Positions 1 to 64,000 of a stretch of 64,000 bases of DNA are shown here, in pieces. This DNA is from Myxococcota bacterium. Lineage in GTDB: Bacteria > Myxococcota_A > UBA9160 > JAFDDA01. Below the pieces are notes generated by a model. The model ran no database searches and had not been told where the DNA came from. It saw only the letters and a list, made by a program, of their open reading frames with translations. Positions within the stretch are counted from its first letter, which is position 1. Every line of letters starts with the position of its first letter. The stretch lies in assembly GCA_965228475.1 (NCBI GenBank), contig OZ245817.1:3584001-3648000 (forward strand). The letters run 5' to 3'. The position numbers were made by a program, and so were the translations under genes.

Positions 1-2
1 CG

Positions 3-455
3 GGCTTCATGATCGGGAGCGCGGCCGAGCAGGCCGGGACGATCCGCGCCGGCATGAACGCGATGTTTGCGGTCCTCCAGACCGAGGTGCCGTGGTTCGC
101 CGTCGTCGTCCGCAAGTGCTTCGGCGTCGCCGCCGGCATCCACCTCGGGCCCGGCGCCACCACCGTGGCATGGCCTTCGGCGGAGAGCGGCGCCCTGCCG
201 GTGGAGAGCGGCGTGGCCCTCGCCTACCGGCGGGAGATCGAGGCGGCCGAGGACCCGGAGGCGCGCCGCCGGGAGCTCGAGGAAGAGATCGCCGCCGCGC
301 AGTCCGCCTTCCCGCGCGCCGAGGACTTCGGCGTGCACGACCTCATCGACCCGCGCGAAACGCGCCCCCGCCTGTGCGACTGGGTCCGCGAGGTGCAGCC
401 GAGCCTCGCAACCCTCGCCGGCGCCGCCCCCCGCCGCTACACGCTCCGCCCCTAG
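3..455 (+). CDS. Acyl-CoA carboxylase carboxyltransferase subunit, C-terminal part (5' truncated by window)
   Basis: GFMIG..AE..G.IR.G, RKCFGVA and HDLIDPRETR motifs of carboxyl_trans family; frame open from window start. Confidence 0.85.
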   Translation, partial: GFMIGSAAEQAGTIRAGMNAMFAVLQTEVPWFAVVVRKCFGVAAGIHLGPGATTVAWPSAESGALPVESGVALAYRREIEAAEDPEARRRELEEEIAAAQSAFPRAEDFGVHDLIDPRETRPRLCDWVREVQPSLATLAGAAPRRYTLRP

Positions 456-2431
456 CGCGTGACGATCGGGAACTCCGGGTCGAAGTCGTCGAGCAGCGAG
501 AAGAACCCGATCAGCGCGAGGCGGCTTCCGTCGACGTCGATGTCGCCGGCGAGAAGCCGGCTGCGGAGCGTGGTCTCGCGCGTGACGATAGCGTCCCAGG
601 TGGCGCGGGAAAGCTTGAGCGTGGCATCCGCGTCGTCGCGCGCGGGGCGTTGCTGGTGGTGGAGGACGCCGTTCTCGAGCCACAGCACGTGGTTCTCCTC
701 CCGGTCCGTGAACTGGAAGTTCAACACGACCTCCTCCTTCGCCGCCTCCGGCCCGTTCAAGCGCACCGCCAGGGCATCGAAGAAGAGATCGCTCGGCATC
801 GCGGAGACGATGTCCGAGGAGCCGGTCGTCTCGAAGGGCAAGGGGGACATGCCCTCGCGCAGCTCCTTCGAACCCGTGAGGTAGAAGGCTCGCCAGGGCC
901 CGGACTCCGCCTGATAGCCGAGCTGGTCGTAGGCCGCCGCGAGCAGCTCGCGCGCCGGCATGAACTCGGGCTCGGCGAACACCAGATGGTTCAGGACCAT
1001 GGCGACGAAGCGGTACTCGCCGGCGTCGTAGCTCTTCTGGGCCTTCTCGAGGAGCGCGTCGCGCCCGCCCATGAACTCGACGTAGCGCGGCCCGGCCTCC
1101 TCGGGCGGAAGCGGATCCAGGTTGGCCGGGTTCCCGTCGAACCAGCCGAAGTAGTGCTGGTAGACCGCCTTCGCGTTGTGCCGGACCGTCCCGTAGTAGC
1201 CGCGCACGGCGAAGGTCCGCGCGAGGCTCTCGGGCAGCTCGATCGTCTCGGCGATCTCGCGCGAAGTCAGGCCGTGATTCGCGAGCCGCAGCGTCTGGTC
1301 GTGGATGTACTTGTAGACGTCGCGCTGCTTCTTCAGGTAGTCGACGATCTCGGCGTTGCCCCAGGTCGGCCAGTGATGGCTCGCGAAGAGGATCTCCGCC
1401 TCACCCCCGAACAGGTCGAGGGTCTCCTGGATGTAGTTGCTCCAGAGAAGCGCATCGCGGACCTTCGCGCCGCGCAGCGTGTAGACGTTGTGCAGCACGT
1501 GGGAGACGTTCTCGGCGCCGCACAGGGCCTTGCGGTCCGGCAGCCAGATCATCATCTCCGCCGGCGCTTCCGCTCCCGGCGTGTTCTGGAAGACCATGCG
1601 GACGCCGTCCACCGTGATCTCGGTCGGCGTCGCATCGACCGTGCGATTGGGTGCACGCATCGTGAAGGAGCCCGGGGTCGACGCCTTGCCGAGCCCGGAA
1701 TCCACGTGCCCGCGTTCGCCGCGGTGGAGCAGGAAGCCGAACATGTAGCTGGCGCGCCGCGACATCGCGGTCCCGGCCAGGACGTTCTCCGAGACCGCTT
1801 CGACGACGAACCCCTCGGGCGCGATCACCGGGATCTCCCGGGCCCGCTCGATCGAGACCATCCCGCCGGCCCCGCCGAAGTGATCGATGTGGCTGTGCGT
1901 GTAGATCATCCCGGTGATCGGGCGCTCGCCGAGGTGCTGGGTGACGAGGCCGAGCGCCGCCTCGGCGGTCTCCTTCGTCATGCCGGGGTCGATCACGATC
2001 CAGCCGCCCGCGCCGGCGACGAAGGTCATGTTCGCGAGGTCGTAGCCGCGGACCTGGTAGATCCCCTCGGCCACTTCGAACAGGCCGTGGATCCCGTTGA
2101 GTTGGGCCTGGCGCCAGAGGCTCGGGTTCACGCTCGGCGGCGCGTCGCCCTCGATGAAGGCGAAGCGCTCGAGGTTCCAGACCTCGCGGCCCTCGGCGTC
2201 GAGGATGACGGGCTTCTCGAGCGCGCCGAGGAATCCGCGCTTCGCCGCGGCGAAGTCGGCCTCGTCCTCGAAGGGAAGTTCGTTGAGAACGGCGGCGTTG
2301 GCGCGCGCGGTCGTGGCGCTCGGTGCGACGTGCCCGCTGGTCTCGTCGCTCGCCTCCGGGAGCGGCGCGTCGTCGCCACAGGCGAACGCCAGCGCGGCCA
2401 GCAGGAGCGCCGCTGCGCGGGGAAGGGTCAT
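452..2431 (-). CDS. Alkyl/aryl sulfatase (SdsA1-type metallo-beta-lactamase fold, dimerisation and SCP2 domains), probable lipoprotein
   Basis: VNPSLWRQAQLN, YQVRGYDLAN, THSHIDHFGG, SHHWP, RGYYGT, WFDGNPANL motifs; N-terminal LAFAC lipobox. Confidence 0.93.
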   Translation of the reverse strand: MTLPRAAALLLAALAFACGDDAPLPEASDETSGHVAPSATTARANAAVLNELPFEDEADFAAAKRGFLGALEKPVILDAEGREVWNLERFAFIEGDAPPSVNPSLWRQAQLNGIHGLFEVAEGIYQVRGYDLANMTFVAGAGGWIVIDPGMTKETAEAALGLVTQHLGERPITGMIYTHSHIDHFGGAGGMVSIERAREIPVIAPEGFVVEAVSENVLAGTAMSRRASYMFGFLLHRGERGHVDSGLGKASTPGSFTMRAPNRTVDATPTEITVDGVRMVFQNTPGAEAPAEMMIWLPDRKALCGAENVSHVLHNVYTLRGAKVRDALLWSNYIQETLDLFGGEAEILFASHHWPTWGNAEIVDYLKKQRDVYKYIHDQTLRLANHGLTSREIAETIELPESLARTFAVRGYYGTVRHNAKAVYQHYFGWFDGNPANLDPLPPEEAGPRYVEFMGGRDALLEKAQKSYDAGEYRFVAMVLNHLVFAEPEFMPARELLAAAYDQLGYQAESGPWRAFYLTGSKELREGMSPLPFETTGSSDIVSAMPSDLFFDALAVRLNGPEAAKEEVVLNFQFTDREENHVLWLENGVLHHQQRPARDDADATLKLSRATWDAIVTRETTLRSRLLAGDIDVDGSRLALIGFFSLLDDFDPEFPIVTR

Positions 2432-2440
2432 CTCGTCCTC

Positions 2441-3223
2441 CTAGCGATTCCGGTACTTGGGGTCGCGGTCTTCGGCGCGGGCCGCCTTCATCTCCGCGTA
2501 GTCCTCGGAGGCAAAGACCATCGACTGCGTCACGGCCTCCTCCTCGATGGAGCGCTTCACCAGCGGATGCCCCATGCGGCCGAGCGTGCGGCGGAACATC
2601 TTCACGGTGAAGGCGGGCGCGGCCGCGATGGCGTGGGCCATCTCCATGGCGGTGGTGTCGAGCTCTGCATCGGGGACGACGCGTGAGACGATGCCGTGGC
2701 GGAGCGCCTCCTCCGCGCCGAGCGGGCGGCCGGTCAGCGCGAGGTCCGCGACGAGGCCGTGCCCCGCCATCTGGAAGAGCCGCGCCGTGCCGCCGGTGTC
2801 CGGAACCACGCCGTGCTTCACCTCGGGAAGCATCATGCGCGCGCTCTCGGCCGCGATGCGGATGTCGCAGAGCAGCGCCCGCTCGAAGGAGCCGCCGATC
2901 GTCCAGCCCTTCATGGCGACGAGGATCGGCGCCGGGCAGCTGAAGAACCGCTGGGTGCCGCGATGGCCGCGCTCGATGAAGTCGAAGTCGCTGATGTCTT
3001 CGGTACGGACGCCGAGTTCGCTGGTGTCGCGGCCCGAGGAGAAGGACTTCCCCTCTCCGCGCCAGACGACGGCGCGCACGCCGGGCGTTTCGTGGATCTC
3101 CGCGAGCACCTCCCAGAGCCGCGTATCCATCTCGTCGTTGGCCGCGTTGTGCTTGTCCGGGCGGTTGTTCGTCATGACGGCGACGGGGCCGTCGAACTCG
3201 AGCAGGATGGTGTCGCTTGCCAA
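2441..3223 (-). CDS. Enoyl-CoA hydratase/isomerase family protein
   Basis: NRPDKHNA, FSSGRD, IGGSFE, CDIRIA, PEVKHG crotonase motifs. Confidence 0.9.
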   Translation of the reverse strand: MASDTILLEFDGPVAVMTNNRPDKHNAANDEMDTRLWEVLAEIHETPGVRAVVWRGEGKSFSSGRDTSELGVRTEDISDFDFIERGHRGTQRFFSCPAPILVAMKGWTIGGSFERALLCDIRIAAESARMMLPEVKHGVVPDTGGTARLFQMAGHGLVADLALTGRPLGAEEALRHGIVSRVVPDAELDTTAMEMAHAIAAAPAFTVKMFRRTLGRMGHPLVKRSIEEEAVTQSMVFASEDYAEMKAARAEDRDPKYRNR

Positions 3224-3235
3224 CGTCTCTCCCTT

Positions 3236-3273
3236 GAAACGGAACCGGGGCGGCCCTCGCCAGGCCGCCCCGG
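3236..3273 (-). terminator. Probable intrinsic terminator downstream of the TRL-like gene
   Basis: 11-bp perfect stem CCGGGGCGGCC/GGCCGCCCCGG (3245-3273), 7-nt loop, followed on minus strand by TTCCGTTTC. Confidence 0.65.
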
Positions 3274-3281
3274 CCTTGGGT

Positions 3282-3596
3282 CTAGTCGCCCCGAACGATC
3301 GTGCAGAACGTCCCGACGATGCCGAGGAAGTTCGTCGACTGATGTTCGATGGTCTTCACGTTCGAGATGCCGCCGTTCGCCGCGGCCGCGCTGATGCTCG
3401 CGTCGCCGGTGGCGATCATGCTCAGGAACGAGCTGGCGCAGGCCTCGCCGCGCTTCGAACCGAGCGAGCCTTCGGCGTCGATCGGCCCCTTCACGTTGGT
3501 GTAGAGCGTGCCGATGGCCGGCGACGCCACGGCCATGCATCCGGCGAGCGGCAGGCTGACGGCCAGGATCAGGGCGAGCTGAGCGATCTTCTTCAT
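3282..3596 (-). CDS. TRL-like family lipoprotein
   Basis: GGAGGG RBS, MKKI..LAGC lipobox, GEAC...ATGDASI..A...GGI...LG....CT.V.G pattern of TRL-like family. Confidence 0.8.
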   Translation of the reverse strand: MKKIAQLALILAVSLPLAGCMAVASPAIGTLYTNVKGPIDAEGSLGSKRGEACASSFLSMIATGDASISAAAANGGISNVKTIEHQSTNFLGIVGTFCTIVRGD

Positions 3597-3677
3597 GATT
3601 CCCTCCATGTCCGGCACGATCCGTCGCACCGGGCCCAAAAGGGTAGAGAGTTGCTCAACGGCCGCATGTGAGCGGGG

Positions 3678-4499
3678 TCACCGCCCACGGAACACCGGCG
3701 CGCGCTTCTCGGCGAAGGCTGCGACGGCCTCGAGGTAGTCCTCGCTCGTCGCGCCTTCGACCATGCGTTCAGCTTCCACGTCGAGACAGCTCGCGAGACT
3801 TTCTGTCAGCGCGCGGTTCAGATTGTCCTTCATGAAGCGCAGGGCGATGGGTGGCCCGGCGGCGATCTTGCGCGCCCAGGCGAAGGCTTCCTCCGAAAGC
3901 GCCTCGTCCGGAACGACTCGGTTCACGATGCCGAGACGCTCGCACTCCGCGGCCGCGACCCGATCCGCCGTGTAGAAGAGCTCCCGCGCCCGGGCCGGCC
4001 CCGCGAGCTGGGTGAGAAACCAGGCGGCGCCATAGTCCCCCGAGAGCCCGAGCCGCACGTAGGAGGTGGTGATGAAGGCCGACTCGGCCGCGATCCGCAG
4101 GTCCGCGGCCAGCGCGATGCCGAGCCCGGCGCCGGCCGCCGCACCGGGCAACGCCACGATCGTCGGCTTCTCCATCGTGTGGAGGAGCCAGGGGATGCCG
4201 TGCTCCTCCCGCAGCTTCGCCACCCGCTCGGCCGGCGACGGCGGCTTGCCCTCACTCTTCATGCGCTTGGTGTCGCCGCCCGCGCAGAACGCGCTGCCCG
4301 CACCGGTCAGGAGGACGCAGCCGACGCCCTCGTCGGCCCGGGCCGCACCGAGCACCGCGAGCAGGGCGTCCTTCATCTCCCAGGTGAGCGCGTTCTTCGC
4401 TTCGGGGCGGTCGAGGGTCACCACGGCGACGCGCTCTTCCACGCGGGCGGTGATCTGGTCGCTGCCGGTCTCGAGCGGGCGGGCCGCGCTTGAACGCAA
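3678..4499 (-). CDS. Enoyl-CoA hydratase/isomerase family protein
   Basis: DRPEAKNAL, FCAGGD, AAGAG, ADLRIA, GLSGDYG; TTG start at 4499 after GGAGG. Confidence 0.88.
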   Translation of the reverse strand: MRSSAARPLETGSDQITARVEERVAVVTLDRPEAKNALTWEMKDALLAVLGAARADEGVGCVLLTGAGSAFCAGGDTKRMKSEGKPPSPAERVAKLREEHGIPWLLHTMEKPTIVALPGAAAGAGLGIALAADLRIAAESAFITTSYVRLGLSGDYGAAWFLTQLAGPARARELFYTADRVAAAECERLGIVNRVVPDEALSEEAFAWARKIAAGPPIALRFMKDNLNRALTESLASCLDVEAERMVEGATSEDYLEAVAAFAEKRAPVFRGR

Positions 4500-4607
4500 G
4501 GGATCCTCCGGGGCCCGGCCCGATGCCGGGGCCCTGCGAGGGCACAGCCTATCACCCCGGGCGCCCATGCTACCGTGCGCGCGGGTTCCGATTCTCGAGG
4601 AGAAGGC

Positions 4608-5486
4608 ATGGGCTTGCCCGAACCGCCGGCGCTCGGCGCGGCCGCGCTCCCGGAGGGGACGTTCGCCGGCCGGGTCGTGCTCGTGACCGGGGGCGGAACC
4701 GGCCTCGGAAAGGCCATGGCCGTCGAATTCGCGCGCCTCGGCGCCGCCGTGGCCATCGTCTCCCGCAAGGAAGAGCACCGCAGGGCCGGCGTGGCCGCGG
4801 TCGAAGCGGTGGGCGCCCGGGCCATGGACACGGCCTGCGACATCCGGGACCCGGAGGCCATCGCCGCGAGCTTCGACGCCGTCGAAGCCGAGCTCGGCCG
4901 GCCCGACGTGCTCGTGAACAACGCCGCGGGGAACTTCCCCGTCCCCGCCGAGGACATGAGCCCGAACGCCTGGCGCGCGGTCGTCGACATCGTGCTGAAC
5001 GGGACGTTCTTCTGCTCGCGCGAGCTGGCGCGGCGGCACATCGCCGCCGGCAGTCCGGCCTCGATCGTGAACGTCGGCGCGGCCTACGCCTGGACGGGCG
5101 GCCCGGGCTTCGCCCACAGCGCGGCCGCCAAGGCCGGCGTGAAGAACCTCACCGAAACGCTCGCCGTCGAGTGGGCGCCCTACGGCATCCGCGTGAACGG
5201 CCTCGTGCCCGGCCTCTTCCCTCACGACGACGAGACCCACGCCATCCGCAGCGTGCCCGAGCGCCGCAAGAGCGACGCCCTGCGCTCGCCGGCGCACCGC
5301 GTCGGTCAGCCCCACGAGCTCGGCTGGGCGGCGACCTTCCTCGCCTCGCCCTTCGCCTCCTACGTCACCGGCCACACGCTCGTCGTCGACGGGGCGAACT
5401 GGCAGCGGCGCGCGATGCTGATGCCCGAGTTCACCCCCATCCGCGAGCAGCTCGGCAAGCCGCCCTTCACCCTGGACTCGGAGTAA
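4608..5486 (+). CDS. SDR oxidoreductase (2,4-dienoyl-CoA reductase-like)
   Basis: TGGGTGLG, NNAAGNF, HSAAAKAGV, LAVEWAPYGIRVN; GAGGAG RBS. Confidence 0.9.
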   Translation: MGLPEPPALGAAALPEGTFAGRVVLVTGGGTGLGKAMAVEFARLGAAVAIVSRKEEHRRAGVAAVEAVGARAMDTACDIRDPEAIAASFDAVEAELGRPDVLVNNAAGNFPVPAEDMSPNAWRAVVDIVLNGTFFCSRELARRHIAAGSPASIVNVGAAYAWTGGPGFAHSAAAKAGVKNLTETLAVEWAPYGIRVNGLVPGLFPHDDETHAIRSVPERRKSDALRSPAHRVGQPHELGWAATFLASPFASYVTGHTLVVDGANWQRRAMLMPEFTPIREQLGKPPFTLDSE

Positions 5487-5490
5487 CCCG

Positions 5491-6108
5491 GTGGCCCTCG
5501 ACCTCGCCGAACTCGTCGCCCCGGGCCACACGGCCCTCGTCACCCAGGAGATCCAGCGCGGGGTCGTCGGGGATCTCTCGCAGCTCCCGGAACTCGCGGC
5601 CGCCGCGCAGCCGACCTTCCCGAACATCGCGCGGCTCGCGGAGGCGGCCCGCGCCGCGGGCGTCCCGGTCCTGCACTGCACGGCCGAGCGCCGCGCCGAC
5701 GGCCAGGGCGCCAACGCCAACGCCCGCATCTTCCAGTACATGGCGAAGGCGCCGGTCAAGCTCCTGCCGGGCTCCGAGGCCGCGGCGATCGTGCCCGAGG
5801 TCCCGGTCGCCGAGTCCGACGTCGTCGTGCCCCGGCTGCACGGCCTCTCCCCCTTCCAGGGGACCGAGCTCGACTTCCTGCTGCGCAACCTCGGCGTGCG
5901 CACGATCATCGGGACGGGCGTCTCGGTGAACGTCGCGATCACCAACCTGAGCCTCGACGGCGTCAACGCCGGCTATCAGATGGTGCTCCCGCGCGACGCC
6001 GTGGCGGGCTTCCCGGAGAGCTACGTCGAACAGGTCTTCCAGCACACCCTCGGCGCCGTCGCGACCGTGACGGACACCGAGGCGATCCTGCGAGCCTGGG
6101 AATCATGA
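5491..6108 (+). CDS. Isochorismatase/cysteine hydrolase family protein
   Basis: TALVTQEIQ, SPFQGTELD.LLRNLGV.T, GVSVNVAI, DAVAG; usual catalytic Cys appears replaced. Confidence 0.8.
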   Translation: MALDLAELVAPGHTALVTQEIQRGVVGDLSQLPELAAAAQPTFPNIARLAEAARAAGVPVLHCTAERRADGQGANANARIFQYMAKAPVKLLPGSEAAAIVPEVPVAESDVVVPRLHGLSPFQGTELDFLLRNLGVRTIIGTGVSVNVAITNLSLDGVNAGYQMVLPRDAVAGFPESYVEQVFQHTLGAVATVTDTEAILRAWES

Positions 6109-6806
6109 GCGAGATCCCGATCGAACCGACGAACACTCCGGAGGTTCCGAAACCATCGGGCACGGTCGTGGCCGTGCGCGACGCCTCGGCCGGGCTCGAG
6201 GTGCTGCTGCTCCAGCGCGCGGTGCGCCCGGGCCAGGACGGCCAGGCGCCCTGGGTCTTCCCCGGCGGCAAGGTCGAACCCGCCGACAGCGAGCGCGGCG
6301 GCGGGCACGCGGAGCACGACGCCCGCCACGCCGCCGTCCGCGAAGCCGAGGAAGAGGCCGGCCTCGCCCTCGAGCCGAGCGGCCTCGTGACGATCTCACG
6401 CTGGATCACGCCCAAGGTGCGCGCCAAGCGCTTCGATACCTGGTTCTTCCTCGCGCGGGTCGCCGAGCACGCTCCGGTGACCGTGGACGGCCAGGAGATC
6501 GGCGACCACGCCTGGCTCCGGCCGGGAGACGCCATCGACCGCTACGAGGCGGGCCGCCTCTCGCTCGCGCCGCCCACCTTCGTGACCGTGAGCTGGCTGC
6601 TCGAGCACTCGGACACCGAGACCGCCGCGCGCCAGCTCGGCGAAGCCGACCTCATCACCTTCGAGCCGCGCATCCACGTCATCGAAGGCGGCGCCTGCAT
6701 CCTCTACCCGGGCGACGCCGGCTACGACGACGGCACCATCGAGCACGCCGGCCCGAAGCACCGCCTCTGGAGCGACGGGAAGAAGTTCCGCTACGAAAGG
6801 GCCTAG
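6105..6806 (+). CDS. NUDIX hydrolase
   Basis: WVFPGGKVE...AAVREAEEEAG Nudix box; WITP...RFDTWFF. Confidence 0.9.
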   Translation: MSEIPIEPTNTPEVPKPSGTVVAVRDASAGLEVLLLQRAVRPGQDGQAPWVFPGGKVEPADSERGGGHAEHDARHAAVREAEEEAGLALEPSGLVTISRWITPKVRAKRFDTWFFLARVAEHAPVTVDGQEIGDHAWLRPGDAIDRYEAGRLSLAPPTFVTVSWLLEHSDTETAARQLGEADLITFEPRIHVIEGGACILYPGDAGYDDGTIEHAGPKHRLWSDGKKFRYERA

Positions 6807-6809
6807 AGC

Positions 6810-7892
6810 CTACGTGAGCAGCCCCTTCTCTTCTTCGACCTGATTGGACACAAAAGCCAGGTGATGGCTGGTCCCAGCCTGTCGCCACTTGCTTCCGTTC
6901 CCTGGACCCTCTACCTCGACAGAGCAGTTGAAGAAATAGGCGTCGCCGTCGCTAAACGACCGTCCGGAGTACTCATCACGCACCACGAGCTTCCGACAGA
7001 GTTCGTGGAATTGGCCGTTTCCACGCCCTCGAGTGCCCTCTCCCTTGATTACAAGCCAGGCATGCTCGGTGGTGTACCGGATATTCGCGCTCATGTTCAT
7101 GACCGCCCGATCCACGTCAGGCGAGATCGGGTGAGCCACCCCGTAATCTGCATACCGAGGAGTTCGCACAGATCGGAGGCTACGCACGAGTGCTGTCCAC
7201 AGAGTCCACTCGAGACGCGGGATGAACTCCTCGGAGTTGCGTTCCACGTTGGTCAGGAACTCGGGGAACGACCCACCTGCGAACCAAAGCGACCGCCACC
7301 GATCCATCAACGGCAGAGACGAGAAGGTGTCAACGAGCAGTTGGAGATCGGACGCCTCATCTTCTTCTCGAAGGAACTTTAGATCGACAACCAGATCCAC
7401 CTCTTCCGGCGGAAGCTCCAAATGGTCGAGAAGAGCCTCGACACTATCTTTGACAGCGACATGCCCAAAGACATCTTCACGTTCAAGCCGAACAATCACA
7501 CCGCTCCCGGCGCGGCGGGCCTGTTGACTCGCGACACGGTTGTAGCTGTCGTCCCGGTTCAGTCCCGTCGATGGAATGACAATCGTGTCGTGATCCAGCG
7601 CCCACGAGAGAACGGTGTCGAGGGCGATAGCTCCGCTGTCAGCACCGTCGCCATCGAGGAACCCTCCGTCGACGCCACAGCCCTGAGCACTCCGTAGGGC
7701 GCCGCCGAGCCCCCTAACAAAACTCTCGACGTGGCCTTCGAGAGACTTCGCCGGGCGTTCCTCTTTGAAGTCCCAAGGAATCCGCGGAATCTCGAGGATC
7801 GGACGTTCGCCCTCTCGGAAGCCGCGGTCCCTCAGGGCCCAAAACTCTCCCTGCTTGCCCTTCAGGATCGGCATGTATGTCGGCACATTCAT
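6810..7892 (-). CDS. Beta family protein (P4 Beta-like)
   Basis: N-terminal YMPILKGKQGE..AL, GSFP, YADYG, IRYT, GD.Y and C-terminal GN...WR..G..HHL pattern; start overlaps upstream stop (ATGA). Confidence 0.78.
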   Translation of the reverse strand: MNVPTYMPILKGKQGEFWALRDRGFREGERPILEIPRIPWDFKEERPAKSLEGHVESFVRGLGGALRSAQGCGVDGGFLDGDGADSGAIALDTVLSWALDHDTIVIPSTGLNRDDSYNRVASQQARRAGSGVIVRLEREDVFGHVAVKDSVEALLDHLELPPEEVDLVVDLKFLREEDEASDLQLLVDTFSSLPLMDRWRSLWFAGGSFPEFLTNVERNSEEFIPRLEWTLWTALVRSLRSVRTPRYADYGVAHPISPDVDRAVMNMSANIRYTTEHAWLVIKGEGTRGRGNGQFHELCRKLVVRDEYSGRSFSDGDAYFFNCSVEVEGPGNGSKWRQAGTSHHLAFVSNQVEEEKGLLT

Positions 7893-9106
7893 CGCCCAAA
7901 GACCTCCGGGAAGTGGCGTCGGACCTCTCCCGACGGCACGAGCGAACCCAAGATTCTGTAGTCGTTCGCTTCAAAGCGGATTCGGCCGGCCACTACAGAG
8001 GGGTGAACCCCCAGGCTCCGAGCTAGATCGAGAACCGCAGGAACACTCCGGACCGAATAGGCGCGGCTGGCACGAAATGCTGGCGACGGAACTAGCGCCT
8101 CGCGGGCAACCAGGTCCGCCTCTTTCTCGACAGCTGACTCCTTCGTCGGAGACTCCATGTCATCGATGTATGGCGCGCCTACCTCCGGGTCAAGATGGAG
8201 AGCGATGTGGGCCAGCTCATGCAGCAAGCAGAACCAGAACGAGTCCACCCGATCATGGCGGATCGTCAAGGCGACGATCGGCTTGCCGTCCGCCGACAAC
8301 AGTGCTGCACCATCTAGGTGCGTTCCGGTGAGATGACGTTCGACAACGAGATGCACTCCCAGATCCCCAAGCGCCGCTACGGCACGGAGGGGGCCATCCT
8401 CAAAGACGCTGAGCTGGGCGATACGGCGGAAGCATGCTGAATCGATTCGGGTCCGATCGAACTCGGTTTCCAGTGGCGACTCGGCAGCGCGAATCCGGAC
8501 TCTCGTGCACCATGCGTCCAGAGCATAAAGGTTGATTGCCCTTGCGCTGCGGAGCGTCCTGGTACGCTTGAGTAGCGAGCCGTAGGCAGATCCATGCCCA
8601 AGGAGGGGCTCAGCGAACCGCTCCATCAATTCCTTGGCGTGCGATTTCATGATGCGCTTGGGTGCATCAAGCCAGCCGAGCTTGGCCATCTCCCTGAGCG
8701 GATACTTGGACCAGTCCGGCTCGGCCCCAGCCTGCACTTCGCTCGGTTCATCTCGAAGGAACACCGCCGCAGGAATCCCGAGCCCTCGGTGTAGCGCGCG
8801 CATCATCGTCAGCGTGAGCGGTCTCTTGTGATTCAGCACTTCAGAGACACGCGACCTACTGCCGATGAACGGAATCAGATCGCGCTGTTCAAGGCCCATC
8901 TGCTCCATCCGAAACTTGATCGCATCGACTGGTGTGGGCAGTTCCAGAGGGAAAGCTTTGCCCTCGTACTCTTCAACGAGCATCGAGAGCACTTCAAGCG
9001 ATTCGGAGTCCGGCGACCCAACCTCCGGACTTGTCCGCAACAAGCGATCGATCTCGGCCAGGGCGGCCGCGTGATCTGTTTCATTTCGGATCTTGGTCAG
9101 GCGCAT
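7889..9106 (-). CDS. HigA-type XRE-HTH antitoxin fused to ImmA/IrrE Zn metallopeptidase
   Basis: PTPVDAIKFRMEQMGLEQRDL...GSRSRVSEVLNHKRPLTL HTH; LDGAA, R.DR.D.FWF.LLHELAH (HExxH), EKEAD. Confidence 0.9.
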   Translation of the reverse strand: MRLTKIRNETDHAAALAEIDRLLRTSPEVGSPDSESLEVLSMLVEEYEGKAFPLELPTPVDAIKFRMEQMGLEQRDLIPFIGSRSRVSEVLNHKRPLTLTMMRALHRGLGIPAAVFLRDEPSEVQAGAEPDWSKYPLREMAKLGWLDAPKRIMKSHAKELMERFAEPLLGHGSAYGSLLKRTRTLRSARAINLYALDAWCTRVRIRAAESPLETEFDRTRIDSACFRRIAQLSVFEDGPLRAVAALGDLGVHLVVERHLTGTHLDGAALLSADGKPIVALTIRHDRVDSFWFCLLHELAHIALHLDPEVGAPYIDDMESPTKESAVEKEADLVAREALVPSPAFRASRAYSVRSVPAVLDLARSLGVHPSVVAGRIRFEANDYRILGSLVPSGEVRRHFPEVFGR

Positions 9107-9107
9107 A

Positions 9108-9392
9108 TCAGTCAAACTTCCAGCTGTCGTACTGTTCATGGGTTCCGACTCGGAGAACCAAGACAGTTCCCGGGTCGAAATGAATCCGAGTATCTAGGCG
9201 GTACTTGTTGCCACCGATGTTGAACACGTAGTGACCGCCGATGATGCTCATGTGGGGGTAGCGTGCCTTGACCGAGGCCGGACCAACCCAAGTGGCCTCT
9301 TTGACTTCAGCTACCCACGACGCGAGCGGCGAGCGAGCTCGCTCGTGCTTTCGAATGAACTTGGCCAAGAGATGTGTCCCGAGGACGCGCAC
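9108..9392 (-). CDS. higB: HigB-family type II toxin (mRNA interferase)
   Basis: W...V....W.....VK..YP, VFNIGGNKYRL, VGTHEQYD; GTG start inferred; toxin-first gene order. Confidence 0.85.
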   Translation of the reverse strand: MRVLGTHLLAKFIRKHERARSPLASWVAEVKEATWVGPASVKARYPHMSIIGGHYVFNIGGNKYRLDTRIHFDPGTVLVLRVGTHEQYDSWKFD

Positions 9393-9410
9393 CGCCAGGA
9401 TATACATTAG

Positions 9411-9472
9411 TCCCAAATTGGGATCAACTAAATCGATCCCAATCTGGATAGCGAATAAAAGACGAAAGTCAA
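9411..9472 (-). promoter_or_regulatory. Putative higB promoter with overlapping operator palindromes
   Basis: TTGACT -35 (9472-9467); palindrome TCCCAAATTGGGA (9411-9423); perfect 9-bp inverted repeat ATTGGGATC-N9-GATCCCAAT (9417-9443). Confidence 0.65.
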
Positions 9473-9530
9473 GAACGGCAGACCACCCGCGTTGGAGCGA
9501 CTTAGCAGGGGGATCGGTGGTCGCTTGCCC

Positions 9531-10775
9531 CTACGCCGCGCGACGCTCCGGCGTGTACTTCACCTTCATCTCGACACAGGACCGCACGAGGGCGCTCGGC
9601 CGCAGGACGGGGCCGTTCGTCGCGTAGGTCATGTCGGGGAAGCGGCGCAGCAGCTCCTCGAAGGCCACGCGCAGCTCCATGCGGGCGAGATTCGCGCCGA
9701 GGCAGAAGTGGTTGCCGAGGCCGAAGCCCACGTGCTGCGGATTGCGTTCGACGCGGAACTCGTTCGGCGCCTCGAACTGCTCGGGGTCGCGGTTGGCAGC
9801 CTTGTAGACCATCAGCACCTGCTGGCCCTTTTTAATCTGTTTGCCGCGAAGCTCCGTATCGGCCGTCGCCGTGCGCGAGAAGCTGTTCACCGGCGCGACG
9901 TAGCGCACGACCTCCTCGCAAGCGCTCGTCATGAGCGACGGGTTCTCGATCAGCTTGCGGCGCTCCTCCGGGTTCTCGATCAGGGCCTGCATGCCGCCGG
10001 CCAGGGCGTTCCGCGTCGTCTCGTTGCCGGCGACCATCAGGATCACCGAGAGCATGACGAGCTCGTTGGTGGCGTTCGCGAGATGCTCGTCGGTGTCGAG
10101 GCCCCCGACGCTCTGCTTGCCGAGATCGAAGCGCCCGAGCACGCCCTCGTCGTCGGCATTCACGAGGATGCTGATCAGGTCGTCCTTCGGTTCGGCGCGG
10201 CGGGCCTCGGCGATCTCCTTCACGAGCGTCGAGTACGCGAGGAAGGCGGCGCCGGACTTCGCCATGATCTCTGGCTTGTCCTGGTTCCCGTCGCCCGCGA
10301 TCATCGCGTCGCTCCACTGGTGGAACTCCTTCTGCTTCTCGCGGGGAATCCCGATCATCTCGGCGATCAGCAGGATCGGCAGGGGCGCGGCGACGTCGTC
10401 GACGAACTCGCACTCGCTCTGGCCGGCGATGGCGTCGAGCGTCTCCTTGGTGATGGCGCGGAACTTCTCTTCCCAGAGCTTCACCATGCGCGGCGTGAAG
10501 CCCTTGTTGATCAGGCGGCGCAGGTTCGTGTGGCGCGGCTCCGCTTCGTCGATCAGCCCGATCTTCGGCGCGTCCTTCCCGGGGCGGACGCCGAAGCCCG
10601 AGGTGAAGAGATCCTGGTTCTTCGAGACGGCGACGACGTCGGCGTACTTCGTGAGGATCCAGCACTGGGTCTTCTCGGCCCAGTAGACGGGCTCGTTCTG
10701 CTGCAGCCAGCGCAGGCGTTCGGGCATCTTTCCGTCCCAGACGAGGGAGTCCGCGTAGTCGACGTTCGGGTCCAT
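9531..10775 (-). CDS. Cytochrome P450
   Basis: AGNETT, EEVVR, FGLGNHFCLG haem-Cys motif. Confidence 0.95.
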   Translation of the reverse strand: MDPNVDYADSLVWDGKMPERLRWLQQNEPVYWAEKTQCWILTKYADVVAVSKNQDLFTSGFGVRPGKDAPKIGLIDEAEPRHTNLRRLINKGFTPRMVKLWEEKFRAITKETLDAIAGQSECEFVDDVAAPLPILLIAEMIGIPREKQKEFHQWSDAMIAGDGNQDKPEIMAKSGAAFLAYSTLVKEIAEARRAEPKDDLISILVNADDEGVLGRFDLGKQSVGGLDTDEHLANATNELVMLSVILMVAGNETTRNALAGGMQALIENPEERRKLIENPSLMTSACEEVVRYVAPVNSFSRTATADTELRGKQIKKGQQVLMVYKAANRDPEQFEAPNEFRVERNPQHVGFGLGNHFCLGANLARMELRVAFEELLRRFPDMTYATNGPVLRPSALVRSCVEMKVKYTPERRAA

Positions 10776-10777
10776 CT

Positions 10778-11452
10778 TCAACCTTGGCCTTTCGACGGGG
10801 CACCGCCCGGCAAGAGCCGGCCGACGACCTCCTGGAGGAATTGGGTCTGACGAGCCAGGGCCTCGGACGAGGTGAGATCCTCGCCGGAGAGTTCCTGGTA
10901 GAACGGCGCGATCGTGAAGTAGCCGAGCACGACGTGGTACATGGCGAGCACGAGCAGCGGGACCTGTTCCTCGGGCCAGGGCGCGCTGCCCGGGTCCGCC
11001 GCCACCATCTCGGCGGCGCGGTCGAGGGCGGTGGCGATCCAATCGCGCAGGGCCGGCGTGAGGCGCGTGCCGCCGGTGAGCGTCTCGAACTGCACGAGGC
11101 GCAGGAGGTTCGGGCGCGAGCCGAGGAGCTCGATCACCTGCTCGAGAAACTCCCGGTGCCCGGCCTCGTCCGAACGCACGCCGACGAAGCCGGCGAGCAG
11201 CTCGACCACGGGCCGGATGCCGCGCTCGAGGACGGCGGCGTAGAGCTCGTCCTTGCTCTCGAAGTGGTTGTAGAGGCTCGGCGTGCGGATGCCGACGGCT
11301 TCGGCGACGTCGCGCATGGTCGTGCCGGCAAAGCCGCGCTCGGCGAAGAGCGCCTCGGCGGCGTCGAGGATGCGCTCGGCGGTGCGCTCGCCGCGGGCGG
11401 TCCGCAGGGAGGGCTTCAGCGGCGTGACGTTGCTGGCGGCGGGGTTGGGCAA
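10778..11452 (-). CDS. TetR/AcrR family regulator
   Basis: ILDAAEALFAERGFAGTTMRDVA...SLYNHFESKDEL HTH. Confidence 0.92.
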   Translation of the reverse strand: MPNPAASNVTPLKPSLRTARGERTAERILDAAEALFAERGFAGTTMRDVAEAVGIRTPSLYNHFESKDELYAAVLERGIRPVVELLAGFVGVRSDEAGHREFLEQVIELLGSRPNLLRLVQFETLTGGTRLTPALRDWIATALDRAAEMVAADPGSAPWPEEQVPLLVLAMYHVVLGYFTIAPFYQELSGEDLTSSEALARQTQFLQEVVGRLLPGGAPSKGQG

Positions 11453-11463
11453 GGCGGCTCCGA

Positions 11464-11508
11464 GAAACTAACGAGCGCTAGTTTCGACCGAACGGCGCGG
11501 GGAGTCAA
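11464..11508 (-). promoter_or_regulatory. Promoter and operator of the tetR-P450 operon
   Basis: TTGACT (11508-11503)-17 nt-GAAACT; inverted repeat GAAACTAACG-AG-CGCTAGTTTC (11464-11485, 1 mismatch) overlaps the -10. Confidence 0.7.
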
Positions 11509-11546
11509 TCCTTTCTTTGTGCAAGTTTCGTAAAGAAGACGGATGG

Positions 11547-11975
11547 TTACAGTCGGCGCCAGCGGACCAGGGCCAGGTCGGGGGCGACCGTCTCGAAGAC
11601 CGCCTCGACCGGGGCCCCGATCTCGACCGGGCCCTCCCCCGCCCGCTCGATCCCGCCTCCGGGCGCCGCCAGGTTCCCGATCAGCCGGACCGCCGGCTCC
11701 TCGTCGAGCGCCACGGCCACCACCACGTAGGGTGCGAGCTCGGCGTATGCGGGCAGCAGCGGCGGGTGCGGCACCACGGAGGACCAGATCGTCCCGCGCC
11801 CGGAGACGGTCTTCCAACCGTGCTCGCGGTGCGGCGCGAAGGGGCTCGCCGCGCGCGGCGGAAAGAACAGCCGGCCCGTCTCCGGACAGCACGGGATGCG
11901 AAGCTCGCCCGCGAGCGCACCCTCGAAGAACGGGCGCGCGAGGTCGTCGACCGGCGGCAGCAGGAGCTCGCTCAT
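11547..11975 (-). CDS. DUF35 (Zn-ribbon/OB-fold) protein
   Basis: PFFEG...GEL.IP.C...G...FPPR, VSGRGTIWS, PYVV.V.LDE; Zn ligands partly degenerate. Confidence 0.85.
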   Translation of the reverse strand: MSELLLPPVDDLARPFFEGALAGELRIPCCPETGRLFFPPRAASPFAPHREHGWKTVSGRGTIWSSVVPHPPLLPAYAELAPYVVVAVALDEEPAVRLIGNLAAPGGGIERAGEGPVEIGAPVEAVFETVAPDLALVRWRRL

Positions 11976-12010
11976 GCCGACCTCGAGATGAGTTCGCTCA
12001 TGCGGACCTC
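11964..12010. repeat. Tandem 21-bp direct repeat of a stop/start junction
   Basis: GAGCTCGCTCATGCCGACCTC (11964-11984) and GAGTTCGCTCATGCGGACCTC (11990-12010), 2 mismatches. Confidence 0.85.
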
Positions 12011-13155
12011 AGGAGGAGCGCGCTCGTCGGGACGCCCTCCCCTCCCGTCACCAGACACGTCTGCGCACCCTCGACCTGGCTGCACGACTCGCCGCGCATC
12101 TGGCGCACGCCCTCGTTGATGAGGTTGAAGCCGTGGACGTAGGCCTCGGAGAGCCCGCCCCCGGAAGTGTTCACGGGCAGGCGTCCGCCGAGGGCGATGC
12201 CGCCGTCCTCGGTGAAGGCCGCCCCCTCGCCGCGGCCGCAGAAGCCATAGCCCTCGAGCGAGAGCAGGACGAGCGGGCTGAAGGCGTCGTAGAGCTGGGC
12301 CGTCGCGACCGCCTCCGGGCCGAAGTCCGACTGGCGGTAGAGCGCCTCGGCGCAGGCCCAGGCCGGGCCGCGCAGCGGGTCCTCGCACCAGTAGTTCACC
12401 ATCGTCTGGTGCTGGCGCGGGAGACCCTGGGCGAAGGCGTGGACGTAGACCGGGGGCTTGCGCAGGTCGCGCGCGCGTTCAGCCGAGACCACCACACAGG
12501 CGAGCGCTCCGTCGCTCTCGAGGCAGTTGTCGAAGAGGCCAAGCGGCTCGGAGATCCAGCGCGCCGCATGGTACTGCTCGCGCGAGAGCGTCTTTCCGTG
12601 CATCACGGCCCGCGGGTTGCGGTTGGCGTGGCCGCGCACGGCGAGCGCCACGTTCGCCAGGTGGTCCCGCGTGGCGCCGAACTCGTGCAGATAGCGCCGC
12701 GTCAGCAGCGCGATCTCGTCGACCGGACGCAGCAGGCCGTGCGGACGGGTGAACTGGGAGGCGGGCGTCGGCGGCGGGGGCCCGGCGGCCGCCCAGGGCC
12801 GCTGCCCCGAGCCCCGCTTGCGCGAACGCCAGGCAACCCCGACCCGGCACTGGCCGCTCGCGACCGCCATCGCGAGGTGCCCGACCGTCGCGGGCCCGGC
12901 GCCTCCGCCGTAGCCGACCTGGCTGAAGAACGTCACGTCCCCCACGCCGAGGGCGGCGGCGATCGCGACTTCGTCGCTGGTCTCCATCGTGTAGGAGGCG
13001 AGGCCGTCGACCTCGGCGGGCGCGATGCCGGCGTCGTCGAGGGCGGCGAGGATCGCGTCGAGCGCGAGGCGCGTCTCGGACGGTTCGAGGCGCTTCGCGA
13101 AGGGGGTCTCCCCGATCCCGGCGATGACCGCGGCGTCCTTCAGCACGGCCGCCAT
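11998..13155 (-). CDS. Lipid-transfer protein/thiolase-like (Ltp2-type aldolase candidate)
   Basis: AGIGET, DNCLESDG, QLYDAFS, PVNTSGGGLSEAYVHG; thiolase Cys replaced (YGGGAGP). Confidence 0.87.
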   Translation of the reverse strand: MAAVLKDAAVIAGIGETPFAKRLEPSETRLALDAILAALDDAGIAPAEVDGLASYTMETSDEVAIAAALGVGDVTFFSQVGYGGGAGPATVGHLAMAVASGQCRVGVAWRSRKRGSGQRPWAAAGPPPPTPASQFTRPHGLLRPVDEIALLTRRYLHEFGATRDHLANVALAVRGHANRNPRAVMHGKTLSREQYHAARWISEPLGLFDNCLESDGALACVVVSAERARDLRKPPVYVHAFAQGLPRQHQTMVNYWCEDPLRGPAWACAEALYRQSDFGPEAVATAQLYDAFSPLVLLSLEGYGFCGRGEGAAFTEDGGIALGGRLPVNTSGGGLSEAYVHGFNLINEGVRQMRGESCSQVEGAQTCLVTGGEGVPTSALLLRSA

Positions 13156-13173
13156 CATAGAGCCGGCCCGAAG

Positions 13174-13187
13174 TGGAACACGTTTCA
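13174..13187. promoter_or_regulatory. KstR-type operator motif TnnAACnnGTTnnA
   Basis: TGGAACACGTTTCA in the AT-rich gap between divergent ltp-like and NMO-like genes. Confidence 0.55.
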
Positions 13188-13265
13188 ATTTTGGGAATTC
13201 CGTTGTAGTCTGGCGGGCATCGGCCCCGGCCCCGGAGCGGGCTCGGCAGGCCGCGGAGACGCCCC

Positions 13266-14384
13266 ATGCGCACGGAACTCTGCGAGAAGCTCGGCCTCGA
13301 ATTCCCGATCTTCGCCTTCACCCACTGCCGCGACGTGGTCGCCGCGGTCTCGAACGCCGGCGGCATCGGCGTGCTCGGCGCCGTCGGTTTCACGCCGGAG
13401 CAGCTCGCCATCGAGCTCGACTGGATCGACGACCACACGGACAAGCCCTACGGCGTCGACATCGTGATCCCGGGGAAGTACGAGGGCCAGGGCGAACAGC
13501 TCGACGCCGAAGAGCTCGAGGCGAAGCTCAGCGCGATGATTCCCGACGAGCACCGCGAGTTCGCGTCGAAACTCCTGGCCGACCACGACGTCCCCGAGCT
13601 GCCCGAAGGCGAGAAGGCGCGCGAGCTGCTCGGCTGGACCGCCGTCACCGCCGGGCCGCAGGTCGAGCTCGCCCTGAAGCACGACAAGGTCAAGCTCATC
13701 GCGAACGCCCTCGGCACGCCGCCGGCCGAGGTCGTGAAGGAGATCCAGGCCGCCGGCCGGCTGGTCGGCGCACTCTGCGGCAGCCCGAAGCACGCCATCA
13801 CCCACAAGCAGGCAGGCCTCGACTTCATCATCGCCCAGGGCACCGAAGGCGGCGGCCACACGGGCGAGATCGGCAGCATGGTGCTCTGGCCGCAGGTGAT
13901 CGAGGCGGTGAAGCCCGTGCCGGTGCTCGCCGCGGGCGGCATCGGGAACGGCCGGCAGATGGCCGCGGCCCTCGCCATGGGATGCCAGGGCGTGTGGACC
14001 GGCTCCCTCTGGCTGACGGTGGAGGAAGCCGAGGCGTCGCCGGAGCAGAAGCAGTCCTACCTCGACGCCACGAGCCACGACGCCGTCATCTCGCGCTCCT
14101 GGACCGGCAAGACCTGCCGCATGCTGCGCAACGACTGGACCGAGGCCTGGGGGCGCGAGGACACGCCCGACCCGCTCGGCATGCCGCTGCAGTTCATGGT
14201 CACCGCCGACGCCGTCTCGCGCGTCCACCGCTACCCGGGCAAGTCCCAGCAGGTCGCGTTCAACCCGGTCGGCCAGGTCGTCGGGACCATGAACGACGTC
14301 GAGCCCGTGCGCGACGTGATCCAGCGCATGGTCGAAGAGTACGTCGACGCCGTCGATCAGCTGAACGCGCTGCTCCCGGAGTAG
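13266..14384 (+). CDS. Nitronate monooxygenase/enoyl-reductase-like flavoprotein (NMO family)
   Basis: FAFTHCRDVVAAVS.AGG.GVLG, QGTEGGGHTG, VLAAGGIG.G, GVWTGS. Confidence 0.9.
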   Translation: MRTELCEKLGLEFPIFAFTHCRDVVAAVSNAGGIGVLGAVGFTPEQLAIELDWIDDHTDKPYGVDIVIPGKYEGQGEQLDAEELEAKLSAMIPDEHREFASKLLADHDVPELPEGEKARELLGWTAVTAGPQVELALKHDKVKLIANALGTPPAEVVKEIQAAGRLVGALCGSPKHAITHKQAGLDFIIAQGTEGGGHTGEIGSMVLWPQVIEAVKPVPVLAAGGIGNGRQMAAALAMGCQGVWTGSLWLTVEEAEASPEQKQSYLDATSHDAVISRSWTGKTCRMLRNDWTEAWGREDTPDPLGMPLQFMVTADAVSRVHRYPGKSQQVAFNPVGQVVGTMNDVEPVRDVIQRMVEEYVDAVDQLNALLPE

Positions 14385-14492
14385 GGTCCACCAGACGGCA
14401 CCTCCAGGGCAGGTCCCGAGAACCGCCGACCCCCAGCGGTGTAGCTCGGGTATGGTGAACGTGCCCGGGCCACCGCGGGCTGGAGGTCCCCC

Positions 14493-15071
14493 ATGCCGTC
14501 CGATCGCTCGCCTTCCGCTGTCTCTCTGGTACTCGCCATCCTTCTCGTTCCCCTCGCCCTGCTTGCCACGGGCGCCCAGCGCGGCGCTCGCCCGGGAGCC
14601 GACGCGGCGGTCCAGGACCAGGTGCGCCACCTCGAAGCCCAGGTGCGGTCTCTCGGGAACGAGCTCGCCCAGCTGAAGAAGCTGGTGAAACAGTCGGACG
14701 TGAACGTGGCCCTCCTCCCGGACGACCAGCAGTTCGAGATCAAGGTCCGAGAAGTCATGAAGGTCGAGATCAAGAAACTCGGCATCCACGACGCCCTGTT
14801 CCAAAACCACGACGATCGGATCCGCACCAACAAGGACAAGATCGCCGCGCTGGGCGGCTCTGCATCCGCCGCGAGTGGCGACCTCGAGGCTCGGATCGAC
14901 GCCGTCGAGGCCATGGCCACGAAGACGAAGGCCGACCTGAAGAACCTGATCGACCTCCCGGGCAGCGGAGGCACGATGAAGGTCAAGATCAAGCAGCTCT
15001 TCAACGCGTACCAGAACGAGACGCTCGACTCCTACGGAGGGGGCTACTGCTTCCGGGCGCGCAGCTGCTGA
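14493..15071 (+). CDS. Hypothetical exported coiled-coil protein
   Basis: GGAGG RBS, hydrophobic N-terminus, heptad-like segments, host-like codon use, C-terminal CxxxxxC. Confidence 0.65.
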   Translation: MPSDRSPSAVSLVLAILLVPLALLATGAQRGARPGADAAVQDQVRHLEAQVRSLGNELAQLKKLVKQSDVNVALLPDDQQFEIKVREVMKVEIKKLGIHDALFQNHDDRIRTNKDKIAALGGSASAASGDLEARIDAVEAMATKTKADLKNLIDLPGSGGTMKVKIKQLFNAYQNETLDSYGGGYCFRARSC

Positions 15072-15108
15072 CGGATCCCGCCCGTGCTGGGCGGGAAGGA
15101 GGAACGAC

Positions 15109-15675
15109 GTGCGAATTGAAGCCACGCTTCGGATCCTGTTGACCGCGCTGCTGATGCTCGCTCCGTTGCAGGTCACCGCCGCATCCCACTCGGAAGCGCC
15201 CCGCATCACGGCGGTGCGCTCGGAGCTCGCGACCCGCCGCGTCGAGCTTTCGGCCCGCCGCGCGGAGCTGGCGGTGCACCTCGGCCACGCGGAGGCCAGC
15301 GATGCCGAGCGCGCAGAGATCGCCGCGGCCCAGGCGGCGGCCGACGAGCTGCTTCGGATGCTTCAGCAGGGCCGGCTGGACCGGGCACGTGCCGAGACGC
15401 TTCATGCCCAGGTCGCCGCGGCCGCGTTGGCCACCGCGGCGATTCCGTACGTGGGCCCGGTGATCGCGGCAATCCAGGCGGTGGTCGCCGCGATCGTCCG
15501 GTTGATCGCGGAGCTCGAGGCCAAGGCGCTCGAGCAGAAGGCCGCCGAGAAGGAGCAGGAGGCGGAGGACAAGGAGATAGGCGCCCGCGACCGGCCCGAG
15601 GCCCGAGCCGCCGAAACGCAGGACACGGGAGGGACGCGCCCTCTACCTGCCGCGCGAAAGATCCCGAAGCCCTGA
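15109..15675 (+). CDS. Hypothetical exported helical protein
   Basis: AGGAGG RBS before GTG; signal peptide ending VTA-A; hydrophobic AAIPYVGPVIAAIQAVVAAI segment. Confidence 0.65.
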   Translation: MRIEATLRILLTALLMLAPLQVTAASHSEAPRITAVRSELATRRVELSARRAELAVHLGHAEASDAERAEIAAAQAAADELLRMLQQGRLDRARAETLHAQVAAAALATAAIPYVGPVIAAIQAVVAAIVRLIAELEAKALEQKAAEKEQEAEDKEIGARDRPEARAAETQDTGGTRPLPAARKIPKP

Positions 15676-15724
15676 CCTCATCCGCACCCTGCTCCCCGAG
15701 TGGAGCTGTCCTACGCTCCGCGGC

Positions 15725-16768
15725 GTGGGCACGCCGGGCATCCAGGAAGAGAACGTCGCGCGGTTCCTGCGGGACAACGTCCCGGGAGCGAGCGGCCCCT
15801 TCGCCTACGAGCTGATCGCGGGCGGGCGTTCGAACCTGACCTTCCGCGTGCGCGACGGCGAGCGGACGTTCATCCTGCGCCGCCCGCCGCTCGGCCACGT
15901 CCTGCCCACGGCCCACGACATGGCGCGCGAGCACCGCGTGCTCCACGCGCTGGCCGCAACCGACGTCCCGGTGCCCCGGCCCCTCGCGCTGTGCGAAGAC
16001 ACGGCGGTGAACGACGCGGTCTTCTACGTGATGGAGGACCGCCCGGGCGTGATCCTCCAGTTCGGCGACGATGGCACGTACGCCACGGCGCCCGAAGAGC
16101 GCCGCCGCATCGGCGAAGCCCTGGCGGACACCCTGGCGAAGCTTCACGCCGTCGATCCCGGCGCCGTCGGGCTCGGCGATTTCGGCCGGCCCGAGGGCTA
16201 CGTCGAGCGCCAGGTCCGACGCTGGGCCAAGCAGTGGGAGGGGAACCGCACGGCGCCCCTACCCGAGGTCGAGGAACTCCTCGCCCGCCTCGCCCGCGCC
16301 CTGCCCGCCCACTCCGACGCCACGATCGTCCACGGCGACTACCGGCTCGGCAACATGGCCCTCGACCCGGACGACCCGGGCCGCGTGGTCGCGATCTTCG
16401 ATTGGGAGATGGCGACCCTCGGCGACCCGCTCGCCGACCTCGGCTACACGCTCATCTACTGGATCGAGGAGGGCGAGCCGGACCTCGTCGCCTCGGGCGG
16501 GATCACCGCGCGCCCGGGCTTCCCGAGCCGGGACGAGATCGTGGCGCGCTACGCGCGGGCGAGCGGCCGCAACGTCGATTCGGTGGAGTTCTACCAGGTC
16601 CTCGCCTACACCAAGCTGGCGGTGATCAGCGAAGGCATCCTGAAGCGATTCCAGATGGGCAAGACGGTGGGCGACGCCTTCGCGGACCGGCGCGCGCCCG
16701 CGCTCGCGGAGCTCGCCCTCGCCATCGCGGACGGCGCCGACGACCCGCGCCTCCGGGGGGCCCGCTAG
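15725..16768 (+). CDS. APH-family phosphotransferase (ACAD10/11 N-terminal-like)
   Basis: GGRSNLT, LRRPP..HVLPTAHDMARE, HGDYRLGN, DWEMATLGDPLADLG. Confidence 0.92.
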   Translation: MGTPGIQEENVARFLRDNVPGASGPFAYELIAGGRSNLTFRVRDGERTFILRRPPLGHVLPTAHDMAREHRVLHALAATDVPVPRPLALCEDTAVNDAVFYVMEDRPGVILQFGDDGTYATAPEERRRIGEALADTLAKLHAVDPGAVGLGDFGRPEGYVERQVRRWAKQWEGNRTAPLPEVEELLARLARALPAHSDATIVHGDYRLGNMALDPDDPGRVVAIFDWEMATLGDPLADLGYTLIYWIEEGEPDLVASGGITARPGFPSRDEIVARYARASGRNVDSVEFYQVLAYTKLAVISEGILKRFQMGKTVGDAFADRRAPALAELALAIADGADDPRLRGAR

Positions 16769-17883
16769 TGCGCACCCGCCTCCTCGCCGTCACCTGCGTC
16801 GCCTTCGCAACGGCCTGCGCCTCCATGCTCGCGCCCCCGCCCGAACCCGGCCCCGTCGAAGACGCGGAGCGCGAACGCGCCCTGCGCAACGCCAGCGCCA
16901 GCCGCCCCGTCGACGCGACGAAGCTCGACCTGCGCGCCGGCCCGCCGGGTACGCGGGACGCCGACGAGCCCCTCGAGTGCACCTTCGTCGTCCCGACCAC
17001 GACGCCGGGCGGGAACACGCCGAAGTTCCTCTGCCGCGAGGAAGACGGCAACGTCGTCAAGGTGAAGTACGGCCCGGACAACATGGAGGTCCACGCCGAG
17101 ATCTTCGGGAGCCGCCTGCTCTGGGCGCTCGGCTTCTACAGCGACCGGATCGACCCGGTGCGCGTCGAGTGCCGCGGCTGCCCCGAGGACCCCTGGGACT
17201 TCCTGAAGAGCCTCGATCCCGCCAACCCGCGCCCCGCGCCCCGTGCCGACGTGGTGCGAACCTTCGAGCCGGCCATCCTCGAGAGCTACTACGGCCGGCG
17301 CATCCAGGGCCATTCCGGCCAAGGCGTCCCCTGGCCGTGGCTGCTCGCGACGCGTTCCCCCGACCCGGCGCGCGCCGAAGCCCAGCGGATCGAGCGCGAA
17401 GCGCTGACGCTCCTCGCCGCGTTCCTCGGCCACGGCGACAGCAAGGAGCAGAATCAGACGCTCGCGTGCGCGCCCGGCGGCGGACCGATCCACGCCTGCC
17501 AGGAGCCCGTCGTCTACATCGGCGACCTCGGCGCGATCCTCGGGCGCGGCTTCTTCGTGATCACCTCGAAGGTCGACATCGAGGATTGGACCCGCAACCC
17601 GGTCTGGCGCGACGCGAACGCCTGCGTCGCGCGCTTCGATGCGCACCCCGTCGGGACGCTGCGCGACACGCCGGTCTCCGAGCCGGCGCGGGCGCTCCTG
17701 GCCGAGCGACTCGGCGCGCTCACGCGGAAGCAGATCCGCACGCTCTTCGACGTCGCAGGGCTCGACGGGGTGGGCGGCGAGGTCGAGGACCCGGACGGTA
17801 CGGCGCGGCCGCCGCGCACCACCGACTGGATGCGGGCCTTCGAGGCGCGGCGGCGCCAGATCACCGAGCACCGCTGCCCCTAG
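16768..17883 (+). CDS. Lipoprotein with atypical protein-kinase-like motifs
   Basis: GTG overlaps upstream TAG; ATAC lipobox; GGNTPKF, VKVKY, EVHAE, HGDSKEQN, DLG. Confidence 0.7.
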   Translation: MRTRLLAVTCVAFATACASMLAPPPEPGPVEDAERERALRNASASRPVDATKLDLRAGPPGTRDADEPLECTFVVPTTTPGGNTPKFLCREEDGNVVKVKYGPDNMEVHAEIFGSRLLWALGFYSDRIDPVRVECRGCPEDPWDFLKSLDPANPRPAPRADVVRTFEPAILESYYGRRIQGHSGQGVPWPWLLATRSPDPARAEAQRIEREALTLLAAFLGHGDSKEQNQTLACAPGGGPIHACQEPVVYIGDLGAILGRGFFVITSKVDIEDWTRNPVWRDANACVARFDAHPVGTLRDTPVSEPARALLAERLGALTRKQIRTLFDVAGLDGVGGEVEDPDGTARPPRTTDWMRAFEARRRQITEHRCP

Positions 17884-17911
17884 GCGTGAGAGAGGGCCCC
17901 GGGGCCGTTTC

Positions 17912-17943
17912 TTGACCGCGCGTTCAGGCATCCCTTATAAGGG
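17912..17943 (+). promoter_or_regulatory. Sigma70-like promoter with a palindrome over the -10
   Basis: TTGACC (17912-17917), TATAAG (17936-17941), perfect palindrome CCCTTATAAGGG (17932-17943); ATG 6 nt downstream, no RBS. Confidence 0.65.
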
Positions 17944-17947
17944 TTGA

Positions 17948-20761
17948 ATGCGCAGATCACTCCGCTCGATCGTCGTGATTTCCCTCCCGCTCCTGCTCCT
18001 GGCCTGCCAGGAAGAGATCCCGATCGGCCACCCGGGCTTCGCGAGCCCCCACGCGAGCCCGCTCGCGCTCTCGCCGACGCAGCCCGAGCTGTACGTGGCG
18101 AACACGGCCGCGGACACGCTCGAGGTGATCGACACGACGAAGCAGAAGGTGATGCAGCGCATCTCCGTCGGCATCGACCCGGTGAGCGTCGCCGTTCGGC
18201 CGGACGGTCTCGAGGTCTGGGTCGCAAATCACGTCTCGGACAGCGTGAGCATCATCGACGTCGCCCCGGGCAGCCCGACGCGCTACCGCGTGGTCGGCAC
18301 GGTGCAGGCCTTCGATGCGGAAGGCCAGGTCACCACCTTCGACGAGCCCGTCGGCATCGCCTTCGCGAACGATGCCAAGGCCTACGTCGCACTCTCCTCG
18401 CGCAACGCGGTGGCGATCGTCGACGTCGCCACCCGCAGCGTGACGGGCGAGATCTTCATCCCCTCCCAGGAGCCGCGCGCCCTGGCCGTGCGCGGCGGCC
18501 GGCTCTTCGTGCTGCCCTTCGAATCGGGCAACCGCACGGAGCTCTCGGGCTGCCTGATCCCCGCCTTCGAGCCCGGCTGCACCTTCTCGATCGCCGAGCT
18601 CCAGAGCAACAGCATCGACATCATCCTCACGCGCAACCTGGTGGCGGACATCATCCGCAACCCCGCGACGCCGGACCGCGACCTCCTCGTGTTCGACACG
18701 GCGGACGAATCGCCCGTCGCCGAGGTCTCCGCGTTCGGGACGCTGCTCTACGGCCTGGCCGTGGACTCCCAGGGCGACGTGCTCGTGGCGCTCACCGAGG
18801 CGCGCAACGATGCCAACGGTCTCTCGGGAACGGCCGGCCATGGCCTGGCCGAGATCGAGAACCGCATGTTCCTGAACCAGGTGGCGCGCGTGAACTGCTC
18901 GGCCGGCTGCGACGCCGCCACGCTCTTCGACCTGGAGCCCCTGCCGCCCTCGCAGCCGGCACCCGGGATGGCCCTCTCCACCCCCTTCGGCATCCAGGTG
19001 AGCGACGACGACGCCACGGTGGTCGCCGTGGCCGCAGGCTCGAGCAAGCTCTTCACGATGGACGCGGCCACGGGCCAGGTGCTCGGCCGCGCGGACGTCG
19101 GCGCCATCCCGCGCGGGCTCGTCCTCGCCTCCGACGGCGGCGGCCAGCCGGCCGAGGCCTGGGTCTTCAACGCCGTGGACGCGAGCGTCTCGCGCGTGGA
19201 CGTCTCGGACCCGACGGCCCCGATCGAGACCAAGCGCATCGCCCTCGACGACCCGACGCACCCGGACGTGAAGGCCGGGCGCATCGCCTTCAACGACGCG
19301 AACGGCTCCACCACGGGGACGTTCTCCTGCGCGAGCTGCCACCCGGACGGGAACACCGACCAGCTCCTCTGGAACCTCGGCGCCGTCTGCCTCACGCCCG
19401 GCTGCAACCAGGCCCAGCCCCGCACCACCATGCCGATCCGCGGCCTGCGCGACACCCTGCCGCTCCACTGGGACGGCGTGGTCGGCGACCCCTTCGGCGG
19501 CATCAACGCCGAGGTCGCGGACTCGGGCGTCGACGTCCCGCCCGACTGCACCGACGAGCACTCCTGCTTCCGCGCCCTCGTCGACGGTGCGATGTCCGGC
19601 ACGATGTGCGACCAGGGGGCCTGCCCGGACAACGGCGAAGGCCTGGCCGGGGCCTTCAGCATCGCCGAGCGCGACGCCATGGCGGTCTTCCTGCGCAGCG
19701 TGCCCTACCCGCCCGCGCGCGAGCGGCGTCTCGACGACACGCTCTCGCCCCAGGCCTTCGAAGGCTTCCAGCAGTTCCTGAAGGGCGTCGACGAAGACTT
19801 CCCGGTGGGCTGCAGCCGCACCCAGGGCGCCTGCCATGCGCTCCCGTTCTGGGCGGGCACGAACACGCCGCAGCAGGGCATGGACGCACCGACCTTCCGC
19901 GGCATTCCGGACCGCCACCTGCTGCTCCCGAACGGCCGCTCCGGCATGTGGGGACTCATCTCGCTCACGCCCCTCAACGCGGTGCAGTGGGATCCGCTCG
20001 ACGGCCCGGACGAGCTCTACTCCTGGGGCATGACCTTCGGAACCGAGGACATCCCGCTCGTCAACCGCAACTCGCTCGGCGACGGCCCGTTCAAGCTCTT
20101 CCAGCTCTTCCTCGAGGGCTCCATGGGCTTCGCCGGAAGCTTCGGCCGCCAGGTCACGCTCGATGCGAACACCGCGGGCGACCCCCAGACCACGGCGCTG
20201 CTCGCAGCCCTCGAGCGCGCCGACGACGACGGCGTGGTCCTGCTCGGCGGCAAGGGCACGAAGTTCGGCACGGGGGGCGCCATCGACCTCTCGCTGATCT
20301 ACGACGAAGGGCTCTACGCCCGCGAAGGCGACGACGGCAGCAAGAGCGGGCCCTTCACGCGGCAGGAGCTGCTCGACCAGGCCGCGGCCGGCGAGATCAC
20401 CGTCACCTTCACCGGCCGCATCGGCGCGAACTCCGACGTCGACCACCCGCAGCCTGCCATCTGGCTGCCTTCGCGCTTCCCGCAGTTCGGCGGCCAGAGC
20501 CCGCCGGCGCTTCCGGTGCTGACCACGGTCGCGAGCTTCACTGTGTTCGGCCGGCACGTCGTTCCGGGCGCCGGGCTGCTCGTCGACGGCCAGGCGGTCG
20601 ACGGAACGGTCCAGTGCGAGCTCGGCGGAACGCTCCCGGCCTGCACGGACGAGGTGCTACGGATCGATCTCGCGGCGCTCCCGCCCCTCGGCGACCACAC
20701 CTTCCAGGTGACCACGCCCGGCGGGCTGCTCAGCAACGAGATGCTGATCGAGGTGCACTAG
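17948..20761 (+). CDS. YncE-like beta-propeller plus di-haem cytochrome c peroxidase-like lipoprotein
   Basis: LLAC lipobox; LYVANT, VWVANH..DSVSIID propeller repeats; CASCH; PLHWDG; CSRTQGACH; DAPTFRG. Confidence 0.8.
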   Translation: MRRSLRSIVVISLPLLLLACQEEIPIGHPGFASPHASPLALSPTQPELYVANTAADTLEVIDTTKQKVMQRISVGIDPVSVAVRPDGLEVWVANHVSDSVSIIDVAPGSPTRYRVVGTVQAFDAEGQVTTFDEPVGIAFANDAKAYVALSSRNAVAIVDVATRSVTGEIFIPSQEPRALAVRGGRLFVLPFESGNRTELSGCLIPAFEPGCTFSIAELQSNSIDIILTRNLVADIIRNPATPDRDLLVFDTADESPVAEVSAFGTLLYGLAVDSQGDVLVALTEARNDANGLSGTAGHGLAEIENRMFLNQVARVNCSAGCDAATLFDLEPLPPSQPAPGMALSTPFGIQVSDDDATVVAVAAGSSKLFTMDAATGQVLGRADVGAIPRGLVLASDGGGQPAEAWVFNAVDASVSRVDVSDPTAPIETKRIALDDPTHPDVKAGRIAFNDANGSTTGTFSCASCHPDGNTDQLLWNLGAVCLTPGCNQAQPRTTMPIRGLRDTLPLHWDGVVGDPFGGINAEVADSGVDVPPDCTDEHSCFRALVDGAMSGTMCDQGACPDNGEGLAGAFSIAERDAMAVFLRSVPYPPARERRLDDTLSPQAFEGFQQFLKGVDEDFPVGCSRTQGACHALPFWAGTNTPQQGMDAPTFRGIPDRHLLLPNGRSGMWGLISLTPLNAVQWDPLDGPDELYSWGMTFGTEDIPLVNRNSLGDGPFKLFQLFLEGSMGFAGSFGRQVTLDANTAGDPQTTALLAALERADDDGVVLLGGKGTKFGTGGAIDLSLIYDEGLYAREGDDGSKSGPFTRQELLDQAAAGEITVTFTGRIGANSDVDHPQPAIWLPSRFPQFGGQSPPALPVLTTVASFTVFGRHVVPGAGLLVDGQAVDGTVQCELGGTLPACTDEVLRIDLAALPPLGDHTFQVTTPGGLLSNEMLIEVH

Positions 20762-20791
20762 CTCCGGGCTTCGAGCTCCGGGAAGCGGCGG

Positions 20792-23700
20792 CTAGCTCGC
20801 GCGGTAGGCGGCGAGCAGCTCCGTCTCGCGCTCCCGCGCCTCCGCGAGCTGCGCCTCCTTCACGAGGCCGAACCCGCGCACGCGCTCGGGCAGGTTCGCG
20901 AGCTCCACGGCGACGGCGTGGTTCTCCTGCGAGAGCGTCGCCAGGATCTCCTCGATGCGCTCCTCGTACTCCCCGATGAGCTGCTGCTCGAGCACGCGGT
21001 GCTCGTTGCGGAAGGGATCGAGCCGCGTGCCGCGCAGGAACTTGAAACGCGCCATCACGCCGAGCACGGGCAGGAAGTAGCGGGCCGGGATGTTCCACTT
21101 GGGCATGCGGCCCGTTTCCGGATCCGCGCGCGAGAGGAAGCGCTCGATCAATGGCAGGTGCTGCGGGTTGAAGTGGAGCGTGACCTCCGGATCGCCTTCG
21201 AACTCGCGCCGGATCTGCTCGGCGAAGCGGCCGTCGCTGTAGAGCCGTGCGACTTCGTACTCGTCCTTGTAAGCGAGCACCTTCGCGTAGGCGTGGGCCA
21301 CCGCGCGCGCGAGGGCATCGTTCCCGGGCGCCACCGCCTGCTCGCGCGTGGCGACGCGGTCGACGAGGTTGCGGTACCGCTTCGCCAGGCGCGCGTTCTG
21401 GTAGGCGGTGAGGTGCTCGGTGCGGTGGGCGAGGAGCGCTTCGAGCGTTTCGGGGAGTCCGCCGGACTCGCCGCGCAGACCCGGCCGGGCCGCCGCCTCG
21501 ACCTGCTCGCGGTCGTGGGCGGCGAGGCGCCCCCAGGAGAAGGCGCGCAGGTTCATCTCCACCGCGCGGCCGTTCAGCTCGATGGCGCGCTCGATCGCCG
21601 GCAGCGAGACCGGGAGCCGGCCGAGCTGGAAGGCATGGCCCAGCAGGAAGAGGTTCGTCGCGATCGCGTCGCCCATGAGCGCCGTCGCGAGCGGCGACGC
21701 CGGGAGGAAGTGGCAGCCCTCGCCCCCGGCGGCGGCCTCGATGGCCTGCTCCATGGCGCGGGAAGAGAGGTCGAGGTCCGGGTTGCTCGCGAAGTCCGAG
21801 GTCGGGGCGACGTGGGTGTTCACGACGGCCGTCGTTCGGCCCTTCCCCATGCGCGAGAGGCCGTCGATGCCGGTCGTCACCACGATGTCCGAGCCGATCA
21901 CGAGATCCGCGGCGCCGGCGGGGATGCGCGTCGCATGGAGGTCTTCGGCGCGCTCGGCCACGCGCACGTGGCTCGAGACCGGGCCGTTCTTCTGGGCGAG
22001 GCCCGTGACGTCGAGTTCGCTCACGCCGAGCCCCTCGAGGTGCGCCGCCATCGCGACGATCGCGCCGACGGTGACCACGCCCCCGCCGCCGATTCCGGTG
22101 ACCAGCACGTTGAAGGGGCGATCGAGCGGCGGCCGCTCGGGCAGCGGCAGCGAAGCGAAGCGATCCCCCGCATCCACCGCCTCGCGGGCGGCCTTGCGGA
22201 GCGTGCCCCCGGAGACGCTCACGAAGCTCGGGCAGTAGCCCTTCACGCAGGAGTAGTCCTTGTTGCAGGACGACTGGTGGATGCGGCGCTTGCGGCCGAG
22301 GGGCGTCTCGACCGGCTCGATCGAGATGCAGTTGCTCTGCACGCTGCAGTCCCCGCAGCCCTCGCAGACCTCTTCGTTGATGACGATGCGGCGGTCCGGG
22401 TCCGGGAAGGCCTGGCGCTTGCGCAGGCGGCGCGCCTCGGCCGCACAGGTCTGGTCGTAGACGATCGCGGTCACGCCCGGGACGTCGCGCAGGGTGCGCT
22501 GGACGCCGTCGAGGGCATCGCGATGGTGGATGGCGACGTCCTTCGGGATCGCACCGGCCGGGTACTTCTCGGGCTCGTTGGTCACGACCTCGACGCGCGC
22601 GACGCCCTCCGCCCGGAGCTGGGCCACGATCTGCGGCACCGTGACCTCGCCCTCGAGCGCCTCGCCTTCGATGGGCTGGCCGCCCGTCATGGCGACGGCG
22701 CCGTTCGCGAGCACCTTGTAGGTCACGTTCACGCCGGCCGTCACGGCGGCCCGGATCGCGAGCAGGCCCGAGTGGAAGTACGTCCCGTCGCCGATGTTCT
22801 GGAAGACGTGCTTCGTCTCCGTGAAGGGTGCGAGGCCGATCCAGTTCGCGCCCTCCCCGCCCATCTGGGTGACGGCCAGGGTGTTTCGGCCGGGCAGCCA
22901 GACGGCCATGCCGTGGCAGCCGATGCCGCCGAGGGCGAGGCTTTCGTCGGGCACGACGGTCGACGTGTTGTGCGGGCAACCCGAGCAGAACGCCGGCAGG
23001 CGCATGAGACCGCTCGCCGCGGGCGGCGCGACGGGTTCGGGCGCGGGAGTGAAGCGCTGCGCCGCTTCGGGTGCTCGGCGCCCGAGCCAACGCCGCAGGA
23101 TCTCGGCGACGGGTGCCGGCGCGAGCTCGCCTTCGGCCGGCACGAGCGGCGCGCCGTCTTCGTCGACTTTCCCGAGCAGGCGCGGGCGTTCGCTGCGGTT
23201 GTAGAGGAGCCGCGCGATCTGGTCTTCCAGGATCGGCCGCTTCTCCTCGACGACGAGCAGGTCTTCGAGCCCCTCGGCGAAGCGGCCGATGCCTTCGGGC
23301 TCGAGGGGCCAGGGCAAGGCGACCTTGAACACCTCGAGGCCGAGCGCCCGCGCGCGTTCCTCGTCGATGCCGAGGTCGTCGAGGGCCTGGCGCACGTCGA
23401 GGTAGGCCTTTCCCGTGGTGACGATGCCGAACCGCCGCGCCCCGCCGGCGCCGAAGACCGTGCGGTCGAGACCGTTCGCGCGGACGTAGGCATGGATGGC
23501 CGGGAAGCGCTGCTGGTAGAGCCGCTGCTCGACGGGCAGCGGGTAGTTCGCCCAGGCGATGTGCAGACCTTCGGGCCGCGCGTCCTCCTCGGGAAGGACG
23601 ATCTCCACGCGCGCTGGTCCGACCTCGACCGAGGCGGCGCTGTCGACCGTGTCCGTCAGGCACTTGAAGCCGACCCAGGTGCCGGCGTAGCGCGAGAGCG

Positions 23701-24280
23701 CGAAGCCGTGCAGGCCGAGGTCGAGATACTCCTGCACGCTCGCCGGGTTCAGGAACGGCATCCCGCAGTGGATGAGCGCGTGCTCGCTCTGGTGCGCGAT
23801 CGAGGACGACTTCGCTCCCGGGTCGTCGCCGGTGAGCGCGAGCACCCCGCCCTTCGGCGCCGTGCCCGCGTAGTTCGCGTGCTTCAGGGCGTCGAGGGAG
23901 CGATCGACGCCCGGGCCCTTCCCGTACCAGATGCCGAAGACACCGTCGCGCTTCGGCCCGGGCATCAGGCCGGCCTGCTGGGAGCCCCAGACGGCGGTGG
24001 CGGCGAGGTCTTCGTTCACGCCCGGCGAGAAGCGCACGTCGGCGGCTTCGAGTTCCGCGCGGGCCTGCCACAGGGCGGTGTCGTAGGTGCCGAGCGGCGA
24101 GCCGCGGTAGCCGGAGATGAAGCCCGCGGTGTCGAGCCCGGCGGCGAGGTCGCGCTGCTTCTGCAAGAGCGGCAGGCGCACGAGGGCCTGCACGCCGGTC
24201 AGGTAGACCCGGCCGGCCTCCCGCGCGTAGCGGTCGGAGAGCTCGTAGCTGTGGTCGATTTCGGTCGGGGCGGCGGCCAC
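20792..24280 (-). CDS. Indolepyruvate:ferredoxin oxidoreductase family, fused alpha-beta
   Basis: ISGYRGSPLG, WYGKGPGVDRS, FCSGCPHN, GDGTYFHSG, CEGCGDC, GLAQKNG, YKDEYEVARL. Confidence 0.93.
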   Translation of the reverse strand: MAAAPTEIDHSYELSDRYAREAGRVYLTGVQALVRLPLLQKQRDLAAGLDTAGFISGYRGSPLGTYDTALWQARAELEAADVRFSPGVNEDLAATAVWGSQQAGLMPGPKRDGVFGIWYGKGPGVDRSLDALKHANYAGTAPKGGVLALTGDDPGAKSSSIAHQSEHALIHCGMPFLNPASVQEYLDLGLHGFALSRYAGTWVGFKCLTDTVDSAASVEVGPARVEIVLPEEDARPEGLHIAWANYPLPVEQRLYQQRFPAIHAYVRANGLDRTVFGAGGARRFGIVTTGKAYLDVRQALDDLGIDEERARALGLEVFKVALPWPLEPEGIGRFAEGLEDLLVVEEKRPILEDQIARLLYNRSERPRLLGKVDEDGAPLVPAEGELAPAPVAEILRRWLGRRAPEAAQRFTPAPEPVAPPAASGLMRLPAFCSGCPHNTSTVVPDESLALGGIGCHGMAVWLPGRNTLAVTQMGGEGANWIGLAPFTETKHVFQNIGDGTYFHSGLLAIRAAVTAGVNVTYKVLANGAVAMTGGQPIEGEALEGEVTVPQIVAQLRAEGVARVEVVTNEPEKYPAGAIPKDVAIHHRDALDGVQRTLRDVPGVTAIVYDQTCAAEARRLRKRQAFPDPDRRIVINEEVCEGCGDCSVQSNCISIEPVETPLGRKRRIHQSSCNKDYSCVKGYCPSFVSVSGGTLRKAAREAVDAGDRFASLPLPERPPLDRPFNVLVTGIGGGGVVTVGAIVAMAAHLEGLGVSELDVTGLAQKNGPVSSHVRVAERAEDLHATRIPAGAADLVIGSDIVVTTGIDGLSRMGKGRTTAVVNTHVAPTSDFASNPDLDLSSRAMEQAIEAAAGGEGCHFLPASPLATALMGDAIATNLFLLGHAFQLGRLPVSLPAIERAIELNGRAVEMNLRAFSWGRLAAHDREQVEAAARPGLRGESGGLPETLEALLAHRTEHLTAYQNARLAKRYRNLVDRVATREQAVAPGNDALARAVAHAYAKVLAYKDEYEVARLYSDGRFAEQIRREFEGDPEVTLHFNPQHLPLIERFLSRADPETGRMPKWNIPARYFLPVLGVMARFKFLRGTRLDPFRNEHRVLEQQLIGEYEERIEEILATLSQENHAVAVELANLPERVRGFGLVKEAQLAEARERETELLAAYRAS

Positions 24281-24389
24281 GGGGTCCCATTCTAGAGATC
24301 GCACGCAACCCGCGTGCGGACGGAATTGTAACGTGTTTCACTCTGGCCGCGGGCGGGCAAACCCGCGGCACGAGAGAAGGAGAGGCGGG

Positions 24390-25223
24390 TTGAAGCTCGG
24401 CGTCACCATCCATGCGACGGACCTCGCCATGAGCCCGACGGAGCTCGGCCCCGAGGCCGAGGCGCGCGGATTCCACTCCCTCTTCATTCCCGAGCACACC
24501 CACATTCCGACCAGCCGGCGCACGCCGCCACCCACCGGCGACGCCGAGCTCGCCCAGGAATACCTCCGCAGCCTCGACCCCTACGTCGGCCTCGCGGCCG
24601 CGGCCGCACGGACCGAGCGCATCCGGCTCGGGACGGGCATCGCCCTCGTCGCCCAGCACGACCCGATCGCCCTGGCCAAGGAGATCGCGACGCTCGACTT
24701 CCTCTCGGGCGGGCGCTTCGTCCTCGGCATCGGCTACGGCTGGAACCACGAGGAGATGGAGAACCACGGCATCGACGTGAAGCGCCGCCGCGCCCACGTG
24801 CGCGAGACGATGCTCGCGATGGAGGCGCTGTGGGCGAACGAGGTGGCCGAGTTCCACGGCGAGTTCGTCGATTTCGAACCGAGCTGGCAGTGGCCGAAGC
24901 CCGTGCAGCAGCCGCGGCCGCCGGTGCTGCTCGGCGGCGGGCCCGGGCCGACGCTCTTCGAACACATCGCCGAGTACGGCGACGGCTGGCTCCCGATCGG
25001 CGGCGGCGGGCTGCGCGATGCGCTCCCGAAGCTCCACGCCGCCATGGAGGCGCGGGGGCGCGACCCGAAACAGCTCGAGATCGTCCCGATGGGCGTCTTC
25101 CCGACCGAGGAAAAGCTCGACCACTACCGCGAGGCCGGCGTCACCGAGTGCGTCCTCCGCCTCCCCTCGGCCCCGCGCGACGAAGTCCTGCCCGTCCTCG
25201 ACGAGTACGCCCGCTACCTCTGA
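24390..25223 (+). CDS. LLM class, probably F420-dependent, oxidoreductase
   Basis: PEHTHIP, LDPYVGL, AKEIATLDFLSGGR, PKPVQQP, YGDGWLP; TTG start after AGGAG. Confidence 0.88.
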   Translation: MKLGVTIHATDLAMSPTELGPEAEARGFHSLFIPEHTHIPTSRRTPPPTGDAELAQEYLRSLDPYVGLAAAAARTERIRLGTGIALVAQHDPIALAKEIATLDFLSGGRFVLGIGYGWNHEEMENHGIDVKRRRAHVRETMLAMEALWANEVAEFHGEFVDFEPSWQWPKPVQQPRPPVLLGGGPGPTLFEHIAEYGDGWLPIGGGGLRDALPKLHAAMEARGRDPKQLEIVPMGVFPTEEKLDHYREAGVTECVLRLPSAPRDEVLPVLDEYARYL

Positions 25224-25239
25224 GGACGAACGGCGCGGA

Positions 25240-26142
25240 TCAGGGGAGGAGGGCTCGGACGCGGTCGCAGAACTCCTGGCGGCTGCGGGCGGCGAGGGTC
25301 ACCGTGAGCCAGGTGACGCCGATCTCCTCGAGTTCGGCGATGCGGCTGCGGAAGCGCGCGGGCTCGAGGTCGGCCTGGTCGTTCATGTTCAGGCCGAAGG
25401 GGACGAAGCACACGTCGAGCGGGCGCTCGCGGCCGACGGCCCGGGCGTGCTCGTGCGCGTAGGCGAGGCGCTCGCGCAGGTCGTCCAGGTTCGCGATGGC
25501 GGCGGTACGGATGAAGCCCGCCATCTTCTTCGGCGTCGGCACCGGCAGCCAGCCATCGCCGAGCTCGACGGCGCGGCGGATGGCCGCCTTGCTGTTGCCA
25601 CCGACCCAGATCGGCGGGTGCGGCTTCTGCACGGGCCGCGGGCGCAGCGTGTGGCCCGCTGCCCGGTAGCCCGTGCCCTCGAAGTGCACGCCGTCCTCGG
25701 TCCAGGCCGCGCGGATCGCGCGCAGGGCTTCGTCGCAGTAGGCGTTGCGCCCTTCGAAGTCCGCGCCGAGCGCCTCGAACTCGTCACGCAGGTAGCCCGC
25801 CGCGACGCCGACGATTACGCGACCGCCCGAGAGCGCATCCAGCGTCGCGAGGGCGCTCGCCGCATGGAACGGGTTCCGATACGGCAGGACGAGGATGTGG
25901 GTCTGGAGCCGGAGCGTCGTCGTCGCCGCGGCCGCGAAGGAGAGCGCCACGAACGGATCGAGGGCGTGGTGCCCGCCGGCCTCCTGCACGAAGCGGTCGC
26001 TCGGGAAGGGATGGTCCGTGACGAAGCAGGCGTCGAAGCCCGCCTCCTCCACCGTCCGGGCCATCTCCGCGATGGCTTCGGCCGAGACGAAGTCTTCGCC
26101 GGATTCCACTTGATCCGTCGGCAGTTGAACCGAGAAACGCAT
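25240..26142 (-). CDS. LLM class, probably F420-dependent, oxidoreductase
   Basis: TDHPFP, LDPFVAL, PYRNP, LDALSGGR, PRPVQKPHPPIWVGGNS. Confidence 0.88.
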   Translation of the reverse strand: MRFSVQLPTDQVESGEDFVSAEAIAEMARTVEEAGFDACFVTDHPFPSDRFVQEAGGHHALDPFVALSFAAAATTTLRLQTHILVLPYRNPFHAASALATLDALSGGRVIVGVAAGYLRDEFEALGADFEGRNAYCDEALRAIRAAWTEDGVHFEGTGYRAAGHTLRPRPVQKPHPPIWVGGNSKAAIRRAVELGDGWLPVPTPKKMAGFIRTAAIANLDDLRERLAYAHEHARAVGRERPLDVCFVPFGLNMNDQADLEPARFRSRIAELEEIGVTWLTVTLAARSRQEFCDRVRALLP

Positions 26143-26237
26143 GGGGCGCGATCATACACTTCGCTTCGCCCGAAGCGTGCCTTGTCTCCCCCCGATGCCC
26201 CACCTATGCTCCGCGCCGCGGGTTTGAAGGACGTTCG

Positions 26238-27449
26238 ATGGATCTCCGGTACTCGGAAGCCGACGAGAAGTTCCGCGCGGAGCTTCGCGCCTGGCTCGCG
26301 GAGACCGTGCCTGCGCACGGAACCCCGCCCCCCTACAGCGATTGGGACGCGCGCCGCGCCTATGACACGGGCTGGCAGCGCAAGCTCTTCGATGCGGGCT
26401 ACGCCGGGATCAACTGGCCCAAGGCCTACGGCGGCCGCGACGCCTCCCTGACCGAGCAGCTCGTCTACTACGAAGAGATCGCCCGGGCGAAGGCGCCCTA
26501 CATCGGCGTGAACTTCGTCGGCATGCTCCACGGCGGCCCGACGGTGATCGCCGAGGGCAGCGACGCCCAGAAGGCCACCCACATCCCGCGCATCCTGAAG
26601 GGCGAGGAGGTCTGGTGCCAGGGCTTCTCGGAGCCCGTCGCCGGCTCGGACCTGGCGGCGCTCCAGTGCCGCGCGGACCGCGACGGCGACCACTACGTCG
26701 TGACCGGCCACAAGATCTGGACGTCCTTCGCCCAGTGCGCCGACTACTGCGAACTGCTCGTCCGCACGGATCAGGAGGCTTCGAAGCACGGCGGCATCAG
26801 CTGGCTGATCATGCCCATGGACCTCGACGGCATCGACATCCGGCCGCTCCCGACCCTCATGGGCGAGGGCGAATTCAGCGAGGTCTTCCTCGAGGGCGTG
26901 CGCATCCCCGTCGAGAACCGCGTCGGCGCCGAGAACGACGGCTGGCGCGTCACGAACGTGACCCTGCGCTTCGAGCGCGGCACCGCCTTCGCGAGCGAGA
27001 TGTACCACCTCCAGGAGATCCTCGCGGGCATGGTCGAGCTGGCGAAGCGCGTGACGCGCCACGACGCCGCGGCCTGGGAAGACCGGGCGCTGCGCCGCGA
27101 CGTCGGCCACCTCGCGGCCCAGCTCGACGCACTCTGGGCGATGGTGAAGCTCTCGGTCTCGGAGACGGCCCAGACCGGCGTCCCCGGCCTCGGCGCCTCG
27201 GCCATCAAGCTCTTCTACAGCACCGTCTACCAGGAGGTCGGCGAGCTCGGCATGCGGCTGCTCGGCCGCGCCGCCCTCTCGCGTGAAGACGTCGCGGGCC
27301 TGCCGAGCCAGCAGGTCATCCACCGGGCCATGCAGTCGCTTTCGCTGACGATCGCGGCGGGCACCTCGCAGATCCAGCGCAACATCATCGGCGAACGCAT
27401 CCTCGGCCTGCCGAAGGATCCGAAGCCCGTCGCCGCGGGGAGCCGCTAG
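26238..27449 (+). CDS. Acyl-CoA dehydrogenase
   Basis: WCQGFSEPVAGSDLA, GHKIWTS, EFSEVFL, TIAAGTSQIQRNII. Confidence 0.93.
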   Translation: MDLRYSEADEKFRAELRAWLAETVPAHGTPPPYSDWDARRAYDTGWQRKLFDAGYAGINWPKAYGGRDASLTEQLVYYEEIARAKAPYIGVNFVGMLHGGPTVIAEGSDAQKATHIPRILKGEEVWCQGFSEPVAGSDLAALQCRADRDGDHYVVTGHKIWTSFAQCADYCELLVRTDQEASKHGGISWLIMPMDLDGIDIRPLPTLMGEGEFSEVFLEGVRIPVENRVGAENDGWRVTNVTLRFERGTAFASEMYHLQEILAGMVELAKRVTRHDAAAWEDRALRRDVGHLAAQLDALWAMVKLSVSETAQTGVPGLGASAIKLFYSTVYQEVGELGMRLLGRAALSREDVAGLPSQQVIHRAMQSLSLTIAAGTSQIQRNIIGERILGLPKDPKPVAAGSR

Positions 27450-27451
27450 CC

Positions 27452-28435
27452 ATGGACTTCCGCCTCACCGAAGACCAGGAAGCCCTGCGCGACGGCGTCC
27501 GCTCCTTCTGCGACGGCCGCGTGTCCGTCGAGGCCCTCCGCGAGCTCGAAGCCTCACCGGCCCTGGATCGGAAGCTCTGGAGCGAGCTGGCCGAGATGGG
27601 CGTGTTCGGCCTGCGGCGCCCCGAGAGCGAGGGCGGCGTCGGGCTCGGCATGGCCGACGCCGTCGTCGTCTTCAGCGAGCTCGGCCGCCGCCTCGTGCCG
27701 GGTCCTCTGGTGTGGAGCCACCTCGCGGCTGGACTCATCGACGGCGCGGGCAGCGGCGACGCCGTCGTCGGCGGCGTGGACCTGATGGGCGCGCTCGGCG
27801 AGCCCTACGTGATCGAGCACCTCGAGAGCCTCGACGCGCTCCTCGTGCTTCGCCCGAGCGGCGCGTACCACGTCGATCCGAAGTCCCTCGACGCCACCGC
27901 GGTGGCGACGCCCCTCGATCCGCTCACGCCGGTCCACCACGTGGAGAACCTGCCGGCCGGCGAACGCGTCGCCGGCCCCGAGGACACCCGGCAGCTCCAC
28001 CTCGAAGGCACCGCCCTCGCCGCGGCCCTCCTGCTCGGGATCGCCGAATCGACCCAGGAGCTCGCCACCGAGTACGCCAAGGGCCGCGAGCAGTTCGGCC
28101 GGCCCATCGCCGGCTTCCAATCGATCAAGCACATGCTGGCCGACATGTTCGTGCGCCAGGAGGTCGCGCGCGCCGCGGTCTACGCCGCGGGTGCGACCCT
28201 CGACGACCCGGGCGTCGGCGACGTCGCGCGCGCCGCCTCGTCCGCCAAGGTCACGGCGGGCGACGGCGCCATGCGCAACGCGCGCACCTGCATCCAGGTC
28301 CACGGCGGCATGGGGTACACGTGGGAGGTTCCGGCCCACTACTACCTGAAGCGCGCCTGGGTCCTCGAGAACGTGTTCGGCACGGTCGGGGAGCACGAGG
28401 AGCGCATCGCCGAGATCCTGGCCGGCGGGATCTAG
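27452..28435 (+). CDS. Acyl-CoA dehydrogenase, short partner subunit
   Basis: REQFGRPIAGFQSIKH, QVHGGMGYTWE; short and adjacent to a full-length ACAD. Confidence 0.9.
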   Translation: MDFRLTEDQEALRDGVRSFCDGRVSVEALRELEASPALDRKLWSELAEMGVFGLRRPESEGGVGLGMADAVVVFSELGRRLVPGPLVWSHLAAGLIDGAGSGDAVVGGVDLMGALGEPYVIEHLESLDALLVLRPSGAYHVDPKSLDATAVATPLDPLTPVHHVENLPAGERVAGPEDTRQLHLEGTALAAALLLGIAESTQELATEYAKGREQFGRPIAGFQSIKHMLADMFVRQEVARAAVYAAGATLDDPGVGDVARAASSAKVTAGDGAMRNARTCIQVHGGMGYTWEVPAHYYLKRAWVLENVFGTVGEHEERIAEILAGGI

Positions 28436-28468
28436 GAGCCGCGAACCCTCCAGCTCGGGCCCATCGCC

Positions 28469-29350
28469 ATGCCCTGGTTCAGCTATCACAGCGCGCACTC
28501 CGGCGAGTTCTGCCGACACGCCAAGGGGACCCTCGAAGAAGTGGTCCACGCCGCGATCGACCGCGGCTTCAGCCACTACGGTCTGTCCGAGCACTGCCCG
28601 CGCTACCGCCGCGAGGACCTGTTCGGAGACGAGAACGACCTCGCCCCGGAAGACCTCGTCCTCACCTTCGCCGCGTACGGGAAGGAGGCGCACCGCCTGC
28701 GCGCGACCTACGCCGATCGCATCGAGCTCATCGTCGGCTTCGAGACCGAACGCCTGCCGCCGGATTCCTGGGAGGCGAGGATGAGATCGCTGCGCGAAGA
28801 GGGCGGCTTCGAGTACGTGATCGGCAGCGTCCACGACGTCGATGGGGTCTGCATCGACGAGTCTCCCGAGAAGACGGACGAGATGGCCGAGCGCTGCGGC
28901 GGCCGCGAAGCGCTCCAGATCCGCTACTTCGAGGCGCTCACCGAGCTGGTCGCGACGCTCCGGCCGGAGGTCGTCGGCCACGTCGACCTCATCCGCAAGT
29001 TCGACGGGGACGACGCGCACTTCGGCCCACGCGTCTGGCCCTCGATCGAAGCGGCTCTCGAGGCCGTGCGGGAAGCCGGGTCGGTGCTCGACGTCAACTC
29101 GGGCGCCTACCGGCGGGGGCTCAGTCCGATCTATCCGCTGCCCGAGATCCTCGAACGCGCCCGTGCGATGGGGATCGGCGTGACGCTCGGCGACGACGGC
29201 CACGGCCCGCACGACGTCGGCGTCGGGCTCGACGCGAGCCTCGAAGCGATCGCCGCGGCCGGCTACCGCGAGGTCCACTACCTCGCGCGCGTCGACGGGG
29301 GCGTCTCCCTGCTGGCGGCACCGATCGACGAGGTCGGGCCGGGGCGGTAG
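28469..29350 (+). CDS. PHP-family histidinol-phosphatase (HisJ-like)
   Basis: HSAHSGEFCRHA, GLSEH.PR, GFETE, IGSVH, GHVDL, GDDGH. Confidence 0.82.
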   Translation: MPWFSYHSAHSGEFCRHAKGTLEEVVHAAIDRGFSHYGLSEHCPRYRREDLFGDENDLAPEDLVLTFAAYGKEAHRLRATYADRIELIVGFETERLPPDSWEARMRSLREEGGFEYVIGSVHDVDGVCIDESPEKTDEMAERCGGREALQIRYFEALTELVATLRPEVVGHVDLIRKFDGDDAHFGPRVWPSIEAALEAVREAGSVLDVNSGAYRRGLSPIYPLPEILERARAMGIGVTLGDDGHGPHDVGVGLDASLEAIAAAGYREVHYLARVDGGVSLLAAPIDEVGPGR

Positions 29351-29380
29351 GCGGGGCGGCCCCGCCAGGAGCCCGGCTCG

Positions 29381-29401
29381 AATCTGATGGCCCGTCAGAT
29401 T
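29381..29401. promoter_or_regulatory. Inverted-repeat operator upstream of the SDR-HMGS-thiolase operon
   Basis: AATCTGATGG-C-CCGTCAGATT, 1 mismatch. Confidence 0.6.
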
Positions 29402-29509
29402 TCATAACCCTCTGCCAGAGTGAAGTTTTTCGGTTTCGCGGCCGCTTGCATCCCGTCCGCCATTTGCGATACGCTACGTCTCGAAATTCAACCGAGAGGC
29501 GGATCGACC

Positions 29510-30400
29510 ATGGGAATTCTCGACGGCAAGGCCGCGGTGGTGACGGGCGGCGGGCGCGGGATCGGACGCGGACACTGCCTCCATCTGGCGGCCCAGGGTG
29601 CCTCGGTGATCGTGAACGACATCGACGCCGACGAAGCCGGCAAGGTCGTGCAGGAGATCTCCGAGGCCGGCGGCAAGGCCCAGCCGAACACCGACGACAT
29701 CGGCTCGCGCGAGGGCGCCAAGGCGCTGATCCAGCAGTGTGTCGACGCCTTCGGCGGTATCCACGCCATCGTGAACAACGCCGGGAACGTGAAGGACCGC
29801 ACGTTCCTGAAGATGACCGACGACGAGTTCGACTCCGTCCTGCGCGTGCACGTGAAGGGAACCTTCATGTGCAGCCAGGAAGCGGCCCTGCGCATGAAGG
29901 AGCAGGGCACCGGCGGCGCCATCGTGAACACGGTCTCCGCCGCGCACTTCGGCAACTTCGGCCAGACGAACTACGCGGGCAGCAAGGGCGCCATCGCGAG
30001 CATGACCTACACCTGGGCGCTCGAGCTCGCGCGCGCCGGGATCCGCGTGAACGCGATCAGCCCGGCCGGCACCACGCGCATGTCCGCCACCGCGAAGATC
30101 GGCGGGAAGATCGTCGACCTGCCCTTCATCGACCCGACGTTGAACGGCCCCTTCGTCGCGTTCCTCTGCAGCGACGAGGCGAACTACGTCACCGGCCAGA
30201 TCTTCGGCAGCGGCGCCGAGCGCATCACGATGGTGAACCAGCCGCGCTACGGCACGTCGATGCTCCGGCCGGGTGGCTGGCAGGTGGAGGACATCCTCGA
30301 GCACTTCGAGAAGAACCTCGGCAAGCAGCTCGAGGACTTCGGCCTGATGAAGACGCCCTACCCGTTCTACGACGGCGTCCCGCCGAAGCCCAAGGCCTAG
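29510..30400 (+). CDS. SDR oxidoreductase (3-hydroxyacyl-CoA dehydrogenase-like)
   Basis: TGGGRGIG, VNNAG, GNFGQTNYAGSK. Confidence 0.92.
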   Translation: MGILDGKAAVVTGGGRGIGRGHCLHLAAQGASVIVNDIDADEAGKVVQEISEAGGKAQPNTDDIGSREGAKALIQQCVDAFGGIHAIVNNAGNVKDRTFLKMTDDEFDSVLRVHVKGTFMCSQEAALRMKEQGTGGAIVNTVSAAHFGNFGQTNYAGSKGAIASMTYTWALELARAGIRVNAISPAGTTRMSATAKIGGKIVDLPFIDPTLNGPFVAFLCSDEANYVTGQIFGSGAERITMVNQPRYGTSMLRPGGWQVEDILEHFEKNLGKQLEDFGLMKTPYPFYDGVPPKPKA

Positions 30401-30402
30401 CC

Positions 30403-31818
30403 GTGGCCGGGATCGCCTCCTACGGCGCCTACGTCCCGCCGACGCGCCTGCCCCTCTCCGCCCTCGGCGGCCGGCCGGCCAAGGAAGGCGGCCCGGAGAA
30501 GGCCGTCGCCTGGAACGACGAAGACGCGGTCACGATGGCGGTGAGCGCGGCGGTGAACTGCCTGCGCGGCTTCGACCGCACGCGCGTCGACGGCGTCGTC
30601 TTCGCGTCCACGAGCTACGCCTTCCAGGAGAAGCAGGGCGCGGCACTCCTCGCCAAGGCCCTCGACCTGCCGCGCGACGTTCGCACCTCGGATCAGAGCG
30701 GATCGCTCCGGGCCGGCACCGCGGCCCTGCGCGCCGCCATCGACTCCGTTCGCGCGGGCTCGACGCGCAACGTGCTCGTGGTCGCGAGCGACTGCCGCAT
30801 GGCGGCGCCCGGCTCTCCCCTCGAAGCGAACCTCGGCGACGGCGCCGTCGCGTTCCTCGTCTCGGACGAGAACGTGGTGCTCGAGTTCGACGGCGCTCAC
30901 GCCGTCGCCGACGAGATCGTCGATCTCTGGCGCACGCGGCAGGACACCTTCGTCCACAGCTGGGAGGACCGCTTCGTCGTCCAGGAGGGCTACGTCCCGA
31001 ACACGACCGACGTCGTTGCGGGGCTGTCGGAGAAGCTCGGGGCGAAGGCCGCGGACTTCGCCCGCGTCTGCCTCTACGCCCCGGACGCGCGCAGCCACGG
31101 CACCGTGGCTCGGAAGCTCGGCCTCTCGGGCGACCAGACCCAGGCTCCGTTCTTCGGCCGCCTCGGCAACGCCGGCTGCGCCTTCACGCTCCTCCAGCTC
31201 GCCGCCGCCCTGGAAGCGCTCTCCCCGGGCGAGCGCGTGCTCGCCGTGAGCTACGGCGACGGCGCCGAAGCCCTCGCCTTCACGGCCAGCGAGCACGCCG
31301 AGAAGCTCGGCCCTCGACGCGGCGTCTCCTGGCACCTCGAGCGCCGGCGCCCCGTCGCCAGCTACGACAAGTACGTGAAGGCGCGCAACCTGAACGCCAC
31401 CGAGTGGGTGGACGCCTCCGGCCCGGGCCTCTCGGCGACCGTCCACCACCGCGAGCGCGACGAAGACCTCGCCCTGCTCGGCCAGCAGTGCAACGCCTGC
31501 GGTGCGCACCAGTTCCCGAACCAGCGCGTGTGCGAGAGCTGCTTCGCGAAGGACGACTTCACGCCGGCGCGCTTCTCGGACCGCATCGGCCGCGTCGTCA
31601 CCTACACCTTCGACTTCTTCTTTCCGACGCCGGATCCGCCCACCGTCGTCACCATCACCGAGGTCGACGGCGCGCGGATCCATCTCCAGCTGGTCGACGT
31701 CGACCCGAAGGCCGTCGCCACGGGGATGCCCGTCGAGTTCCAGCTTCGCCGCATTCACATGGCTGGCGGCCGCCCGAACTACTACTGGAAGGCGTGCCCG
31801 GCCGAGGAGCCCCAATGA
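30403..31818 (+). CDS. HMG-CoA-synthase-like domain fused to DUF35 Zn-ribbon/OB-fold
   Basis: YGAYVP..RL, DEDAVTMAV, GDGAVA, LGNAG, SYGDGA; C-terminal CNAC...CESC and OB-fold ending YYWKA. Confidence 0.87.
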   Translation: MAGIASYGAYVPPTRLPLSALGGRPAKEGGPEKAVAWNDEDAVTMAVSAAVNCLRGFDRTRVDGVVFASTSYAFQEKQGAALLAKALDLPRDVRTSDQSGSLRAGTAALRAAIDSVRAGSTRNVLVVASDCRMAAPGSPLEANLGDGAVAFLVSDENVVLEFDGAHAVADEIVDLWRTRQDTFVHSWEDRFVVQEGYVPNTTDVVAGLSEKLGAKAADFARVCLYAPDARSHGTVARKLGLSGDQTQAPFFGRLGNAGCAFTLLQLAAALEALSPGERVLAVSYGDGAEALAFTASEHAEKLGPRRGVSWHLERRRPVASYDKYVKARNLNATEWVDASGPGLSATVHHRERDEDLALLGQQCNACGAHQFPNQRVCESCFAKDDFTPARFSDRIGRVVTYTFDFFFPTPDPPTVVTITEVDGARIHLQLVDVDPKAVATGMPVEFQLRRIHMAGGRPNYYWKACPAEEPQ

Positions 31819-32972
31819 GCGAAGGCATCCGCGACAAGGTCGCCATCGTCGGCGTCGGCTGTTGCCCGTTCGGCGAGAACTGGGACCAGTCGCCCTCGGA
31901 CATGATCGTCGACGCGGCCTACCAGGCCTACGCCGATGCGGGGATCGAAGACCCGCAGGAGCGCATCGAAGCGGTCTTCACGGGCTCGATCTACTCGCAG
32001 AAGGGCCCCCACGAGTGCAGCGACGCGCTGAAGCTCTTCAAGAAGCCCGTCAGCATGGTCTCGAACTACTGCGCGACGGGAACGGACGCCTTCCGCTACG
32101 GCGCGATGGCCGTCGCCTCGGGCATGCACGACGTGGTGCTCGTCGTCGGCTACGACAAGCCCAAGGACCGCGGCGTCTCGGGCCCCTCGGTCATGATGGA
32201 CGGCGTCCGCGACCTGCCGAAGACACCCGCCGGCTGGTTCTCCCTGTGCGCCGCCACCTACTTCGAGAAGTACGGAGCGGGCCGGGACGACCTCGCCAAG
32301 ATCGCCATCAAGAACCACCACAACGGCACCCTCGCGCCGAACTCCTTCCTGAAGCGCGAGATCACGCTCGAGGACTATCAGAAGGCGCGCCTCATCTCCT
32401 GGCCCTTCGGGCTCTACGACTGCGCCGCCCAGACCGACGGCGCCGCCGCCGCCATCCTGGTGCGCGCGGACCTCGCCAAGGAGTTCCGCGCGGACCCGGT
32501 CTACGTGAAGGCCGTCTCGATCCAATCGGGACCGAACCCCCAGAAGGACCCGACCAACGACTTCCTCTCCTGGAAGCCCACGGGCTGGGCCGCGACGGAC
32601 GCCTACGCCCAGGCCGGCGTCGGCGACCCGCGTGCGGAGATCGGCGTCGCCCAGGTGCACGACTGCTTCTCGCTGACCGAGCTCCTGAGCTACGAGGACC
32701 TCAGCTTCTGCGAGAAGGGCGCGGCCAAGGAGCACATCGCGAGCGGGGAGTTCGAGCTCGGCGGCTCGCTTCCGGTGAACACCGACGGCGGCCTGAAGAG
32801 CTTCGGCCATCCGACCGGCGCCACGGGCGTGCGCATGATCTACGAGAACGTGCTCCAGCTCCAGGGCCGCGCCGGCGAACGCCAGGTCCCGGGCGTCGAG
32901 GGCAAGCTCGCGCTCTCCCACAACATCGGGGGCCACCCCACCGCCTGCGGCATCGCGATCCTCGGCCGCTAG
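31815..32972 (+). CDS. Thiolase family acetyl-CoA acetyltransferase
   Basis: NYCATG, KNHHNG, DCAAQTDGAAA, QVHDCF, NTDGGLKSFGHPTGATG. Confidence 0.92.
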   Translation: MSEGIRDKVAIVGVGCCPFGENWDQSPSDMIVDAAYQAYADAGIEDPQERIEAVFTGSIYSQKGPHECSDALKLFKKPVSMVSNYCATGTDAFRYGAMAVASGMHDVVLVVGYDKPKDRGVSGPSVMMDGVRDLPKTPAGWFSLCAATYFEKYGAGRDDLAKIAIKNHHNGTLAPNSFLKREITLEDYQKARLISWPFGLYDCAAQTDGAAAAILVRADLAKEFRADPVYVKAVSIQSGPNPQKDPTNDFLSWKPTGWAATDAYAQAGVGDPRAEIGVAQVHDCFSLTELLSYEDLSFCEKGAAKEHIASGEFELGGSLPVNTDGGLKSFGHPTGATGVRMIYENVLQLQGRAGERQVPGVEGKLALSHNIGGHPTACGIAILGR

Positions 32973-32981
32973 GAGTCCTGC

Positions 32982-33785
32982 ATGGATTTCGAGACCCTGC
33001 GCTACGAGGTCGACGGCGGCGTCGCCACGATCACGCTCGACCGCCCCGAGCGCCACAACGCCTTCAACCTCGCGATGGCGGACGAGCTGAAGGCCGCGTG
33101 GGAAGCCGTGGAACGCGACGGCGAGGTCGTCTGCGCCATCGTCACGGGCGCGGGCGAGAAGGCCTTCTGTACCGGCATGGACGTCGCCGACGTGGCGTCG
33201 GGCGACGCCCGGGCGACCGGCTTCCTCCCGCGGGAGGAGGCACCCTGGTTCCAGCTCACCGCCATCCAGAACCGCTGCTGGAAACCCGTCATCACCGCCA
33301 TCAACGGCATGTGCTGCGGCGGCGGGCTCCACTTCGTGGCCGATACGGACCTCCTGCTCGCCGCCGAGCACGCGACCTTCTTCGACACCCACGTGAAGGT
33401 CGGGCTGATTGCGGGCCTCGAACCCGTCGGGCTCGCGCGCCGCATTCCGCTCGAAGCGGTGCTGCGCATGTCCTTCCTCGGCGGCAGCGAGCGCATGAGC
33501 GCCCAGGAAGCCAAGGAGATCGGCCTCGTCGGCGAGGTGCTGCCGGGCGACCAGCTGCTTCCCCGCGCCCGGGAGCTCGCCGCGAAGATCGCCGAGCACT
33601 CGCCCACGGCCCTCGCCCGCTCGAAGCAGTGCATCTGGGAGAGTCTCGACACCGGCCTCGATCAGGCCCTGACCGACACCTGGAACGCGATCGGCGAACA
33701 CTCGAAGTGCGCGGACCTCGAGGAAGGGGCCAAGGCCTTCGTCGAGAAGCGCAAGCCCCGCTGGGTGCCCTACACCGGGGAGTAG
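32982..33785 (+). CDS. Enoyl-CoA hydratase/isomerase family protein
   Basis: DRPERHNA, FCTGMD, KPVITAING. Confidence 0.9.
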   Translation: MDFETLRYEVDGGVATITLDRPERHNAFNLAMADELKAAWEAVERDGEVVCAIVTGAGEKAFCTGMDVADVASGDARATGFLPREEAPWFQLTAIQNRCWKPVITAINGMCCGGGLHFVADTDLLLAAEHATFFDTHVKVGLIAGLEPVGLARRIPLEAVLRMSFLGGSERMSAQEAKEIGLVGEVLPGDQLLPRARELAAKIAEHSPTALARSKQCIWESLDTGLDQALTDTWNAIGEHSKCADLEEGAKAFVEKRKPRWVPYTGE

Positions 33786-33787
33786 CG

Positions 33788-34519
33788 ATGTACGAGAACC
33801 TGCTCTTCGACGTCCGCGACGGCATCGCGACGATCACCCTGAACCGGCCCGACAAGCTGAACGCCTACACCACCGAGATGGGCGACGAGGTCTACGACGC
33901 GTTCCAGAAGGTGCGCGGCGACGACGCCGTGCGTTCGGTGATCCTCACCGGCGCAGGCCGGGGGTTCTGCGCCGGCGTGGACCTCGAGCACCTGAAGGCG
34001 CACCAGGCCGGCGGCAAGGCCGGAAGCGGCCCGAAGCTCGGCGAGGAGGCCTTTCTCAAGAAGCTCCCCCTCGAACTCCTCGAGTTCCCGAAGCCCGTGA
34101 TCGCCGCCGTGAACGGCGCCGCCATCGGCGTCGGCATCACGATGATCCTCCCCTGCGACCTGCGCATCGCCGCCGCCGGCGCGAAGCTCGGCGTGACCTT
34201 CGTGCGGCTCGGCATCCTGCCGGGGCTCGGGAGCACCCATCTCCTGCCCCGGCTCGTCGGCTCGGCCCGGGCGCGGGAGCTCGTGCTCACCGGGCGGAAG
34301 TTCACGGCCGAGCAGGCGGCGGCCTACGGGCTCGTGAACGAGGTCGTTCCCGGCGACGCCCTGCTCGCCCGGGCGCGGGAGATCGCCGCGGAGTTCGCCG
34401 AGAGCAAGCCGGCCGTCCTCGCCGCGGCCAAGCGCGCCCTCCTCTACGGCGAGGAACACGGCATGGCCGAGTCGATGAGGAACGAGCAGACCGAGAGCGC
34501 GGAGCTGCGGAAGCGCTAG
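33788..34519 (+). CDS. Enoyl-CoA hydratase/isomerase family protein
   Basis: NRPDKLNA, FCAGVD, KPVIAAVNG, CDLRIA. Confidence 0.9.
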   Translation: MYENLLFDVRDGIATITLNRPDKLNAYTTEMGDEVYDAFQKVRGDDAVRSVILTGAGRGFCAGVDLEHLKAHQAGGKAGSGPKLGEEAFLKKLPLELLEFPKPVIAAVNGAAIGVGITMILPCDLRIAAAGAKLGVTFVRLGILPGLGSTHLLPRLVGSARARELVLTGRKFTAEQAAAYGLVNEVVPGDALLARAREIAAEFAESKPAVLAAAKRALLYGEEHGMAESMRNEQTESAELRKR

Positions 34520-35169
34520 GCCGTCTCCTTGGCCTCGGGCCGGCTGCGGACGCTCGCGAGCCGCTGCCCGGCGAACACGACCGCCGCGGCGATCCCGACG
34601 GTCAACCCGAAGCTCAGCCAGGGTCGGTCGATCGCCATCGCCCCGAGTGTCGCCATCACGAAGCCCGCGGGCACGGCGCCGACCGCGATGGCCAGCAGCA
34701 CGTGGCTCGTCGGCATGCGCGAGAGCCCCGCGATCAACACGACCCACTCGGCGGGGCCGCCCACGGCCTTCCCGAGCACGATCGCGGTCAGGCCGTAGCG
34801 GTCGTAGAAGCCCTCGGCGCGCGCGACGTCCGCGTCGCCGACCACCCAGCGCGCGCCGCGCGGGCCGAGGAAGCGGACGAGACCGAACCCGATCGCACCG
34901 GCGAGGGTCGAGGCGGCGCTGCCGATGAACCCGCCGAGGAGCGGCCCGTAGATCACCCCGAGCACGAACATCGCCGGTGCCGTCGGCATGGGGAGGACCG
35001 AGTCCGCCGCGATCACGAGCGCGGCGACGGCCCAGGCCCACGGCCCGTAGCCGCGCAGCCACTCGGCGACCTCGTCCATGCTCTCGGGAACCTCGAGCCC
35101 CGAGCCGATCGTGGTCATGAAGGTCAGACCGAACGCCAGGAAGGCGAGCGGGATGAGCAGGAGGCGCAT
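34516..35169 (-). CDS. DedA/VTT (TVP38/TMEM64) membrane protein
   Basis: Several TM segments; LPMP, G.IYG...G, F.RYG..AI pattern. Confidence 0.8.
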   Translation of the reverse strand: MRLLLIPLAFLAFGLTFMTTIGSGLEVPESMDEVAEWLRGYGPWAWAVAALVIAADSVLPMPTAPAMFVLGVIYGPLLGGFIGSAASTLAGAIGFGLVRFLGPRGARWVVGDADVARAEGFYDRYGLTAIVLGKAVGGPAEWVVLIAGLSRMPTSHVLLAIAVGAVPAGFVMATLGAMAIDRPWLSFGLTVGIAAAVVFAGQRLASVRSRPEAKETA

Positions 35170-35178
35170 CGGGGCTCC

Positions 35179-35880
35179 TCAGTGAGTCGCAGCGACCTTG
35201 ACCGAGAGCTCCGTGCCCTCGTTCATCTCGAGCCGGCCGGAGCGGAACCCGTTCGCCGGGTCCGCCAGCCACGCGAGATAGGCCTCGTAGTTCGACCAGA
35301 ACGCGCCCACGTTGTCGGTCACGAGGGCCGCGCCGGGCCGCATGAAGGGTGCCACGCATTGGAGCACGGCGAGCGCCGCGTTGGGGAACCCGTCGTTCAG
35401 GAAGAAGTCCACCTCGCCGGGCAGGTCGCGCAGGGTCTCTCGCGCGTCCCCCTCCCGGATCTCGACCCATTCCTCGAGGCCCGCCTCGGCCAGGTGCTCG
35501 CGGGCGCGCTTCGCCTTGGCGGGGACGAACTCGCTCCCGATCACCTGCCCGCCGCCGTTGTCGCGAACCGCCGCGGCCAGGTAGATCGTCGAGACGCCGA
35601 AGGAGGTGCCGTACTCGACGATCCGCTTCGCGCCGAGGGCCCGGGCGAGCAGGTAGCAGAAGACGCCCTGGCTGCGGTCGAGGGCGATGAACTTGTCGTC
35701 GAAGACGCCGCCGAGCCGGTCCCAGGGGAGGTCCCGCTTCCGGAGCCAGTGCGGCACGTAGCGCAGGGCCTGGACCATCATGCGCGGGGTCTCCGCGTCC
35801 GCCTCGCGATGCAGGCGGTCGAGGACAGTGCGGACCTTCTCGTCGGGGAGGGCGCCGAGCGCCGCCGGTTCCTGGGCCAT
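35179..35880 (-). CDS. Class I SAM-dependent O-methyltransferase
   Basis: VEYGTSFGVSTIYLA, EIREGDARETL, DNV. Confidence 0.9.
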   Translation of the reverse strand: MAQEPAALGALPDEKVRTVLDRLHREADAETPRMMVQALRYVPHWLRKRDLPWDRLGGVFDDKFIALDRSQGVFCYLLARALGAKRIVEYGTSFGVSTIYLAAAVRDNGGGQVIGSEFVPAKAKRAREHLAEAGLEEWVEIREGDARETLRDLPGEVDFFLNDGFPNAALAVLQCVAPFMRPGAALVTDNVGAFWSNYEAYLAWLADPANGFRSGRLEMNEGTELSVKVAATH

Positions 35881-35906
35881 GGGGCCTCCTTTCGATGGAG
35901 GCTAGA

Positions 35907-35941
35907 ATACGAGCAATTGCTCGCATAAACTACTCGCATTC
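35907..35941. promoter_or_regulatory. Operator between divergent methyltransferase and tetR genes
   Basis: Perfect palindrome CGAGCAATTGCTCG (35910-35923) plus extra half-site TACTCGCATTC. Confidence 0.7.
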
Positions 35942-35976
35942 GAAACCGCCCGAAAGCCCGAACGCTGGAGAACGCC

Positions 35977-36591
35977 ATGGCCGCCCGAGCCCGCATCCAA
36001 CCACGCAAACGCCCGCGACAGGCCCGCTCGGCCCGCACGACCGAGGCCATCCTCCAGGCCGCGGCTCGCGTTTTGAAGGAGGAGGGTCCGGCCGCTTTCA
36101 ACACCAACCGCGTGGCGGAGGTGGCCGGGGTGAGCGTCGGCTCGCTCTACCAGTACTTCCCGAACAAGGCCTCGCTGCTCTTCCAGCTCGACGTGCTCGA
36201 CTCCTCGGCCACGTGGTCCGAGATCGAGGTCCTGCTCGGTGACACGAGCAAGCCCGCGAGCGAGCGCATTGGCGACGCCGTCGAACGGTTCTTCCGTTCC
36301 GAGGCCGACGAGATGGTCTGGCGCGGCGCGTTGCGCAAAGCCGAAGCCTTCTTCGAACACACGCCCCAGATCGAGGAGCGCAACCGGCTCGTCCGGGCCC
36401 GCGTGCGCGAACTCCTCGCCGAGGTCCTGCCCAAGGGCTCCCGGGATCTCGACTTCAAGGCCGATCTCTTCTCGACGACCGTCTCGAGCGTCGCCGAGGC
36501 CATCACCGAGCGCACGACGGAACCGAGCGAGGTGCGCCGCTGGGCGAAGGCCACGAGCGAGATGCTGTGCCGTCAGCTCGGGATCGCGTGA
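35977..36591 (+). CDS. TetR/AcrR family regulator
   Basis: PRQARS, NTNRVAEVAGVSVGSLYQYFPNK. Confidence 0.93.
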   Translation: MAARARIQPRKRPRQARSARTTEAILQAAARVLKEEGPAAFNTNRVAEVAGVSVGSLYQYFPNKASLLFQLDVLDSSATWSEIEVLLGDTSKPASERIGDAVERFFRSEADEMVWRGALRKAEAFFEHTPQIEERNRLVRARVRELLAEVLPKGSRDLDFKADLFSTTVSSVAEAITERTTEPSEVRRWAKATSEMLCRQLGIA

Positions 36592-36622
36592 GGCACGCGA
36601 AGCGGCCGCTTCCCGCGGAAGC

Positions 36623-37201
36623 TCATTCCGCGCGCGGGTTCTTGCCGAACGCTTCGGCAGGAGCTTCGGCCAGGAGTTCCCGGATCTTCGCCTCGGTCAC
36701 GTCGTAGCGGCCCTCCCCCACCTGGACGTGGCGGATCCGGCCCTGGCGGTCGACGAGATACATCGTGGGCCAGGCCCAGTTCCGGTAGCGCTTCCACGTG
36801 GTGAAGTCGTTGTCGACGGCGATCGGGTAGCGGATCTCCTTGTCGGCGACGTACTCCCGGACGTTGGCGAGATCGCGCTCGAAGGAGAACTCGGGCGTAT
36901 GAACCGCGACGGTGACGAGCCCCTTCTCGGCGTAGCGATCGTGCCAGCGCACGAGATACGGCTCGACGTTCTGGCAGTTCCAGCACGCGAACGTCCAGAA
37001 CTCGACCAGCACGACCTTTCCGCGCAGCCCGGCCATGGTGAGCGGCTCGCTGTTGATCCACGCTTCGGCGTGGAACTCGGGGGCCGTCTTCGGGGGCTCC
37101 GGACGCGCCGCGAACAGGCTCCCGGCGAGCCCCCCGAGCAGCAGGGTCGCGAGGGCGAAGCTCACGGCCCGCGCACCCCACAGAGATGAAGCGTTTCCCA
37201 T
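36623..37201 (-). CDS. Exported redoxin/thioredoxin-like protein (DipZ C-terminal-like)
   Basis: WINSEPL, GKVVLVEFWTFACWNC, VHTPEF.FE, WP..YLVD. Confidence 0.88.
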   Translation of the reverse strand: MGNASSLWGARAVSFALATLLLGGLAGSLFAARPEPPKTAPEFHAEAWINSEPLTMAGLRGKVVLVEFWTFACWNCQNVEPYLVRWHDRYAEKGLVTVAVHTPEFSFERDLANVREYVADKEIRYPIAVDNDFTTWKRYRNWAWPTMYLVDRQGRIRHVQVGEGRYDVTEAKIRELLAEAPAEAFGKNPRAE

Positions 37202-37242
37202 GTTGGACCTCCCCCTCTAGAACGATCGCGGAGAGGCTTCGG

Positions 37243-37698
37243 TTACCGGCGCAGCAGGAAAGGCCGTTTCGTGCTCGAATCGAACCCCAGGGATTCATAG
37301 AAACGGTGGGCCTCGGGCCGATGCGCCCCGGACAGCAGCATGATCTTGTAACAGCCGCGCTCCCAGCAGGCGTCGATGAGGGCGTTCATGACCCGAGCCC
37401 CGTGGCCCTCGCGGCGGTGGGCGGCGTCGGTGACGACGTTCTCGACGACGGCGTAGGGGCGCGCGCGCCGAGTGAGATTCGGCGTGAAGCTCGCGTGGGC
37501 CGCCGCGAGCAGGCGCTCCCCGGCGAAGACGCCGAGGTGGAGCACCCAGGAGCTCGCGAGGATCTCCCGCCACGTCTCCTCGAGGCGCTTTCGCGAGGTC
37601 GCCGCGTCGTCTTCGTGGCGGAACTGCTCGTACAGCCGCAGGAGCTCGTCGAGGTCCTCGGCGCGAAGCGGCCGGACGTGGGTTTCGGTCTCCGACAC
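37243..37698 (-). CDS. GNAT acetyltransferase
   Basis: PNLTR..RPYA.VENVV, HRREGHG, GCYKIML, AHRFYE. Confidence 0.9.
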   Translation of the reverse strand: MSETETHVRPLRAEDLDELLRLYEQFRHEDDAATSRKRLEETWREILASSWVLHLGVFAGERLLAAAHASFTPNLTRRARPYAVVENVVTDAAHRREGHGARVMNALIDACWERGCYKIMLLSGAHRPEAHRFYESLGFDSSTKRPFLLRR

Positions 37699-37738
37699 GC
37701 CTCCGAGGATAGCGGGACGCCGGAATCGGAGCGGACCG

Positions 37739-38239
37739 CTAGCGGAGCCCCTCGGCCGCGATCTTGGCGATGGGCTCCACTTCCTCCTCGAAGACCAGCC
37801 GCCCGTCGTCGGCGACCTCGAGGGTCGTGTCGGGGTCCGGCCCCGCGCCCTCGGCCAGGGCCGGCGCCTCCTCCGGGCCGATCACGATCGACCCGCGGAA
37901 GTTCGAGCCGGGCTCGACGACGATGCCTGCGGTCGTGATGTCGCTGCGAACGCGCGCGCCCTTGTGGAGCGCGACGAGGGTCGTGGCGCTGATGTCGCCC
38001 TGGACCTCGCCGAGCACGACGACGACGTCCGCGAAGATCGAGGCGTCGACGGCGCCCGTCTCCCCGACGATCACGGTGCCGCGTGCACGGACCTCGCCTT
38101 CGATCTGCCCGTCGATGCGGACGCCGTTCTGGAACTGGAGCTGGCCGGCCAGCTGGCAGCCCTCTTCGATGAACGTCGCGCTCGGGGGAACTTCGGGCAG
38201 GGCGAGCGCACTCGCCCGCTTCGGTGCGAACCAGGACAT
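37739..38239 (-). CDS. Bactofilin (polymer-forming cytoskeletal protein)
   Basis: TFI..G..L.G.L, RIDG.IEG.V, V.VG..G.V.A.I beta-helix pattern; GGAGG RBS. Confidence 0.87.
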   Translation of the reverse strand: MSWFAPKRASALALPEVPPSATFIEEGCQLAGQLQFQNGVRIDGQIEGEVRARGTVIVGETGAVDASIFADVVVVLGEVQGDISATTLVALHKGARVRSDITTAGIVVEPGSNFRGSIVIGPEEAPALAEGAGPDPDTTLEVADDGRLVFEEEVEPIAKIAAEGLR

Positions 38240-38346
38240 GGGAACCTCCAGGGGTGCCTCCTCGGTCCGGATCGGACCTTCGGGCGCGGTTCCCAGTGCG
38301 CAGGCGCACAAAGCACGCTTCGGCCGCAGCGGGCTCGGCCCCGCTC

Positions 38347-38790
38347 TCAGGAGCGCGGGGCGATCTGGCGCCAGCGCGCGCGGGCGGTCGTCAGGACCTG
38401 CCCCTCGGCGTCGCGGATTTCGCCTCGGACGTAGACGTCACGGGCCTCGCGGCGCTCGAACTCGCCGATCACCACGATCGGAACGCCGGCCAGGACCGGC
38501 CTGCTGTAGCGGAGCTCGAAGTCGACGGTCACGATGTCGACCTCCTCGTCTTCGAAGGCCACGTGCCCGGCGACGCCCAGGACCTCGTCGAGCAGCGTGG
38601 CCTGGACGCCGCCATGCACGACGTTGGGCGCGCCGCACAGGTGTTCGGGCGCCTCGTAGCGGCACTCGACCCGGTTCTCGCCGGTCCGCGTGAAGGACAT
38701 CCGGAGCCCGCGCTCGTTCGCGTGGCCACAGCCGAAGCAGGTGCCGTCCGGCCCGTCGTTTTCCCAGGTTTCGCCGATCGCGATCTTCAT
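38347..38790 (-). CDS. PaaI family thioesterase
   Basis: CFGCG..N..GL, VHGG..ATLLDE. Confidence 0.88.
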   Translation of the reverse strand: MKIAIGETWENDGPDGTCFGCGHANERGLRMSFTRTGENRVECRYEAPEHLCGAPNVVHGGVQATLLDEVLGVAGHVAFEDEEVDIVTVDFELRYSRPVLAGVPIVVIGEFERREARDVYVRGEIRDAEGQVLTTARARWRQIAPRS

Positions 38791-38848
38791 GGGGCGGCAG
38801 GTTACCCTACGGCCGAGACGTTTGAGGTGCGCGCCCGGAGGAACGTTC

Positions 38849-39130
38849 ATGAAGGCGGTCTGGAATGGCCAGGTCATCGCGGAGAGCGACGCCACGCGCG
38901 TCGTCGAGGGAAACCACTACTTCCCGCCGGACTCGCTCCGCCGCGAGTTCTTCCGCGACAGCCCCGAAACGAGCTACTGCGGCTGGAAGGGCACGGCCTC
39001 GTACTACGACGTCGTCGTCGACGGCGAGGCGAACCCGGGCGCGGCCTGGACCTACCGCGAGCCCATGGAGGCGGCCGAAGAGATCCGGGACTACGTGGCG
39101 TTCTGGCGCCGGATCGAGGTCGCGGAATAG
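38849..39130 (+). CDS. DUF427 domain protein
   Basis: MKAVWNG.VIAESD, VEGNHYFP, CGWKG.ASYY, AAW.Y..P, VAFW. Confidence 0.9.
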   Translation: MKAVWNGQVIAESDATRVVEGNHYFPPDSLRREFFRDSPETSYCGWKGTASYYDVVVDGEANPGAAWTYREPMEAAEEIRDYVAFWRRIEVAE

Positions 39131-39194
39131 TCAGGCCGAAGCCCTAACATGGAACCACGAGTCCGCCGATGCAGAGGCAGTCTCCGACTTTTTC

Positions 39195-39617
39195 GTGAGG
39201 GTCCATTTGTCGTCTTCCCATCCCCTGATACGGGGCCTGGTTGCCGCCGGCTTCCTGGTGCTCTTCGGCGGCCTGTCGACCGCCGCGCCCGCGCTCCTCG
39301 CCGCCGAGCCGGCTGCCGACGCCCGAGCCGACTCCGACGCCGACGCCGAGGACGCGCCGGCCAGCTGGAGCGACCGCCTCAAGGAGGCGAGCGACCGCAT
39401 CGCCCGAGCGCGGCTGCGGGCGAGCAAGGCCGAGGGCGCCTACTCGCGCGCACGACACGACGGGTATCCGCGCGGCGATGCGCTCGGGCAGATCAAGAAG
39501 GAATGGGACGCCGCGGCCGAAGAGCTTCGCGCCGCGCGCGAGGCGCTTCCGGAGCTCGTCGAGGAAGCGCGCCAGGCCGGCGCCGAGGCCTCGGTGCTCC
39601 GCCCCTACGACGGCTGA
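39195..39617 (+). CDS. Hypothetical exported helical protein
   Basis: Signal-peptide-like N-terminus, host-like codon bias; start codon uncertain. Confidence 0.6.
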   Translation: MRVHLSSSHPLIRGLVAAGFLVLFGGLSTAAPALLAAEPAADARADSDADAEDAPASWSDRLKEASDRIARARLRASKAEGAYSRARHDGYPRGDALGQIKKEWDAAAEELRAAREALPELVEEARQAGAEASVLRPYDG

Positions 39618-40273
39618 CCCGGCGCGGGCATCAGCTCCCCGGCGAGGGTCCGCTTCAACAGCGCGATCTCCCGGTCGGCCGACACGAGCGGCCGCTCGCC
39701 CTGGAGCATCTCGTTCGTCGCGAGCCCCGAGAGCATCGCGATCACCGCGCGCTCGAGGGCGTGCCGCTCGGCTCGCGCGAGTGGTGAATCGTGGAAGATG
39801 CGCGTCCACAGGGCGTCGACCGCCGCGAGCATCTGGGCCGGGATGGCCGCAGTGCGGGCCTGATTCGAGGGGTTCGGCGCCGCCCGCACCGTGCCGAGCA
39901 GGATCTCGAAGTTCGCGCGGTAGACGGGGCTCCGGAAGTGCGACCAGGCCCGGTCGACCAACTCCCCGACCCGCTCTTCGAGGCCCGAGGCCTCGTCCGG
40001 AAGGTCCGCCAGCCGGCGGGCGAAGCGATCGAATCCCTCCTCGAGCACCGCGGCCAGGAGCTCCTCCTTGTCGCCGAAGTGATGCTGCACCGCACCCCAG
40101 GTGACTTCGGCGCGGCGGGCGATCTCGTTCGCCGAGGCCCGCGCGAGGCCGAGCTCGGCGATGGCCGCGATGGCCGCGTCGAGGATCCGGGCCCGGGTCT
40201 CGGCGCGCTGCTCGGCCCGCGGGCGGCGGGCCCGGGAGCGGCGACGGGGGACGCGGAGAGCGGGCTCGGACAC
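39605..40273 (-). CDS. TetR/AcrR family regulator
   Basis: TRARILDAA, IARRAEVTWGAVQHHFGDK. Confidence 0.9.
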   Translation of the reverse strand: MSEPALRVPRRRSRARRPRAEQRAETRARILDAAIAAIAELGLARASANEIARRAEVTWGAVQHHFGDKEELLAAVLEEGFDRFARRLADLPDEASGLEERVGELVDRAWSHFRSPVYRANFEILLGTVRAAPNPSNQARTAAIPAQMLAAVDALWTRIFHDSPLARAERHALERAVIAMLSGLATNEMLQGERPLVSADREIALLKRTLAGELMPAPGQPS

Positions 40274-40305
40274 GGTGACTCCCGGCAAGGATTCGGAATC
40301 ACTAC

Positions 40306-40338
40306 CACATTTCACATTGCATGCAAAATGTCAATGTG
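40306..40338. promoter_or_regulatory. Operator between divergent tetR and P450 genes
   Basis: ACATT-N8-AATGT (40314-40331) overlapping palindrome TTGCATGCAA, flanked by CACATT/AATGTG. Confidence 0.65.
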
Positions 40339-40373
40339 CTTCCCTGGCCTCTGCGGTTCCGGAGGTCCCCCGC

Positions 40374-41561
40374 GTGCCCGAGCCCCTCGAATTCAACCCT
40401 TACGATTGGGCCGTCCACGAGGACCCCTACCCGATCTACCGGCGGCTCCGGGACGAAGCGCCCTGCTACCGCAACGAGGCCCTCGGCTTCTACGCGCTCT
40501 CGCGCCACGCGGACGTCCTGGCCGCCTTCCAGGACAGCGAACGGCTGAGCTCCCGGGAGGGGGTCGCCCTCGAGAGCGTGGAGAACGCCGACCGGGTGAT
40601 GTCGTTCCTCGCGATGGACCCTCCGCGGCAGACGCGCCTGCGAGCGCTCGTCTCGCGCGGCTTCACGCCACGCCGCGTCGCGCAGCTCGAGGGCCCGATC
40701 CGGGAGCTCGCGCGGACCTACCTCGACCGCATGGCCGCGGCCGGGCCCCGGAGCGATTGGATCGCCGACTTCGCGGGCCGGCTCCCCATGGACGTCGTGA
40801 GCGAGATGCTCGGTGTCCCGCCCGAGGACCGGGACGAACTCCGGGGGTGGGCCGACGACGTCGTCCATCGCGAGGAAGGCGACTCGGCGGTCCCGCCGAC
40901 GGCGGCGGCGGCCTCGATCCGCCTCCTCCAGTACTTCGGCGAACACGTCGCGCGGCGCCGCGCGCGGCCCGGTGACGACCTGACGGACGCGCTCATCCGG
41001 GCGGAGATCGACGGCGATCGGCTCGAAGACCGCGACATCATCGCCTTCCTCTTCCTGATGATCATCGCGGGGAACGAGACCACGACGAAGCTGCTCGGCA
41101 ACGCCCTCGTCCACCTGGCGCGCCACCCGGGCGAGCGCGCGCGGGTCGTCGCGGATCCGGGATTGATCGCGGGCTGGGCGGAGGAGACGCTCCGCTTCGA
41201 CGCCTCCTCCCAGCTGATCGCACGCGTGGCCACGCGCGACGCCGAGTGGCACGGGGTCGTGATCCCCGCCGGCGCCAAGGTCGCGCTGTTGATCGGGGCG
41301 GCGAACCGCGACGAGCGCGCCTTCGAGGCGCCGGACCGCTACGACGTCGGGCGCGACTGCAAGGAGAGCATGGCCTTCGGCCGCGGCATCCACTTCTGCC
41401 TCGGCGCGGCGCTGGCCCGCCTCGAGGCGCGCGTCTCGCTCGAGGAGTTCATGGGGCGCTTCCCGGACTACGAGGTCAACGAGCCGGGCCTCGTGCGGAT
41501 CCACAGCGGGAACGTGCGCGGCTTCGCCGAGATCCCGCTCGTGCTCTCCCCGGGCGCGTAG
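40374..41561 (+). CDS. Cytochrome P450
   Basis: AGNETT, EETLR, FGRGIHFCLG; GGAGG RBS. Confidence 0.95.
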   Translation: MPEPLEFNPYDWAVHEDPYPIYRRLRDEAPCYRNEALGFYALSRHADVLAAFQDSERLSSREGVALESVENADRVMSFLAMDPPRQTRLRALVSRGFTPRRVAQLEGPIRELARTYLDRMAAAGPRSDWIADFAGRLPMDVVSEMLGVPPEDRDELRGWADDVVHREEGDSAVPPTAAAASIRLLQYFGEHVARRRARPGDDLTDALIRAEIDGDRLEDRDIIAFLFLMIIAGNETTTKLLGNALVHLARHPGERARVVADPGLIAGWAEETLRFDASSQLIARVATRDAEWHGVVIPAGAKVALLIGAANRDERAFEAPDRYDVGRDCKESMAFGRGIHFCLGAALARLEARVSLEEFMGRFPDYEVNEPGLVRIHSGNVRGFAEIPLVLSPGA

Positions 41562-41572
41562 CGCGCCGGGAC

Positions 41573-42037
41573 CTACTCCGGAATCTGGAGCGCCTCGGGC
41601 AGGCCGCCGTCCATGAAGGCGGTCTCCTCGATGCGCTCGGCGATGCGCCAGCCGTCGTCGGTCCACACGAGCTTGTCGTTGTAGAACGCGCCGACCGTGA
41701 AGATGTGGATCGAGCCGTCCGGGTTGTTGAACGTCATCGGGTTGTGCACGTAGGTGCGGGCGGTCGCGCGGTCGCCGTCGATCTGGACGATCGAGTTCGC
41801 CAGGGCGTGGACCGTCACCGGGAACGGCGCGAGGGCCTGCTCGAGCCAGGCGCGGACCTTCGGGTAGTCGCCGGCCACGCCGCCGGCGCTCGTGTAGTCC
41901 ACGTGGGCATCGGGGGTGAAGCAGGTATCGAGCAGCGCCCAATCCTTGGTGTCGATCGCCGTCGTGTAGCGGATCAGCAGATCGTTGATCTGGATCCGGT
42001 CCGAGATCTCGCGGTTCGAAAGTTCGCGTGTGGCCAT
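41573..42037 (-). CDS. SnoaL/NTF2-like protein
   Basis: DR..I.DL..RY..AID.KDW, FTPDA, GWRI; AAGGAG RBS. Confidence 0.88.
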   Translation of the reverse strand: MATRELSNREISDRIQINDLLIRYTTAIDTKDWALLDTCFTPDAHVDYTSAGGVAGDYPKVRAWLEQALAPFPVTVHALANSIVQIDGDRATARTYVHNPMTFNNPDGSIHIFTVGAFYNDKLVWTDDGWRIAERIEETAFMDGGLPEALQIPE

Positions 42038-42051
42038 GACGTCTCCTTGTT

Positions 42052-43566
42052 TCAGATCTTGCGTTCGCGGCCCTGCCAATAAGGGTCGCGCAGTTTGCGG
42101 GTGTAGAGCTTGCCGGAATCGTGCCGGGGCAGCCTCTCCTCGAAGTCGATCGAACGCGGCACCTTGTACCGGGCGAGCCGCTCCCGGCCGAAACCGAGGA
42201 TCTCCTCCGCCAGGCCCTCCCCTGGCGCGTGGCCCGGGCGCAGCTCGACGGCGGCCTTCACGGACTCGCCCCATTCGTCGTCGGGTACCCCGAAGACCGC
42301 GACGTCCGCCACGGCCGGGTGCTCCTGGAGGACCTGCTCCACCTCGGCCGGGTAGATGTTCACGCCGCCCGAGATGATCATGTGCGACTTCCTGTCGGCG
42401 AGGTAGACCCAGCCCTCCGCGTCGACGGAGCCGACGTCGCCGATGGTGAACAGATGCGGTTCCGGGTGGGCCTCGGCGGTCTTCTCGGGCGCGCCGTGGT
42501 ACTCGAACACCTGCGCGATCCGCTCGTGGCGGCAGTAGAGAGCGCCGGTCTCGCCGGGAGGGAGCCGGTGGCCGGCGTCGTCGCGGGCGAACACGTCGAA
42601 GCCGGGCAGCACGCGGCCGACCGTCCCCGGGTGGTCCAGCCACTCCTCGGAGGTCGCGAGCGAGTTCACCCCGCCCTCGGTCGCCCCCCAGTACTCGAGC
42701 AGCACCGGCCCGAACCACTCGATCATCCGCTGCTTCACGGGGACCGAGACCGGGGCCGCGCCGTGCATGACGAGCCGGAGCTTCGGCGCCCGGAACGCCG
42801 CGCGCTCCGCCTCGGGCAGACGCAGCAGCCGGACGAACATGGTCGGCACCATGTGCGTGTGGACGATCTCGCGCTCCGTGAGCGTGCGCAGCGCCGTCCG
42901 CTCGTCCCAGCGCCGGAGGATCACGATCGGTGCGCCGTTCGCCTGGTCGTAGAGGGCGAAGAGCAGCGGCGCGGCGTGATACATGGGCCCGGTGATGAGA
43001 TGCGGGCCGCTCCCGTCGAGGCCGTAGGCGCGACCCATCTCGCACTGGTACGCGAGCGCTTCGCCGAGGGTCGGTTTGCGCGCACGCTTCACGCCCTTGG
43101 GGCGTCCCGTCGTTCCGCTCGTGTAGATCATCGTGCCGCCGGGCGGGCCGGCGAGGTCGATGGGCTCGCTCGAGGCTGCGTCGAGCGCCGCCTCGTACGC
43201 GTCGCCAACCGTCACCACGCGCGGCGCCCCCGCGGCGCGGACGGTCTCCGCGTGGGCCTCGTCCGCGAAGACGACCTTCGCTCCCGAGTCTTCGACGATG
43301 TAGGCGATCTCGTCCTTCGCGAGGTGCCAGTTGATCGGCGTCAGCCAGACGCCGGCCAGGATCGCGCCGACGACGATCTCGACGTACTCGCTGCGATTCT
43401 CCATCAGGACCGCGGCGTGCTGCCCCGGCGCGAGGCCCGCCTCGTCGCGCAGGAAGTGTGCGACGCGCGTGCTGCGCTCGACGAGCTCGGCGAAGGTCCG
43501 CTGCGTCTCGCCATCGTCCACGGCCACGACGTCCGGCCGCGCTCTCGCCTGATCGAGGAGCGTCAC
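42052..43566 (-). CDS. Acyl-CoA synthetase (AMP-binding)
   Basis: YTSGTTGRPKG, YWGATEG, DRKSHMIISGGVNIYPAEVE, GKL. Confidence 0.93.
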   Translation of the reverse strand: MTLLDQARARPDVVAVDDGETQRTFAELVERSTRVAHFLRDEAGLAPGQHAAVLMENRSEYVEIVVGAILAGVWLTPINWHLAKDEIAYIVEDSGAKVVFADEAHAETVRAAGAPRVVTVGDAYEAALDAASSEPIDLAGPPGGTMIYTSGTTGRPKGVKRARKPTLGEALAYQCEMGRAYGLDGSGPHLITGPMYHAAPLLFALYDQANGAPIVILRRWDERTALRTLTEREIVHTHMVPTMFVRLLRLPEAERAAFRAPKLRLVMHGAAPVSVPVKQRMIEWFGPVLLEYWGATEGGVNSLATSEEWLDHPGTVGRVLPGFDVFARDDAGHRLPPGETGALYCRHERIAQVFEYHGAPEKTAEAHPEPHLFTIGDVGSVDAEGWVYLADRKSHMIISGGVNIYPAEVEQVLQEHPAVADVAVFGVPDDEWGESVKAAVELRPGHAPGEGLAEEILGFGRERLARYKVPRSIDFEERLPRHDSGKLYTRKLRDPYWQGRERKI

Positions 43567-45014
43567 GGGAGCCGCGCCTCGCGCAGCGCGGAGCGCCGGA
43601 CCTTGCCCGCGTCGTCGCGCAGGGGCGTATCCACGAACTCGAAGGTCCGGGGCTGCTTGAAGCGGACGAGGCGCTCGGCGAGGTGTTCGCGCAGCGCGTC
43701 CTCTCCGAGCGAAGCGCCCGCGGTGTCGACGATGGCATGGATGCGTTGGCCCAGGTCTTCGTCCGGCAGCCCGACGACGGCGCTGCTGCGGACGTCCGGA
43801 TGCTCGTCGAGCACGGCTTCGACCTCGGCCGGGAAGACGTTGGCGCCGCCCGTCACGATCATGTCGGTCTTGCGGTCGACGAGGTAGAGGTAGCCGTCTT
43901 CGTCGAAGTACCCCATGTCGCCGAGGGTTTCCCAGCCGCCGGCATCCGCGCGCGCCTCGGCCCCGATGTAGAAGTAGGTCGAGCCCTGCCCGCCCTCGGG
44001 CATCATGAAGAGCTCACCGGTCTCGCGCGGCGCGCAGACGGAACCGTCCGGCCGCCGCACCTCGATCTTCCGCCCGGGCGGCGGCTTCCCGACCGAGCCG
44101 GGGTGCTCGAGCCACTCGGTCCCGGAGATCATGCACCCGGCGATGCGCTCGCTCCCACCGTAGGCCTCCCAGATCTTCTCGGGTCCGAGCCAGCCGATCC
44201 ACGCGCGCTTCAACCAGTCCGGACTCGGCGCACCGGTGCACATCACGCGCTCGAGGGAGGAGACGTCGTAGCGCGAGCGAACGTCCTCCGGCAGGCGCCA
44301 GATCCGCTGCATCATCGTCGGCACGAAGAGCGCCCAGTCCACCCGGAGGCGCTCGACCCAAGACAGGCACTCCTCGGCGTCGAAGCGCGAGACGAGCACC
44401 GCGCGTCCGCCGCACAGGATCTGCTGCCACGAGGTGATGAAAGGGCCGGCGTGGTAGAGGGGCCCGGGCGCGAGGGTCGTGCCGTCGGCGCGCATGGCGT
44501 TGGGAACCGCCTCCGGGTCGCACAGCGCGGGGGTCTTCTCGACGATCAGCTTCGGACGGCCCGTGCTTCCGCCCGAGGTCATCGCGCGCACGTAGGGAGC
44601 GACCCGGTCGGGCAGCGGCGCGTCGCCGTCTTCCGCACCGGGCTCGAAGCCCGGCGGCACGCAGGGGTGCGCGCCGTAGGACCCGGCTTCGGCCCCGACG
44701 AGCAGCGCCGGCTCGGCGAGGTCGACGATCGCGCGCCGCTCGGCCTCCGGCAGCCGCGCGGAGACCGGATTCGGCGTGGCGCCGAGCTTCCAGGCCGCGA
44801 GACACGCCTCCATGAACTCGATCCCGTTCGGGAGCGCCACGGTGACGAGGTCGCCTTCCCCGACGCCGAGCCGCGCGTAGGCTCGCGCCAGGCGGTTGGT
44901 TCGACGCTCGAGGGCCCCATGGCTGACGTGCCGGCCCTCGAAGACGATGGCGTCGGCGTCCGGGGCGCGTTCGGCGTGCCAGGCGACGGCGCGCCCGTGG
45001 GAGAGTTGGGGCAT
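43563..45014 (-). CDS. Acyl-CoA synthetase (AMP-binding, bile-acid-CoA-ligase-like)
   Basis: TSGGSTGRPK, YGGSE, DRKTDMIVTGGANVFPAEVE, PLRDDAGKVRR. Confidence 0.92.
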   Translation of the reverse strand: MPQLSHGRAVAWHAERAPDADAIVFEGRHVSHGALERRTNRLARAYARLGVGEGDLVTVALPNGIEFMEACLAAWKLGATPNPVSARLPEAERRAIVDLAEPALLVGAEAGSYGAHPCVPPGFEPGAEDGDAPLPDRVAPYVRAMTSGGSTGRPKLIVEKTPALCDPEAVPNAMRADGTTLAPGPLYHAGPFITSWQQILCGGRAVLVSRFDAEECLSWVERLRVDWALFVPTMMQRIWRLPEDVRSRYDVSSLERVMCTGAPSPDWLKRAWIGWLGPEKIWEAYGGSERIAGCMISGTEWLEHPGSVGKPPPGRKIEVRRPDGSVCAPRETGELFMMPEGGQGSTYFYIGAEARADAGGWETLGDMGYFDEDGYLYLVDRKTDMIVTGGANVFPAEVEAVLDEHPDVRSSAVVGLPDEDLGQRIHAIVDTAGASLGEDALREHLAERLVRFKQPRTFEFVDTPLRDDAGKVRRSALREARLP

Positions 45015-45156
45015 GGGTTCCGGGGCGTTGGAATTTACGAGACGCAGCGTATAGTAATTGACCGCGTCCCGGCAAGCGGCGATCCGAGCCCCCGGGGCCC
45101 TTCCGGCTGCCGAACCCGGAGCCGGCGCGCGAGGGCTTGAGCTAGCCTGCCGCCCC

Positions 45157-46164
45157 ATGGCAAGCGTCCTCGACAACTGGTCCGAAGTCCTCCGCACCCA
45201 GAACCTCTCCGACGAGAAGGAGATGGACTTCGTCTCCCGCTGGCTGCTGATCATCCGCGCGAGCGTCTTCCCGATGACGCTGACGTCCGCGGCGATCGGC
45301 GGACTCCTCGCCTGGTCGGACCCGGCCGTCACGAGCGCGAGCACGACGAACTTCCTGCTCGCGACCCTCGGGCTCGTGCTGGCTCACGCCGCCAACAACA
45401 TGATCAACGACTACTTCGACACCGAAGGCGGCGTCGACACGCAGGGCTACGTGCGCACCGAGTACGCGCCGCACCCGATCTTCTCCGGGCTGATCTCGAA
45501 GGGCGGCCTCGTCGCCGCCATCGTCGCCGTGAACCTCGTCGACCTCGCCATCCTCGTGTACTTCGTGCGCGAGCTCGGCATGGGCGTCGCGTACTTCGCG
45601 CTGGCGGGCTTCTTCGTCTCGGTCTTCTACGTGGCCCCGCCCTTCAAGCTGAAGCACCGCGGTCTCGGCGAGCCGGGCGTCGCGATCGTCTGGGGCCCGC
45701 TCATGGTCGGCGGCACCTACTACGTGACGGCGGGCTCCTTCGCGCCCTGGGTGCTCATCGCGAGCATCCCCTACGCCCTGCTCGTGACGACCGTCCTGAT
45801 CGGGAAGCACTGCGACAAGTACGACGCGGACTCCGCCAAGGGCATCCGCACCCTGCCGGTGATCCTCGGCAAGGAGCGGTCGCTCTTCCTGAACCAGTTC
45901 CTGATGTGGACCTTCATGGTCGTGGTGACCTGCCTCGTGGTGCTCGGCCACCTGCCGGTCTTCACCCTGGCGGTCTGGATCGCGACGCCGCGCATGCTCG
46001 CGGTCTCGAAGATCTTCGACGAACCCCGCCCGAGCGAGAAGCCCGCGAACTTCCCGATCTGGCCGCTCTGGTACGTCGCCTGGGCCTTCGTCTTCACGCG
46101 CTTCGCCGGCGGCCTGTTCATCGCGGGCCTGCTGCTCGGCGCGTTCTTCCCGGTGTACCTCTAG
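45157..46164 (+). CDS. UbiA-family prenyltransferase (MenA-like)
   Basis: ANNMINDYFD...GVD, Y..PP..LK.RGLGE, D....D...G.RTL, multiple TM segments. Confidence 0.85.
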   Translation: MASVLDNWSEVLRTQNLSDEKEMDFVSRWLLIIRASVFPMTLTSAAIGGLLAWSDPAVTSASTTNFLLATLGLVLAHAANNMINDYFDTEGGVDTQGYVRTEYAPHPIFSGLISKGGLVAAIVAVNLVDLAILVYFVRELGMGVAYFALAGFFVSVFYVAPPFKLKHRGLGEPGVAIVWGPLMVGGTYYVTAGSFAPWVLIASIPYALLVTTVLIGKHCDKYDADSAKGIRTLPVILGKERSLFLNQFLMWTFMVVVTCLVVLGHLPVFTLAVWIATPRMLAVSKIFDEPRPSEKPANFPIWPLWYVAWAFVFTRFAGGLFIAGLLLGAFFPVYL

Positions 46165-46186
46165 GCGCGCGACGGTCCAGGCGCGC

Positions 46187-47848
46187 CTAGGCGCGCAGCT
46201 GGGAGGCGCCGAGGATCTCGCCGACCGCCTCCCGGAGGTCCGCCATCTGCACGGGCTTCATGAGGAAGCCCGTGTTCGGCTCCGAGAATCGCCCCCTCGC
46301 GTCGTAGGGGTCGTGCCCGCTGCAGACGAGGACGGGGAGCCCGGGGCGGAGCCGGCGCAGCGCTTCCAGGCACTGCCAGCCGTCCATGCCCGGCATGCGC
46401 AGATCGAGCAGGACCGCGTCGATCGAATCGCCGGACTCGCGGAAGGTCTCGAGGGCGCTCGGGCCGTCCTCGGCCTCGATCGTCGCGTAGCCGAGCAGGC
46501 CGAGCATGCGCGCGAGGACGCTCCGCACGGCGCGCTCGTCGTCGACCACGAGCACGCACGCCGGGTCCCCGCTCGCCGCAGCGGGCTCGCCGGGCGGAAT
46601 CGGCACGCGCCTCGGCGCCGCGACCATCGGAAGCTCGACCACGACGCGGGCGCCCTTTCCCTCCCGCTCCTCGACGGTGACGGTCCCCTCGATCTCCCGG
46701 ACGAGGACGCGGGCCTCGGCGAGCCCGAGTTCGCGCGCTTCGCCCTGCAGGGTGAAGAAGGAATCGAGGGCTCGGCCGGAGGCCTCGGCACACGAAATGC
46801 CTTCCTCGGCCACGACGATCCGGACCCGCGATGCCGGCGCGTCGGGCTCGAGCGAGACCTTCACCCGGTTCTCCCCCTCTCGCGCCTCGCTCGCGTTCAA
46901 CACCAGGTTCACCAGCGCCTGCTGGAGCTTCCCGCGCTGGGCACGGACCAGGAGGCCGGCTGCGGGGCGCCCTCGCTCGAGGGACGTCTCTTCGGGAACC
47001 ACCGCCTCGAGCATCCCGAACAGCGCGTCGAGCTCCTCTTGTAGGTCGAAGACCGACTCGGGCTCGTGCCCCCGCCCGGCGAAGGCGAGCAGCCTGCGCG
47101 AGAGCAGGGTCGCCCGGTCCGCTCCGCGCAGGACGCCTTCGATCGCGCCCCGCGAGGGATGGCCTTCGGGGAGGTTCATCGAAGCGAGTTCCGCGTCGCC
47201 CATCACCCCGGTGAGCAGGTTGTTGAAGTCGTGGGCCACGCCCCCGGCCACGCGATGGAGCCCCTCGAGCGCTTGAGCCCTCCGGCGCACCTCGGCCGCG
47301 TGCCGCGCCTGCTGGTGGGAGTAGTAGATCACCGAGGGATAGAGGACGAGCATGCAGAGGATCGGGAGCTCGTAGTCCGGAACGTCGTGGAACCACGCGG
47401 CGAACGACATGCCGAGGGTCAGCAGGGTCGCCATCAGTGCGTAGAGCTGGGTGCTCGAGCGGCTCTCCGCGACGCTCGGCGCCTGCACGACGATCAACCC
47501 GATCACGAGCGCCGGGAACCAGAGCTGCGGAACGAAGTGGACCAACGTGACGAGGATCGTGAGGTCGAAGAGCGGCTGGACCCAGGCGTTTTCCTGCATG
47601 GGGACCCGCCGCTCGATCCAACTGGCCGCCGGAACGCAGACGAAGACCAGAAACGCCGCGAGGGGATAGCGGTTGGGCCCGGCGCCAGGGAAGAGGCAGA
47701 GGACGAGCGCGATGCTGACGGCCCCGACGTTCCGGAAGAAGAAGACCGCCTTGGGATGATCCCAGACGGCTCGGACCCTTCTTGCAAGGCTGCGAAGCCC
47801 CGGAAGAACGCGCATGGCCCCTCCAGCATACGCCTCGGGCTCGCGCAT
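46187..47848 (-). CDS. Membrane hybrid sensor histidine kinase/response regulator with degenerate ATP-binding boxes
   Basis: AGGVAHDFNNLL H-box, LVNLVLNA N-box, receiver VVDDE/LLDLRMPGMDG/KP; start uncertain. Confidence 0.85.
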   Translation of the reverse strand: MREPEAYAGGAMRVLPGLRSLARRVRAVWDHPKAVFFFRNVGAVSIALVLCLFPGAGPNRYPLAAFLVFVCVPAASWIERRVPMQENAWVQPLFDLTILVTLVHFVPQLWFPALVIGLIVVQAPSVAESRSSTQLYALMATLLTLGMSFAAWFHDVPDYELPILCMLVLYPSVIYYSHQQARHAAEVRRRAQALEGLHRVAGGVAHDFNNLLTGVMGDAELASMNLPEGHPSRGAIEGVLRGADRATLLSRRLLAFAGRGHEPESVFDLQEELDALFGMLEAVVPEETSLERGRPAAGLLVRAQRGKLQQALVNLVLNASEAREGENRVKVSLEPDAPASRVRIVVAEEGISCAEASGRALDSFFTLQGEARELGLAEARVLVREIEGTVTVEEREGKGARVVVELPMVAAPRRVPIPPGEPAAASGDPACVLVVDDERAVRSVLARMLGLLGYATIEAEDGPSALETFRESGDSIDAVLLDLRMPGMDGWQCLEALRRLRPGLPVLVCSGHDPYDARGRFSEPNTGFLMKPVQMADLREAVGEILGASQLRA

Positions 47849-47858
47849 CGGGTCGTTT

Positions 47859-49565
47859 CTACTCGTCGATGAAATCGTTCTCGCCCTCCCCTGCCAGGAC
47901 GTGCTTCAGGACCTTGCCGGCCGCGTTCCGCGGCAGCGCCTCCTCGCGAATCTCCCAGTGGCTCGGGACCTTGAAGTAGGCAAGTGCCTCCCCGACGTGT
48001 CGGCCCAGATCCTCGGTCTTCGGCTTCCCGCCGGCCCGGGGGACGACGAAGGCCTTCACCTCCTGACCGAGCTCCGGGTGGGGCACGCCCACGACCGCGG
48101 CCTCGGCGACCTCCGGATGCTCCTCCAGGCGATGCTCGATCTCGGCCGGATAGACGTTCTCGGCGCCGCGCAGGATCAGGTCCCGCCGTCGGGAGTTCAC
48201 GTAAAGATAACCGTGCTCGTCGAGACGTCCCCAGTCGCCGGTTCGAAGCCACCGACCCGCGCCGATGCTCTCCTGCGTCGCCTCCGGCTTGCCGTGGTAC
48301 TCGCGCATGACGAGGGGGCCCGAGAGATGGATCTCGCCCTCCTCTCCGGGCCCGAGGACACGGCCATCGTCCGGGTCGCGGATCTCGCAGCCGAGGGTCG
48401 GCAGCATGCGGCCGACCGAATCGGGCCGGGCCTCGAGCTCCGCACCGAAGTGGATCGTCGCGAGCCCGGTGTTCTCGGTGAGCCCGTAGCCGAGCCCCAT
48501 CTGACGACGCGCGTTCGGAAAGAAGGAGCGAAGCCGGTCGAGGACGTCCTGCGAGATCGGCGCACCGCCCGAGCCGCACTGCGTGACGCTCGAGAGGTCG
48601 TACTTCCCGGCGTCGGGATGGTCCATGCAGCGGTGCAGCATGTTCCCGAGCGGCCCCCAGCTCGTGACCCGTTCGCGCTCGATCGTCGCCATCGTGTGCT
48701 GCGGGTCGAAGCGCCCCTTCATCCAGACCGTCTTGACCCCGCCGGCGAGGAGCGTCACGGCGCCGGCGTAGAGGCCCGACACGTGGAAGAGCGGCGTCGA
48801 GACGAGCATCACGCGCGGCGGCGGAGGCGGAGCGTCGGGCGGGGGCGGGCCTTGGATCTTCATGAGGCGAAGCCCGTGCCAGACCTGGAGGCGATTGACG
48901 GCGACGATGTTGCGGTGGGTGTTGACGGCGCCCTTGGGGCGCCCGGTCGTTCCGCTCGTGTAGAGGATGCAGGCCGGATCGTCTTCGTCGACGGGGACGT
49001 CCGGGAGGCCCGCCGAGGGGTCGAAGGCCTCGAGCTTCGCGAAGTCGTGCTCGATCACGACGACGGGGATCTTCACGTCGTCCGCGCGCAGGCGGGCCAG
49101 CCGCTTCTCGTCGCCGACGAGGACCTTTGCCCCCGAGTCCTCGAGCCCGTAGAGGATCTCGTCGCGCACCCACCAGCCGTTCATCCCGACCGCGACCGCG
49201 CCCAGGCTGACCGTCGCCCACCAGGTGATGATCCACTCCGGGCAGTTCGCGGCAAGGATCGCGACGCGATCGCCGGGCCCGACGCCGTACTGCGTCGCCA
49301 GCGCGCGGGCCACGGAGCACACCCGGCGGTGGTGTTCCGCGAAGGTGATGCGGCGGTCTTCGTAGACGATGAACTCGGCGTCCCCGAAGGCGCGGGAGCC
49401 CTCCACCAGGGCGCGCAAGGAAGGCAAGCGATCCCGGAAGACCGGCGTCGGCACGCCGAAGACGTTCTCGTGGGTGACGTCGAAGGGTCCGCCCGGGGCG
49501 AGCAGCTCGCGCTCCGCCGCCGCGTGGGCCTCGATGTCGCTCGCCTGGAACGCCGCCGCACTCAC
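47859..49565 (-). CDS. Long-chain acyl-CoA synthetase (class I adenylate-forming)
   Basis: YTSGTTGRPKG, GYGLTE, WLRTGD, RNAAGKVLK; GTG overlaps upstream TGA. Confidence 0.93.
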   Translation of the reverse strand: MSAAAFQASDIEAHAAAERELLAPGGPFDVTHENVFGVPTPVFRDRLPSLRALVEGSRAFGDAEFIVYEDRRITFAEHHRRVCSVARALATQYGVGPGDRVAILAANCPEWIITWWATVSLGAVAVGMNGWWVRDEILYGLEDSGAKVLVGDEKRLARLRADDVKIPVVVIEHDFAKLEAFDPSAGLPDVPVDEDDPACILYTSGTTGRPKGAVNTHRNIVAVNRLQVWHGLRLMKIQGPPPPDAPPPPPRVMLVSTPLFHVSGLYAGAVTLLAGGVKTVWMKGRFDPQHTMATIERERVTSWGPLGNMLHRCMDHPDAGKYDLSSVTQCGSGGAPISQDVLDRLRSFFPNARRQMGLGYGLTENTGLATIHFGAELEARPDSVGRMLPTLGCEIRDPDDGRVLGPGEEGEIHLSGPLVMREYHGKPEATQESIGAGRWLRTGDWGRLDEHGYLYVNSRRRDLILRGAENVYPAEIEHRLEEHPEVAEAAVVGVPHPELGQEVKAFVVPRAGGKPKTEDLGRHVGEALAYFKVPSHWEIREEALPRNAAGKVLKHVLAGEGENDFIDE

Positions 49566-52500
49566 GCCACGAGGTCCCCCATCTCGCGCAGGGTCTCGAC
49601 CACGTCTTCGGGCAGAACGGGCGGCTCCTTCCCGAGGTTCCAGGAGCCGAGCATCAGCTGCGCGGAGCGGTCGATGATCTCGACCATGTCGGCCGCCCGG
49701 CGGAGCGTCCGCCCGCCGACGAGGAGGCCGTGGTTCTTCATCAAGACGGCCCAGCCCTCGCCGATGCCCTCGCCGATCGCGTCGGCCAGCGCGCGGGTGC
49801 CGGGCATGATGAACGGGATCCTCGGAATGTTCCCGAAGAAGGCGGCCTCCGTGGAGACCGGAAGGAACGGCAGGTCGGCGTTCGCGAGGATCGTCGCGTG
49901 GGGGGCGTGGGCGTGGACCACGGCCGTGGCCTCGGCCTTCGCGCGGTAGACCGCGCAGTGCATCATCCACTCGCTCGAGGGCGAAAGGCTCCCCTCGAGG
50001 CGCTTCCCGTCGAGGTCGATGCGGACCAGCAGCTCGGGGCGGAGGTCGCCCTTGAAGAGCTGGCTCGGGGTGATCCAGATCTCGTCCTCGCGCTCGGGGA
50101 CCCGGACCGAAACGTTGCCGCCGGTCGCGGTGATCAGTTCCTGGGCGTAGAGCTCCTCGACCCGGGCCAGGAGTTCGTGACGCACGTCGCTCGCACCGAC
50201 CGAAGTCACGAGCGCCGGTGCTCCGCCGCTGGCCTCCGGATCCGGCAGGCTCGCGAGGTCACCGGGGTCACCGCGTTCCGCCCGGGCCGCCTGGTAGATG
50301 CGCGACAGGTCGGACTGGATCTGCTGCAGCGTCATCGCCTTGGCCGTGTCGCCGCTGAAGGAGAGCCCTCCGTTCATGGCGGCCTGCATCGGGTTGACGC
50401 GGCCCGTGAACATCCCGTCGAGGACGTCGGCGCGCATGCGCAGCTCGACCTCCGGCGCTTCGGGGGGCGCGGTCATCGCCCCCGAGACCGTCCCCGCCCG
50501 CAGCGAGAAATGGAACTCGATCGGGAGATCGTTCAGCAGGAAGTGGAGCGTCACGTCCTTGTCGCGCGAGAACTCGGCCAGCCCGCCATCCGCAGCGATC
50601 CCCGAAACGAAGGCTTCCACCACCGAGGACATCGCGGAGGCGATCTCCGGAGACGCCGCCTCGCTCGCTGCCGCCGCCGCTGCCGGTTCGCCCGCCTCGG
50701 CCGGCTTCTCCTTCGCCCCCTTCCGACGACCTTTCTCGAGGTCCGTCACGGCGGGCCCCGGGCGCGCGGCGAGCTCCTCGAGCGCTTCGGGAGACAGCTC
50801 GGGGCGCGGACGGTCGAGCCGGAAGGCCTCCGCCGCACGGGGGTTCAGCGCGTAGCGCGGCGCCTCGCCCCGCAGCAGACGGGCGAGGTCCTCGGCGATG
50901 ATCCGGCCCTGGTGCGCTTCCACCTCCTCGGTGTTCCCGCCGACGTGAGGGGTGGCGACGACGTTCTCGAAGCCGAGCAGCGGGTGGTCGTGCCCCGGCG
51001 GCTCGACGGGGAAGACGTCGGTGGCGGCGCCCCCGAGCTGGCCGTGCGCCAGCGCTTCGACGAGCGCCGCCTCGTCCACGAGCGCCGCCCGCGCGGAGTT
51101 CACGAGGCAGGCGCCGGGCTTCATGCGCGCGATCTCCGCGCGCCCGATCAAGCCCTCGGTCTCCGGCGTCACCGGCGCGTGGAGACTCACGAAGTCCGAC
51201 TCCGCGAGCAGGAGGTCGAGACCCACGGGCTCGGCCCCGGCCCGGACGATCGCTTCCTCGGGCAGGAAGGGGTCGAAGACGACCACCCGCGCGCCGAAGC
51301 CCGCGAGGCGTTTCGCGACCCCGCGGCCGACGGCACCGAGACCGACCAGCCCCACCGTCTTCTGCCAGAGCTCGCGCCCCCGCAGCGACTGGAACGCCTG
51401 CCCCATCTTCCCCATGTCGCCGGCCTGCACGGAGGGGTCGCGCAGGAATCGATCCGCCGCCACGAGCTTGCGCGCGAGCAGGAGGAGGTAGGCGACCGCC
51501 AGATCCGCGACGGCGTCGGCGTTGCGCCCCGGTGCATTCAAGACGGGGATCCCGAGCGCCGTCGCCGCTTCGAGATCCACGTTCACCGCATCCCCGCGAC
51601 ACGACGCGACGACGCGGAGGTCCGCGGCCCGGGCCATGGCCTGCGCATCGACCACGTCGATCTCCGTCACGAAGACCGCGACCCCCGCCAGGGCGTCGAC
51701 GAGGTCCTGCCCCGTGAGGAGCCGCATGCGCTCGCGGAAGGGCGCGTACTCGACGTCTCCGAGTGCCTCGAGGGCTTCGCGCGACGCCGCGTCGAGGCCC
51801 GCCGTCACCAGGATCCGGGGCCGGGGCGAATCGCCCGCCGCCACGGGCGCCTCGTTGCGGCGGGTCATGACCGCGGGCAGCACGGCCTGGAAGGCGAGGT
51901 CGGCGCCCGCGCCGTGCGCCTCGCCCAGGGCGCGCCAGTTCTCCCGGACGGGCGCGTAGAAGGCTGCGCGCTCGGCATCCGGTGCGAGCGTTCGCTCGGG
52001 CTGCGCGTGATGCTCGGCCGCCGCCTCGAGGGAGTCGAAGCATCCGGCGGCGACGCCGGCGCAAAGGGCGGCACCGAGACCCGTCGCCTCGGGCTGCGGC
52101 CCGATCGCCACCTCCCGCCCGAGCACGTCCGCCAGGAGCTGCCCGAAGAACCCGCTGCGCGAGAGGCCGCCCGTCAGCGTGACGGCGCTCCCGGGACGCC
52201 CGCTCGCGCGCTCGAGCTGTTCGACGGTGCCGTGCAGCGCGAAGGCCAGACCCTCCGCGATGGACCGTGCGAGACCTCCGCGCCCCGCCGTTTCGTCGGC
52301 GGCGAGATGGCTCAGGGTGAGATCGCCGAGCGGGAGGGCGAGCGAACGCGCGTCCCCGATCTGTGCGCCGAAGGTCGAGCGGAAGCCATGGGCGCCGGGC
52401 GGAGCCGCGGCGGCCTCGGCGAGCAGACGCGCGGCGGGCTGCGGTGCGTCGGGCGCGAGCAGGCGTCCGATCCAATCGAGGGCCTCGCCGGCCGGCCCGG

Positions 52501-53401
52501 CGTTGCTCTCGGCGACCCAGCGGCCCGACACCAGATGGTGTCCACGCCACAGGCGTCCTTCGGCGTCGCGGGGCACCTCGTCGAAGACCTGCATCACGGG
52601 AAGCGTGCTCCCGGCCACGGCCCCGACGTCCGCGGGGGCGAGGACGCCGGCACCGAGCAGGGCGCACTGGGTGTCGCCGCCGCCGAGCGCCACGGGCGTT
52701 CCGGGACGCAGGCCGAACGCTTCCGCCGCCTCGGCGGTGAGACCGCCCAGCCGGTCGCCGGCGCGGCCCAGCTTCGGGAAGGCCGCCGCCGGAAGGCCGA
52801 GCCGGTCGATCCACTCCCAGGCCCACTCGCCCTTGCGAAGATCGAAGACCATCGTGCAGCCGGCCTGGCTCGGCTCGGCGGCGATCTCGCCACAGAGCCG
52901 GAAGGCGAGCCATTCGTCGAGCGAGAGGACGTGGGCGACCCGGGCGAAGGCTTCGGGCTCGTTGCTCGCGAGATGCATGATGCGAGCCGCCGGCATGAAT
53001 GGGGCCGGCCAGTGGCCCGTGGCCGCGGCGATCTCCGCACCGTCGGAGGCGGCCAACCCGATCGCCTCCCCGGCGGCGCGCGCGTCCCGATTGGACGCCG
53101 CCTGCACAGCAGTGCCATCGGCCGCGAGCAGGACGCTCGAGAAGCGCATGGCACTCGCGGCGACGCCGGCCACCTGTTCGGGCCGCGCATCGGCGCGCCC
53201 GAGGGCGTCCCGGGTGGCCTCCCCGAGCTTTCGCCACAGCGCGGGAAGGTCGACGTCGCTCCCGGTCCCGCCCGTCCCGGGCGCCGCGGCGTGGACGAGC
53301 CCACGCGACGCCCCGAAGACCGCTCCGCTCTCAGCGTCGACGAGCCGAGCGCGGGCGCCGCCGCCGCCGATGTCGAAGCCGAGCAGGTAGGTGGCGCTCA
53401 C
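49562..53401 (-). CDS. Four-domain fusion: FGGY kinase, D-2-hydroxyacid dehydrogenase, SCP2, class II aldolase
   Basis: GFDIGGGG/GGGDTQCA/TGGLSRS; GLVGLGAVG/NSAR/DVFPVEP/TPHVGG; NPMQAAMNGGLSFSGD; GGNVSVR/PSSEWMMH/HAH/NHG, all in one 1279-aa frame. Confidence 0.88.
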   Translation of the reverse strand: MSATYLLGFDIGGGGARARLVDAESGAVFGASRGLVHAAAPGTGGTGSDVDLPALWRKLGEATRDALGRADARPEQVAGVAASAMRFSSVLLAADGTAVQAASNRDARAAGEAIGLAASDGAEIAAATGHWPAPFMPAARIMHLASNEPEAFARVAHVLSLDEWLAFRLCGEIAAEPSQAGCTMVFDLRKGEWAWEWIDRLGLPAAAFPKLGRAGDRLGGLTAEAAEAFGLRPGTPVALGGGDTQCALLGAGVLAPADVGAVAGSTLPVMQVFDEVPRDAEGRLWRGHHLVSGRWVAESNAGPAGEALDWIGRLLAPDAPQPAARLLAEAAAAPPGAHGFRSTFGAQIGDARSLALPLGDLTLSHLAADETAGRGGLARSIAEGLAFALHGTVEQLERASGRPGSAVTLTGGLSRSGFFGQLLADVLGREVAIGPQPEATGLGAALCAGVAAGCFDSLEAAAEHHAQPERTLAPDAERAAFYAPVRENWRALGEAHGAGADLAFQAVLPAVMTRRNEAPVAAGDSPRPRILVTAGLDAASREALEALGDVEYAPFRERMRLLTGQDLVDALAGVAVFVTEIDVVDAQAMARAADLRVVASCRGDAVNVDLEAATALGIPVLNAPGRNADAVADLAVAYLLLLARKLVAADRFLRDPSVQAGDMGKMGQAFQSLRGRELWQKTVGLVGLGAVGRGVAKRLAGFGARVVVFDPFLPEEAIVRAGAEPVGLDLLLAESDFVSLHAPVTPETEGLIGRAEIARMKPGACLVNSARAALVDEAALVEALAHGQLGGAATDVFPVEPPGHDHPLLGFENVVATPHVGGNTEEVEAHQGRIIAEDLARLLRGEAPRYALNPRAAEAFRLDRPRPELSPEALEELAARPGPAVTDLEKGRRKGAKEKPAEAGEPAAAAAASEAASPEIASAMSSVVEAFVSGIAADGGLAEFSRDKDVTLHFLLNDLPIEFHFSLRAGTVSGAMTAPPEAPEVELRMRADVLDGMFTGRVNPMQAAMNGGLSFSGDTAKAMTLQQIQSDLSRIYQAARAERGDPGDLASLPDPEASGGAPALVTSVGASDVRHELLARVEELYAQELITATGGNVSVRVPEREDEIWITPSQLFKGDLRPELLVRIDLDGKRLEGSLSPSSEWMMHCAVYRAKAEATAVVHAHAPHATILANADLPFLPVSTEAAFFGNIPRIPFIMPGTRALADAIGEGIGEGWAVLMKNHGLLVGGRTLRRAADMVEIIDRSAQLMLGSWNLGKEPPVLPEDVVETLREMGDLVA

Positions 53402-54687
53402 GCGCGGGCGGCCGTCGGCTCGAAGGTCACCGGAAGCGCCTTGGGGGCCCGGAAGATCATGCCCGTGATGTGGACGTCCTCGGCGGCCGGATCGAGCGCG
53501 AGCCCGGGCAGCCGATCGAGCACCGCGTTCACGACGGTCTCGGTCTCGGCCTTCGCCAGATGCATGCCGAGGCAGCGGTGGGGGCCGAAGGCGAAGGCCA
53601 TGTTGGTCTTCGTCTCCCGGAAGAGGTCGAACTCCCCGGGCCGGTCGTAGCGGTCCGCATCGCGGTTGGCGGCGCCGAGGTTGACGCTGACCGTGGAGCC
53701 GGCGGGAATCTCGACGCCCGCGACCTCCGTGTCGCGCGTCGCCGTGCGCATGATTCCGAGCAGCGGGCACTCCCAGCGGAGCCCCTCCTGGACGGCCTGG
53801 GGCAGGAGGGAGCGATCGGCCCGAAGGGCCTCGAGCTGCGCCGGGTTCGAGAGCAGGCCGAACAAGAGGTTGCTCGAGGAGCGGTAGGTCGTCTCCGCCC
53901 CCGCCGGCGCCAGCAGGCGCAGGAAGGCGAAGATCTCGTCGTCGGTCAGGCGCGTGCCTTCGAGCTCGGCGTGGGCCAGCACGCTGATCAGGTCGTCGCG
54001 CGGGTCGCGGCGCCGGTCGGCCAGCACGCGGGCGAAGATCTCCTCGAGGCCGGCGGAGGCCTTGGCGCCCCGCTCGAAATCGATCGAGACGCTGATCAGC
54101 TCCACCGCGAGCCGGTGGAAGTCCGGGAAGTCGCGCGCGGGCAGGCCCATCATCCCGGCGATGACCGCCACCGGGAACGGGAACGTCAACTCGCGCACGA
54201 GATCCGCCGAGCCGCGCGCCGAGAAGCGATCGATCAGCCCGTGCACGACGGGGGCGATCAGGTCCCGCTCCCACGCTTCGATCGCCTTCTTGGTGAAGGC
54301 CTTCTGGATGAGTCCGCGGTAGCGGGAGTGCTCGGGCTCGTCCATCTGCAGGATCGTCCGGCCCATGACCTGGCCCATGGTCTCGGCGTAGCCGGCCGAG
54401 GAGAAGGTCTCCCCGTCGCGCAGCACGTGGGAGACGGCCTCGTGACTCAGCGCGACGTAGATCTCCGAGGACATGCCGGGCGGGAGCTTCACGTCCACGC
54501 CTTCGCCGCCCATGAGTGAGCCGGTCTCGATCTTCACGACGGGCCCCTGGGCCCGGAGCGCGGCGAAGATCGGGTACGGATCGCGCACGTTCCCCATGCC
54601 GGCGGAACGGTTGAACTCGTCGAAGGGGTCGTAGTCCCCGCTGCCGCCGTGAGCGGCGAGCAGTCCGGAAACGAGGTCTTCGCTCAT
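53398..54687 (-). CDS. Cytochrome P450
   Basis: AGAETT, EGLR, FAFGPHRCLG; GAGGAG RBS. Confidence 0.95.
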   Translation of the reverse strand: MSEDLVSGLLAAHGGSGDYDPFDEFNRSAGMGNVRDPYPIFAALRAQGPVVKIETGSLMGGEGVDVKLPPGMSSEIYVALSHEAVSHVLRDGETFSSAGYAETMGQVMGRTILQMDEPEHSRYRGLIQKAFTKKAIEAWERDLIAPVVHGLIDRFSARGSADLVRELTFPFPVAVIAGMMGLPARDFPDFHRLAVELISVSIDFERGAKASAGLEEIFARVLADRRRDPRDDLISVLAHAELEGTRLTDDEIFAFLRLLAPAGAETTYRSSSNLLFGLLSNPAQLEALRADRSLLPQAVQEGLRWECPLLGIMRTATRDTEVAGVEIPAGSTVSVNLGAANRDADRYDRPGEFDLFRETKTNMAFAFGPHRCLGMHLAKAETETVVNAVLDRLPGLALDPAAEDVHITGMIFRAPKALPVTFEPTAARA

Positions 54688-55352
54688 GGAGTCCTCCTCG
54701 GCGCCGCGGGGGCGTCGCCGTTGGTCCCAAGCAGCCGGTGGGTGATGCGGAGGACCTCGGCGCGGTGGGCGTCGAGGTGTTCCTTCGCGAGGGGATCGAA
54801 GTCGAGGGCGGGGAAGAGCGTCGGGATCGCGGAAACGAAGAAGACGGTCGCGCCCGCGATCGTCGCCGCGAGATGGGCCGGGTCGATCGGCGTGCGGATG
54901 CCGCCGTCCTCGCTCGCGCGGGACTCCTCGATCGCCCGCTTCGCGAGTTCGACGAAGGGTCCGGTGTGGCGCAGGATCACCGGGCCGTCGGTACCGGTCG
55001 CGCCGGCGATCTCGCGCAGCAGCAGCCGCGCGAAGGTGGGGCGGCGCCCGACGAAGTCGACCCAGGCGGAGATCGCCAGGTCGACGCGTTCCGCCATCGG
55101 CCCCTTGCTGGAGAGCGGCGGGGCGACCTCCTGGTAGAGGCCGTCGAGCACGTGCGCGATCACGGCGTCGTAGAGCGCCGGCTTGTCGCGGAAGTAGTAG
55201 ACGATGGACGCGCGGCGGATGCCGACGCGGGCCGCGACGTCCTCGAGCCGCGTCGCGGCGAACCCGTTCTCTGCGAACAGGACCTCGGCGGCTTCGACGA
55301 TCGCCGCCCGGGTCCGCTCCGCCTTGGCGGTCGTCTTCCGGCCTTCGCTCAT
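54684..55352 (-). CDS. TetR/AcrR family regulator
   Basis: AAEVLFAENGFAATRLEDVA...SIVYYFRDK. Confidence 0.92.
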   Translation of the reverse strand: MSEGRKTTAKAERTRAAIVEAAEVLFAENGFAATRLEDVAARVGIRRASIVYYFRDKPALYDAVIAHVLDGLYQEVAPPLSSKGPMAERVDLAISAWVDFVGRRPTFARLLLREIAGATGTDGPVILRHTGPFVELAKRAIEESRASEDGGIRTPIDPAHLAATIAGATVFFVSAIPTLFPALDFDPLAKEHLDAHRAEVLRITHRLLGTNGDAPAAPRRTP

Positions 55353-55359
55353 CGGGCCT

Positions 55360-55381
55360 TTCTACCTGCATGCAGGCAGAA
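55360..55381. promoter_or_regulatory. Operator immediately upstream of tetR
   Basis: 22-bp inverted repeat TTCTACCTGCA/TGCAGGCAGAA, 1 mismatch. Confidence 0.72.
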
Positions 55382-55419
55382 TTACAATCGCGAATTCCCG
55401 GGCGGGGCGAGGCGCGCGG

Positions 55420-56628
55420 CTAGCGGGTCAGGAGGATCGCGCTGGCCAGGGGCCCGCCGCCGGCGGCCGCGACGGCGACCTGGGGCGTCGGCGCGACCTG
55501 CCGCTCGCCGCCCTCGCCCCAGAGCTGGACGCAGGCCTCGTGCAGGAAGCCGTAGCCGTGGAGGCGGCCCGCCGACAGCTGGCCGCCCTGGGTGTTCAGG
55601 GGGATCTCGCCGTCGCGCGCGATGCGCGTGCCGCCTTCGAGGAAGGGGCCGCCCTCCCCTTTTCCGCAGAAGCCGAGGGCTTCGAGCCAGGCCAGGGTGA
55701 TGAAGCTGAAGCCGTCGTAGAGCTCGGCGACGTCGACGTCCGCCGGCCGGAGGTCCGTCCGCTCCCAGAGCATGGCGGAGGCGTCGCGCAGGGCCATGGT
55801 CGTCAGGTCGTCCCACTGGTCCCAGGACGGACGCCCGTGGATGGCGGTGCCGACGGCCTCGACGCCGATCGCCGGCCGGCGGAGGTCCCCTGCCCTGTCC
55901 TTCCGCGAGACGATCACCGCCGTCGCGCCGTCGCACGGGACGTCGCAGTCGAACAGGCCGAGCGGGGTCGAGATCATGCGCGCGCCGAGGTAGTCGTCGA
56001 GACTCATCGGCTCGCGGTAGATCGCCGCCGGGTTGAGGGCGGCGTTCTTGCGCGCGTTGATCGCGATCTGCCCGAGCTGCTCGCGCGTGGTGCCGTACTC
56101 GTGGAAGTGTCGCTGGGCGCACAGGGCGATCCAGTTCGCGGCCGAGTAGGCGCGGAAGGGCAGCGACCACTCCATCGCTCCCGAGGGCCGGAAGCCGCGG
56201 CCGCCACCGCCGCCCGAAGGCAGGCCGATCCCCGAGCGGCCGCCCTTGCCCTGGGCCGTCGCCTCCCACACCGAGCGGAAGCACAGCACGTGGTTCGCGA
56301 GCCCGCCGGCCACCGCCATGCACGCGTTCACGACCGACCCGAGCTGGCCCGGCATCTCGAGGCCGCCCGTGTACCAGCGCAGGGAGAGCCGCAGCGCATC
56401 GTGGACCTCGGCCACGCCCGCCCCGGTGAAGCCCGGCGCACCACCCATGGCCCCGGGGTACGTCGCGATCCCGTCGACGTCCTCGCGGGTGAGGCCGGCG
56501 TCCTCGATGGCCGCGACGCAGGCGTCGAGCGTCAGGTCGAGGGGGTCGCGGTCGATCCGGCGGCCGATCTGCGACTGGCCGATCCCCGTGATGCAGGCCT
56601 TGCGCTCGGCGATTTCGCTCGCCGTCAC
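55420..56628 (-). CDS. Thiolase-like (SCP-x/Ltp type) protein
   Basis: TGIGQS, DCDVPCDG, ELYDGFS, NTQGGQLSAGRLHG. Confidence 0.88.
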   Translation of the reverse strand: MTASEIAERKACITGIGQSQIGRRIDRDPLDLTLDACVAAIEDAGLTREDVDGIATYPGAMGGAPGFTGAGVAEVHDALRLSLRWYTGGLEMPGQLGSVVNACMAVAGGLANHVLCFRSVWEATAQGKGGRSGIGLPSGGGGGRGFRPSGAMEWSLPFRAYSAANWIALCAQRHFHEYGTTREQLGQIAINARKNAALNPAAIYREPMSLDDYLGARMISTPLGLFDCDVPCDGATAVIVSRKDRAGDLRRPAIGVEAVGTAIHGRPSWDQWDDLTTMALRDASAMLWERTDLRPADVDVAELYDGFSFITLAWLEALGFCGKGEGGPFLEGGTRIARDGEIPLNTQGGQLSAGRLHGYGFLHEACVQLWGEGGERQVAPTPQVAVAAAGGGPLASAILLTR

Positions 56629-57068
56629 GCGGGCAGGGATCCCGAGCCGGGTTCGGGCTCGAACAGCGGGAACCAGACGTCGTCGTCGTGGGCTTCGAAG
56701 ACGACGCGAACGCGCATCCCGATCGTGACGTCCTCGGGCGCGCAGTGGACGACGTTCGTCATGAGCCGGAGCCCGGGCTGCTCGTCGAGCTCGACGATCG
56801 CCACCACGTAGGGATGGTCCGCCGAGGGGACCCAGGGCTGGTGGTTCAGGGTGAAGGTGTGGACGGTGCCGCGGCCGCTCACGGCTTCCGGCGCCACGTC
56901 CTTCGACCAGCAGGCGCCGCAGCGCGGTGCCGGCGGGTGGATGAACGCTTCGCAGGCCCGGCAGCGCAGGATGCGCAGGACCCCTTCGCGCCCGGAACGC
57001 CAGAAGTGCTCGTTGGCGGCGGTCACGCGCGGAAGCAGACGGAACGGGTTCTCGGGGGCCTCGGCCAT
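56625..57068 (-). CDS. DUF35 (Zn-ribbon/OB-fold) protein
   Basis: CRAC...HPP...CGAC, VSGRGTV.TFT, PYVVAIVELDEQ. Confidence 0.9.
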   Translation of the reverse strand: MAEAPENPFRLLPRVTAANEHFWRSGREGVLRILRCRACEAFIHPPAPRCGACWSKDVAPEAVSGRGTVHTFTLNHQPWVPSADHPYVVAIVELDEQPGLRLMTNVVHCAPEDVTIGMRVRVVFEAHDDDVWFPLFEPEPGSGSLPA

Positions 57069-57093
57069 CGGGCCGCAGTCTATCAGGCCGGAC

Positions 57094-58314
57094 CTAGAGC
57101 AGGTCGATCTGCCCGTCGAGGTAGGGGAGATCCATGATCGACTCGTTGCTCGCGCGGCGGCCGGCGGCGAGCTCGGTCACGACCTGGGCGATCGCGGGAT
57201 CCTCCCGGGAGAGCCGTTCGAAGTCGCTGCGCGGGAGCACGAGGGCCCAGCACTTGCCCTCGGCCATGCAGGCCGCGACCGCGGGCTCTCCGGTCACCAT
57301 GGACATCTCGCCGAACACGTCGCCGGGCTCGAGGCGAGCGAGGCGGCGGTCTCCGACCGCGTCCGAGTGGATCACGTCCACGCGGCCGGCGAGCAGCGCG
57401 AAGAGCCCTGGCGAGGGGTGCCCCTGCCGGACGAGCGCGGCGCCGTCCTTCATCTCGACGAAGCGGAAGCGGCGCGCCACCGCGTGGCGCTCGGCGCCGG
57501 GCAGCGAGGTGAAGAACGGGCTCGTGCGGACGAGGCGGTCGATCAGGCGATCGCGCACGTAGCCGAGCACGACCTCGAGCACCTTCGGCTCGGCGCGCAT
57601 CAGATCCGAGAGCAGACGGCGGTCCACCGCGAGGAGCTTCGTATCGACGAGGGCCTCGATGGTGGCGCTGCGCGGCCGTTCGGTGAGGAGCGAGATCTCT
57701 CCGAAGAAGTCTCCTTCTTCGAGCACCGCGAGCTTCTTGCGCGGCTCGCCTTCGGCCACGGGGACGACGGCGCCCTCGGCGATCACGTAGAGCGTGTCGC
57801 CCGGGTCGCCCTGGTGGAAGAGCTCGTGGTCCGCGGCGAGCTCCACGAGGCGCGCCCCGTCGATCAGGCGGCGCAGGCTCGCGCTGTCGAGACTCTCGAA
57901 GAGCGGGGTGCGCGGGAGCGTGTCGCGCGCCCAGCGGCGCGCGTCGTCGCCGCTCGTCTCCTTCCAGTCGAGCTCGATCTCGACCATCGGCTGGGCGGTC
58001 ATCTCGTTGTCGAGGGAGAGCGCCGGGGCCTCTTCCATGACGTCCTCGAGCACGAGTTCGTCGAGGGGGGCACCCTTCTCGAGCTCCACCGGCGGCCGCT
58101 CGGGAACCGGCGTCTCGTCGGCGTGAAGCTTCTCGCAGAGCGCCTCGATGCGTTCCTTCGTCCCCGGGTGATCGGGGTCGACCAGGAGGATCCGCTTGCA
58201 GGCGGCGATCGCCTTCAGCGGGGAGTTCTCCCGCTCGTGCCGTTTCACCGCCCGTTCGAGCGTCTTGATGCGGGCGGCGTCGTCGCGAACCGGAAGCGGA
58301 GTCGGGTCACTCAT
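57094..58314 (-). CDS. Tandem cyclic-nucleotide-binding domain protein with TPR-like N-terminus
   Basis: LFHQGDPGD.LYVI, FFGEISLL...PRSATI; second domain VFGEMS. Confidence 0.88.
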   Translation of the reverse strand: MSDPTPLPVRDDAARIKTLERAVKRHERENSPLKAIAACKRILLVDPDHPGTKERIEALCEKLHADETPVPERPPVELEKGAPLDELVLEDVMEEAPALSLDNEMTAQPMVEIELDWKETSGDDARRWARDTLPRTPLFESLDSASLRRLIDGARLVELAADHELFHQGDPGDTLYVIAEGAVVPVAEGEPRKKLAVLEEGDFFGEISLLTERPRSATIEALVDTKLLAVDRRLLSDLMRAEPKVLEVVLGYVRDRLIDRLVRTSPFFTSLPGAERHAVARRFRFVEMKDGAALVRQGHPSPGLFALLAGRVDVIHSDAVGDRRLARLEPGDVFGEMSMVTGEPAVAACMAEGKCWALVLPRSDFERLSREDPAIAQVVTELAAGRRASNESIMDLPYLDGQIDLL

Positions 58315-58357
58315 CGCCCTTCGTTATCGGCCACCTCGGGCTCGCCTTGACGCGCGC

Positions 58358-60595
58358 CTACTTGTCCGAGGCTTCGTGGACGCCTTCCCAGTCCGCGGCA
58401 GCCGGCGCGGACCCGTTCGCGGTGAGACGCTCCGAGTGAAGACCCCAGAGCGTCTCCAGGGAACCATCGAGCTCCCGGCAGCGGGCGAGGGCTTCGCGGG
58501 CTTCGGCCCAGCGGCCGGCGCGGTAGGCCGCCAGGAAGGCTTCGTTGGCATCGAGGAGCGCGAGATAGGCGGTCCCACCGGCGACGTCGGCGCCGCCGAG
58601 GAGCGCGTGGACGGGCTCGGCCTGGGCGCGGCCCTTCACGCGCAGCCGATCGAGTTCGAGGGTCGCGAAGCCCTCGAGCGCCTGGCTCGTGCGGTCCCCG
58701 ACGATGATCGGAAGGCCGTAGGTCTTCGACTGGCCTTCGAGCCGGGAGGCCAGGTTCACCTCGTCGCTGATCACCGAGTAGTCGAAGCGCTGGTCCGAGC
58801 CGAAGTTTCCGACGCAGCACGGCCCCGTGTTGATTCCGATGCCCATGCGCAGACGCGGAACCTTCGAGGACCCGGCCGCGGCCTCGGCGGCGAGGGTCTC
58901 GTTCAGGCGGCCGAGCTCGGCCTCCATCTCGAGCGCCGCTTCGCAGGCATGCCGTGCGTGCTCCGGATCTTCGAGCGGCGCGTTCCAGAACGCCATGATG
59001 CAGTCGCCCATGTACTTGTCGATCGTTCCGCCGTGGTCGAGGATCACGCGCGTCATGGGCGTGAGGAAGCGGTTCACGAGGCTCGTGAGCTCCTCCGGAT
59101 CGAGCTGCTCCGAGATGGTGGTGAAGCCGCGGATGTCGCAGAAGAGCACGGTCATCTCGCGCGTCTCGCCGCCGAGCCGGAGCAGGCCGGGATCCCGCGC
59201 GAGTTCCTCGACCAGGCGCGGCGCGACGTAGCGTCCGAAGGCGGACCGGACCTCGCGCCGCTCGCCTTCGGTGCGAAGGAAGGCCGAGAGCGAACCCGTC
59301 AGGTAGACGAACACGATCGCCGTCCAGGCGTAGACCGGGGCGACGAGCCAGAGGTGCTCGCGGAAGGCCCAGTAGGAGAAGCCGCCGGCAAGGACGAGGC
59401 CCGCGACCCCGATCCCGGCGCACCAGAGCGCGCCGACCCGGGGCAGCAGGACGATCAGCAGCAGGCCGATCGCGAGGATGCCCAGGAACTCGGCGCCCTT
59501 CGCCCAGTCCGGCCGCTCGAGGTAGTGCCCGGTCAGCACCTGCTCGACGAGCTCCGCGTGGAGCTGGACGCCCGGCGTGGCCGGGTCGCGCGGCGTGGCC
59601 CGGATGTCCTTCAACCCCTCCGCGCTCGTCCCGACGAACACGATGTGCCCGGCCAGGAGCTCCGGGTTCACGCTGCCGTCGAGCACCTGCCAGGCCGGCA
59701 CGTAGCGCTCGGGCACGGCCTCGGTGAAGTGGATCCAGACGCGGCCGTTGCGGTCCGTCGGGATCTGCACTTCGCGGCCGATGCGGATCTCGACGATGCC
59801 GGAGCCCGCGCCGAAGGCATCCGTCCCGCCCGCGTTCGAGGACTTCACCAGGTAGGAGCCTCCGGCGGTCGCCACGCGCAGCGCCTCGGCAGCGAGCGAG
59901 GGGTGCAGCACCTCGCCGTGGCGGAAGAGCAAGGGCACGCGGCGGAGCACGCCGTCGCGCTCGGGCCAGGGCAAGGCGAAGGAGCCCGCGCCACTCGCCG
60001 CCTCGTGCAGCGCCGGCAGGTTCGGGACCCCGCCGAGGAGATCCGGAAGGAAGCGCCGCGGGTCGTCGCCGAGGTGGCTCACGCCCGCTTTCGGCTCGGG
60101 CACGCGCCCTCCGGCGTGATCCATGAGCACGAAGCCCGCGACCACGCGCATCTCCCGGAAGGCCTGGGCGAAGACGGCGTCGTGATCGGGCAGGCCTTCG
60201 GCCCGGGCGGTGAACTCCGCGTCGGCGCTCTCCGCCCAGAGGGGAAGGACCTGCGCCGGGGAGGTGCGGTCGGGTTCCGCGAAGACGACGTCGAACGCCA
60301 CGACGGCGACGTCGAGCCGCGCGAGCGCTCGCACCAGCTCCGCCAGGTGGGTCCGCGGCCAGGGCCATTGCCCCATGCGCTGGAGGCTCGCGTCGTCGAT
60401 GTCGATGATCCGCACGGGCAGCGGCTCGTAGACGCGCGGGTGCCAGCGCTGATACGTGTCGAAGACCGCGAGCTCGGCGCGCTCGAGGATCGGTGGCTCG
60501 AAGAAGCGGAGCGAGAGCGCGCCGGCGAGCGCCGCGAGAGAAGCCCACGTGGCGATCGAAGGCAGCGCCCACGCGAATCGGCTTCGAGGTTTCAT
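58358..60595 (-). CDS. CHASE2-domain class III adenylate/guanylate cyclase
   Basis: IDID..SL...GQWPWPR, FDVVFAEPD, 3 TM segments, FCDIRGFT, DKYMGDCIMAFW, VNLASRLEG. Confidence 0.93.
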   Translation of the reverse strand: MKPRSRFAWALPSIATWASLAALAGALSLRFFEPPILERAELAVFDTYQRWHPRVYEPLPVRIIDIDDASLQRMGQWPWPRTHLAELVRALARLDVAVVAFDVVFAEPDRTSPAQVLPLWAESADAEFTARAEGLPDHDAVFAQAFREMRVVAGFVLMDHAGGRVPEPKAGVSHLGDDPRRFLPDLLGGVPNLPALHEAASGAGSFALPWPERDGVLRRVPLLFRHGEVLHPSLAAEALRVATAGGSYLVKSSNAGGTDAFGAGSGIVEIRIGREVQIPTDRNGRVWIHFTEAVPERYVPAWQVLDGSVNPELLAGHIVFVGTSAEGLKDIRATPRDPATPGVQLHAELVEQVLTGHYLERPDWAKGAEFLGILAIGLLLIVLLPRVGALWCAGIGVAGLVLAGGFSYWAFREHLWLVAPVYAWTAIVFVYLTGSLSAFLRTEGERREVRSAFGRYVAPRLVEELARDPGLLRLGGETREMTVLFCDIRGFTTISEQLDPEELTSLVNRFLTPMTRVILDHGGTIDKYMGDCIMAFWNAPLEDPEHARHACEAALEMEAELGRLNETLAAEAAAGSSKVPRLRMGIGINTGPCCVGNFGSDQRFDYSVISDEVNLASRLEGQSKTYGLPIIVGDRTSQALEGFATLELDRLRVKGRAQAEPVHALLGGADVAGGTAYLALLDANEAFLAAYRAGRWAEAREALARCRELDGSLETLWGLHSERLTANGSAPAAADWEGVHEASDK

Positions 60596-60666
60596 CAGGA
60601 GATGGTTCCGAAATCGCGCCCGGCGGCGCAAGGGCCGGGATCGACTCCCGGACGCCGGCGCGAAGT

Positions 60667-61998
60667 TCAGGGGACGAAGAAGCCCGGGATCCGGCCGAGG
60701 TCGCCGGTGAGGACCGGCCCGCCGGGCTGCGACACGCTCACCTTCGCGGCGATCTCCGCGGCCACCTGCCCGTTCACGTTCAGCACGTCGGCGTTCACGA
60801 GCACGAAGCAGGGCAGGCAGCTCGGGCTGTGATTGAAGCTCGTCGGGATCGCGAAGATCGCGTTGCCGCCGTTCCCTGCCGCGAAGTCGGTCGCGACGGC
60901 GTTCAGCACGACCCCGTTGCCGGGGAAGAGGCCGAGCACCGGCGAGGTGATGTTCTGCATGCCGAAGGAGGCGAGCTGCTGGCCGAAGTCGAGCACGAAG
61001 CCGAAGTCGAAACCGCCGCCCGAGGCGAAGCTCACCCCGGGCTGGTTGTAGACCGCCATGCCGGTGTTGATCGCGTTGAGCTGTTCGATGGTCGCGATCT
61101 GGACCCCTCCCTGGAAGGGGAGCTGCCCGGCCACGGTGTCGACCTGGTTGACGTTCGTGAGCTGCCCGACGTCCGCGAGGATCTGCTTGCTGAACTGGGC
61201 GCCGACGGCCGTGCCCTGGCCCGAGATCTTCGTCGCCGTCGGGGCGTTGGTCGGGGCCGCGGCGAGCACCGCCTGGGGCCGCGGCCGGTTCCGCTTCGCT
61301 TGCACCCGAGGTTTCGGAGCCGGAGGCTGCGCCTCGAGGTCGCCCTCGATCTTCACGAGTTCGGGAAGCTTCATCTGGAACGGGTCGCTCGGCGGCCCGC
61401 CGCCTGCAGGGAGCCGCGTCGCCCAGTTGGCGCGCACGAGGTCGACGGTGCGCCCGCCGCTCTCGATGCGCACGGCGCCGACGCGGTCCTGCCCGTTGGC
61501 GTTGCGGCCGGGTCCGAGCAGTACGATGACGGCGCTGCCGTCGTCCTCGACCTTCCCCGCGACGATCGTTCCGCGGATGCCGATCGTGCCGGTCGGCAGG
61601 CGCAGCCGGACGTCGTCGGGCCGATCCTTGGCGATCCGGCCCGAGACGAAGCGGAAGACGCCCCGGACGATCTGGGCATCGAGCTTGCCCTTGCGGCTCT
61701 TCGGGTCGTAGACGAACTCGTCGATCGCGATCTCGCTGTCCGGCCCGAGGGTGAAGACGGTCTCGTCCAGCAGCAGCACCTGCATGCCGGAATCGCCGCC
61801 GCTGCGCAGGGCATCGGCCAGGTAGATCTTCTCTCCGCTCGCGACGCCCCGTGCGGCTTCCTGCGCGCGGGCGAGTTCGACGGAGCCCCGAACCGCCGCG
61901 GAGACGCCGGCCAGCTCGGCCGCCGGCGAGGCCGATGCGAAGCCCATCGCCGCGCATGCGGACAGCGCGGCGAAGCGAAGGGAAGAGAGACGGCTCAT
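60667..61998 (-). CDS. Exported FecR-domain protein
   Basis: Signal peptide; D.T.F.LG..SE..IDEFVYDP, G.FRFVSG.IAK, GTIGIRGT; GAGGAG RBS. Confidence 0.87.
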   Translation of the reverse strand: MSRLSSLRFAALSACAAMGFASASPAAELAGVSAAVRGSVELARAQEAARGVASGEKIYLADALRSGGDSGMQVLLLDETVFTLGPDSEIAIDEFVYDPKSRKGKLDAQIVRGVFRFVSGRIAKDRPDDVRLRLPTGTIGIRGTIVAGKVEDDGSAVIVLLGPGRNANGQDRVGAVRIESGGRTVDLVRANWATRLPAGGGPPSDPFQMKLPELVKIEGDLEAQPPAPKPRVQAKRNRPRPQAVLAAAPTNAPTATKISGQGTAVGAQFSKQILADVGQLTNVNQVDTVAGQLPFQGGVQIATIEQLNAINTGMAVYNQPGVSFASGGGFDFGFVLDFGQQLASFGMQNITSPVLGLFPGNGVVLNAVATDFAAGNGGNAIFAIPTSFNHSPSCLPCFVLVNADVLNVNGQVAAEIAAKVSVSQPGGPVLTGDLGRIPGFFVP

Positions 61999-62015
61999 GC
62001 GGGGCTCCTCGGGCA

Positions 62016-63479
62016 TCAGAAGGACCACTGGCGCGAGATCGCCAGGGAGACCTTGGTGTCGTCGTAGGTGTAGTTCGTGAGGTTCGACTCGACGCGGTAG
62101 TAGTCGGCGCCCACGGTGAGAACGGTGCCGGAGGCGATCTCCGCGGCGCGGCGCCAGGGCATGAGGCTCTCGAGCGGAACGCCGATCACGACGTTCGCCC
62201 GGGCGCGCACGTCGCGGCGCCGGCGTTTCGTGCTGATGCGTCGGTCGGCACGCCAGTAGCTGTCTCGCCCCGCCAGGACCTGCGTCATCAGGAACCGTCC
62301 GGACCCGAGCAGCCAGGTGTGGCGCAGACGGAGTTCGGGGCCGTCGTAGGAGAAGACGTCGTTGGTGCGGGGCGTCGCGCTGCCGCGGGCGTCCTTCACC
62401 AGGTAGAGGAAGTCGCCGTCGAGCTGGTGGGTCGGCCGCGGGCGGAAGCTCGCACCGACGCGCGCTTCGGCCCGGACGCCGGTGTGCTCGTTCGACGTCG
62501 CGCTCTGCCGGATCGCGTCGTAGTCCTGCCATTCGCCCCGGACCCCGAAGCGCTGCGAGAAGCGCGGCGAAACGGAGCGGTCGACGGCGATGTCGAGGCC
62601 GGCCGTCTTCAAGAACGTCTCCGAGGAGAGCTGGATCACGCTGCCGACGACGCGCGGCGTGACGTCGGCCACGCGCGTTCGGTACCGGCCGCCGAGATCC
62701 AGGGCGTAGGCCCGGGTGTTGAAGTCTCCGAGGTCGAGCTGCTGGGAGACGTAGGTCGAGAAGGAGCCGAGGAGCACGTGCCCCTCGTGGAGTCCGAGGT
62801 CGTGTTCGAAGCCGGCCTGGGCGAGGCCGTAGAAGGCGAAGTCGTCCTGCTCGCGCGAGGAGGAGACGAGGTCGAGCTCGAGCCGCGCGCCTCCGAGCTG
62901 GATCAGCCGCGAACCCGAGAGCGGCGCGCTGTTGCGATTGGTCTCGTAGTTGGCACCGAAGGTCAGGGAGGTATCGACACGCGTCCGGCGTTGGCTGCGC
63001 GCGACCTGCTTGCGGTAGCGCTCGACCTCCGCGCGCTCGGTCTCGCTGAGCGGCCCGTCGGCGAGCGTGTCGAGCTCGCGCTCGGCCTCGACGAGAGAGT
63101 CGAGGCGGTAGAGGACGATCGCGTAGAGCAGGCGGACGCCGGCGAGGTCCGGTTTCAGCAGGAGGATGCGCTCGAGCGTCGCGGCGGCGCCGCGCAGCTC
63201 GCCCTCGCGCACCTGCTTGCGCGCCCAGCGGTAGCTCGTCTCGATGTCGTCGGGGTTCGCGAGCACGTCGGCCCACGTGACGTCTTCCCCTTCGAGCGCA
63301 GCCAGGGCCTCGGCCTCGGCGCGGGCCTCGCGCTGGGCGGCGAGCCGGTCCGCACCCTGGCGGAGCCGCTCGTCCTGGTCGCGGGCCGTGCTCTGGCCCT
63401 CGACCGGCAGCCCGAACGCAACGGTGAGAGCGAGAAAGACCCCGGCGCACGGCGTGCGCCAACGAAGCTGCGGCGACAA
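62016..63479 (-). CDS. TPR plus outer-membrane beta-barrel (SLAM/DUF560-like)
   Basis: A.A.LERIL...P TPR, YETN.NSAP barrel start, alternating beta-strands, C-terminal WSF. Confidence 0.8.
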   Translation of the reverse strand: MSPQLRWRTPCAGVFLALTVAFGLPVEGQSTARDQDERLRQGADRLAAQREARAEAEALAALEGEDVTWADVLANPDDIETSYRWARKQVREGELRGAAATLERILLLKPDLAGVRLLYAIVLYRLDSLVEAERELDTLADGPLSETERAEVERYRKQVARSQRRTRVDTSLTFGANYETNRNSAPLSGSRLIQLGGARLELDLVSSSREQDDFAFYGLAQAGFEHDLGLHEGHVLLGSFSTYVSQQLDLGDFNTRAYALDLGGRYRTRVADVTPRVVGSVIQLSSETFLKTAGLDIAVDRSVSPRFSQRFGVRGEWQDYDAIRQSATSNEHTGVRAEARVGASFRPRPTHQLDGDFLYLVKDARGSATPRTNDVFSYDGPELRLRHTWLLGSGRFLMTQVLAGRDSYWRADRRISTKRRRRDVRARANVVIGVPLESLMPWRRAAEIASGTVLTVGADYYRVESNLTNYTYDDTKVSLAISRQWSF

Positions 63480-63635
63480 AGCGGTGTTCCCCCCGCCCCG
63501 AAATCGGCCGCCGGCGCCCTATTCCTGAGGGAAAGCGGGCGGCTCTCGCATCTCGTGCACAAAGTGGGGGGATTTCAACTCAAGCCGGCGGGACGCTCGG
63601 CCGTTCCTCCCCTCAATCGCAATGAGGAGTCCGAC

Positions 63636-64000
63636 ATGAGGAGCTTCCCCCGCTCTTCCAGCATCCCCCCGACCCGCGAGCCCGAAGGCGCGCCGGTCCA
63701 CATGCCCGCCTGGGACCTGCCCGGCGTGCGAGAGATCCGCGCCACGCCGCCTGAGCAGGCGAACCTGGGCCTCGGCTGGGCGGCGGTCGTCTTCTGCACC
63801 TTCGGTGCGCCCCCCGCGCTGGTCCTCGCGGGTCTGGTGGCCGGCGGTGAAGCGCCGGTCGGCTTCTGGGTCGCGGCCTGCGGCTTCTTCTTCCTGGGCC
63901 TCGGCCTCTCGCTGACGCTTCGTCCGCTTCCCCCGCGCCGGGTCTTCCGCCCGCGCGGCGCGCCCACGAAGGGCGGTGCCCGGAAGGCCATGGCAGCCCG
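63636..64000 (+). CDS. Hypothetical membrane protein (3' truncated by window)
   Basis: GAGGAG RBS, ATG at 63636, open to window end, two hydrophobic segments. Confidence 0.5.
   Translation, partial: MRSFPRSSSIPPTREPEGAPVHMPAWDLPGVREIRATPPEQANLGLGWAAVVFCTFGAPPALVLAGLVAGGEAPVGFWVAACGFFFLGLGLSLTLRPLPPRRVFRPRGAPTKGGARKAMAA

Follow-up and report, generated by a model that had tools for sequence, protein, structure and literature searches.

The three tightly coupled genes at 6810..9392 of the DNA stretch analyzed here (64,000 nt, referred to as the window in the following) belong to a defense family that already bears a name, PD-lambda-2, and that has more recently been termed the HigB / HTH-metallopeptidase / TIM-B system. 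This assignment is well supported at the sequence level, since each of the three PADLOC models is matched over its full length, with the genes ordered A-B-C. We estimate a probability of roughly 0.85 that the locus is a horizontally acquired PD-lambda-2 member which would operate as an autoregulated, three-gene abortive-infection module in the four steps proposed below. PD-lambda-2 was tested in Escherichia coli and described as an abortive-infection defense (Vassallo, Doering, Littlehale, Teodoro, and Laub, 2022, Nat Microbiol, PMC9519451). A preliminary description of the window had considered the triplet to be undescribed and had itself stated that an existing name would refute this; the claim of novelty is therefore abandoned, while its idea of a tripartite, toxin-antitoxin-like defense module with a built-in protease was right. 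The locus is real but ordinary, and a standard defense-system annotator would label it. Three by-products of the analysis are nevertheless useful for work on the family: a group of B proteins linked to C, the repeated decay of C and a palindrome shared across phyla.

All three genes are encoded on the minus strand. Gene A (9392..9108) begins with a GTG start codon and codes for a 94-aa homolog of HigB-type (RelE-fold) mRNA interferases. Its TGA stop codon (9110-9108) is followed by the single base 9107 and then by the ATG of gene B (9106..7889), whose 405-aa product combines a HigA-type HTH domain with a CapP/IrrE-type Zn-metallopeptidase domain. The TGA of B (7891-7889) overlaps with the ATG of gene C (7892-7890) in an ATGA sequence, and C (7892..6810) encodes a 360-aa protein of the Beta_protein or "TIM-B" type with a predicted TIM-barrel fold. 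The adjacent, co-directional order A-B-C of PD-lambda-2 is thus present, and the 1-nt gap and the ATGA overlap noted in the preliminary description were confirmed.

The nucleotide composition sets these genes apart from their surroundings. The third codon position GC content (GC3) of A, B and C amounts to 67-68% vs. 89-96% in eight neighboring genes, and the 2730-bp segment 6798..9527 (59.2% GC) is the stretch of this length with the lowest GC content in the window, which has a mean of 70.5%. This segment has no counterpart in a genome of the same genus (G001): DNA homology stops at window position 6797 and restarts at 9528, and a gene for a 266-aa GST-like protein occupies the site. The low GC and GC3 values and the absence from G001 indicate that the locus was acquired horizontally. 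One flank of this islet carries genes for enoyl-CoA hydratase, SDR, isochorismatase-like and NUDIX proteins, the NUDIX hydrolase gene being convergent and located 3 nt downstream of C; P450, TetR, ChsH2-like OB-fold and thiolase-like genes are found on the other. The foreign codon usage and the location among genes of lipid (or steroid) catabolism, both pointed out earlier, were therefore borne out. No defense gene was identified among the neighboring genes examined, no tRNA gene within positions 1-20000 of the window and no convincing direct repeat flanking the islet. An 18-nt pair at 6759-6776 and 9484-9501 was considered as a flanking repeat and rejected, as it shows only 78% identity and probably reflects chance.

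Profile comparisons support the family assignment for each of the proteins. A matches PD-Lambda-2_A (PDLC03981; 3.1e-28) with residues 1-93 on profile positions 1-94 of 94, B matches PD-Lambda-2_B (PDLC03982; 3.4e-139) with residues 4-401 on positions 5-398 of 402 and C matches PD-Lambda-2_C (PDLC03983; 1.5e-48) with residues 1-353 on positions 1-352 of 374. At the system level, PADLOC and DefenseFinder require all three genes for a PD-lambda-2 call. Pfam assigns A to HigB_toxin (2.8e-23) and B to Peptidase_M78 (2.3e-7), with an HTH_3 match of B (0.0024) under the Pfam cut-off; the only family identified for C is Beta_protein (PF14350; 2.9e-63, positions 1-340 of 342). In NCBIfam, A and C are without matches, and B shows only sub-threshold matches to an spr1629-type antitoxin and to Lit, hence no family-level name. 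Together with the fold matches described below, these results agree with the domain calls made at first sight (HigB, HigA with an M78 peptidase, and Beta), including the placement of the third gene in the Beta family.

A matches the HigB chains of E. coli and Shigella (5ycl_B and 5ifg_A; about 5e-7) and has kept W26, W35, F57, G61, N62, R65, T84, H85 and Y88, which are conserved in an alignment of 64 family sequences. With these HigB residues retained, A may well be an active RNase. The HigA-type HTH domain of B spans approximately residues 1-116, as judged from profile and Foldseek matches: a B-family profile detects E. coli HigA (5ycl_A and 5ifg_B; 3e-11), and the N-terminal part of the AF2 model matches HigA 6kmq_B and 6kml_B at 31-34% identity and a probability of 1.00. 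The C-terminal half yields Foldseek matches to CapP (7t5t) and PprI/IrrE (8sln, 8slm, and 3dte), and the predicted peptidase domain covers approximately residues 230-400. Its HExxH motif (H296-E297-L-A-H300; 8207..8221, minus strand) was read from the sequence, and H296, E297, H300, H304 and E327 are invariant in sets of 23 and of 58 family members. The B model has a pLDDT of 89.9, with values mostly above 90 over residues 190-400 and low-confidence loops between the domains at residues 121-135 and 171-182. PDB entry 9vzy, a 393-aa HTH protein, is weakly matched by the B-family profile (E = 0.0058), and a literature search traced no paper on this entry.

The fold of C is predicted with high confidence to be a TIM barrel (AF2 pLDDT 94.5, pTM 0.93). 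Foldseek returned 48 PDB matches at E ≤ 0.001 and, among the matches listed, these are mostly TIM-barrel enzymes; they are generic, with TM-scores below 0.4 when normalized to the query. Likewise, structure comparison with VIA gave Z-scores of 11-13 to many TIM barrels. The longest of these alignments were obtained with the tRNA-guanine transglycosylases 1iq8_A (Z 12.0, 267 residues) and 3unt_A (Z 11.8, 275 residues), at Z-scores tied with those of dozens of unrelated TIM barrels, as approximately 50 TIM-barrel families lie within 2 Z units. In 78 sequences, P31, D170, P210, R226, D249, Y250, D317, G331, W336 and H344 are invariant, among them enzyme-like polar residues. Prediction of a complex of B and C gave a median of 0.43, compared with 0.00 for the best of three controls, and returned no interface; at least 78% of the contacts were shared between runs, with partner pLDDT values of at least 85. 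In the calibration of this procedure, 116 of 157 solved complexes attained the mark, as did 2 of 215 mismatched pairs, and the passes at 0.60 or below comprise only 18 of the 157 solved complexes plus both mismatches. A contact between B and C is thus weakly supported by the prediction.

The 138-nt region that separates the stop codon of the P450 gene from gene A (9393..9530, minus strand) presumably contains the promoter and operator. A TCCC-N5-GGGA palindrome at 9411..9423, located 18 nt upstream of A and part of a larger inverted repeat (9413-9425 / 9435-9447), is a candidate operator for the HTH domain of B. Within 120 nt upstream of A, this core was found in 42 of 63 related loci vs. 7 of 3734 control windows; it did not occur at this position in the other 21, and all 13 rows representing the C-linked subfamily have it. 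The conserved palindrome precedes the operon across phyla. The copy in the window ends in GGGAC rather than GGGAW, and the bare 8-base core occurs here at chance frequency (2 matches vs. 2.47 expected over 64 kb), so that its significance derives solely from where it lies and from its repeated presence in relatives. In E. coli, HigA and HigBA are described as autoregulating via promoter palindromes (PMC11980606). A sigma-70 consensus scan of 6600-9700 revealed no promoter and thus none in 9393-9530. By eye, weak TTGATC-N17-TATATC and TTGACT-N16-TATCCA elements can be discerned; both fail the scan rule and are not relied on.

The A-B pair is widespread, and the third gene is found far less often. 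A and B occur without C at 52 of 68 assessable loci, and an intact C was identified at only 12 of them. Among the 151 genomes available for the order, a Beta protein is present in just 2. Detection of C depends on the method, as tblastn with a single sequence undercounts it (14 of 80 loci) relative to a custom HMM (18 of 80, fragments included). The 4-nt overlap of B and C recurs in four related loci (L061, L066, L077, and L080). C has repeatedly decayed where the A-B pair is intact: in L012, L043 and L050, the matches to A and B are retained and that to B is free of stop codons, while C is fragmented. In a quick IQ-TREE analysis with SH-aLRT support, from which 12 of 80 rows with partial B sequences were left out (including the C-bearing L068, L076, and L077), the C-linked B proteins fall mostly into one group within the far larger A-B family. 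Matches to B were also found in 436 plasmid records, 20 of them across at least 80% of its length, and one Acinetobacter plasmid carries a HigB + ImmA/IrrE pair.

The preferred reading takes the form of a four-step model. At rest, A would act as a HigB-type, ribosome-dependent mRNase bound by the N-terminal HigA-type domain of B, with mutual inhibition of both partners. This step is deduced from homology to E. coli HigBA complexes of solved structure, together with genetic data on the E. coli system, where B alone was described as toxic and was rescued by A (PMC9519451). The A-B complex would then repress its own promoter via the TCCC-N5-GGGA palindrome. C, which is translationally coupled to B, would serve as an infection-dependent trigger or sensor rather than as a neutralizer. 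This assignment is based on the E. coli genetics, in which C was reported to be dispensable for neutralization and required against lambda-vir (PMC9519451), and on the loci in which C has decayed next to an intact A-B pair. The overlap of B and C, which recurs in relatives, and their weakly predicted contact are in line with it. Upon triggering, the CapP/IrrE-type peptidase of B might cut within or near its own HigA-type part, or that of a partner copy, thereby freeing a toxic activity, be it that of the HigB RNase or that of B, and stopping growth before phage release. The invariant HExxH, H304 and E327, the similarity to CapP and PprI/IrrE, which are proteases of XRE-type repressors, and the interdomain loops 121-135 and 171-182 are consistent with this last step. 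The toxicity of E. coli B was reported upon overexpression only (PMC9519451), so that the killing effector may be B or another component, and a literature search returned no mechanistic paper on PD-lambda-2. A broader and tentative proposal, which we consider rather doubtful in its entirety, would regard PD-lambda-2 as a modular device. An autonomous, operator-controlled core of mutually inhibitory HigB and HigA-peptidase, present in hundreds of species, would be combined with a detachable TIM-barrel enzyme. As a phage sensor, C would gate the CapP/IrrE-type protease of B, whose own HigA-type substrate is part of the same chain. The gating would involve either direct contact or a small-molecule or nucleobase reaction, and TCCC-N5-GGGA would be the family-wide operator.

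C receives the opposite sign in a recent preprint (bioRxiv 10.64898/2026.10.19.760177), section 33 of which sets out TIM-B as a constitutive negative regulator. In that model, a nucleobase transfer resembling that of deazaguanine transglycosylases, whose product would be either soluble or attached covalently as a mark, would keep the effector off until infection interrupts it, and the metallopeptidase would add proteolytic derepression. The confident TIM-barrel prediction and the transglycosylases among the longest alignments of C are in line with this scheme, as is the neutralization of Gop by P4 Beta (PMC9122126, citing Ghisotti, 1990). However, those alignments are tied with many others and the fold matches are generic, intact A-B pairs exist beside an absent or decayed C, and an E. 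coli C that is needed for defense and not for neutralization, as reported, is more easily reconciled with an activator or sensor than with a repressor. We therefore regard constitutive repression by C as unlikely.

The preliminary description had instead envisaged a new TAC-like tripartite toxin-antitoxin system, with HigB as the toxin, the HigA-peptidase as a self-cleaving antitoxin and Beta taking over the part of SecB, as a chaperone or co-antitoxin. The domains are indeed those first stated, A may well be active, and the coupled translation of B and C and their weakly predicted contact would suit such an arrangement. The system is already named, however, and the E. coli data as reported reverse the toxin and antitoxin roles and leave C unneeded in neutralization (PMC9519451). 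In addition, C is predicted to be a TIM barrel whose invariant polar residues are enzyme-like, unlike a SecB-type chaperone, and loss of a required co-antitoxin beside the apparently intact A-B pairs of L012, L043 and L050 would be lethal. The TAC-like scheme is thus very improbable; a chaperone or co-antitoxin role of Beta in the TAC sense is disfavored, and the sensor role that had been offered alongside it may hold. According to a further reading, the locus does not contribute to phage defense in this host and is either a selfish cassette that ensures addiction by post-segregational killing or an inactive passenger. The frequency of the A-B core without C, its occurrence on plasmids and an islet devoid of neighboring defense genes would agree with this. 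Against this, all three ORFs are intact with their family-invariant catalytic residues kept, and the C-containing triplet is the form described as defending E. coli (PMC9519451). Addiction and defense can, moreover, coexist in one locus, and a purely selfish or inactive element appears distinctly improbable.

Compared with known systems, the locus corresponds most closely to PD-lambda-2 itself, with which it shares the HigB-like, HigA-HTH + M78 peptidase and P4-Beta-like components in a co-directional operon of the same order; the prototype stems from E. coli, whereas the Myxococcota copy is known from sequence alone. The TIM-B systems of the October 2026 preprint combine TIM-B (PF14350) with a HigB BECR RNase and a metallopeptidase, sometimes fused to an HTH domain, encoded between them, which is exactly the architecture found here; this account is computational only and predicts TIM-B to be a negative regulator (bioRxiv 10.64898/2026.10.19.760177). 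Similarity to HigBA of E. coli K-12 and Shigella (5ifg, 5ycl, 6kml, and 6kmq) extends to A and the N-terminal ~116 residues of B, in sequence and fold, and to the toxin-first gene order. Canonical HigBA, a type II toxin-antitoxin system, consists of two genes with a small, stand-alone HigA, whereas the 405-aa B carries a fused extension of ~290 residues with the zinc peptidase and is followed by a third gene, and the toxicity assay of the prototype showed the roles reversed (PMC9519451). TAC systems are defined by a SecB-like third gene and an unstructured C-terminal ChAD on the antitoxin; C is related only to Beta_protein and the extension of B is predicted to be a folded metallopeptidase domain, which speaks against a TAC-like system. 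The gop-beta-cII locus of satellite phage P4, an anti-phage locus described as acting against lambda and P1, contains a member of the same Beta/TIM-B family (Ghisotti, 1990; Rousset, 2022; PMC9122126). As stated in the preliminary description, Beta has no Gop-like partner here, since C is preceded by B; a convergent, overlapping cII is likewise missing, with NUDIX being the downstream convergent gene. As a contrast, prophage Rac-SA53 carries a beta-cII pair in the P4-type layout. Fusions of Xre and COG2856 encoded in operons with RelE or PIN toxins were predicted to form three-component toxin-antitoxin-like circuits (Makarova, Wolf, and Koonin, 2009, PMC2701414); they share with the locus the fused HTH-Zn-protease next to a RelE-family toxin and differ by the lack of a Beta/TIM-B gene.

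Finally, the C-terminal half of B, with its intact HExxH motif and its similarity to CapP and PprI/IrrE, relates the locus to the CapH/CapP, ImmR/ImmA and DdrO/IrrE(PprI) switches, in which an XRE-type HTH protein is the presumed substrate or partner as well. CapP and PprI are known to be activated by single-stranded DNA. In contrast to these switches, HTH and protease are joined in one chain here, and the predicted output is a toxin rather than the transcription of a separate regulon.

The islet consists of three co-directional minus-strand genes, here called A, B and C, which are flanked by enoyl-CoA hydratase, SDR, isochorismatase-like and NUDIX genes on one side and by P450, TetR, ChsH2-like and thiolase-like genes on the other. 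Gene A (9392..9108, 94 aa) begins with a GTG codon that agrees with the N-terminus of its family profile and is followed by B (9106..7889, 405 aa) and C (7892..6810, 360 aa). Inspection of the sequence revealed a 1-nt gap at the A/B junction (TGA-t-ATG) and an ATGA at the B/C junction, and B and C are translationally coupled. In a Pfam profile search, A matched HigB_toxin (2.8e-23), B matched Peptidase_M78 (2.3e-7) with an additional sub-threshold HTH_3 match, and C matched Beta_protein over its full length (2.9e-63). The composition of the three genes is foreign: GC3 amounts to 67-68% in A, B and C versus 89-96% in eight neighbors, and no other 2730-bp stretch of the window is as low in GC as 6798-9527 (59.2% versus a window mean of 70.5%). 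A preliminary description made from the sequence alone had proposed this gene arrangement, the foreign composition and the domain-level dissection into HigB, peptidase and Beta, and all three are borne out, by ORFs and sequence, by the GC values and by the profile search, respectively. The adjoining P450, TetR, ChsH2-like OB-fold/zinc-ribbon and thiolase-like genes (9531-13188) are reminiscent of gene clusters for the degradation of steroid or lipid side chains.

The same description had regarded the triplet as a candidate undescribed defense or stress toxin system, while holding that it would not be new if it already carried a name. Searches of PADLOC-DB yielded full-length matches of all three proteins to components of PD-lambda-2: A to PD-Lambda-2_A (3.1e-28; residues 1-93 aligned with positions 1-94 of the 94 in the profile), B to PD-Lambda-2_B (3.4e-139; 4-401 aligned with 5-398 of 402) and C to PD-Lambda-2_C (1.5e-48; 1-353 aligned with 1-352 of 374). 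PD-lambda-2 was discovered in Escherichia coli by functional selection and classed among abortive-infection defense systems; its components are described as a HigB-like protein, a HigA-like Xre HTH protein with a fused C-terminal peptidase, and a relative of a P4 antitoxin (Vassallo et al., 2022; PMC9519451). In 2009, three-component TA-like circuits that combine Xre-COG2856 fusions and RelE-family toxins had been predicted (Makarova et al., PMC2701414), and an October 2026 preprint renames Beta_protein (PF14350) “TIM-B” and counts HigB among the TIM-B-coupled effectors (bioRxiv 10.64898/2026.10.19.760177). Because of the PADLOC matches and these reports, the triplet is assigned by sequence to a named and partly characterized system, PD-lambda-2, and the claim of novelty falls.

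The individual proteins fit this assignment. A aligns with HigB of E. coli and Shigella (5ycl_B, 5ifg_A) at about 5e-7 and keeps all of the residues that are conserved across 64 family members (W26, W35, F57, G61, N62, R65, T84, H85, and Y88). With a 23-homologue profile of B, residues 6-115 matched HigA of E. coli (3e-11). In a Foldseek search with the AF2 model of B (pLDDT 89.9), the first ~120 residues resembled HigA of solved HigBA complexes at 31-34% identity, and the C-terminal half resembled CapP (7t5t) and PprI/IrrE (8sln, 8slm, 3dte). By homology, a HigBA-type pairing surface is present between A and B. B residues H296, E297, H300, H304, and E327 are invariant in alignments of 23 and of 58 sequences, and two interdomain loops (residues 121-135 and 171-182) are modeled with low confidence. 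C is predicted to be a TIM barrel, with a very confident AF2 model (pLDDT 94.5, pTM 0.93) for which Foldseek returned generic TIM-barrel matches only, and a Foldseek-independent aligner gave Z scores of 11-13 against dozens of TIM-barrel families. The invariant polar residues of C in 78 sequences include D170, R226, D249, Y250, D317, and H344, and several of them map to predicted β-strands or to the strand ends. As TIM-barrel active sites are usually situated at such places, these residues may occupy the active-site position of the barrel. The catalytic motifs of A, B and C all appear to be intact.

Comparison with relatives bears on the probable horizontal acquisition of the islet. In a genome of the same genus, the flanks of the islet are syntenic with nucleotide identities of 74-78%, homology ends at window position 6797 and restarts at 9528, and the gap is filled by a GST-like gene of 266 aa on the opposite strand (L002 2852-3652), so that the two genomes differ in the cargo carried between the NUDIX and P450 genes. 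The best GST-like paralogue of the window's genome is located elsewhere and is only 50% identical. None of the matches listed from 30 relatives covers the islet, and B and C are each single-copy in their genome. PF14350 was found in only two of 151 searched genomes of the order, namely that of the window and one other (locus L021), whose C is 42% identical. The junctions showed neither a tRNA or integrase gene nor a flanking repeat of convincing quality. The sole candidate junction repeat, an 18-nt direct repeat (6759-6776 / 9484-9501; 78% identical, 2725-nt spacing), brackets the islet almost exactly and is probably due to chance.

Just upstream of A lies an inverted repeat (9413-9425 / 9435-9447) with 12 of 13 complementary positions, and 100 shuffles of the upstream 120 nt yielded no equally good repeat. 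Many unrelated loci have palindromes with TTCCC/GGGAA half-sites upstream of A. For 63 assessable loci, defined by an A match that begins no later than query residue 3 and by enough upstream DNA, a TCCC-N5-GGGA core was counted within 120 nt upstream of A: it was present in 42 regions across phyla (L010-L089), including 13/13 rows of the C-linked group, and not found in the remaining 21, compared with 7 of 3734 further windows of 120 nt from these loci. The window copy, TCCCAAATTGGGA, occupies 9411-9423, 18 nt upstream of the GTG start codon of A. In the window as a whole, the bare core occurs at chance level (2 found versus 2.47 expected), and the operator argument therefore draws on where the core lies and on its recurrence among relatives. 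In E. coli, HigA and HigBA autoregulate via promoter palindromes (PMC11980606). We infer that the copy at 9411-9423 is an operator for the HTH of B, and TCCC-N5-GGGA is a candidate operator for the HigA-type HTH across the family.

B has at least 1808 relatives at E ≤ 1e-3 among 8000 candidates scored, and in species-representative genomes at least 595 of 600 matched B stretches were confirmed. In the best 80 of these confirmed loci, which span many phyla, A was identified upstream of B in 66 (tblastn), and an HMM made from 12 C sequences matched 18. Twelve loci with less than 1100 nt downstream of B were not assessable for C. The other 68 comprise 12 with an intact, full-length C, four with fragments or frameshifted pieces (L012, L043, L050, L052) and 52 in which this HMM found no C; L030 and L062, near contig ends, gave partial matches. 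Downstream ORFs of 22 loci (18 without a tblastn match to C and four Beta controls) were scanned with Pfam. Among the 18, seven carried unrelated families (CoA-transferase III in two cases, AbiEii-like ATPase, RadC, AbiEi, type I restriction R subunit, and DUF6933), two carried Beta fragments and nine had no Pfam family in these ORFs. The defense-type genes following A-B pairs in L026, L087, and L089 (AbiEii-like AAA_21 ATPase, type I restriction R subunit, AbiEi) hint at a location of these pairs in defense islands.

A quick maximum-likelihood tree of B (69 rows, SH-aLRT support), built without 12 partial-B rows including C-bearing L068, L076, and L077, pairs the window with L021 (support 95) inside a 14-row group (support 94) with eight intact, four fragmentary and two missing C genes. 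A 32-row clade (support 99) is entirely without C; L081/L082 (intact C) and L052/L062 (partial C) fall outside the 14-row group. By this grouping, most C-linked B proteins belong to one group of a larger two-gene family. In L012, L043, and L050, A and stop-free B matches persist beside a decayed C, so C appears to have been lost at times with A and B retained, and these loci together with L052 suggest repeated loss. In L052, the fragmented or frameshifted Beta-protein gene adjoins an intact-looking B. Where C is present in L068, L076, and L077, B matches only from about residue 110 on, without the HigA-type N-terminus, and no A match was obtained, giving a peptidase and TIM-B pair without HigB. 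Two alphaproteobacterial records (L081, L082) carry the same B, which is very divergent (30% identical to window B) and is followed by an intact C; A was not detected by tblastn.

B-like genes also reside on plasmids (436 matching records, with at least 80% of the length covered in 20), including an Acinetobacter plasmid with an annotated HigB and ImmA/IrrE pair without C. Beta homologues were found in six phage records; those of Gordonia phages DumpsterDude and Powerball and Mycolicibacterium phage Mycofy1 are full-length or partial, 25-30% identical and annotated as hypothetical. Another of the six, prophage Rac-SA53 (Escherichia phage record; L093 2992-4627), encodes a P4-type beta-cII pair; in this Rac-like prophage, beta is convergent and overlapping with the cII-like gene, and hok/mok and IS1 adjoin.

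In the mechanism proposed here, A and B would keep each other inactive and repress the operon, and C would act as trigger or sensor. After the trigger, the peptidase of B would cleave the HigA-type part or the linker, and this cleavage would free a toxic activity. Complex prediction from alignments built in this analysis lends weak support to a B-C complex: the median score was 0.43 (best of three controls, 0.00), a range in which calibration passes (0.60 or under) comprise only 18 of 157 solved complexes plus both mismatches. Overall, 116 of the 157 solved complexes reached the mark, as did 2 of 215 mismatched pairs. The runs agree in at least 78% of contacts, with a partner pLDDT of at least 85, and the prediction gave no interface. 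Alternatively, C is described in the preprint as a constitutive negative regulator acting via nucleobase transfer (10.64898/2026.10.19.760177). The longest structural alignments of C, among the dozens of TIM-barrel families, are to two tRNA-guanine transglycosylases (267 and 275 residues), which is compatible with this claim without settling it. A negative regulator agrees with P4 Gop-Beta. It agrees less well with C being lost where A and B stay intact, and with the genetics reported for the E. coli prototype, in which overexpressed B alone is toxic, A rescues this toxicity and defense needs C (Vassallo et al., 2022; PMC9519451).

Follow-up and report, generated by a model that had tools for sequence, protein, structure and literature searches.

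What can be the function of a single polypeptide in which a sugar-type kinase, a hydroxyacid dehydrogenase, a sterol-carrier domain and a class II aldolase are joined together? The question is raised by a gene on the minus strand at 49562..53401 of the window, namely the whole 64,000-nucleotide stretch of Myxococcota DNA analysed here. A sequence-only reading had described its 1279-aa product as such a fusion, of an architecture not recognised as characterised, which would remove a polyol or sugar part from a lipid. The fusion itself is borne out: from its GTG start the frame is open end to end, and the four domain types (FGGY kinase, D-2-hydroxyacid dehydrogenase, SCP2 and class II aldolase) all score above the Pfam gathering thresholds. 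The GC content at the third codon position is 0.84-0.97 in each 300-nt block, the codon-position GC is even along the whole gene, and it reveals no frame change at the domain junctions. Moreover, all of the best 120 database matches share the same domain set, 118 of them with a length of 1232-1319 aa, and full-length uninterrupted copies are found in 18 of 60 other genomes of the same order as well as in dozens of independent metagenome contigs. On these grounds an assembly artefact or a read-through, which had been considered as a possible source of the fusion, is rejected. A longer frame of 1722 aa is rejected as well, since its additional Arg-rich N-terminus is the upstream P450 gene read out of frame.

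The family counts 252 relatives in the metagenome collection, and it occurs in Myxococcota-type MAGs, in species of the Mycobacterium kansasii group and in M. simiae. Its database names, 'autoinducer-2 kinase' or 'NAD(P)-dependent oxidoreductase', are misleading, and our literature search found no published function for it, in agreement with the earlier impression that it is uncharacterised. The four domains are intact and under selection: an alignment of 68 homologues with 54-73% identity shows no variation in their catalytic and cofactor residues, nor at 14 positions of the SCP2 domain. Every domain of the fusion as well as the neighbouring ligase misses the NCBIfam equivalog cut-offs, and therefore no domain can be named by orthology.

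The FGGY kinase domain lies at 52046..53389 on the minus strand (residues 5-452), where FGGY_N covers residues 5-250 with 121.1 bits (Pfam cut-off 28.8) and FGGY_C residues 291-452 with 73.3 bits (cut-off 27). The residues D10, G12, G13 and D243 are invariant in the 68 sequences and align with the same motifs of LsrK, that is DxGxxG and GGGD(T/V)Q, which we take to be the phosphate motif and the catalytic aspartate motif of FGGY kinases; the domain is thus a member of the FGGY carbohydrate kinases. Its closest solved relative is LsrK (5ya0, 202 bits in the PDB), an enzyme that places a phosphate on a terminal CH2OH adjacent to a CHOH. The dehydrogenase domain follows at 50843..51811 on the minus strand, with 2-Hacid_dh at residues 531-853 (181.9 bits) and its NAD domain at 637-821 (54.9 bits), both above the Pfam cut-offs. 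It is closest to the PGDH of M. tuberculosis (1ygy, 187 bits), with whose R233/E262/H280 the residues R771/E800/H819 align; this Arg-Glu-His triad is invariant in the 68 homologues, so that the domain belongs to the D-isomer-specific 2-hydroxyacid dehydrogenases. A family-specific insert is located at about residues 655-672. The score against TIGR01327 (D-3-phosphoglycerate dehydrogenase) is 237.2 bits vs a cut-off of 454, and the place of PGDH R51-S52, presumably its anion site (a literature search on this role found nothing), is occupied by T579-E580, of which E580 is invariant. Enzymes of this family normally act on 2-hydroxy acids, and plain polyols are rarely oxidised.

The aldolase domain at 49649..50176 on the minus strand (residues 1076-1251) matches Aldolase_II with 156.6 bits, above the Pfam cut-off. 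In alignments its E1144, H1163, H1165 and H1224 fall on the motifs PSSE, HxH and NHG known from DrdA and FucA, and they are invariant in the 68 homologues, so that the motifs picked out by the sequence-only reading in this domain and in the dehydrogenase prove to be real. With the Pfam match, the three metal histidines and the acid/base glutamate, the domain falls within the metal-dependent class II aldolase / adducin family of the FucA/DrdA type. Its closest solved relative is DrdA (6btd/6btg), which is best both by sequence (111 bits) and by fold (TM 0.91-0.92, rmsd 1.4-1.5 A, 36% identity), followed by FucA of S. pneumoniae and E. coli. DrdA splits 5-deoxyribulose-1-phosphate, which is a 5-substituted ribulose-1-phosphate, into DHAP and an aldehyde, and its catalytic residue is described as Glu76, within PSSE (PMC6079011).

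The same fold also hosts 3-oxo-tetronate-4-phosphate decarboxylase, YgbL and L-ribulose-5-P 4-epimerase, and the former scores 98.7 bits in NCBIfam vs 113.7 for L-fuculose-phosphate aldolase (NF005302), whose own cut-off of 264 is not reached. One may then ask if the domain is rather an OtnC-like decarboxylase, an epimerase or an MtnB-like dehydratase, working by loss of CO2 from, or rearrangement of, a phosphorylated keto acid, with no release of DHAP. The preference of 2-hydroxyacid dehydrogenases for acids would agree with this, and dehydrogenase-kinase-decarboxylase routes to DHAP are on record (PMC12994016). However, the true aldolases are the best matches by both sequence and fold, with YgbL and the epimerase lower, and the PSSE glutamate and three metal histidines of DrdA/FucA are invariant, so we regard a non-aldolase function as very improbable. 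The usual substrates of all three catalytic families are soluble sugars or hydroxy acids, an observation which by itself runs against a lipid substrate.

The SCP2 domain (50258..50629 on the minus strand, residues 925-1048) has its Pfam core at residues 951-1029, with 43.3 bits vs a cut-off of 21.3 (E 4.8e-11). The AF2 model of the domain is of high confidence (pLDDT 94.2, pTM 0.87), and every Foldseek PDB match listed with E < 0.001 is either a protein of the SCP2 fold or the SCP2-like domain at the C-terminus of alkylsulfatases, with a TM up to 0.73-0.78 to the SCP2-like domain of human MFE-2. The SCP2 call, on which the earlier proposal depended, holds by profile and by fold: the domain belongs to the SCP2 sterol carriers and has a genuine alpha/beta SCP2 fold, in whose hydrophobic tunnel a lipid would putatively be bound. 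Moreover, none of the four-domain members examined lacks the domain, some lineages carry it twice, and it stands directly N-terminal to the aldolase in all variants examined, namely K-DH-SCP2-SCP2-Ald (about 1480 aa), DH-SCP2-(SCP2)-Ald, SCP2-SCP2-Ald (540-650 aa) and SCP2-Ald. About 30 of the representatives listed at 50% identity span this SCP2-aldolase pair, which is the constant core of the family, and a two-domain model of it has a pLDDT of 90.6 and a pTM of 0.74. The SCP2-SCP2-aldolase variant was not found in 301 genomes of this phylum, where 17 of 17 matches are the four-domain form.

The context of the gene is informative as well. A TetR-family regulator (54684..55352, 222 aa), a cytochrome P450 (53398..54687, 429 aa), the fusion and an acyl-CoA ligase (47859..49565, 568 aa), all on the minus strand, form a translationally coupled operon, in which short overlaps join the genes: ATGA at 54687-54684 between the TetR stop and the P450 start, GTGA at 53401-53398 between the P450 TGA stop and the GTG start of the fusion, and GTGA at 49565-49562 between the TGA stop of the fusion and the GTG start of the ligase. 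Upstream of the TetR gene and on the same strand are a thiolase-like gene of the 'lipid-transfer protein' type (55420..56628, 402 aa) and its partner, a DUF35 / ChsH2-type protein with an OB-fold and a zinc ribbon (56625..57068, 147 aa), and in general the window is rich in genes of the side-chain-degradation type. The P450 is assigned to no particular family: it has similar PDB scores to a CYP125 ancestor, PikC and CYP142 (178-194 bits), and all its NCBIfam matches are far under the cut-offs. For the ligase, judged by profile scores, the closest family is the NCBIfam 'steroid-24-oyl-CoA synthetase CasG' with 653.7 bits (next family 358), below the equivalog cut-off of 750 of NF052580, as are the 622.6-709.6 bits at 19 related loci. 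Among the AMP-binding neighbours of the fusion, 20 of the 34 examined are CasG-like (622-710 bits), namely 11 of 11 scanned at position +1, 8 of the 10 at position +2 and a single one at +5, while none of eight upstream ones is. The distribution of CasG-like ligases is wider than that of the fusion: they occur in same-order genomes without it and, in at least seven fusion-bearing genomes, on another contig.

Across relatives, the neighbours were counted in 81 non-redundant locus groups by a simple gene caller on related and often truncated contigs. The gene adjoining the fusion is most often a P450 or a KshA-like Rieske oxygenase: in 22 of 59 groups a P450 stands immediately upstream, and in 13 of 78 a KshA-like Rieske oxygenase immediately downstream; a CasG-like ligase lies within two genes downstream in 15 of 65. 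Other frequent neighbours are thiolase-like/DUF35 pairs, acyl-CoA dehydrogenases and hydratases, and a lipid-type family is present within four genes in 39 of 63 groups. In the other 24 of 63 there is none, and one clade (14 of 78 groups) has a conserved non-lipid neighbourhood, with the order methyltransferase, QueG, GH1, sulfotransferase, DUF502 and CvpA before the fusion and Ser/Thr kinase, CDF and pyruvate kinase after it. In 101 loci, the 50 neighbour clusters and 174 singletons located up to four genes from the fusion include no hopanoid gene (cyclase or hpn). Together with the wider occurrence of CasG-like ligases, these last counts run against the side-chain-clipping proposal given below.

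In an alternative reading the pathway handles only a soluble substrate, for example a small polyol, a deoxy-pentitol, an AI-2/DPD-like diketone or a sugar acid, which would be phosphorylated, oxidised and cleaved to DHAP and a small aldehyde, with SCP2 serving merely for scaffolding or oligomerisation. It can rely on the best matches of the domains (LsrK, PGDH/glyoxylate reductase and FucA/DrdA), which are all enzymes of soluble substrates, on the clade without lipid genes around, and on a kinase-aldolase variant, P0286, without Pfam matches for the dehydrogenase or SCP2. Yet the constant retention of SCP2 with its invariant positions, its occasional doubling and its attachment to the aldolase speak against it; the operon couples the fusion to a P450 and a ligase of the steroid-acid type and has, in the window, no sugar transporter or sugar regulator, and T579-E580 replace the presumed anion-site pair of PGDH. 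We consider the soluble reading unlikely.

To our mind, the fusion is somewhat more likely than not a catabolic enzyme clipping the side chain of a lipid with an unbranched polyol end, for which a bacteriohopanetetrol-type hopanoid is the best fit. In this proposal the SCP2 domain would hold the greasy part of the lipid, the LsrK-like kinase would phosphorylate the terminal CH2OH, and the PGDH-like NAD dehydrogenase would turn the adjacent CHOH into a ketone. The resulting 1-phospho-2-keto-3,4-diol would be a lipid-substituted analogue of ribulose-1-phosphate. The DrdA/FucA-type metal aldolase would then split C3-C4 to release dihydroxyacetone phosphate and a lipid aldehyde. The aldehyde may be oxidised to an acid, possibly by the co-translated P450; the CasG-like ligase, likewise co-translated, would activate the acid, and side-chain enzymes of the beta-oxidation or retro-aldol type would shorten it. 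The sequence-only reading had placed oxidation before phosphorylation; phosphorylate-oxidise-cleave is equally possible. Its broader claim, the removal of a polyol end from a lipid, receives circumstantial support from the SCP2-aldolase tie, the operon with P450 and ligase and the lipid-type neighbours; the non-lipid clade and the usual 2-hydroxy-acid substrates of the dehydrogenase family speak against it. Among the three substrates it had exemplified, the ligase favours the bacteriohopanepolyol side chain, and a glycolipid or an alkyl-glycerol is less favoured.

CasG is described as preferring C5 carboxylic side chains, the nucleus being less important (PMC8399759). If a bacteriohopanetetrol-type hopanoid taken up from outside lost C33-C35 as DHAP, the product would be a C32 acid, nucleus-CH(CH3)-CH2-CH2-COOH, with the side chain of a C24 bile acid; bacteriohopanetetrol without C33-C35 leaves exactly the CasG-type side chain, and therefore fits the earlier idea, without proving it. 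In nature, C30-C34 hopanoic acids have been ascribed to vicinal diols of bacteriohopanoids being cleaved oxidatively (PMC4339782), and our literature search found no enzyme for this side-chain cleavage. The host genome (one contig, 96% complete) has no match to a squalene-hopene or oxidosqualene cyclase, and the matches in five other carriers of the fusion are weak and partial (22-33 bits). Remodelling of endogenous hopanoids is thus rejected for the host, where a hopanoid substrate would therefore be exogenous, a food rather than its own product. As a tentative and rather doubtful extension, the family may be the missing first enzyme of bacterial hopanoid catabolism, which takes C33-C35 off as DHAP and feeds the C32 aldehyde or acid into a bile-acid-like route via the CasG-like ligase.

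The same chemistry could also be applied to another lipid-linked polyol, such as a phytosphingosine-derived long-chain 1,2,3,4-tetrol or 2-keto-triol, a polyhydroxylated steroid or bile alcohol whose end is unbranched, or a polyol assembled step by step by the adjacent P450 and Rieske oxygenases. In favour of this, the P450 and Rieske oxygenases next to the fusion could install hydroxyls; genes for WS/DGAT, fatty-acid hydroxylase, MlaE, MMPL and LolA-like/DUF1329 proteins lie near some copies, and the family is present in the mycobacteria mentioned above. However, C27 steroid side chains branch at C25 and on chemical reasoning would yield no DHAP by retro-aldol cleavage, and a plain fatty aldehyde product would need no CasG-like ligase, given the reported selectivity for C5 side chains on rings. 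A lipid other than a hopanoid is in our view rather unlikely.

In soils and sediments, few lipids are as abundant as the hopanoids, which also serve as key molecular fossils. If the hopanoid proposal is true, the family would provide a gene marker for hopanoid turnover, a biological source for the C32 hopanoic acids and hopanols of soils and sediments (hopanoic acids serving as geochemical proxies), a new bacterial way to harvest a glycolytic intermediate from a membrane lipid, and the first example of a class II aldolase supplied with its substrate by a lipid-carrier domain on the same chain. Whatever the substrate, this is a large uncharacterised enzyme family, and a kinase, a dehydrogenase, a DHAP aldolase and a substrate-holding domain on one chain may interest biocatalysis.

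Finally, the fusion can be compared with known systems. Among characterised enzymes, LsrK, the autoinducer-2 kinase, is the one nearest to the kinase domain; however, the latter scores 229.5 bits against NF008187, far below the curated cut-off of 528, and the window operon has no LsrR, LsrG, LsrF or Lsr transporter, so that an LsrK/AI-2 system is rejected. The L-fucose and L-rhamnose routes (FucK-FucA, RhaB-RhaD) likewise combine an FGGY kinase with a class II aldolase to yield DHAP and an aldehyde and have the metal and acid/base residues in common with the fusion, which differs by lacking an isomerase, by its fused dehydrogenase and SCP2 and by its lipid-type neighbour genes. The tetronate route Ltn3D/3OtnK/3OtnC is similar in logic alone and is rejected, as Ltn3D is described as an SDR rather than a 2-hydroxyacid dehydrogenase (PMC12994016). 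The DHAP shunt of Bacillus thuringiensis (DrdK-DrdI-DrdA; PMC6079011) shares the splitting of a 5-substituted ribulose-1-phosphate into DHAP and an aldehyde, but only the aldolase is homologous: the fusion has no 5-deoxyribose/MTR-type kinase or aldose-ketose isomerase, its FGGY/LsrK-like kinase would act on an open-chain CH2OH, an NAD dehydrogenase rather than an isomerase would produce its ketone, a single polypeptide with SCP2 carries all the steps, and the presumed substituent is a large lipid instead of H or CH3S. The top structural matches of the SCP2 domain, namely MFE-2/SCPx, the alkylsulfatases SdsA1/Pisa1 and UbiJ, also have SCP2 attached to an enzyme handling a hydrophobic substrate, although none of them combines it with a class II aldolase, kinase or 2-hydroxyacid dehydrogenase. 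To our knowledge, no bile-acid pathway has a kinase-dehydrogenase-SCP2-aldolase enzyme. Nevertheless the degradation of C5 bile-acid side chains in Rhodococcus jostii RHA1 (PMC8399759) resembles the present system in that the co-translated ligase is nearest to CasG and that thiolase-like/DUF35, acyl-CoA dehydrogenase, hydratase and SDR genes are often near the fusion, with the difference that the fusion-associated ligases stay under the CasG cut-off.

The fusion gene occupies 49562..53401 on the minus strand, with a GTG start and an open frame of 1279 residues. In the 300-nt blocks of 49501-53400 the GC content at codon position 3 stays within 0.84-0.97, and codon-position GC reveals no frame shift at the domain borders, which upholds the single uninterrupted frame claimed by the sequence-only reading. 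A longer ORF version of 1722 residues was rejected, its extra N-terminus being an Arg-rich out-of-frame reading of the upstream P450 gene. Moreover, full-length and stop-free copies in 18 of the 60 other genomes of the window's order speak against an assembly artefact; partial or fragmented matches are found in 11 further genomes of this set, where most end at contig ends and four contain one or two internal stops. The window's genome itself is a single contig of 5.0 Mb. In an even sample across the phylum the fusion is present in 17 of 301 genomes, 13 of them from the window's own order, and a profile-guided scan of metagenome contigs gave 252 relatives, from which 80 loci were kept. A search of a 5.8-billion-protein collection returned 729 matches; in the best 120 of these, on which domain content was judged, the aldolase, SCP2, dehydrogenase and FGGY domains are all present in every one, and 118 have a length of 1232-1319 aa at 51-73% identity. 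The sources among the matches listed include Myxococcota and 'Deltaproteobacteria' MAGs, Candidatus Acidoferrales, Mycobacterium kansasii, M. persicum and M. simiae, and the database labels on relatives include 'NAD(P)-dependent oxidoreductase' and 'autoinducer 2 kinase'.

As for the composition of the protein, the kinase, dehydrogenase, SCP2 and aldolase first named by eye are borne out by six Pfam matches above gathering scores, namely FGGY_N (residues 5-250), FGGY_C (291-452), 2-Hacid_dh (531-853) with its NAD domain (637-821), SCP2 (951-1029) and Aldolase_II (1076-1251), and by the catalytic residues, which are invariant in an alignment of 68 homologues: D10, G12, G13 and D243 of the kinase motifs, the dehydrogenase triad R771, E800 and H819, and the metal and acid/base residues E1144, H1163, H1165 and H1224 of the aldolase. 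The same alignment has 14 invariant positions within the SCP2 domain. No NCBIfam equivalog cut-off is reached by the fusion, the best being LsrK (229.5 against 528 bits), D-3-phosphoglycerate dehydrogenase (PGDH; 237.2 against 454) and FucA (113.7 against 264), so the domains are members of these families without being orthologous to any of the enzymes named.

For the kinase, the closest solved relative is LsrK (5ya0; 202 bits, residues 3-493), followed by xylulokinases at no more than 108 bits. For the dehydrogenase, the top solved match is M. tuberculosis PGDH (1ygy; 187 bits), with which the catalytic Arg, Glu and His align. Opposite R51-S52 of this enzyme, presumably part of its anion-binding site, the fusion has T579-E580 with an invariant E580, and an insert at about 655-672 (consensus GDMGRMGQAF, with several invariant positions) lies opposite K131-R132. 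Because of these substitutions and this insert, the pocket appears from the alignment to be remodelled and less cationic than that of PGDH, and it would be better suited to a neutral polyol than to an acid. The SCP2 domain has a weak sequence likeness to solved SCP2 proteins (E 0.07), and its AF2 model (pLDDT 94.2, pTM 0.87) reaches a TM of up to 0.73-0.78 with the SCP2-like domain of human MFE-2. Among the Foldseek matches listed are alkylsulfatase C-terminal domains, Thermus TT1886, UbiJ and human, yeast and insect SCP2, and those listed with E < 0.001 are all SCP2-fold proteins. The SCP2 fold is thus clear in the predicted structure, and the SCP2 call stands, the Pfam score being 43.3 bits for a cut-off of 21.3.

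The aldolase domain is closest by sequence to 6btd (111 bits), then to FucA of S. pneumoniae (100.7) and of E. coli (about 83), and by fold to 6btg/6btd (TM 0.91-0.92, rmsd 1.4-1.5 Å, 36% identity). 6BTD is DrdA, the 5-deoxyribulose-1-phosphate aldolase of 5-deoxyribose disposal, with Glu76 in the acid/base role (PMC6079011); E1144 of the fusion is aligned with this residue. That the last domain is instead a decarboxylase or an epimerase, as in the tetronate routes (PMC12994016), seems very unlikely to us.

The relatives surveyed have different architectures around the aldolase. A doubled SCP2 is seen in the kinase-dehydrogenase-SCP2-SCP2-aldolase proteins of about 1480 aa (P0262, P0278, P0285), in the dehydrogenase-SCP2-SCP2-aldolase proteins of 987-1072 aa (P0271, P0274) and in the SCP2-SCP2-aldolase proteins of 540-650 aa (about 45% identical), while SCP2-aldolase proteins of 373-479 aa, some of which may be gene fragments, have a single copy. 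In 4 of the 80 metagenome loci (L122, L125, L128, L129; about 62% identity) the kinase is absent and the protein begins at the dehydrogenase, followed by SCP2 and aldolase; in L128 (27-1337 and 3386-5626) an unfused FGGY gene, 36% identical, is located divergently upstream of it. P0286 (746 aa) joins FGGY straight to the class II aldolase with about 90 residues between the domains, and has no Pfam match for dehydrogenase or SCP2. SCP2, where present, is always directly N-terminal to the aldolase, either singly or doubled. A mere linker would hardly show so fixed a placement, which suggests an aldolase step dependent on the carrier domain. The SCP2-aldolase pair is modelled with a pLDDT of 90.6 and a pTM of 0.74.

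Considering these domains together, the kinase would phosphorylate the terminal CH2OH of a lipid polyol, the dehydrogenase would oxidise the CHOH adjoining the phosphorylated end, and the aldolase would then perform a retro-aldol cleavage to dihydroxyacetone phosphate (DHAP) and a lipid aldehyde. This scheme seems to us the most likely one; it alone uses all three catalytic domains in a family-typical way and also explains the fused lipid carrier. That the enzyme removes the polyol end of a lipid as DHAP is in our view somewhat probable. The catalytic families, being sugar and hydroxy-acid families, count against it; a soluble substrate with SCP2 acting as a scaffold, to be weighed with the fixed position of SCP2, is unlikely.

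The genomic context bears on the same question. The fusion is the third gene of a minus-strand operon of TetR (54684-55352), P450 (53398-54687), fusion and AMP-forming ligase (47859-49565), with four-base overlaps at the successive junctions (ATGA, GTGA, GTGA), and a thiolase-like gene with a DUF35 partner is found just upstream. Directly upstream of this pair is a signalling cluster (57094-63479, minus) of a protein with two cNMP-binding domains, a CHASE2 adenylate/guanylate cyclase, a FecR-domain protein and a 487-aa protein with no Pfam match. The gene order of the set upstream of the fusion recurs at 9531-13158 (minus; thiolase-like 11998-13158, DUF35 11547-11975, TetR 10778-11452, P450 9531-10781), yet without a fusion gene after it. 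Elsewhere in the window, a 659-aa alkylsulfatase (452-2431, minus) with metallo-beta-lactamase, dimerisation and SCP2-like C-terminal domains is a further SCP2-type lipid enzyme; a run at 29420-34519 (plus) of an SDR, a 471-aa ChsH2-type zinc-ribbon protein, a thiolase-like gene and two enoyl-CoA hydratases is similar to aldolase/hydratase sets for steroid side chains; and a 1170-aa 2-oxoacid:ferredoxin oxidoreductase-like protein (20792-24304, minus) with TPP, POR and DUF6537 domains is flanked by two luciferase-like monooxygenases. HigB-type toxin, M78 (IrrE-like) peptidase-domain and 'Beta protein' family genes lie together at 6810-9416 (minus), perhaps as a toxin-antitoxin or defence islet within the catabolic region.

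To survey the neighbourhood, genes of 101 related loci and the window were called by a simple GC3-based caller, clustered by blastp and named by Pfam, and the fusions were collapsed at 90% identity into 81 groups. The counts are not independent samples, being taken from related contigs of which many are truncated. A P450 is directly upstream in the same direction in 22 of 59 groups, a KshA-like Rieske oxygenase directly downstream in 13 of 78, a Ser/Thr kinase directly downstream in 14 of 78, and at least one lipid-type family (P450, AMP ligase, Rieske, SDR, thiolase-like, DUF35, hydratase, ACAD, WS/DGAT, LolA-like/DUF1329, fatty-acid hydroxylase, MlaE) within four genes in 39 of 63. A conserved non-lipid synteny is common to the Ser/Thr-kinase groups (methyltransferase, QueG, GH1, sulfotransferase, DUF502, CvpA, fusion, kinase, CDF transporter, pyruvate kinase). 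This clade speaks against lipid neighbours being universal and against the lipid-clipping reading. At five loci (for example L123:17894-20881) a conserved 995-aa protein without Pfam or NCBIfam match follows the fusion-Rieske pair. Of the three KshA-like Rieske genes in the window's genome, one (L136:9754-10863) lies about 20 kb past the fusion, adjoining amidohydrolase_2 and thiolase-like TLP1 genes; with ACAD, MFS transporter, MaoC hydratase and family III CoA-transferase genes further on, the lipid-catabolic region continues beyond the window.

The ligase provides a more specific clue. It matches NCBIfam NF052580, 'steroid-24-oyl-CoA synthetase CasG', over 539 of 548 profile positions with 653.7 bits, below the cut-off of 750, while the second-best family, a generic long-chain ligase, gives 358.6 bits. 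Among 33 further AMP-binding neighbours scanned (of 34 clustered; L058, a near-duplicate of L057, was dropped), 19 are CasG-like with 622.6-709.6 bits, making 20 of 34 with the window. All 11 scanned ligases at +1 downstream are CasG-like, as are 8 of 10 at +2 (the exceptions, L123 and L124, are FadD4-like) and one at +5; none of 8 upstream ligases and none of 4 further downstream ones (+3 to +7) is. By non-redundant count, 15 of the 65 groups having at least two downstream genes have a CasG-like ligase as the first or second of them, and this adjacency in a minority of groups counts against the lipid-clipping reading. According to the review PMC8399759, the bile acids activated by CasG of Rhodococcus jostii RHA1 carry C5 carboxylic side chains, and the enzyme's preference is set by side-chain length and less by the steroid nucleus. 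In the window's order, whole-genome search finds this type of ligase more often than the fusion, and also in genomes without a fusion match; it adjoins the fusion in 11 genomes including the window's own, the fusion-adjacent copies are the most similar to the window's (63-77% identity), and in at least seven carriers the best copy is on another contig than the fusion. With a ligase so distributed, the fusion looks like an accessory module feeding a more general pathway for polycyclic acids.

Under the DHAP-releasing scheme, the lipid aldehyde would have to become an acid before the ligase acts; the co-translated P450, whose PDB scores are alike for a CYP125 ancestor (193 bits), PikC (188) and the steroid C26-monooxygenase CYP142 (178), might conceivably be the oxidiser. 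If the ligase substrate is taken as nucleus-CH(CH3)-CH2-CH2-COOH, the fusion substrate would be nucleus-CH(CH3)-CH2-CH2-CHOH-CHOH-CHOH-CH2OH, which we take to be the side chain of bacteriohopanetetrol. This side chain derives from ribose, so its 34-keto form, once phosphorylated, would belong to the 5-substituted ribulose-1-phosphates, the substrate class of DrdA. In C27 steroids the side chain is branched at C25, and no DHAP is obtainable from it by such cleavage. The window's genome has no match to squalene-hopene or oxidosqualene cyclase, so that the lipid substrate would come from outside. No hopanoid genes were seen beside the fusion at any of the 101 loci, which speaks against the proposal. 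A hopanoid is proposed as a tentative and rather doubtful substrate, and a lipid polyol of another kind, which would likewise be open to the kinase, dehydrogenase and aldolase steps, is quite unlikely.

In the full-text literature searched, which takes in little of the subscription journals, no paper joins SCP2, FGGY and aldolase, in agreement with the initial remark that the architecture is not recognised as characterised; none pairs the terms 'sterol carrier protein', fuculose and autoinducer-2 kinase, and, among the papers listed, no enzyme for bacteriohopanetetrol or bacteriohopanepolyol side-chain cleavage was found in the contexts of degradation, aldolase, hopanoic acid or CoA ligase. 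To sum up, the fusion is real, ordinary in its parts, unusual in its assembly and likely substrate, and uncharacterised, and among known systems we class it as a cleavage akin to the DHAP shunt, with a lipid carrier fused in.
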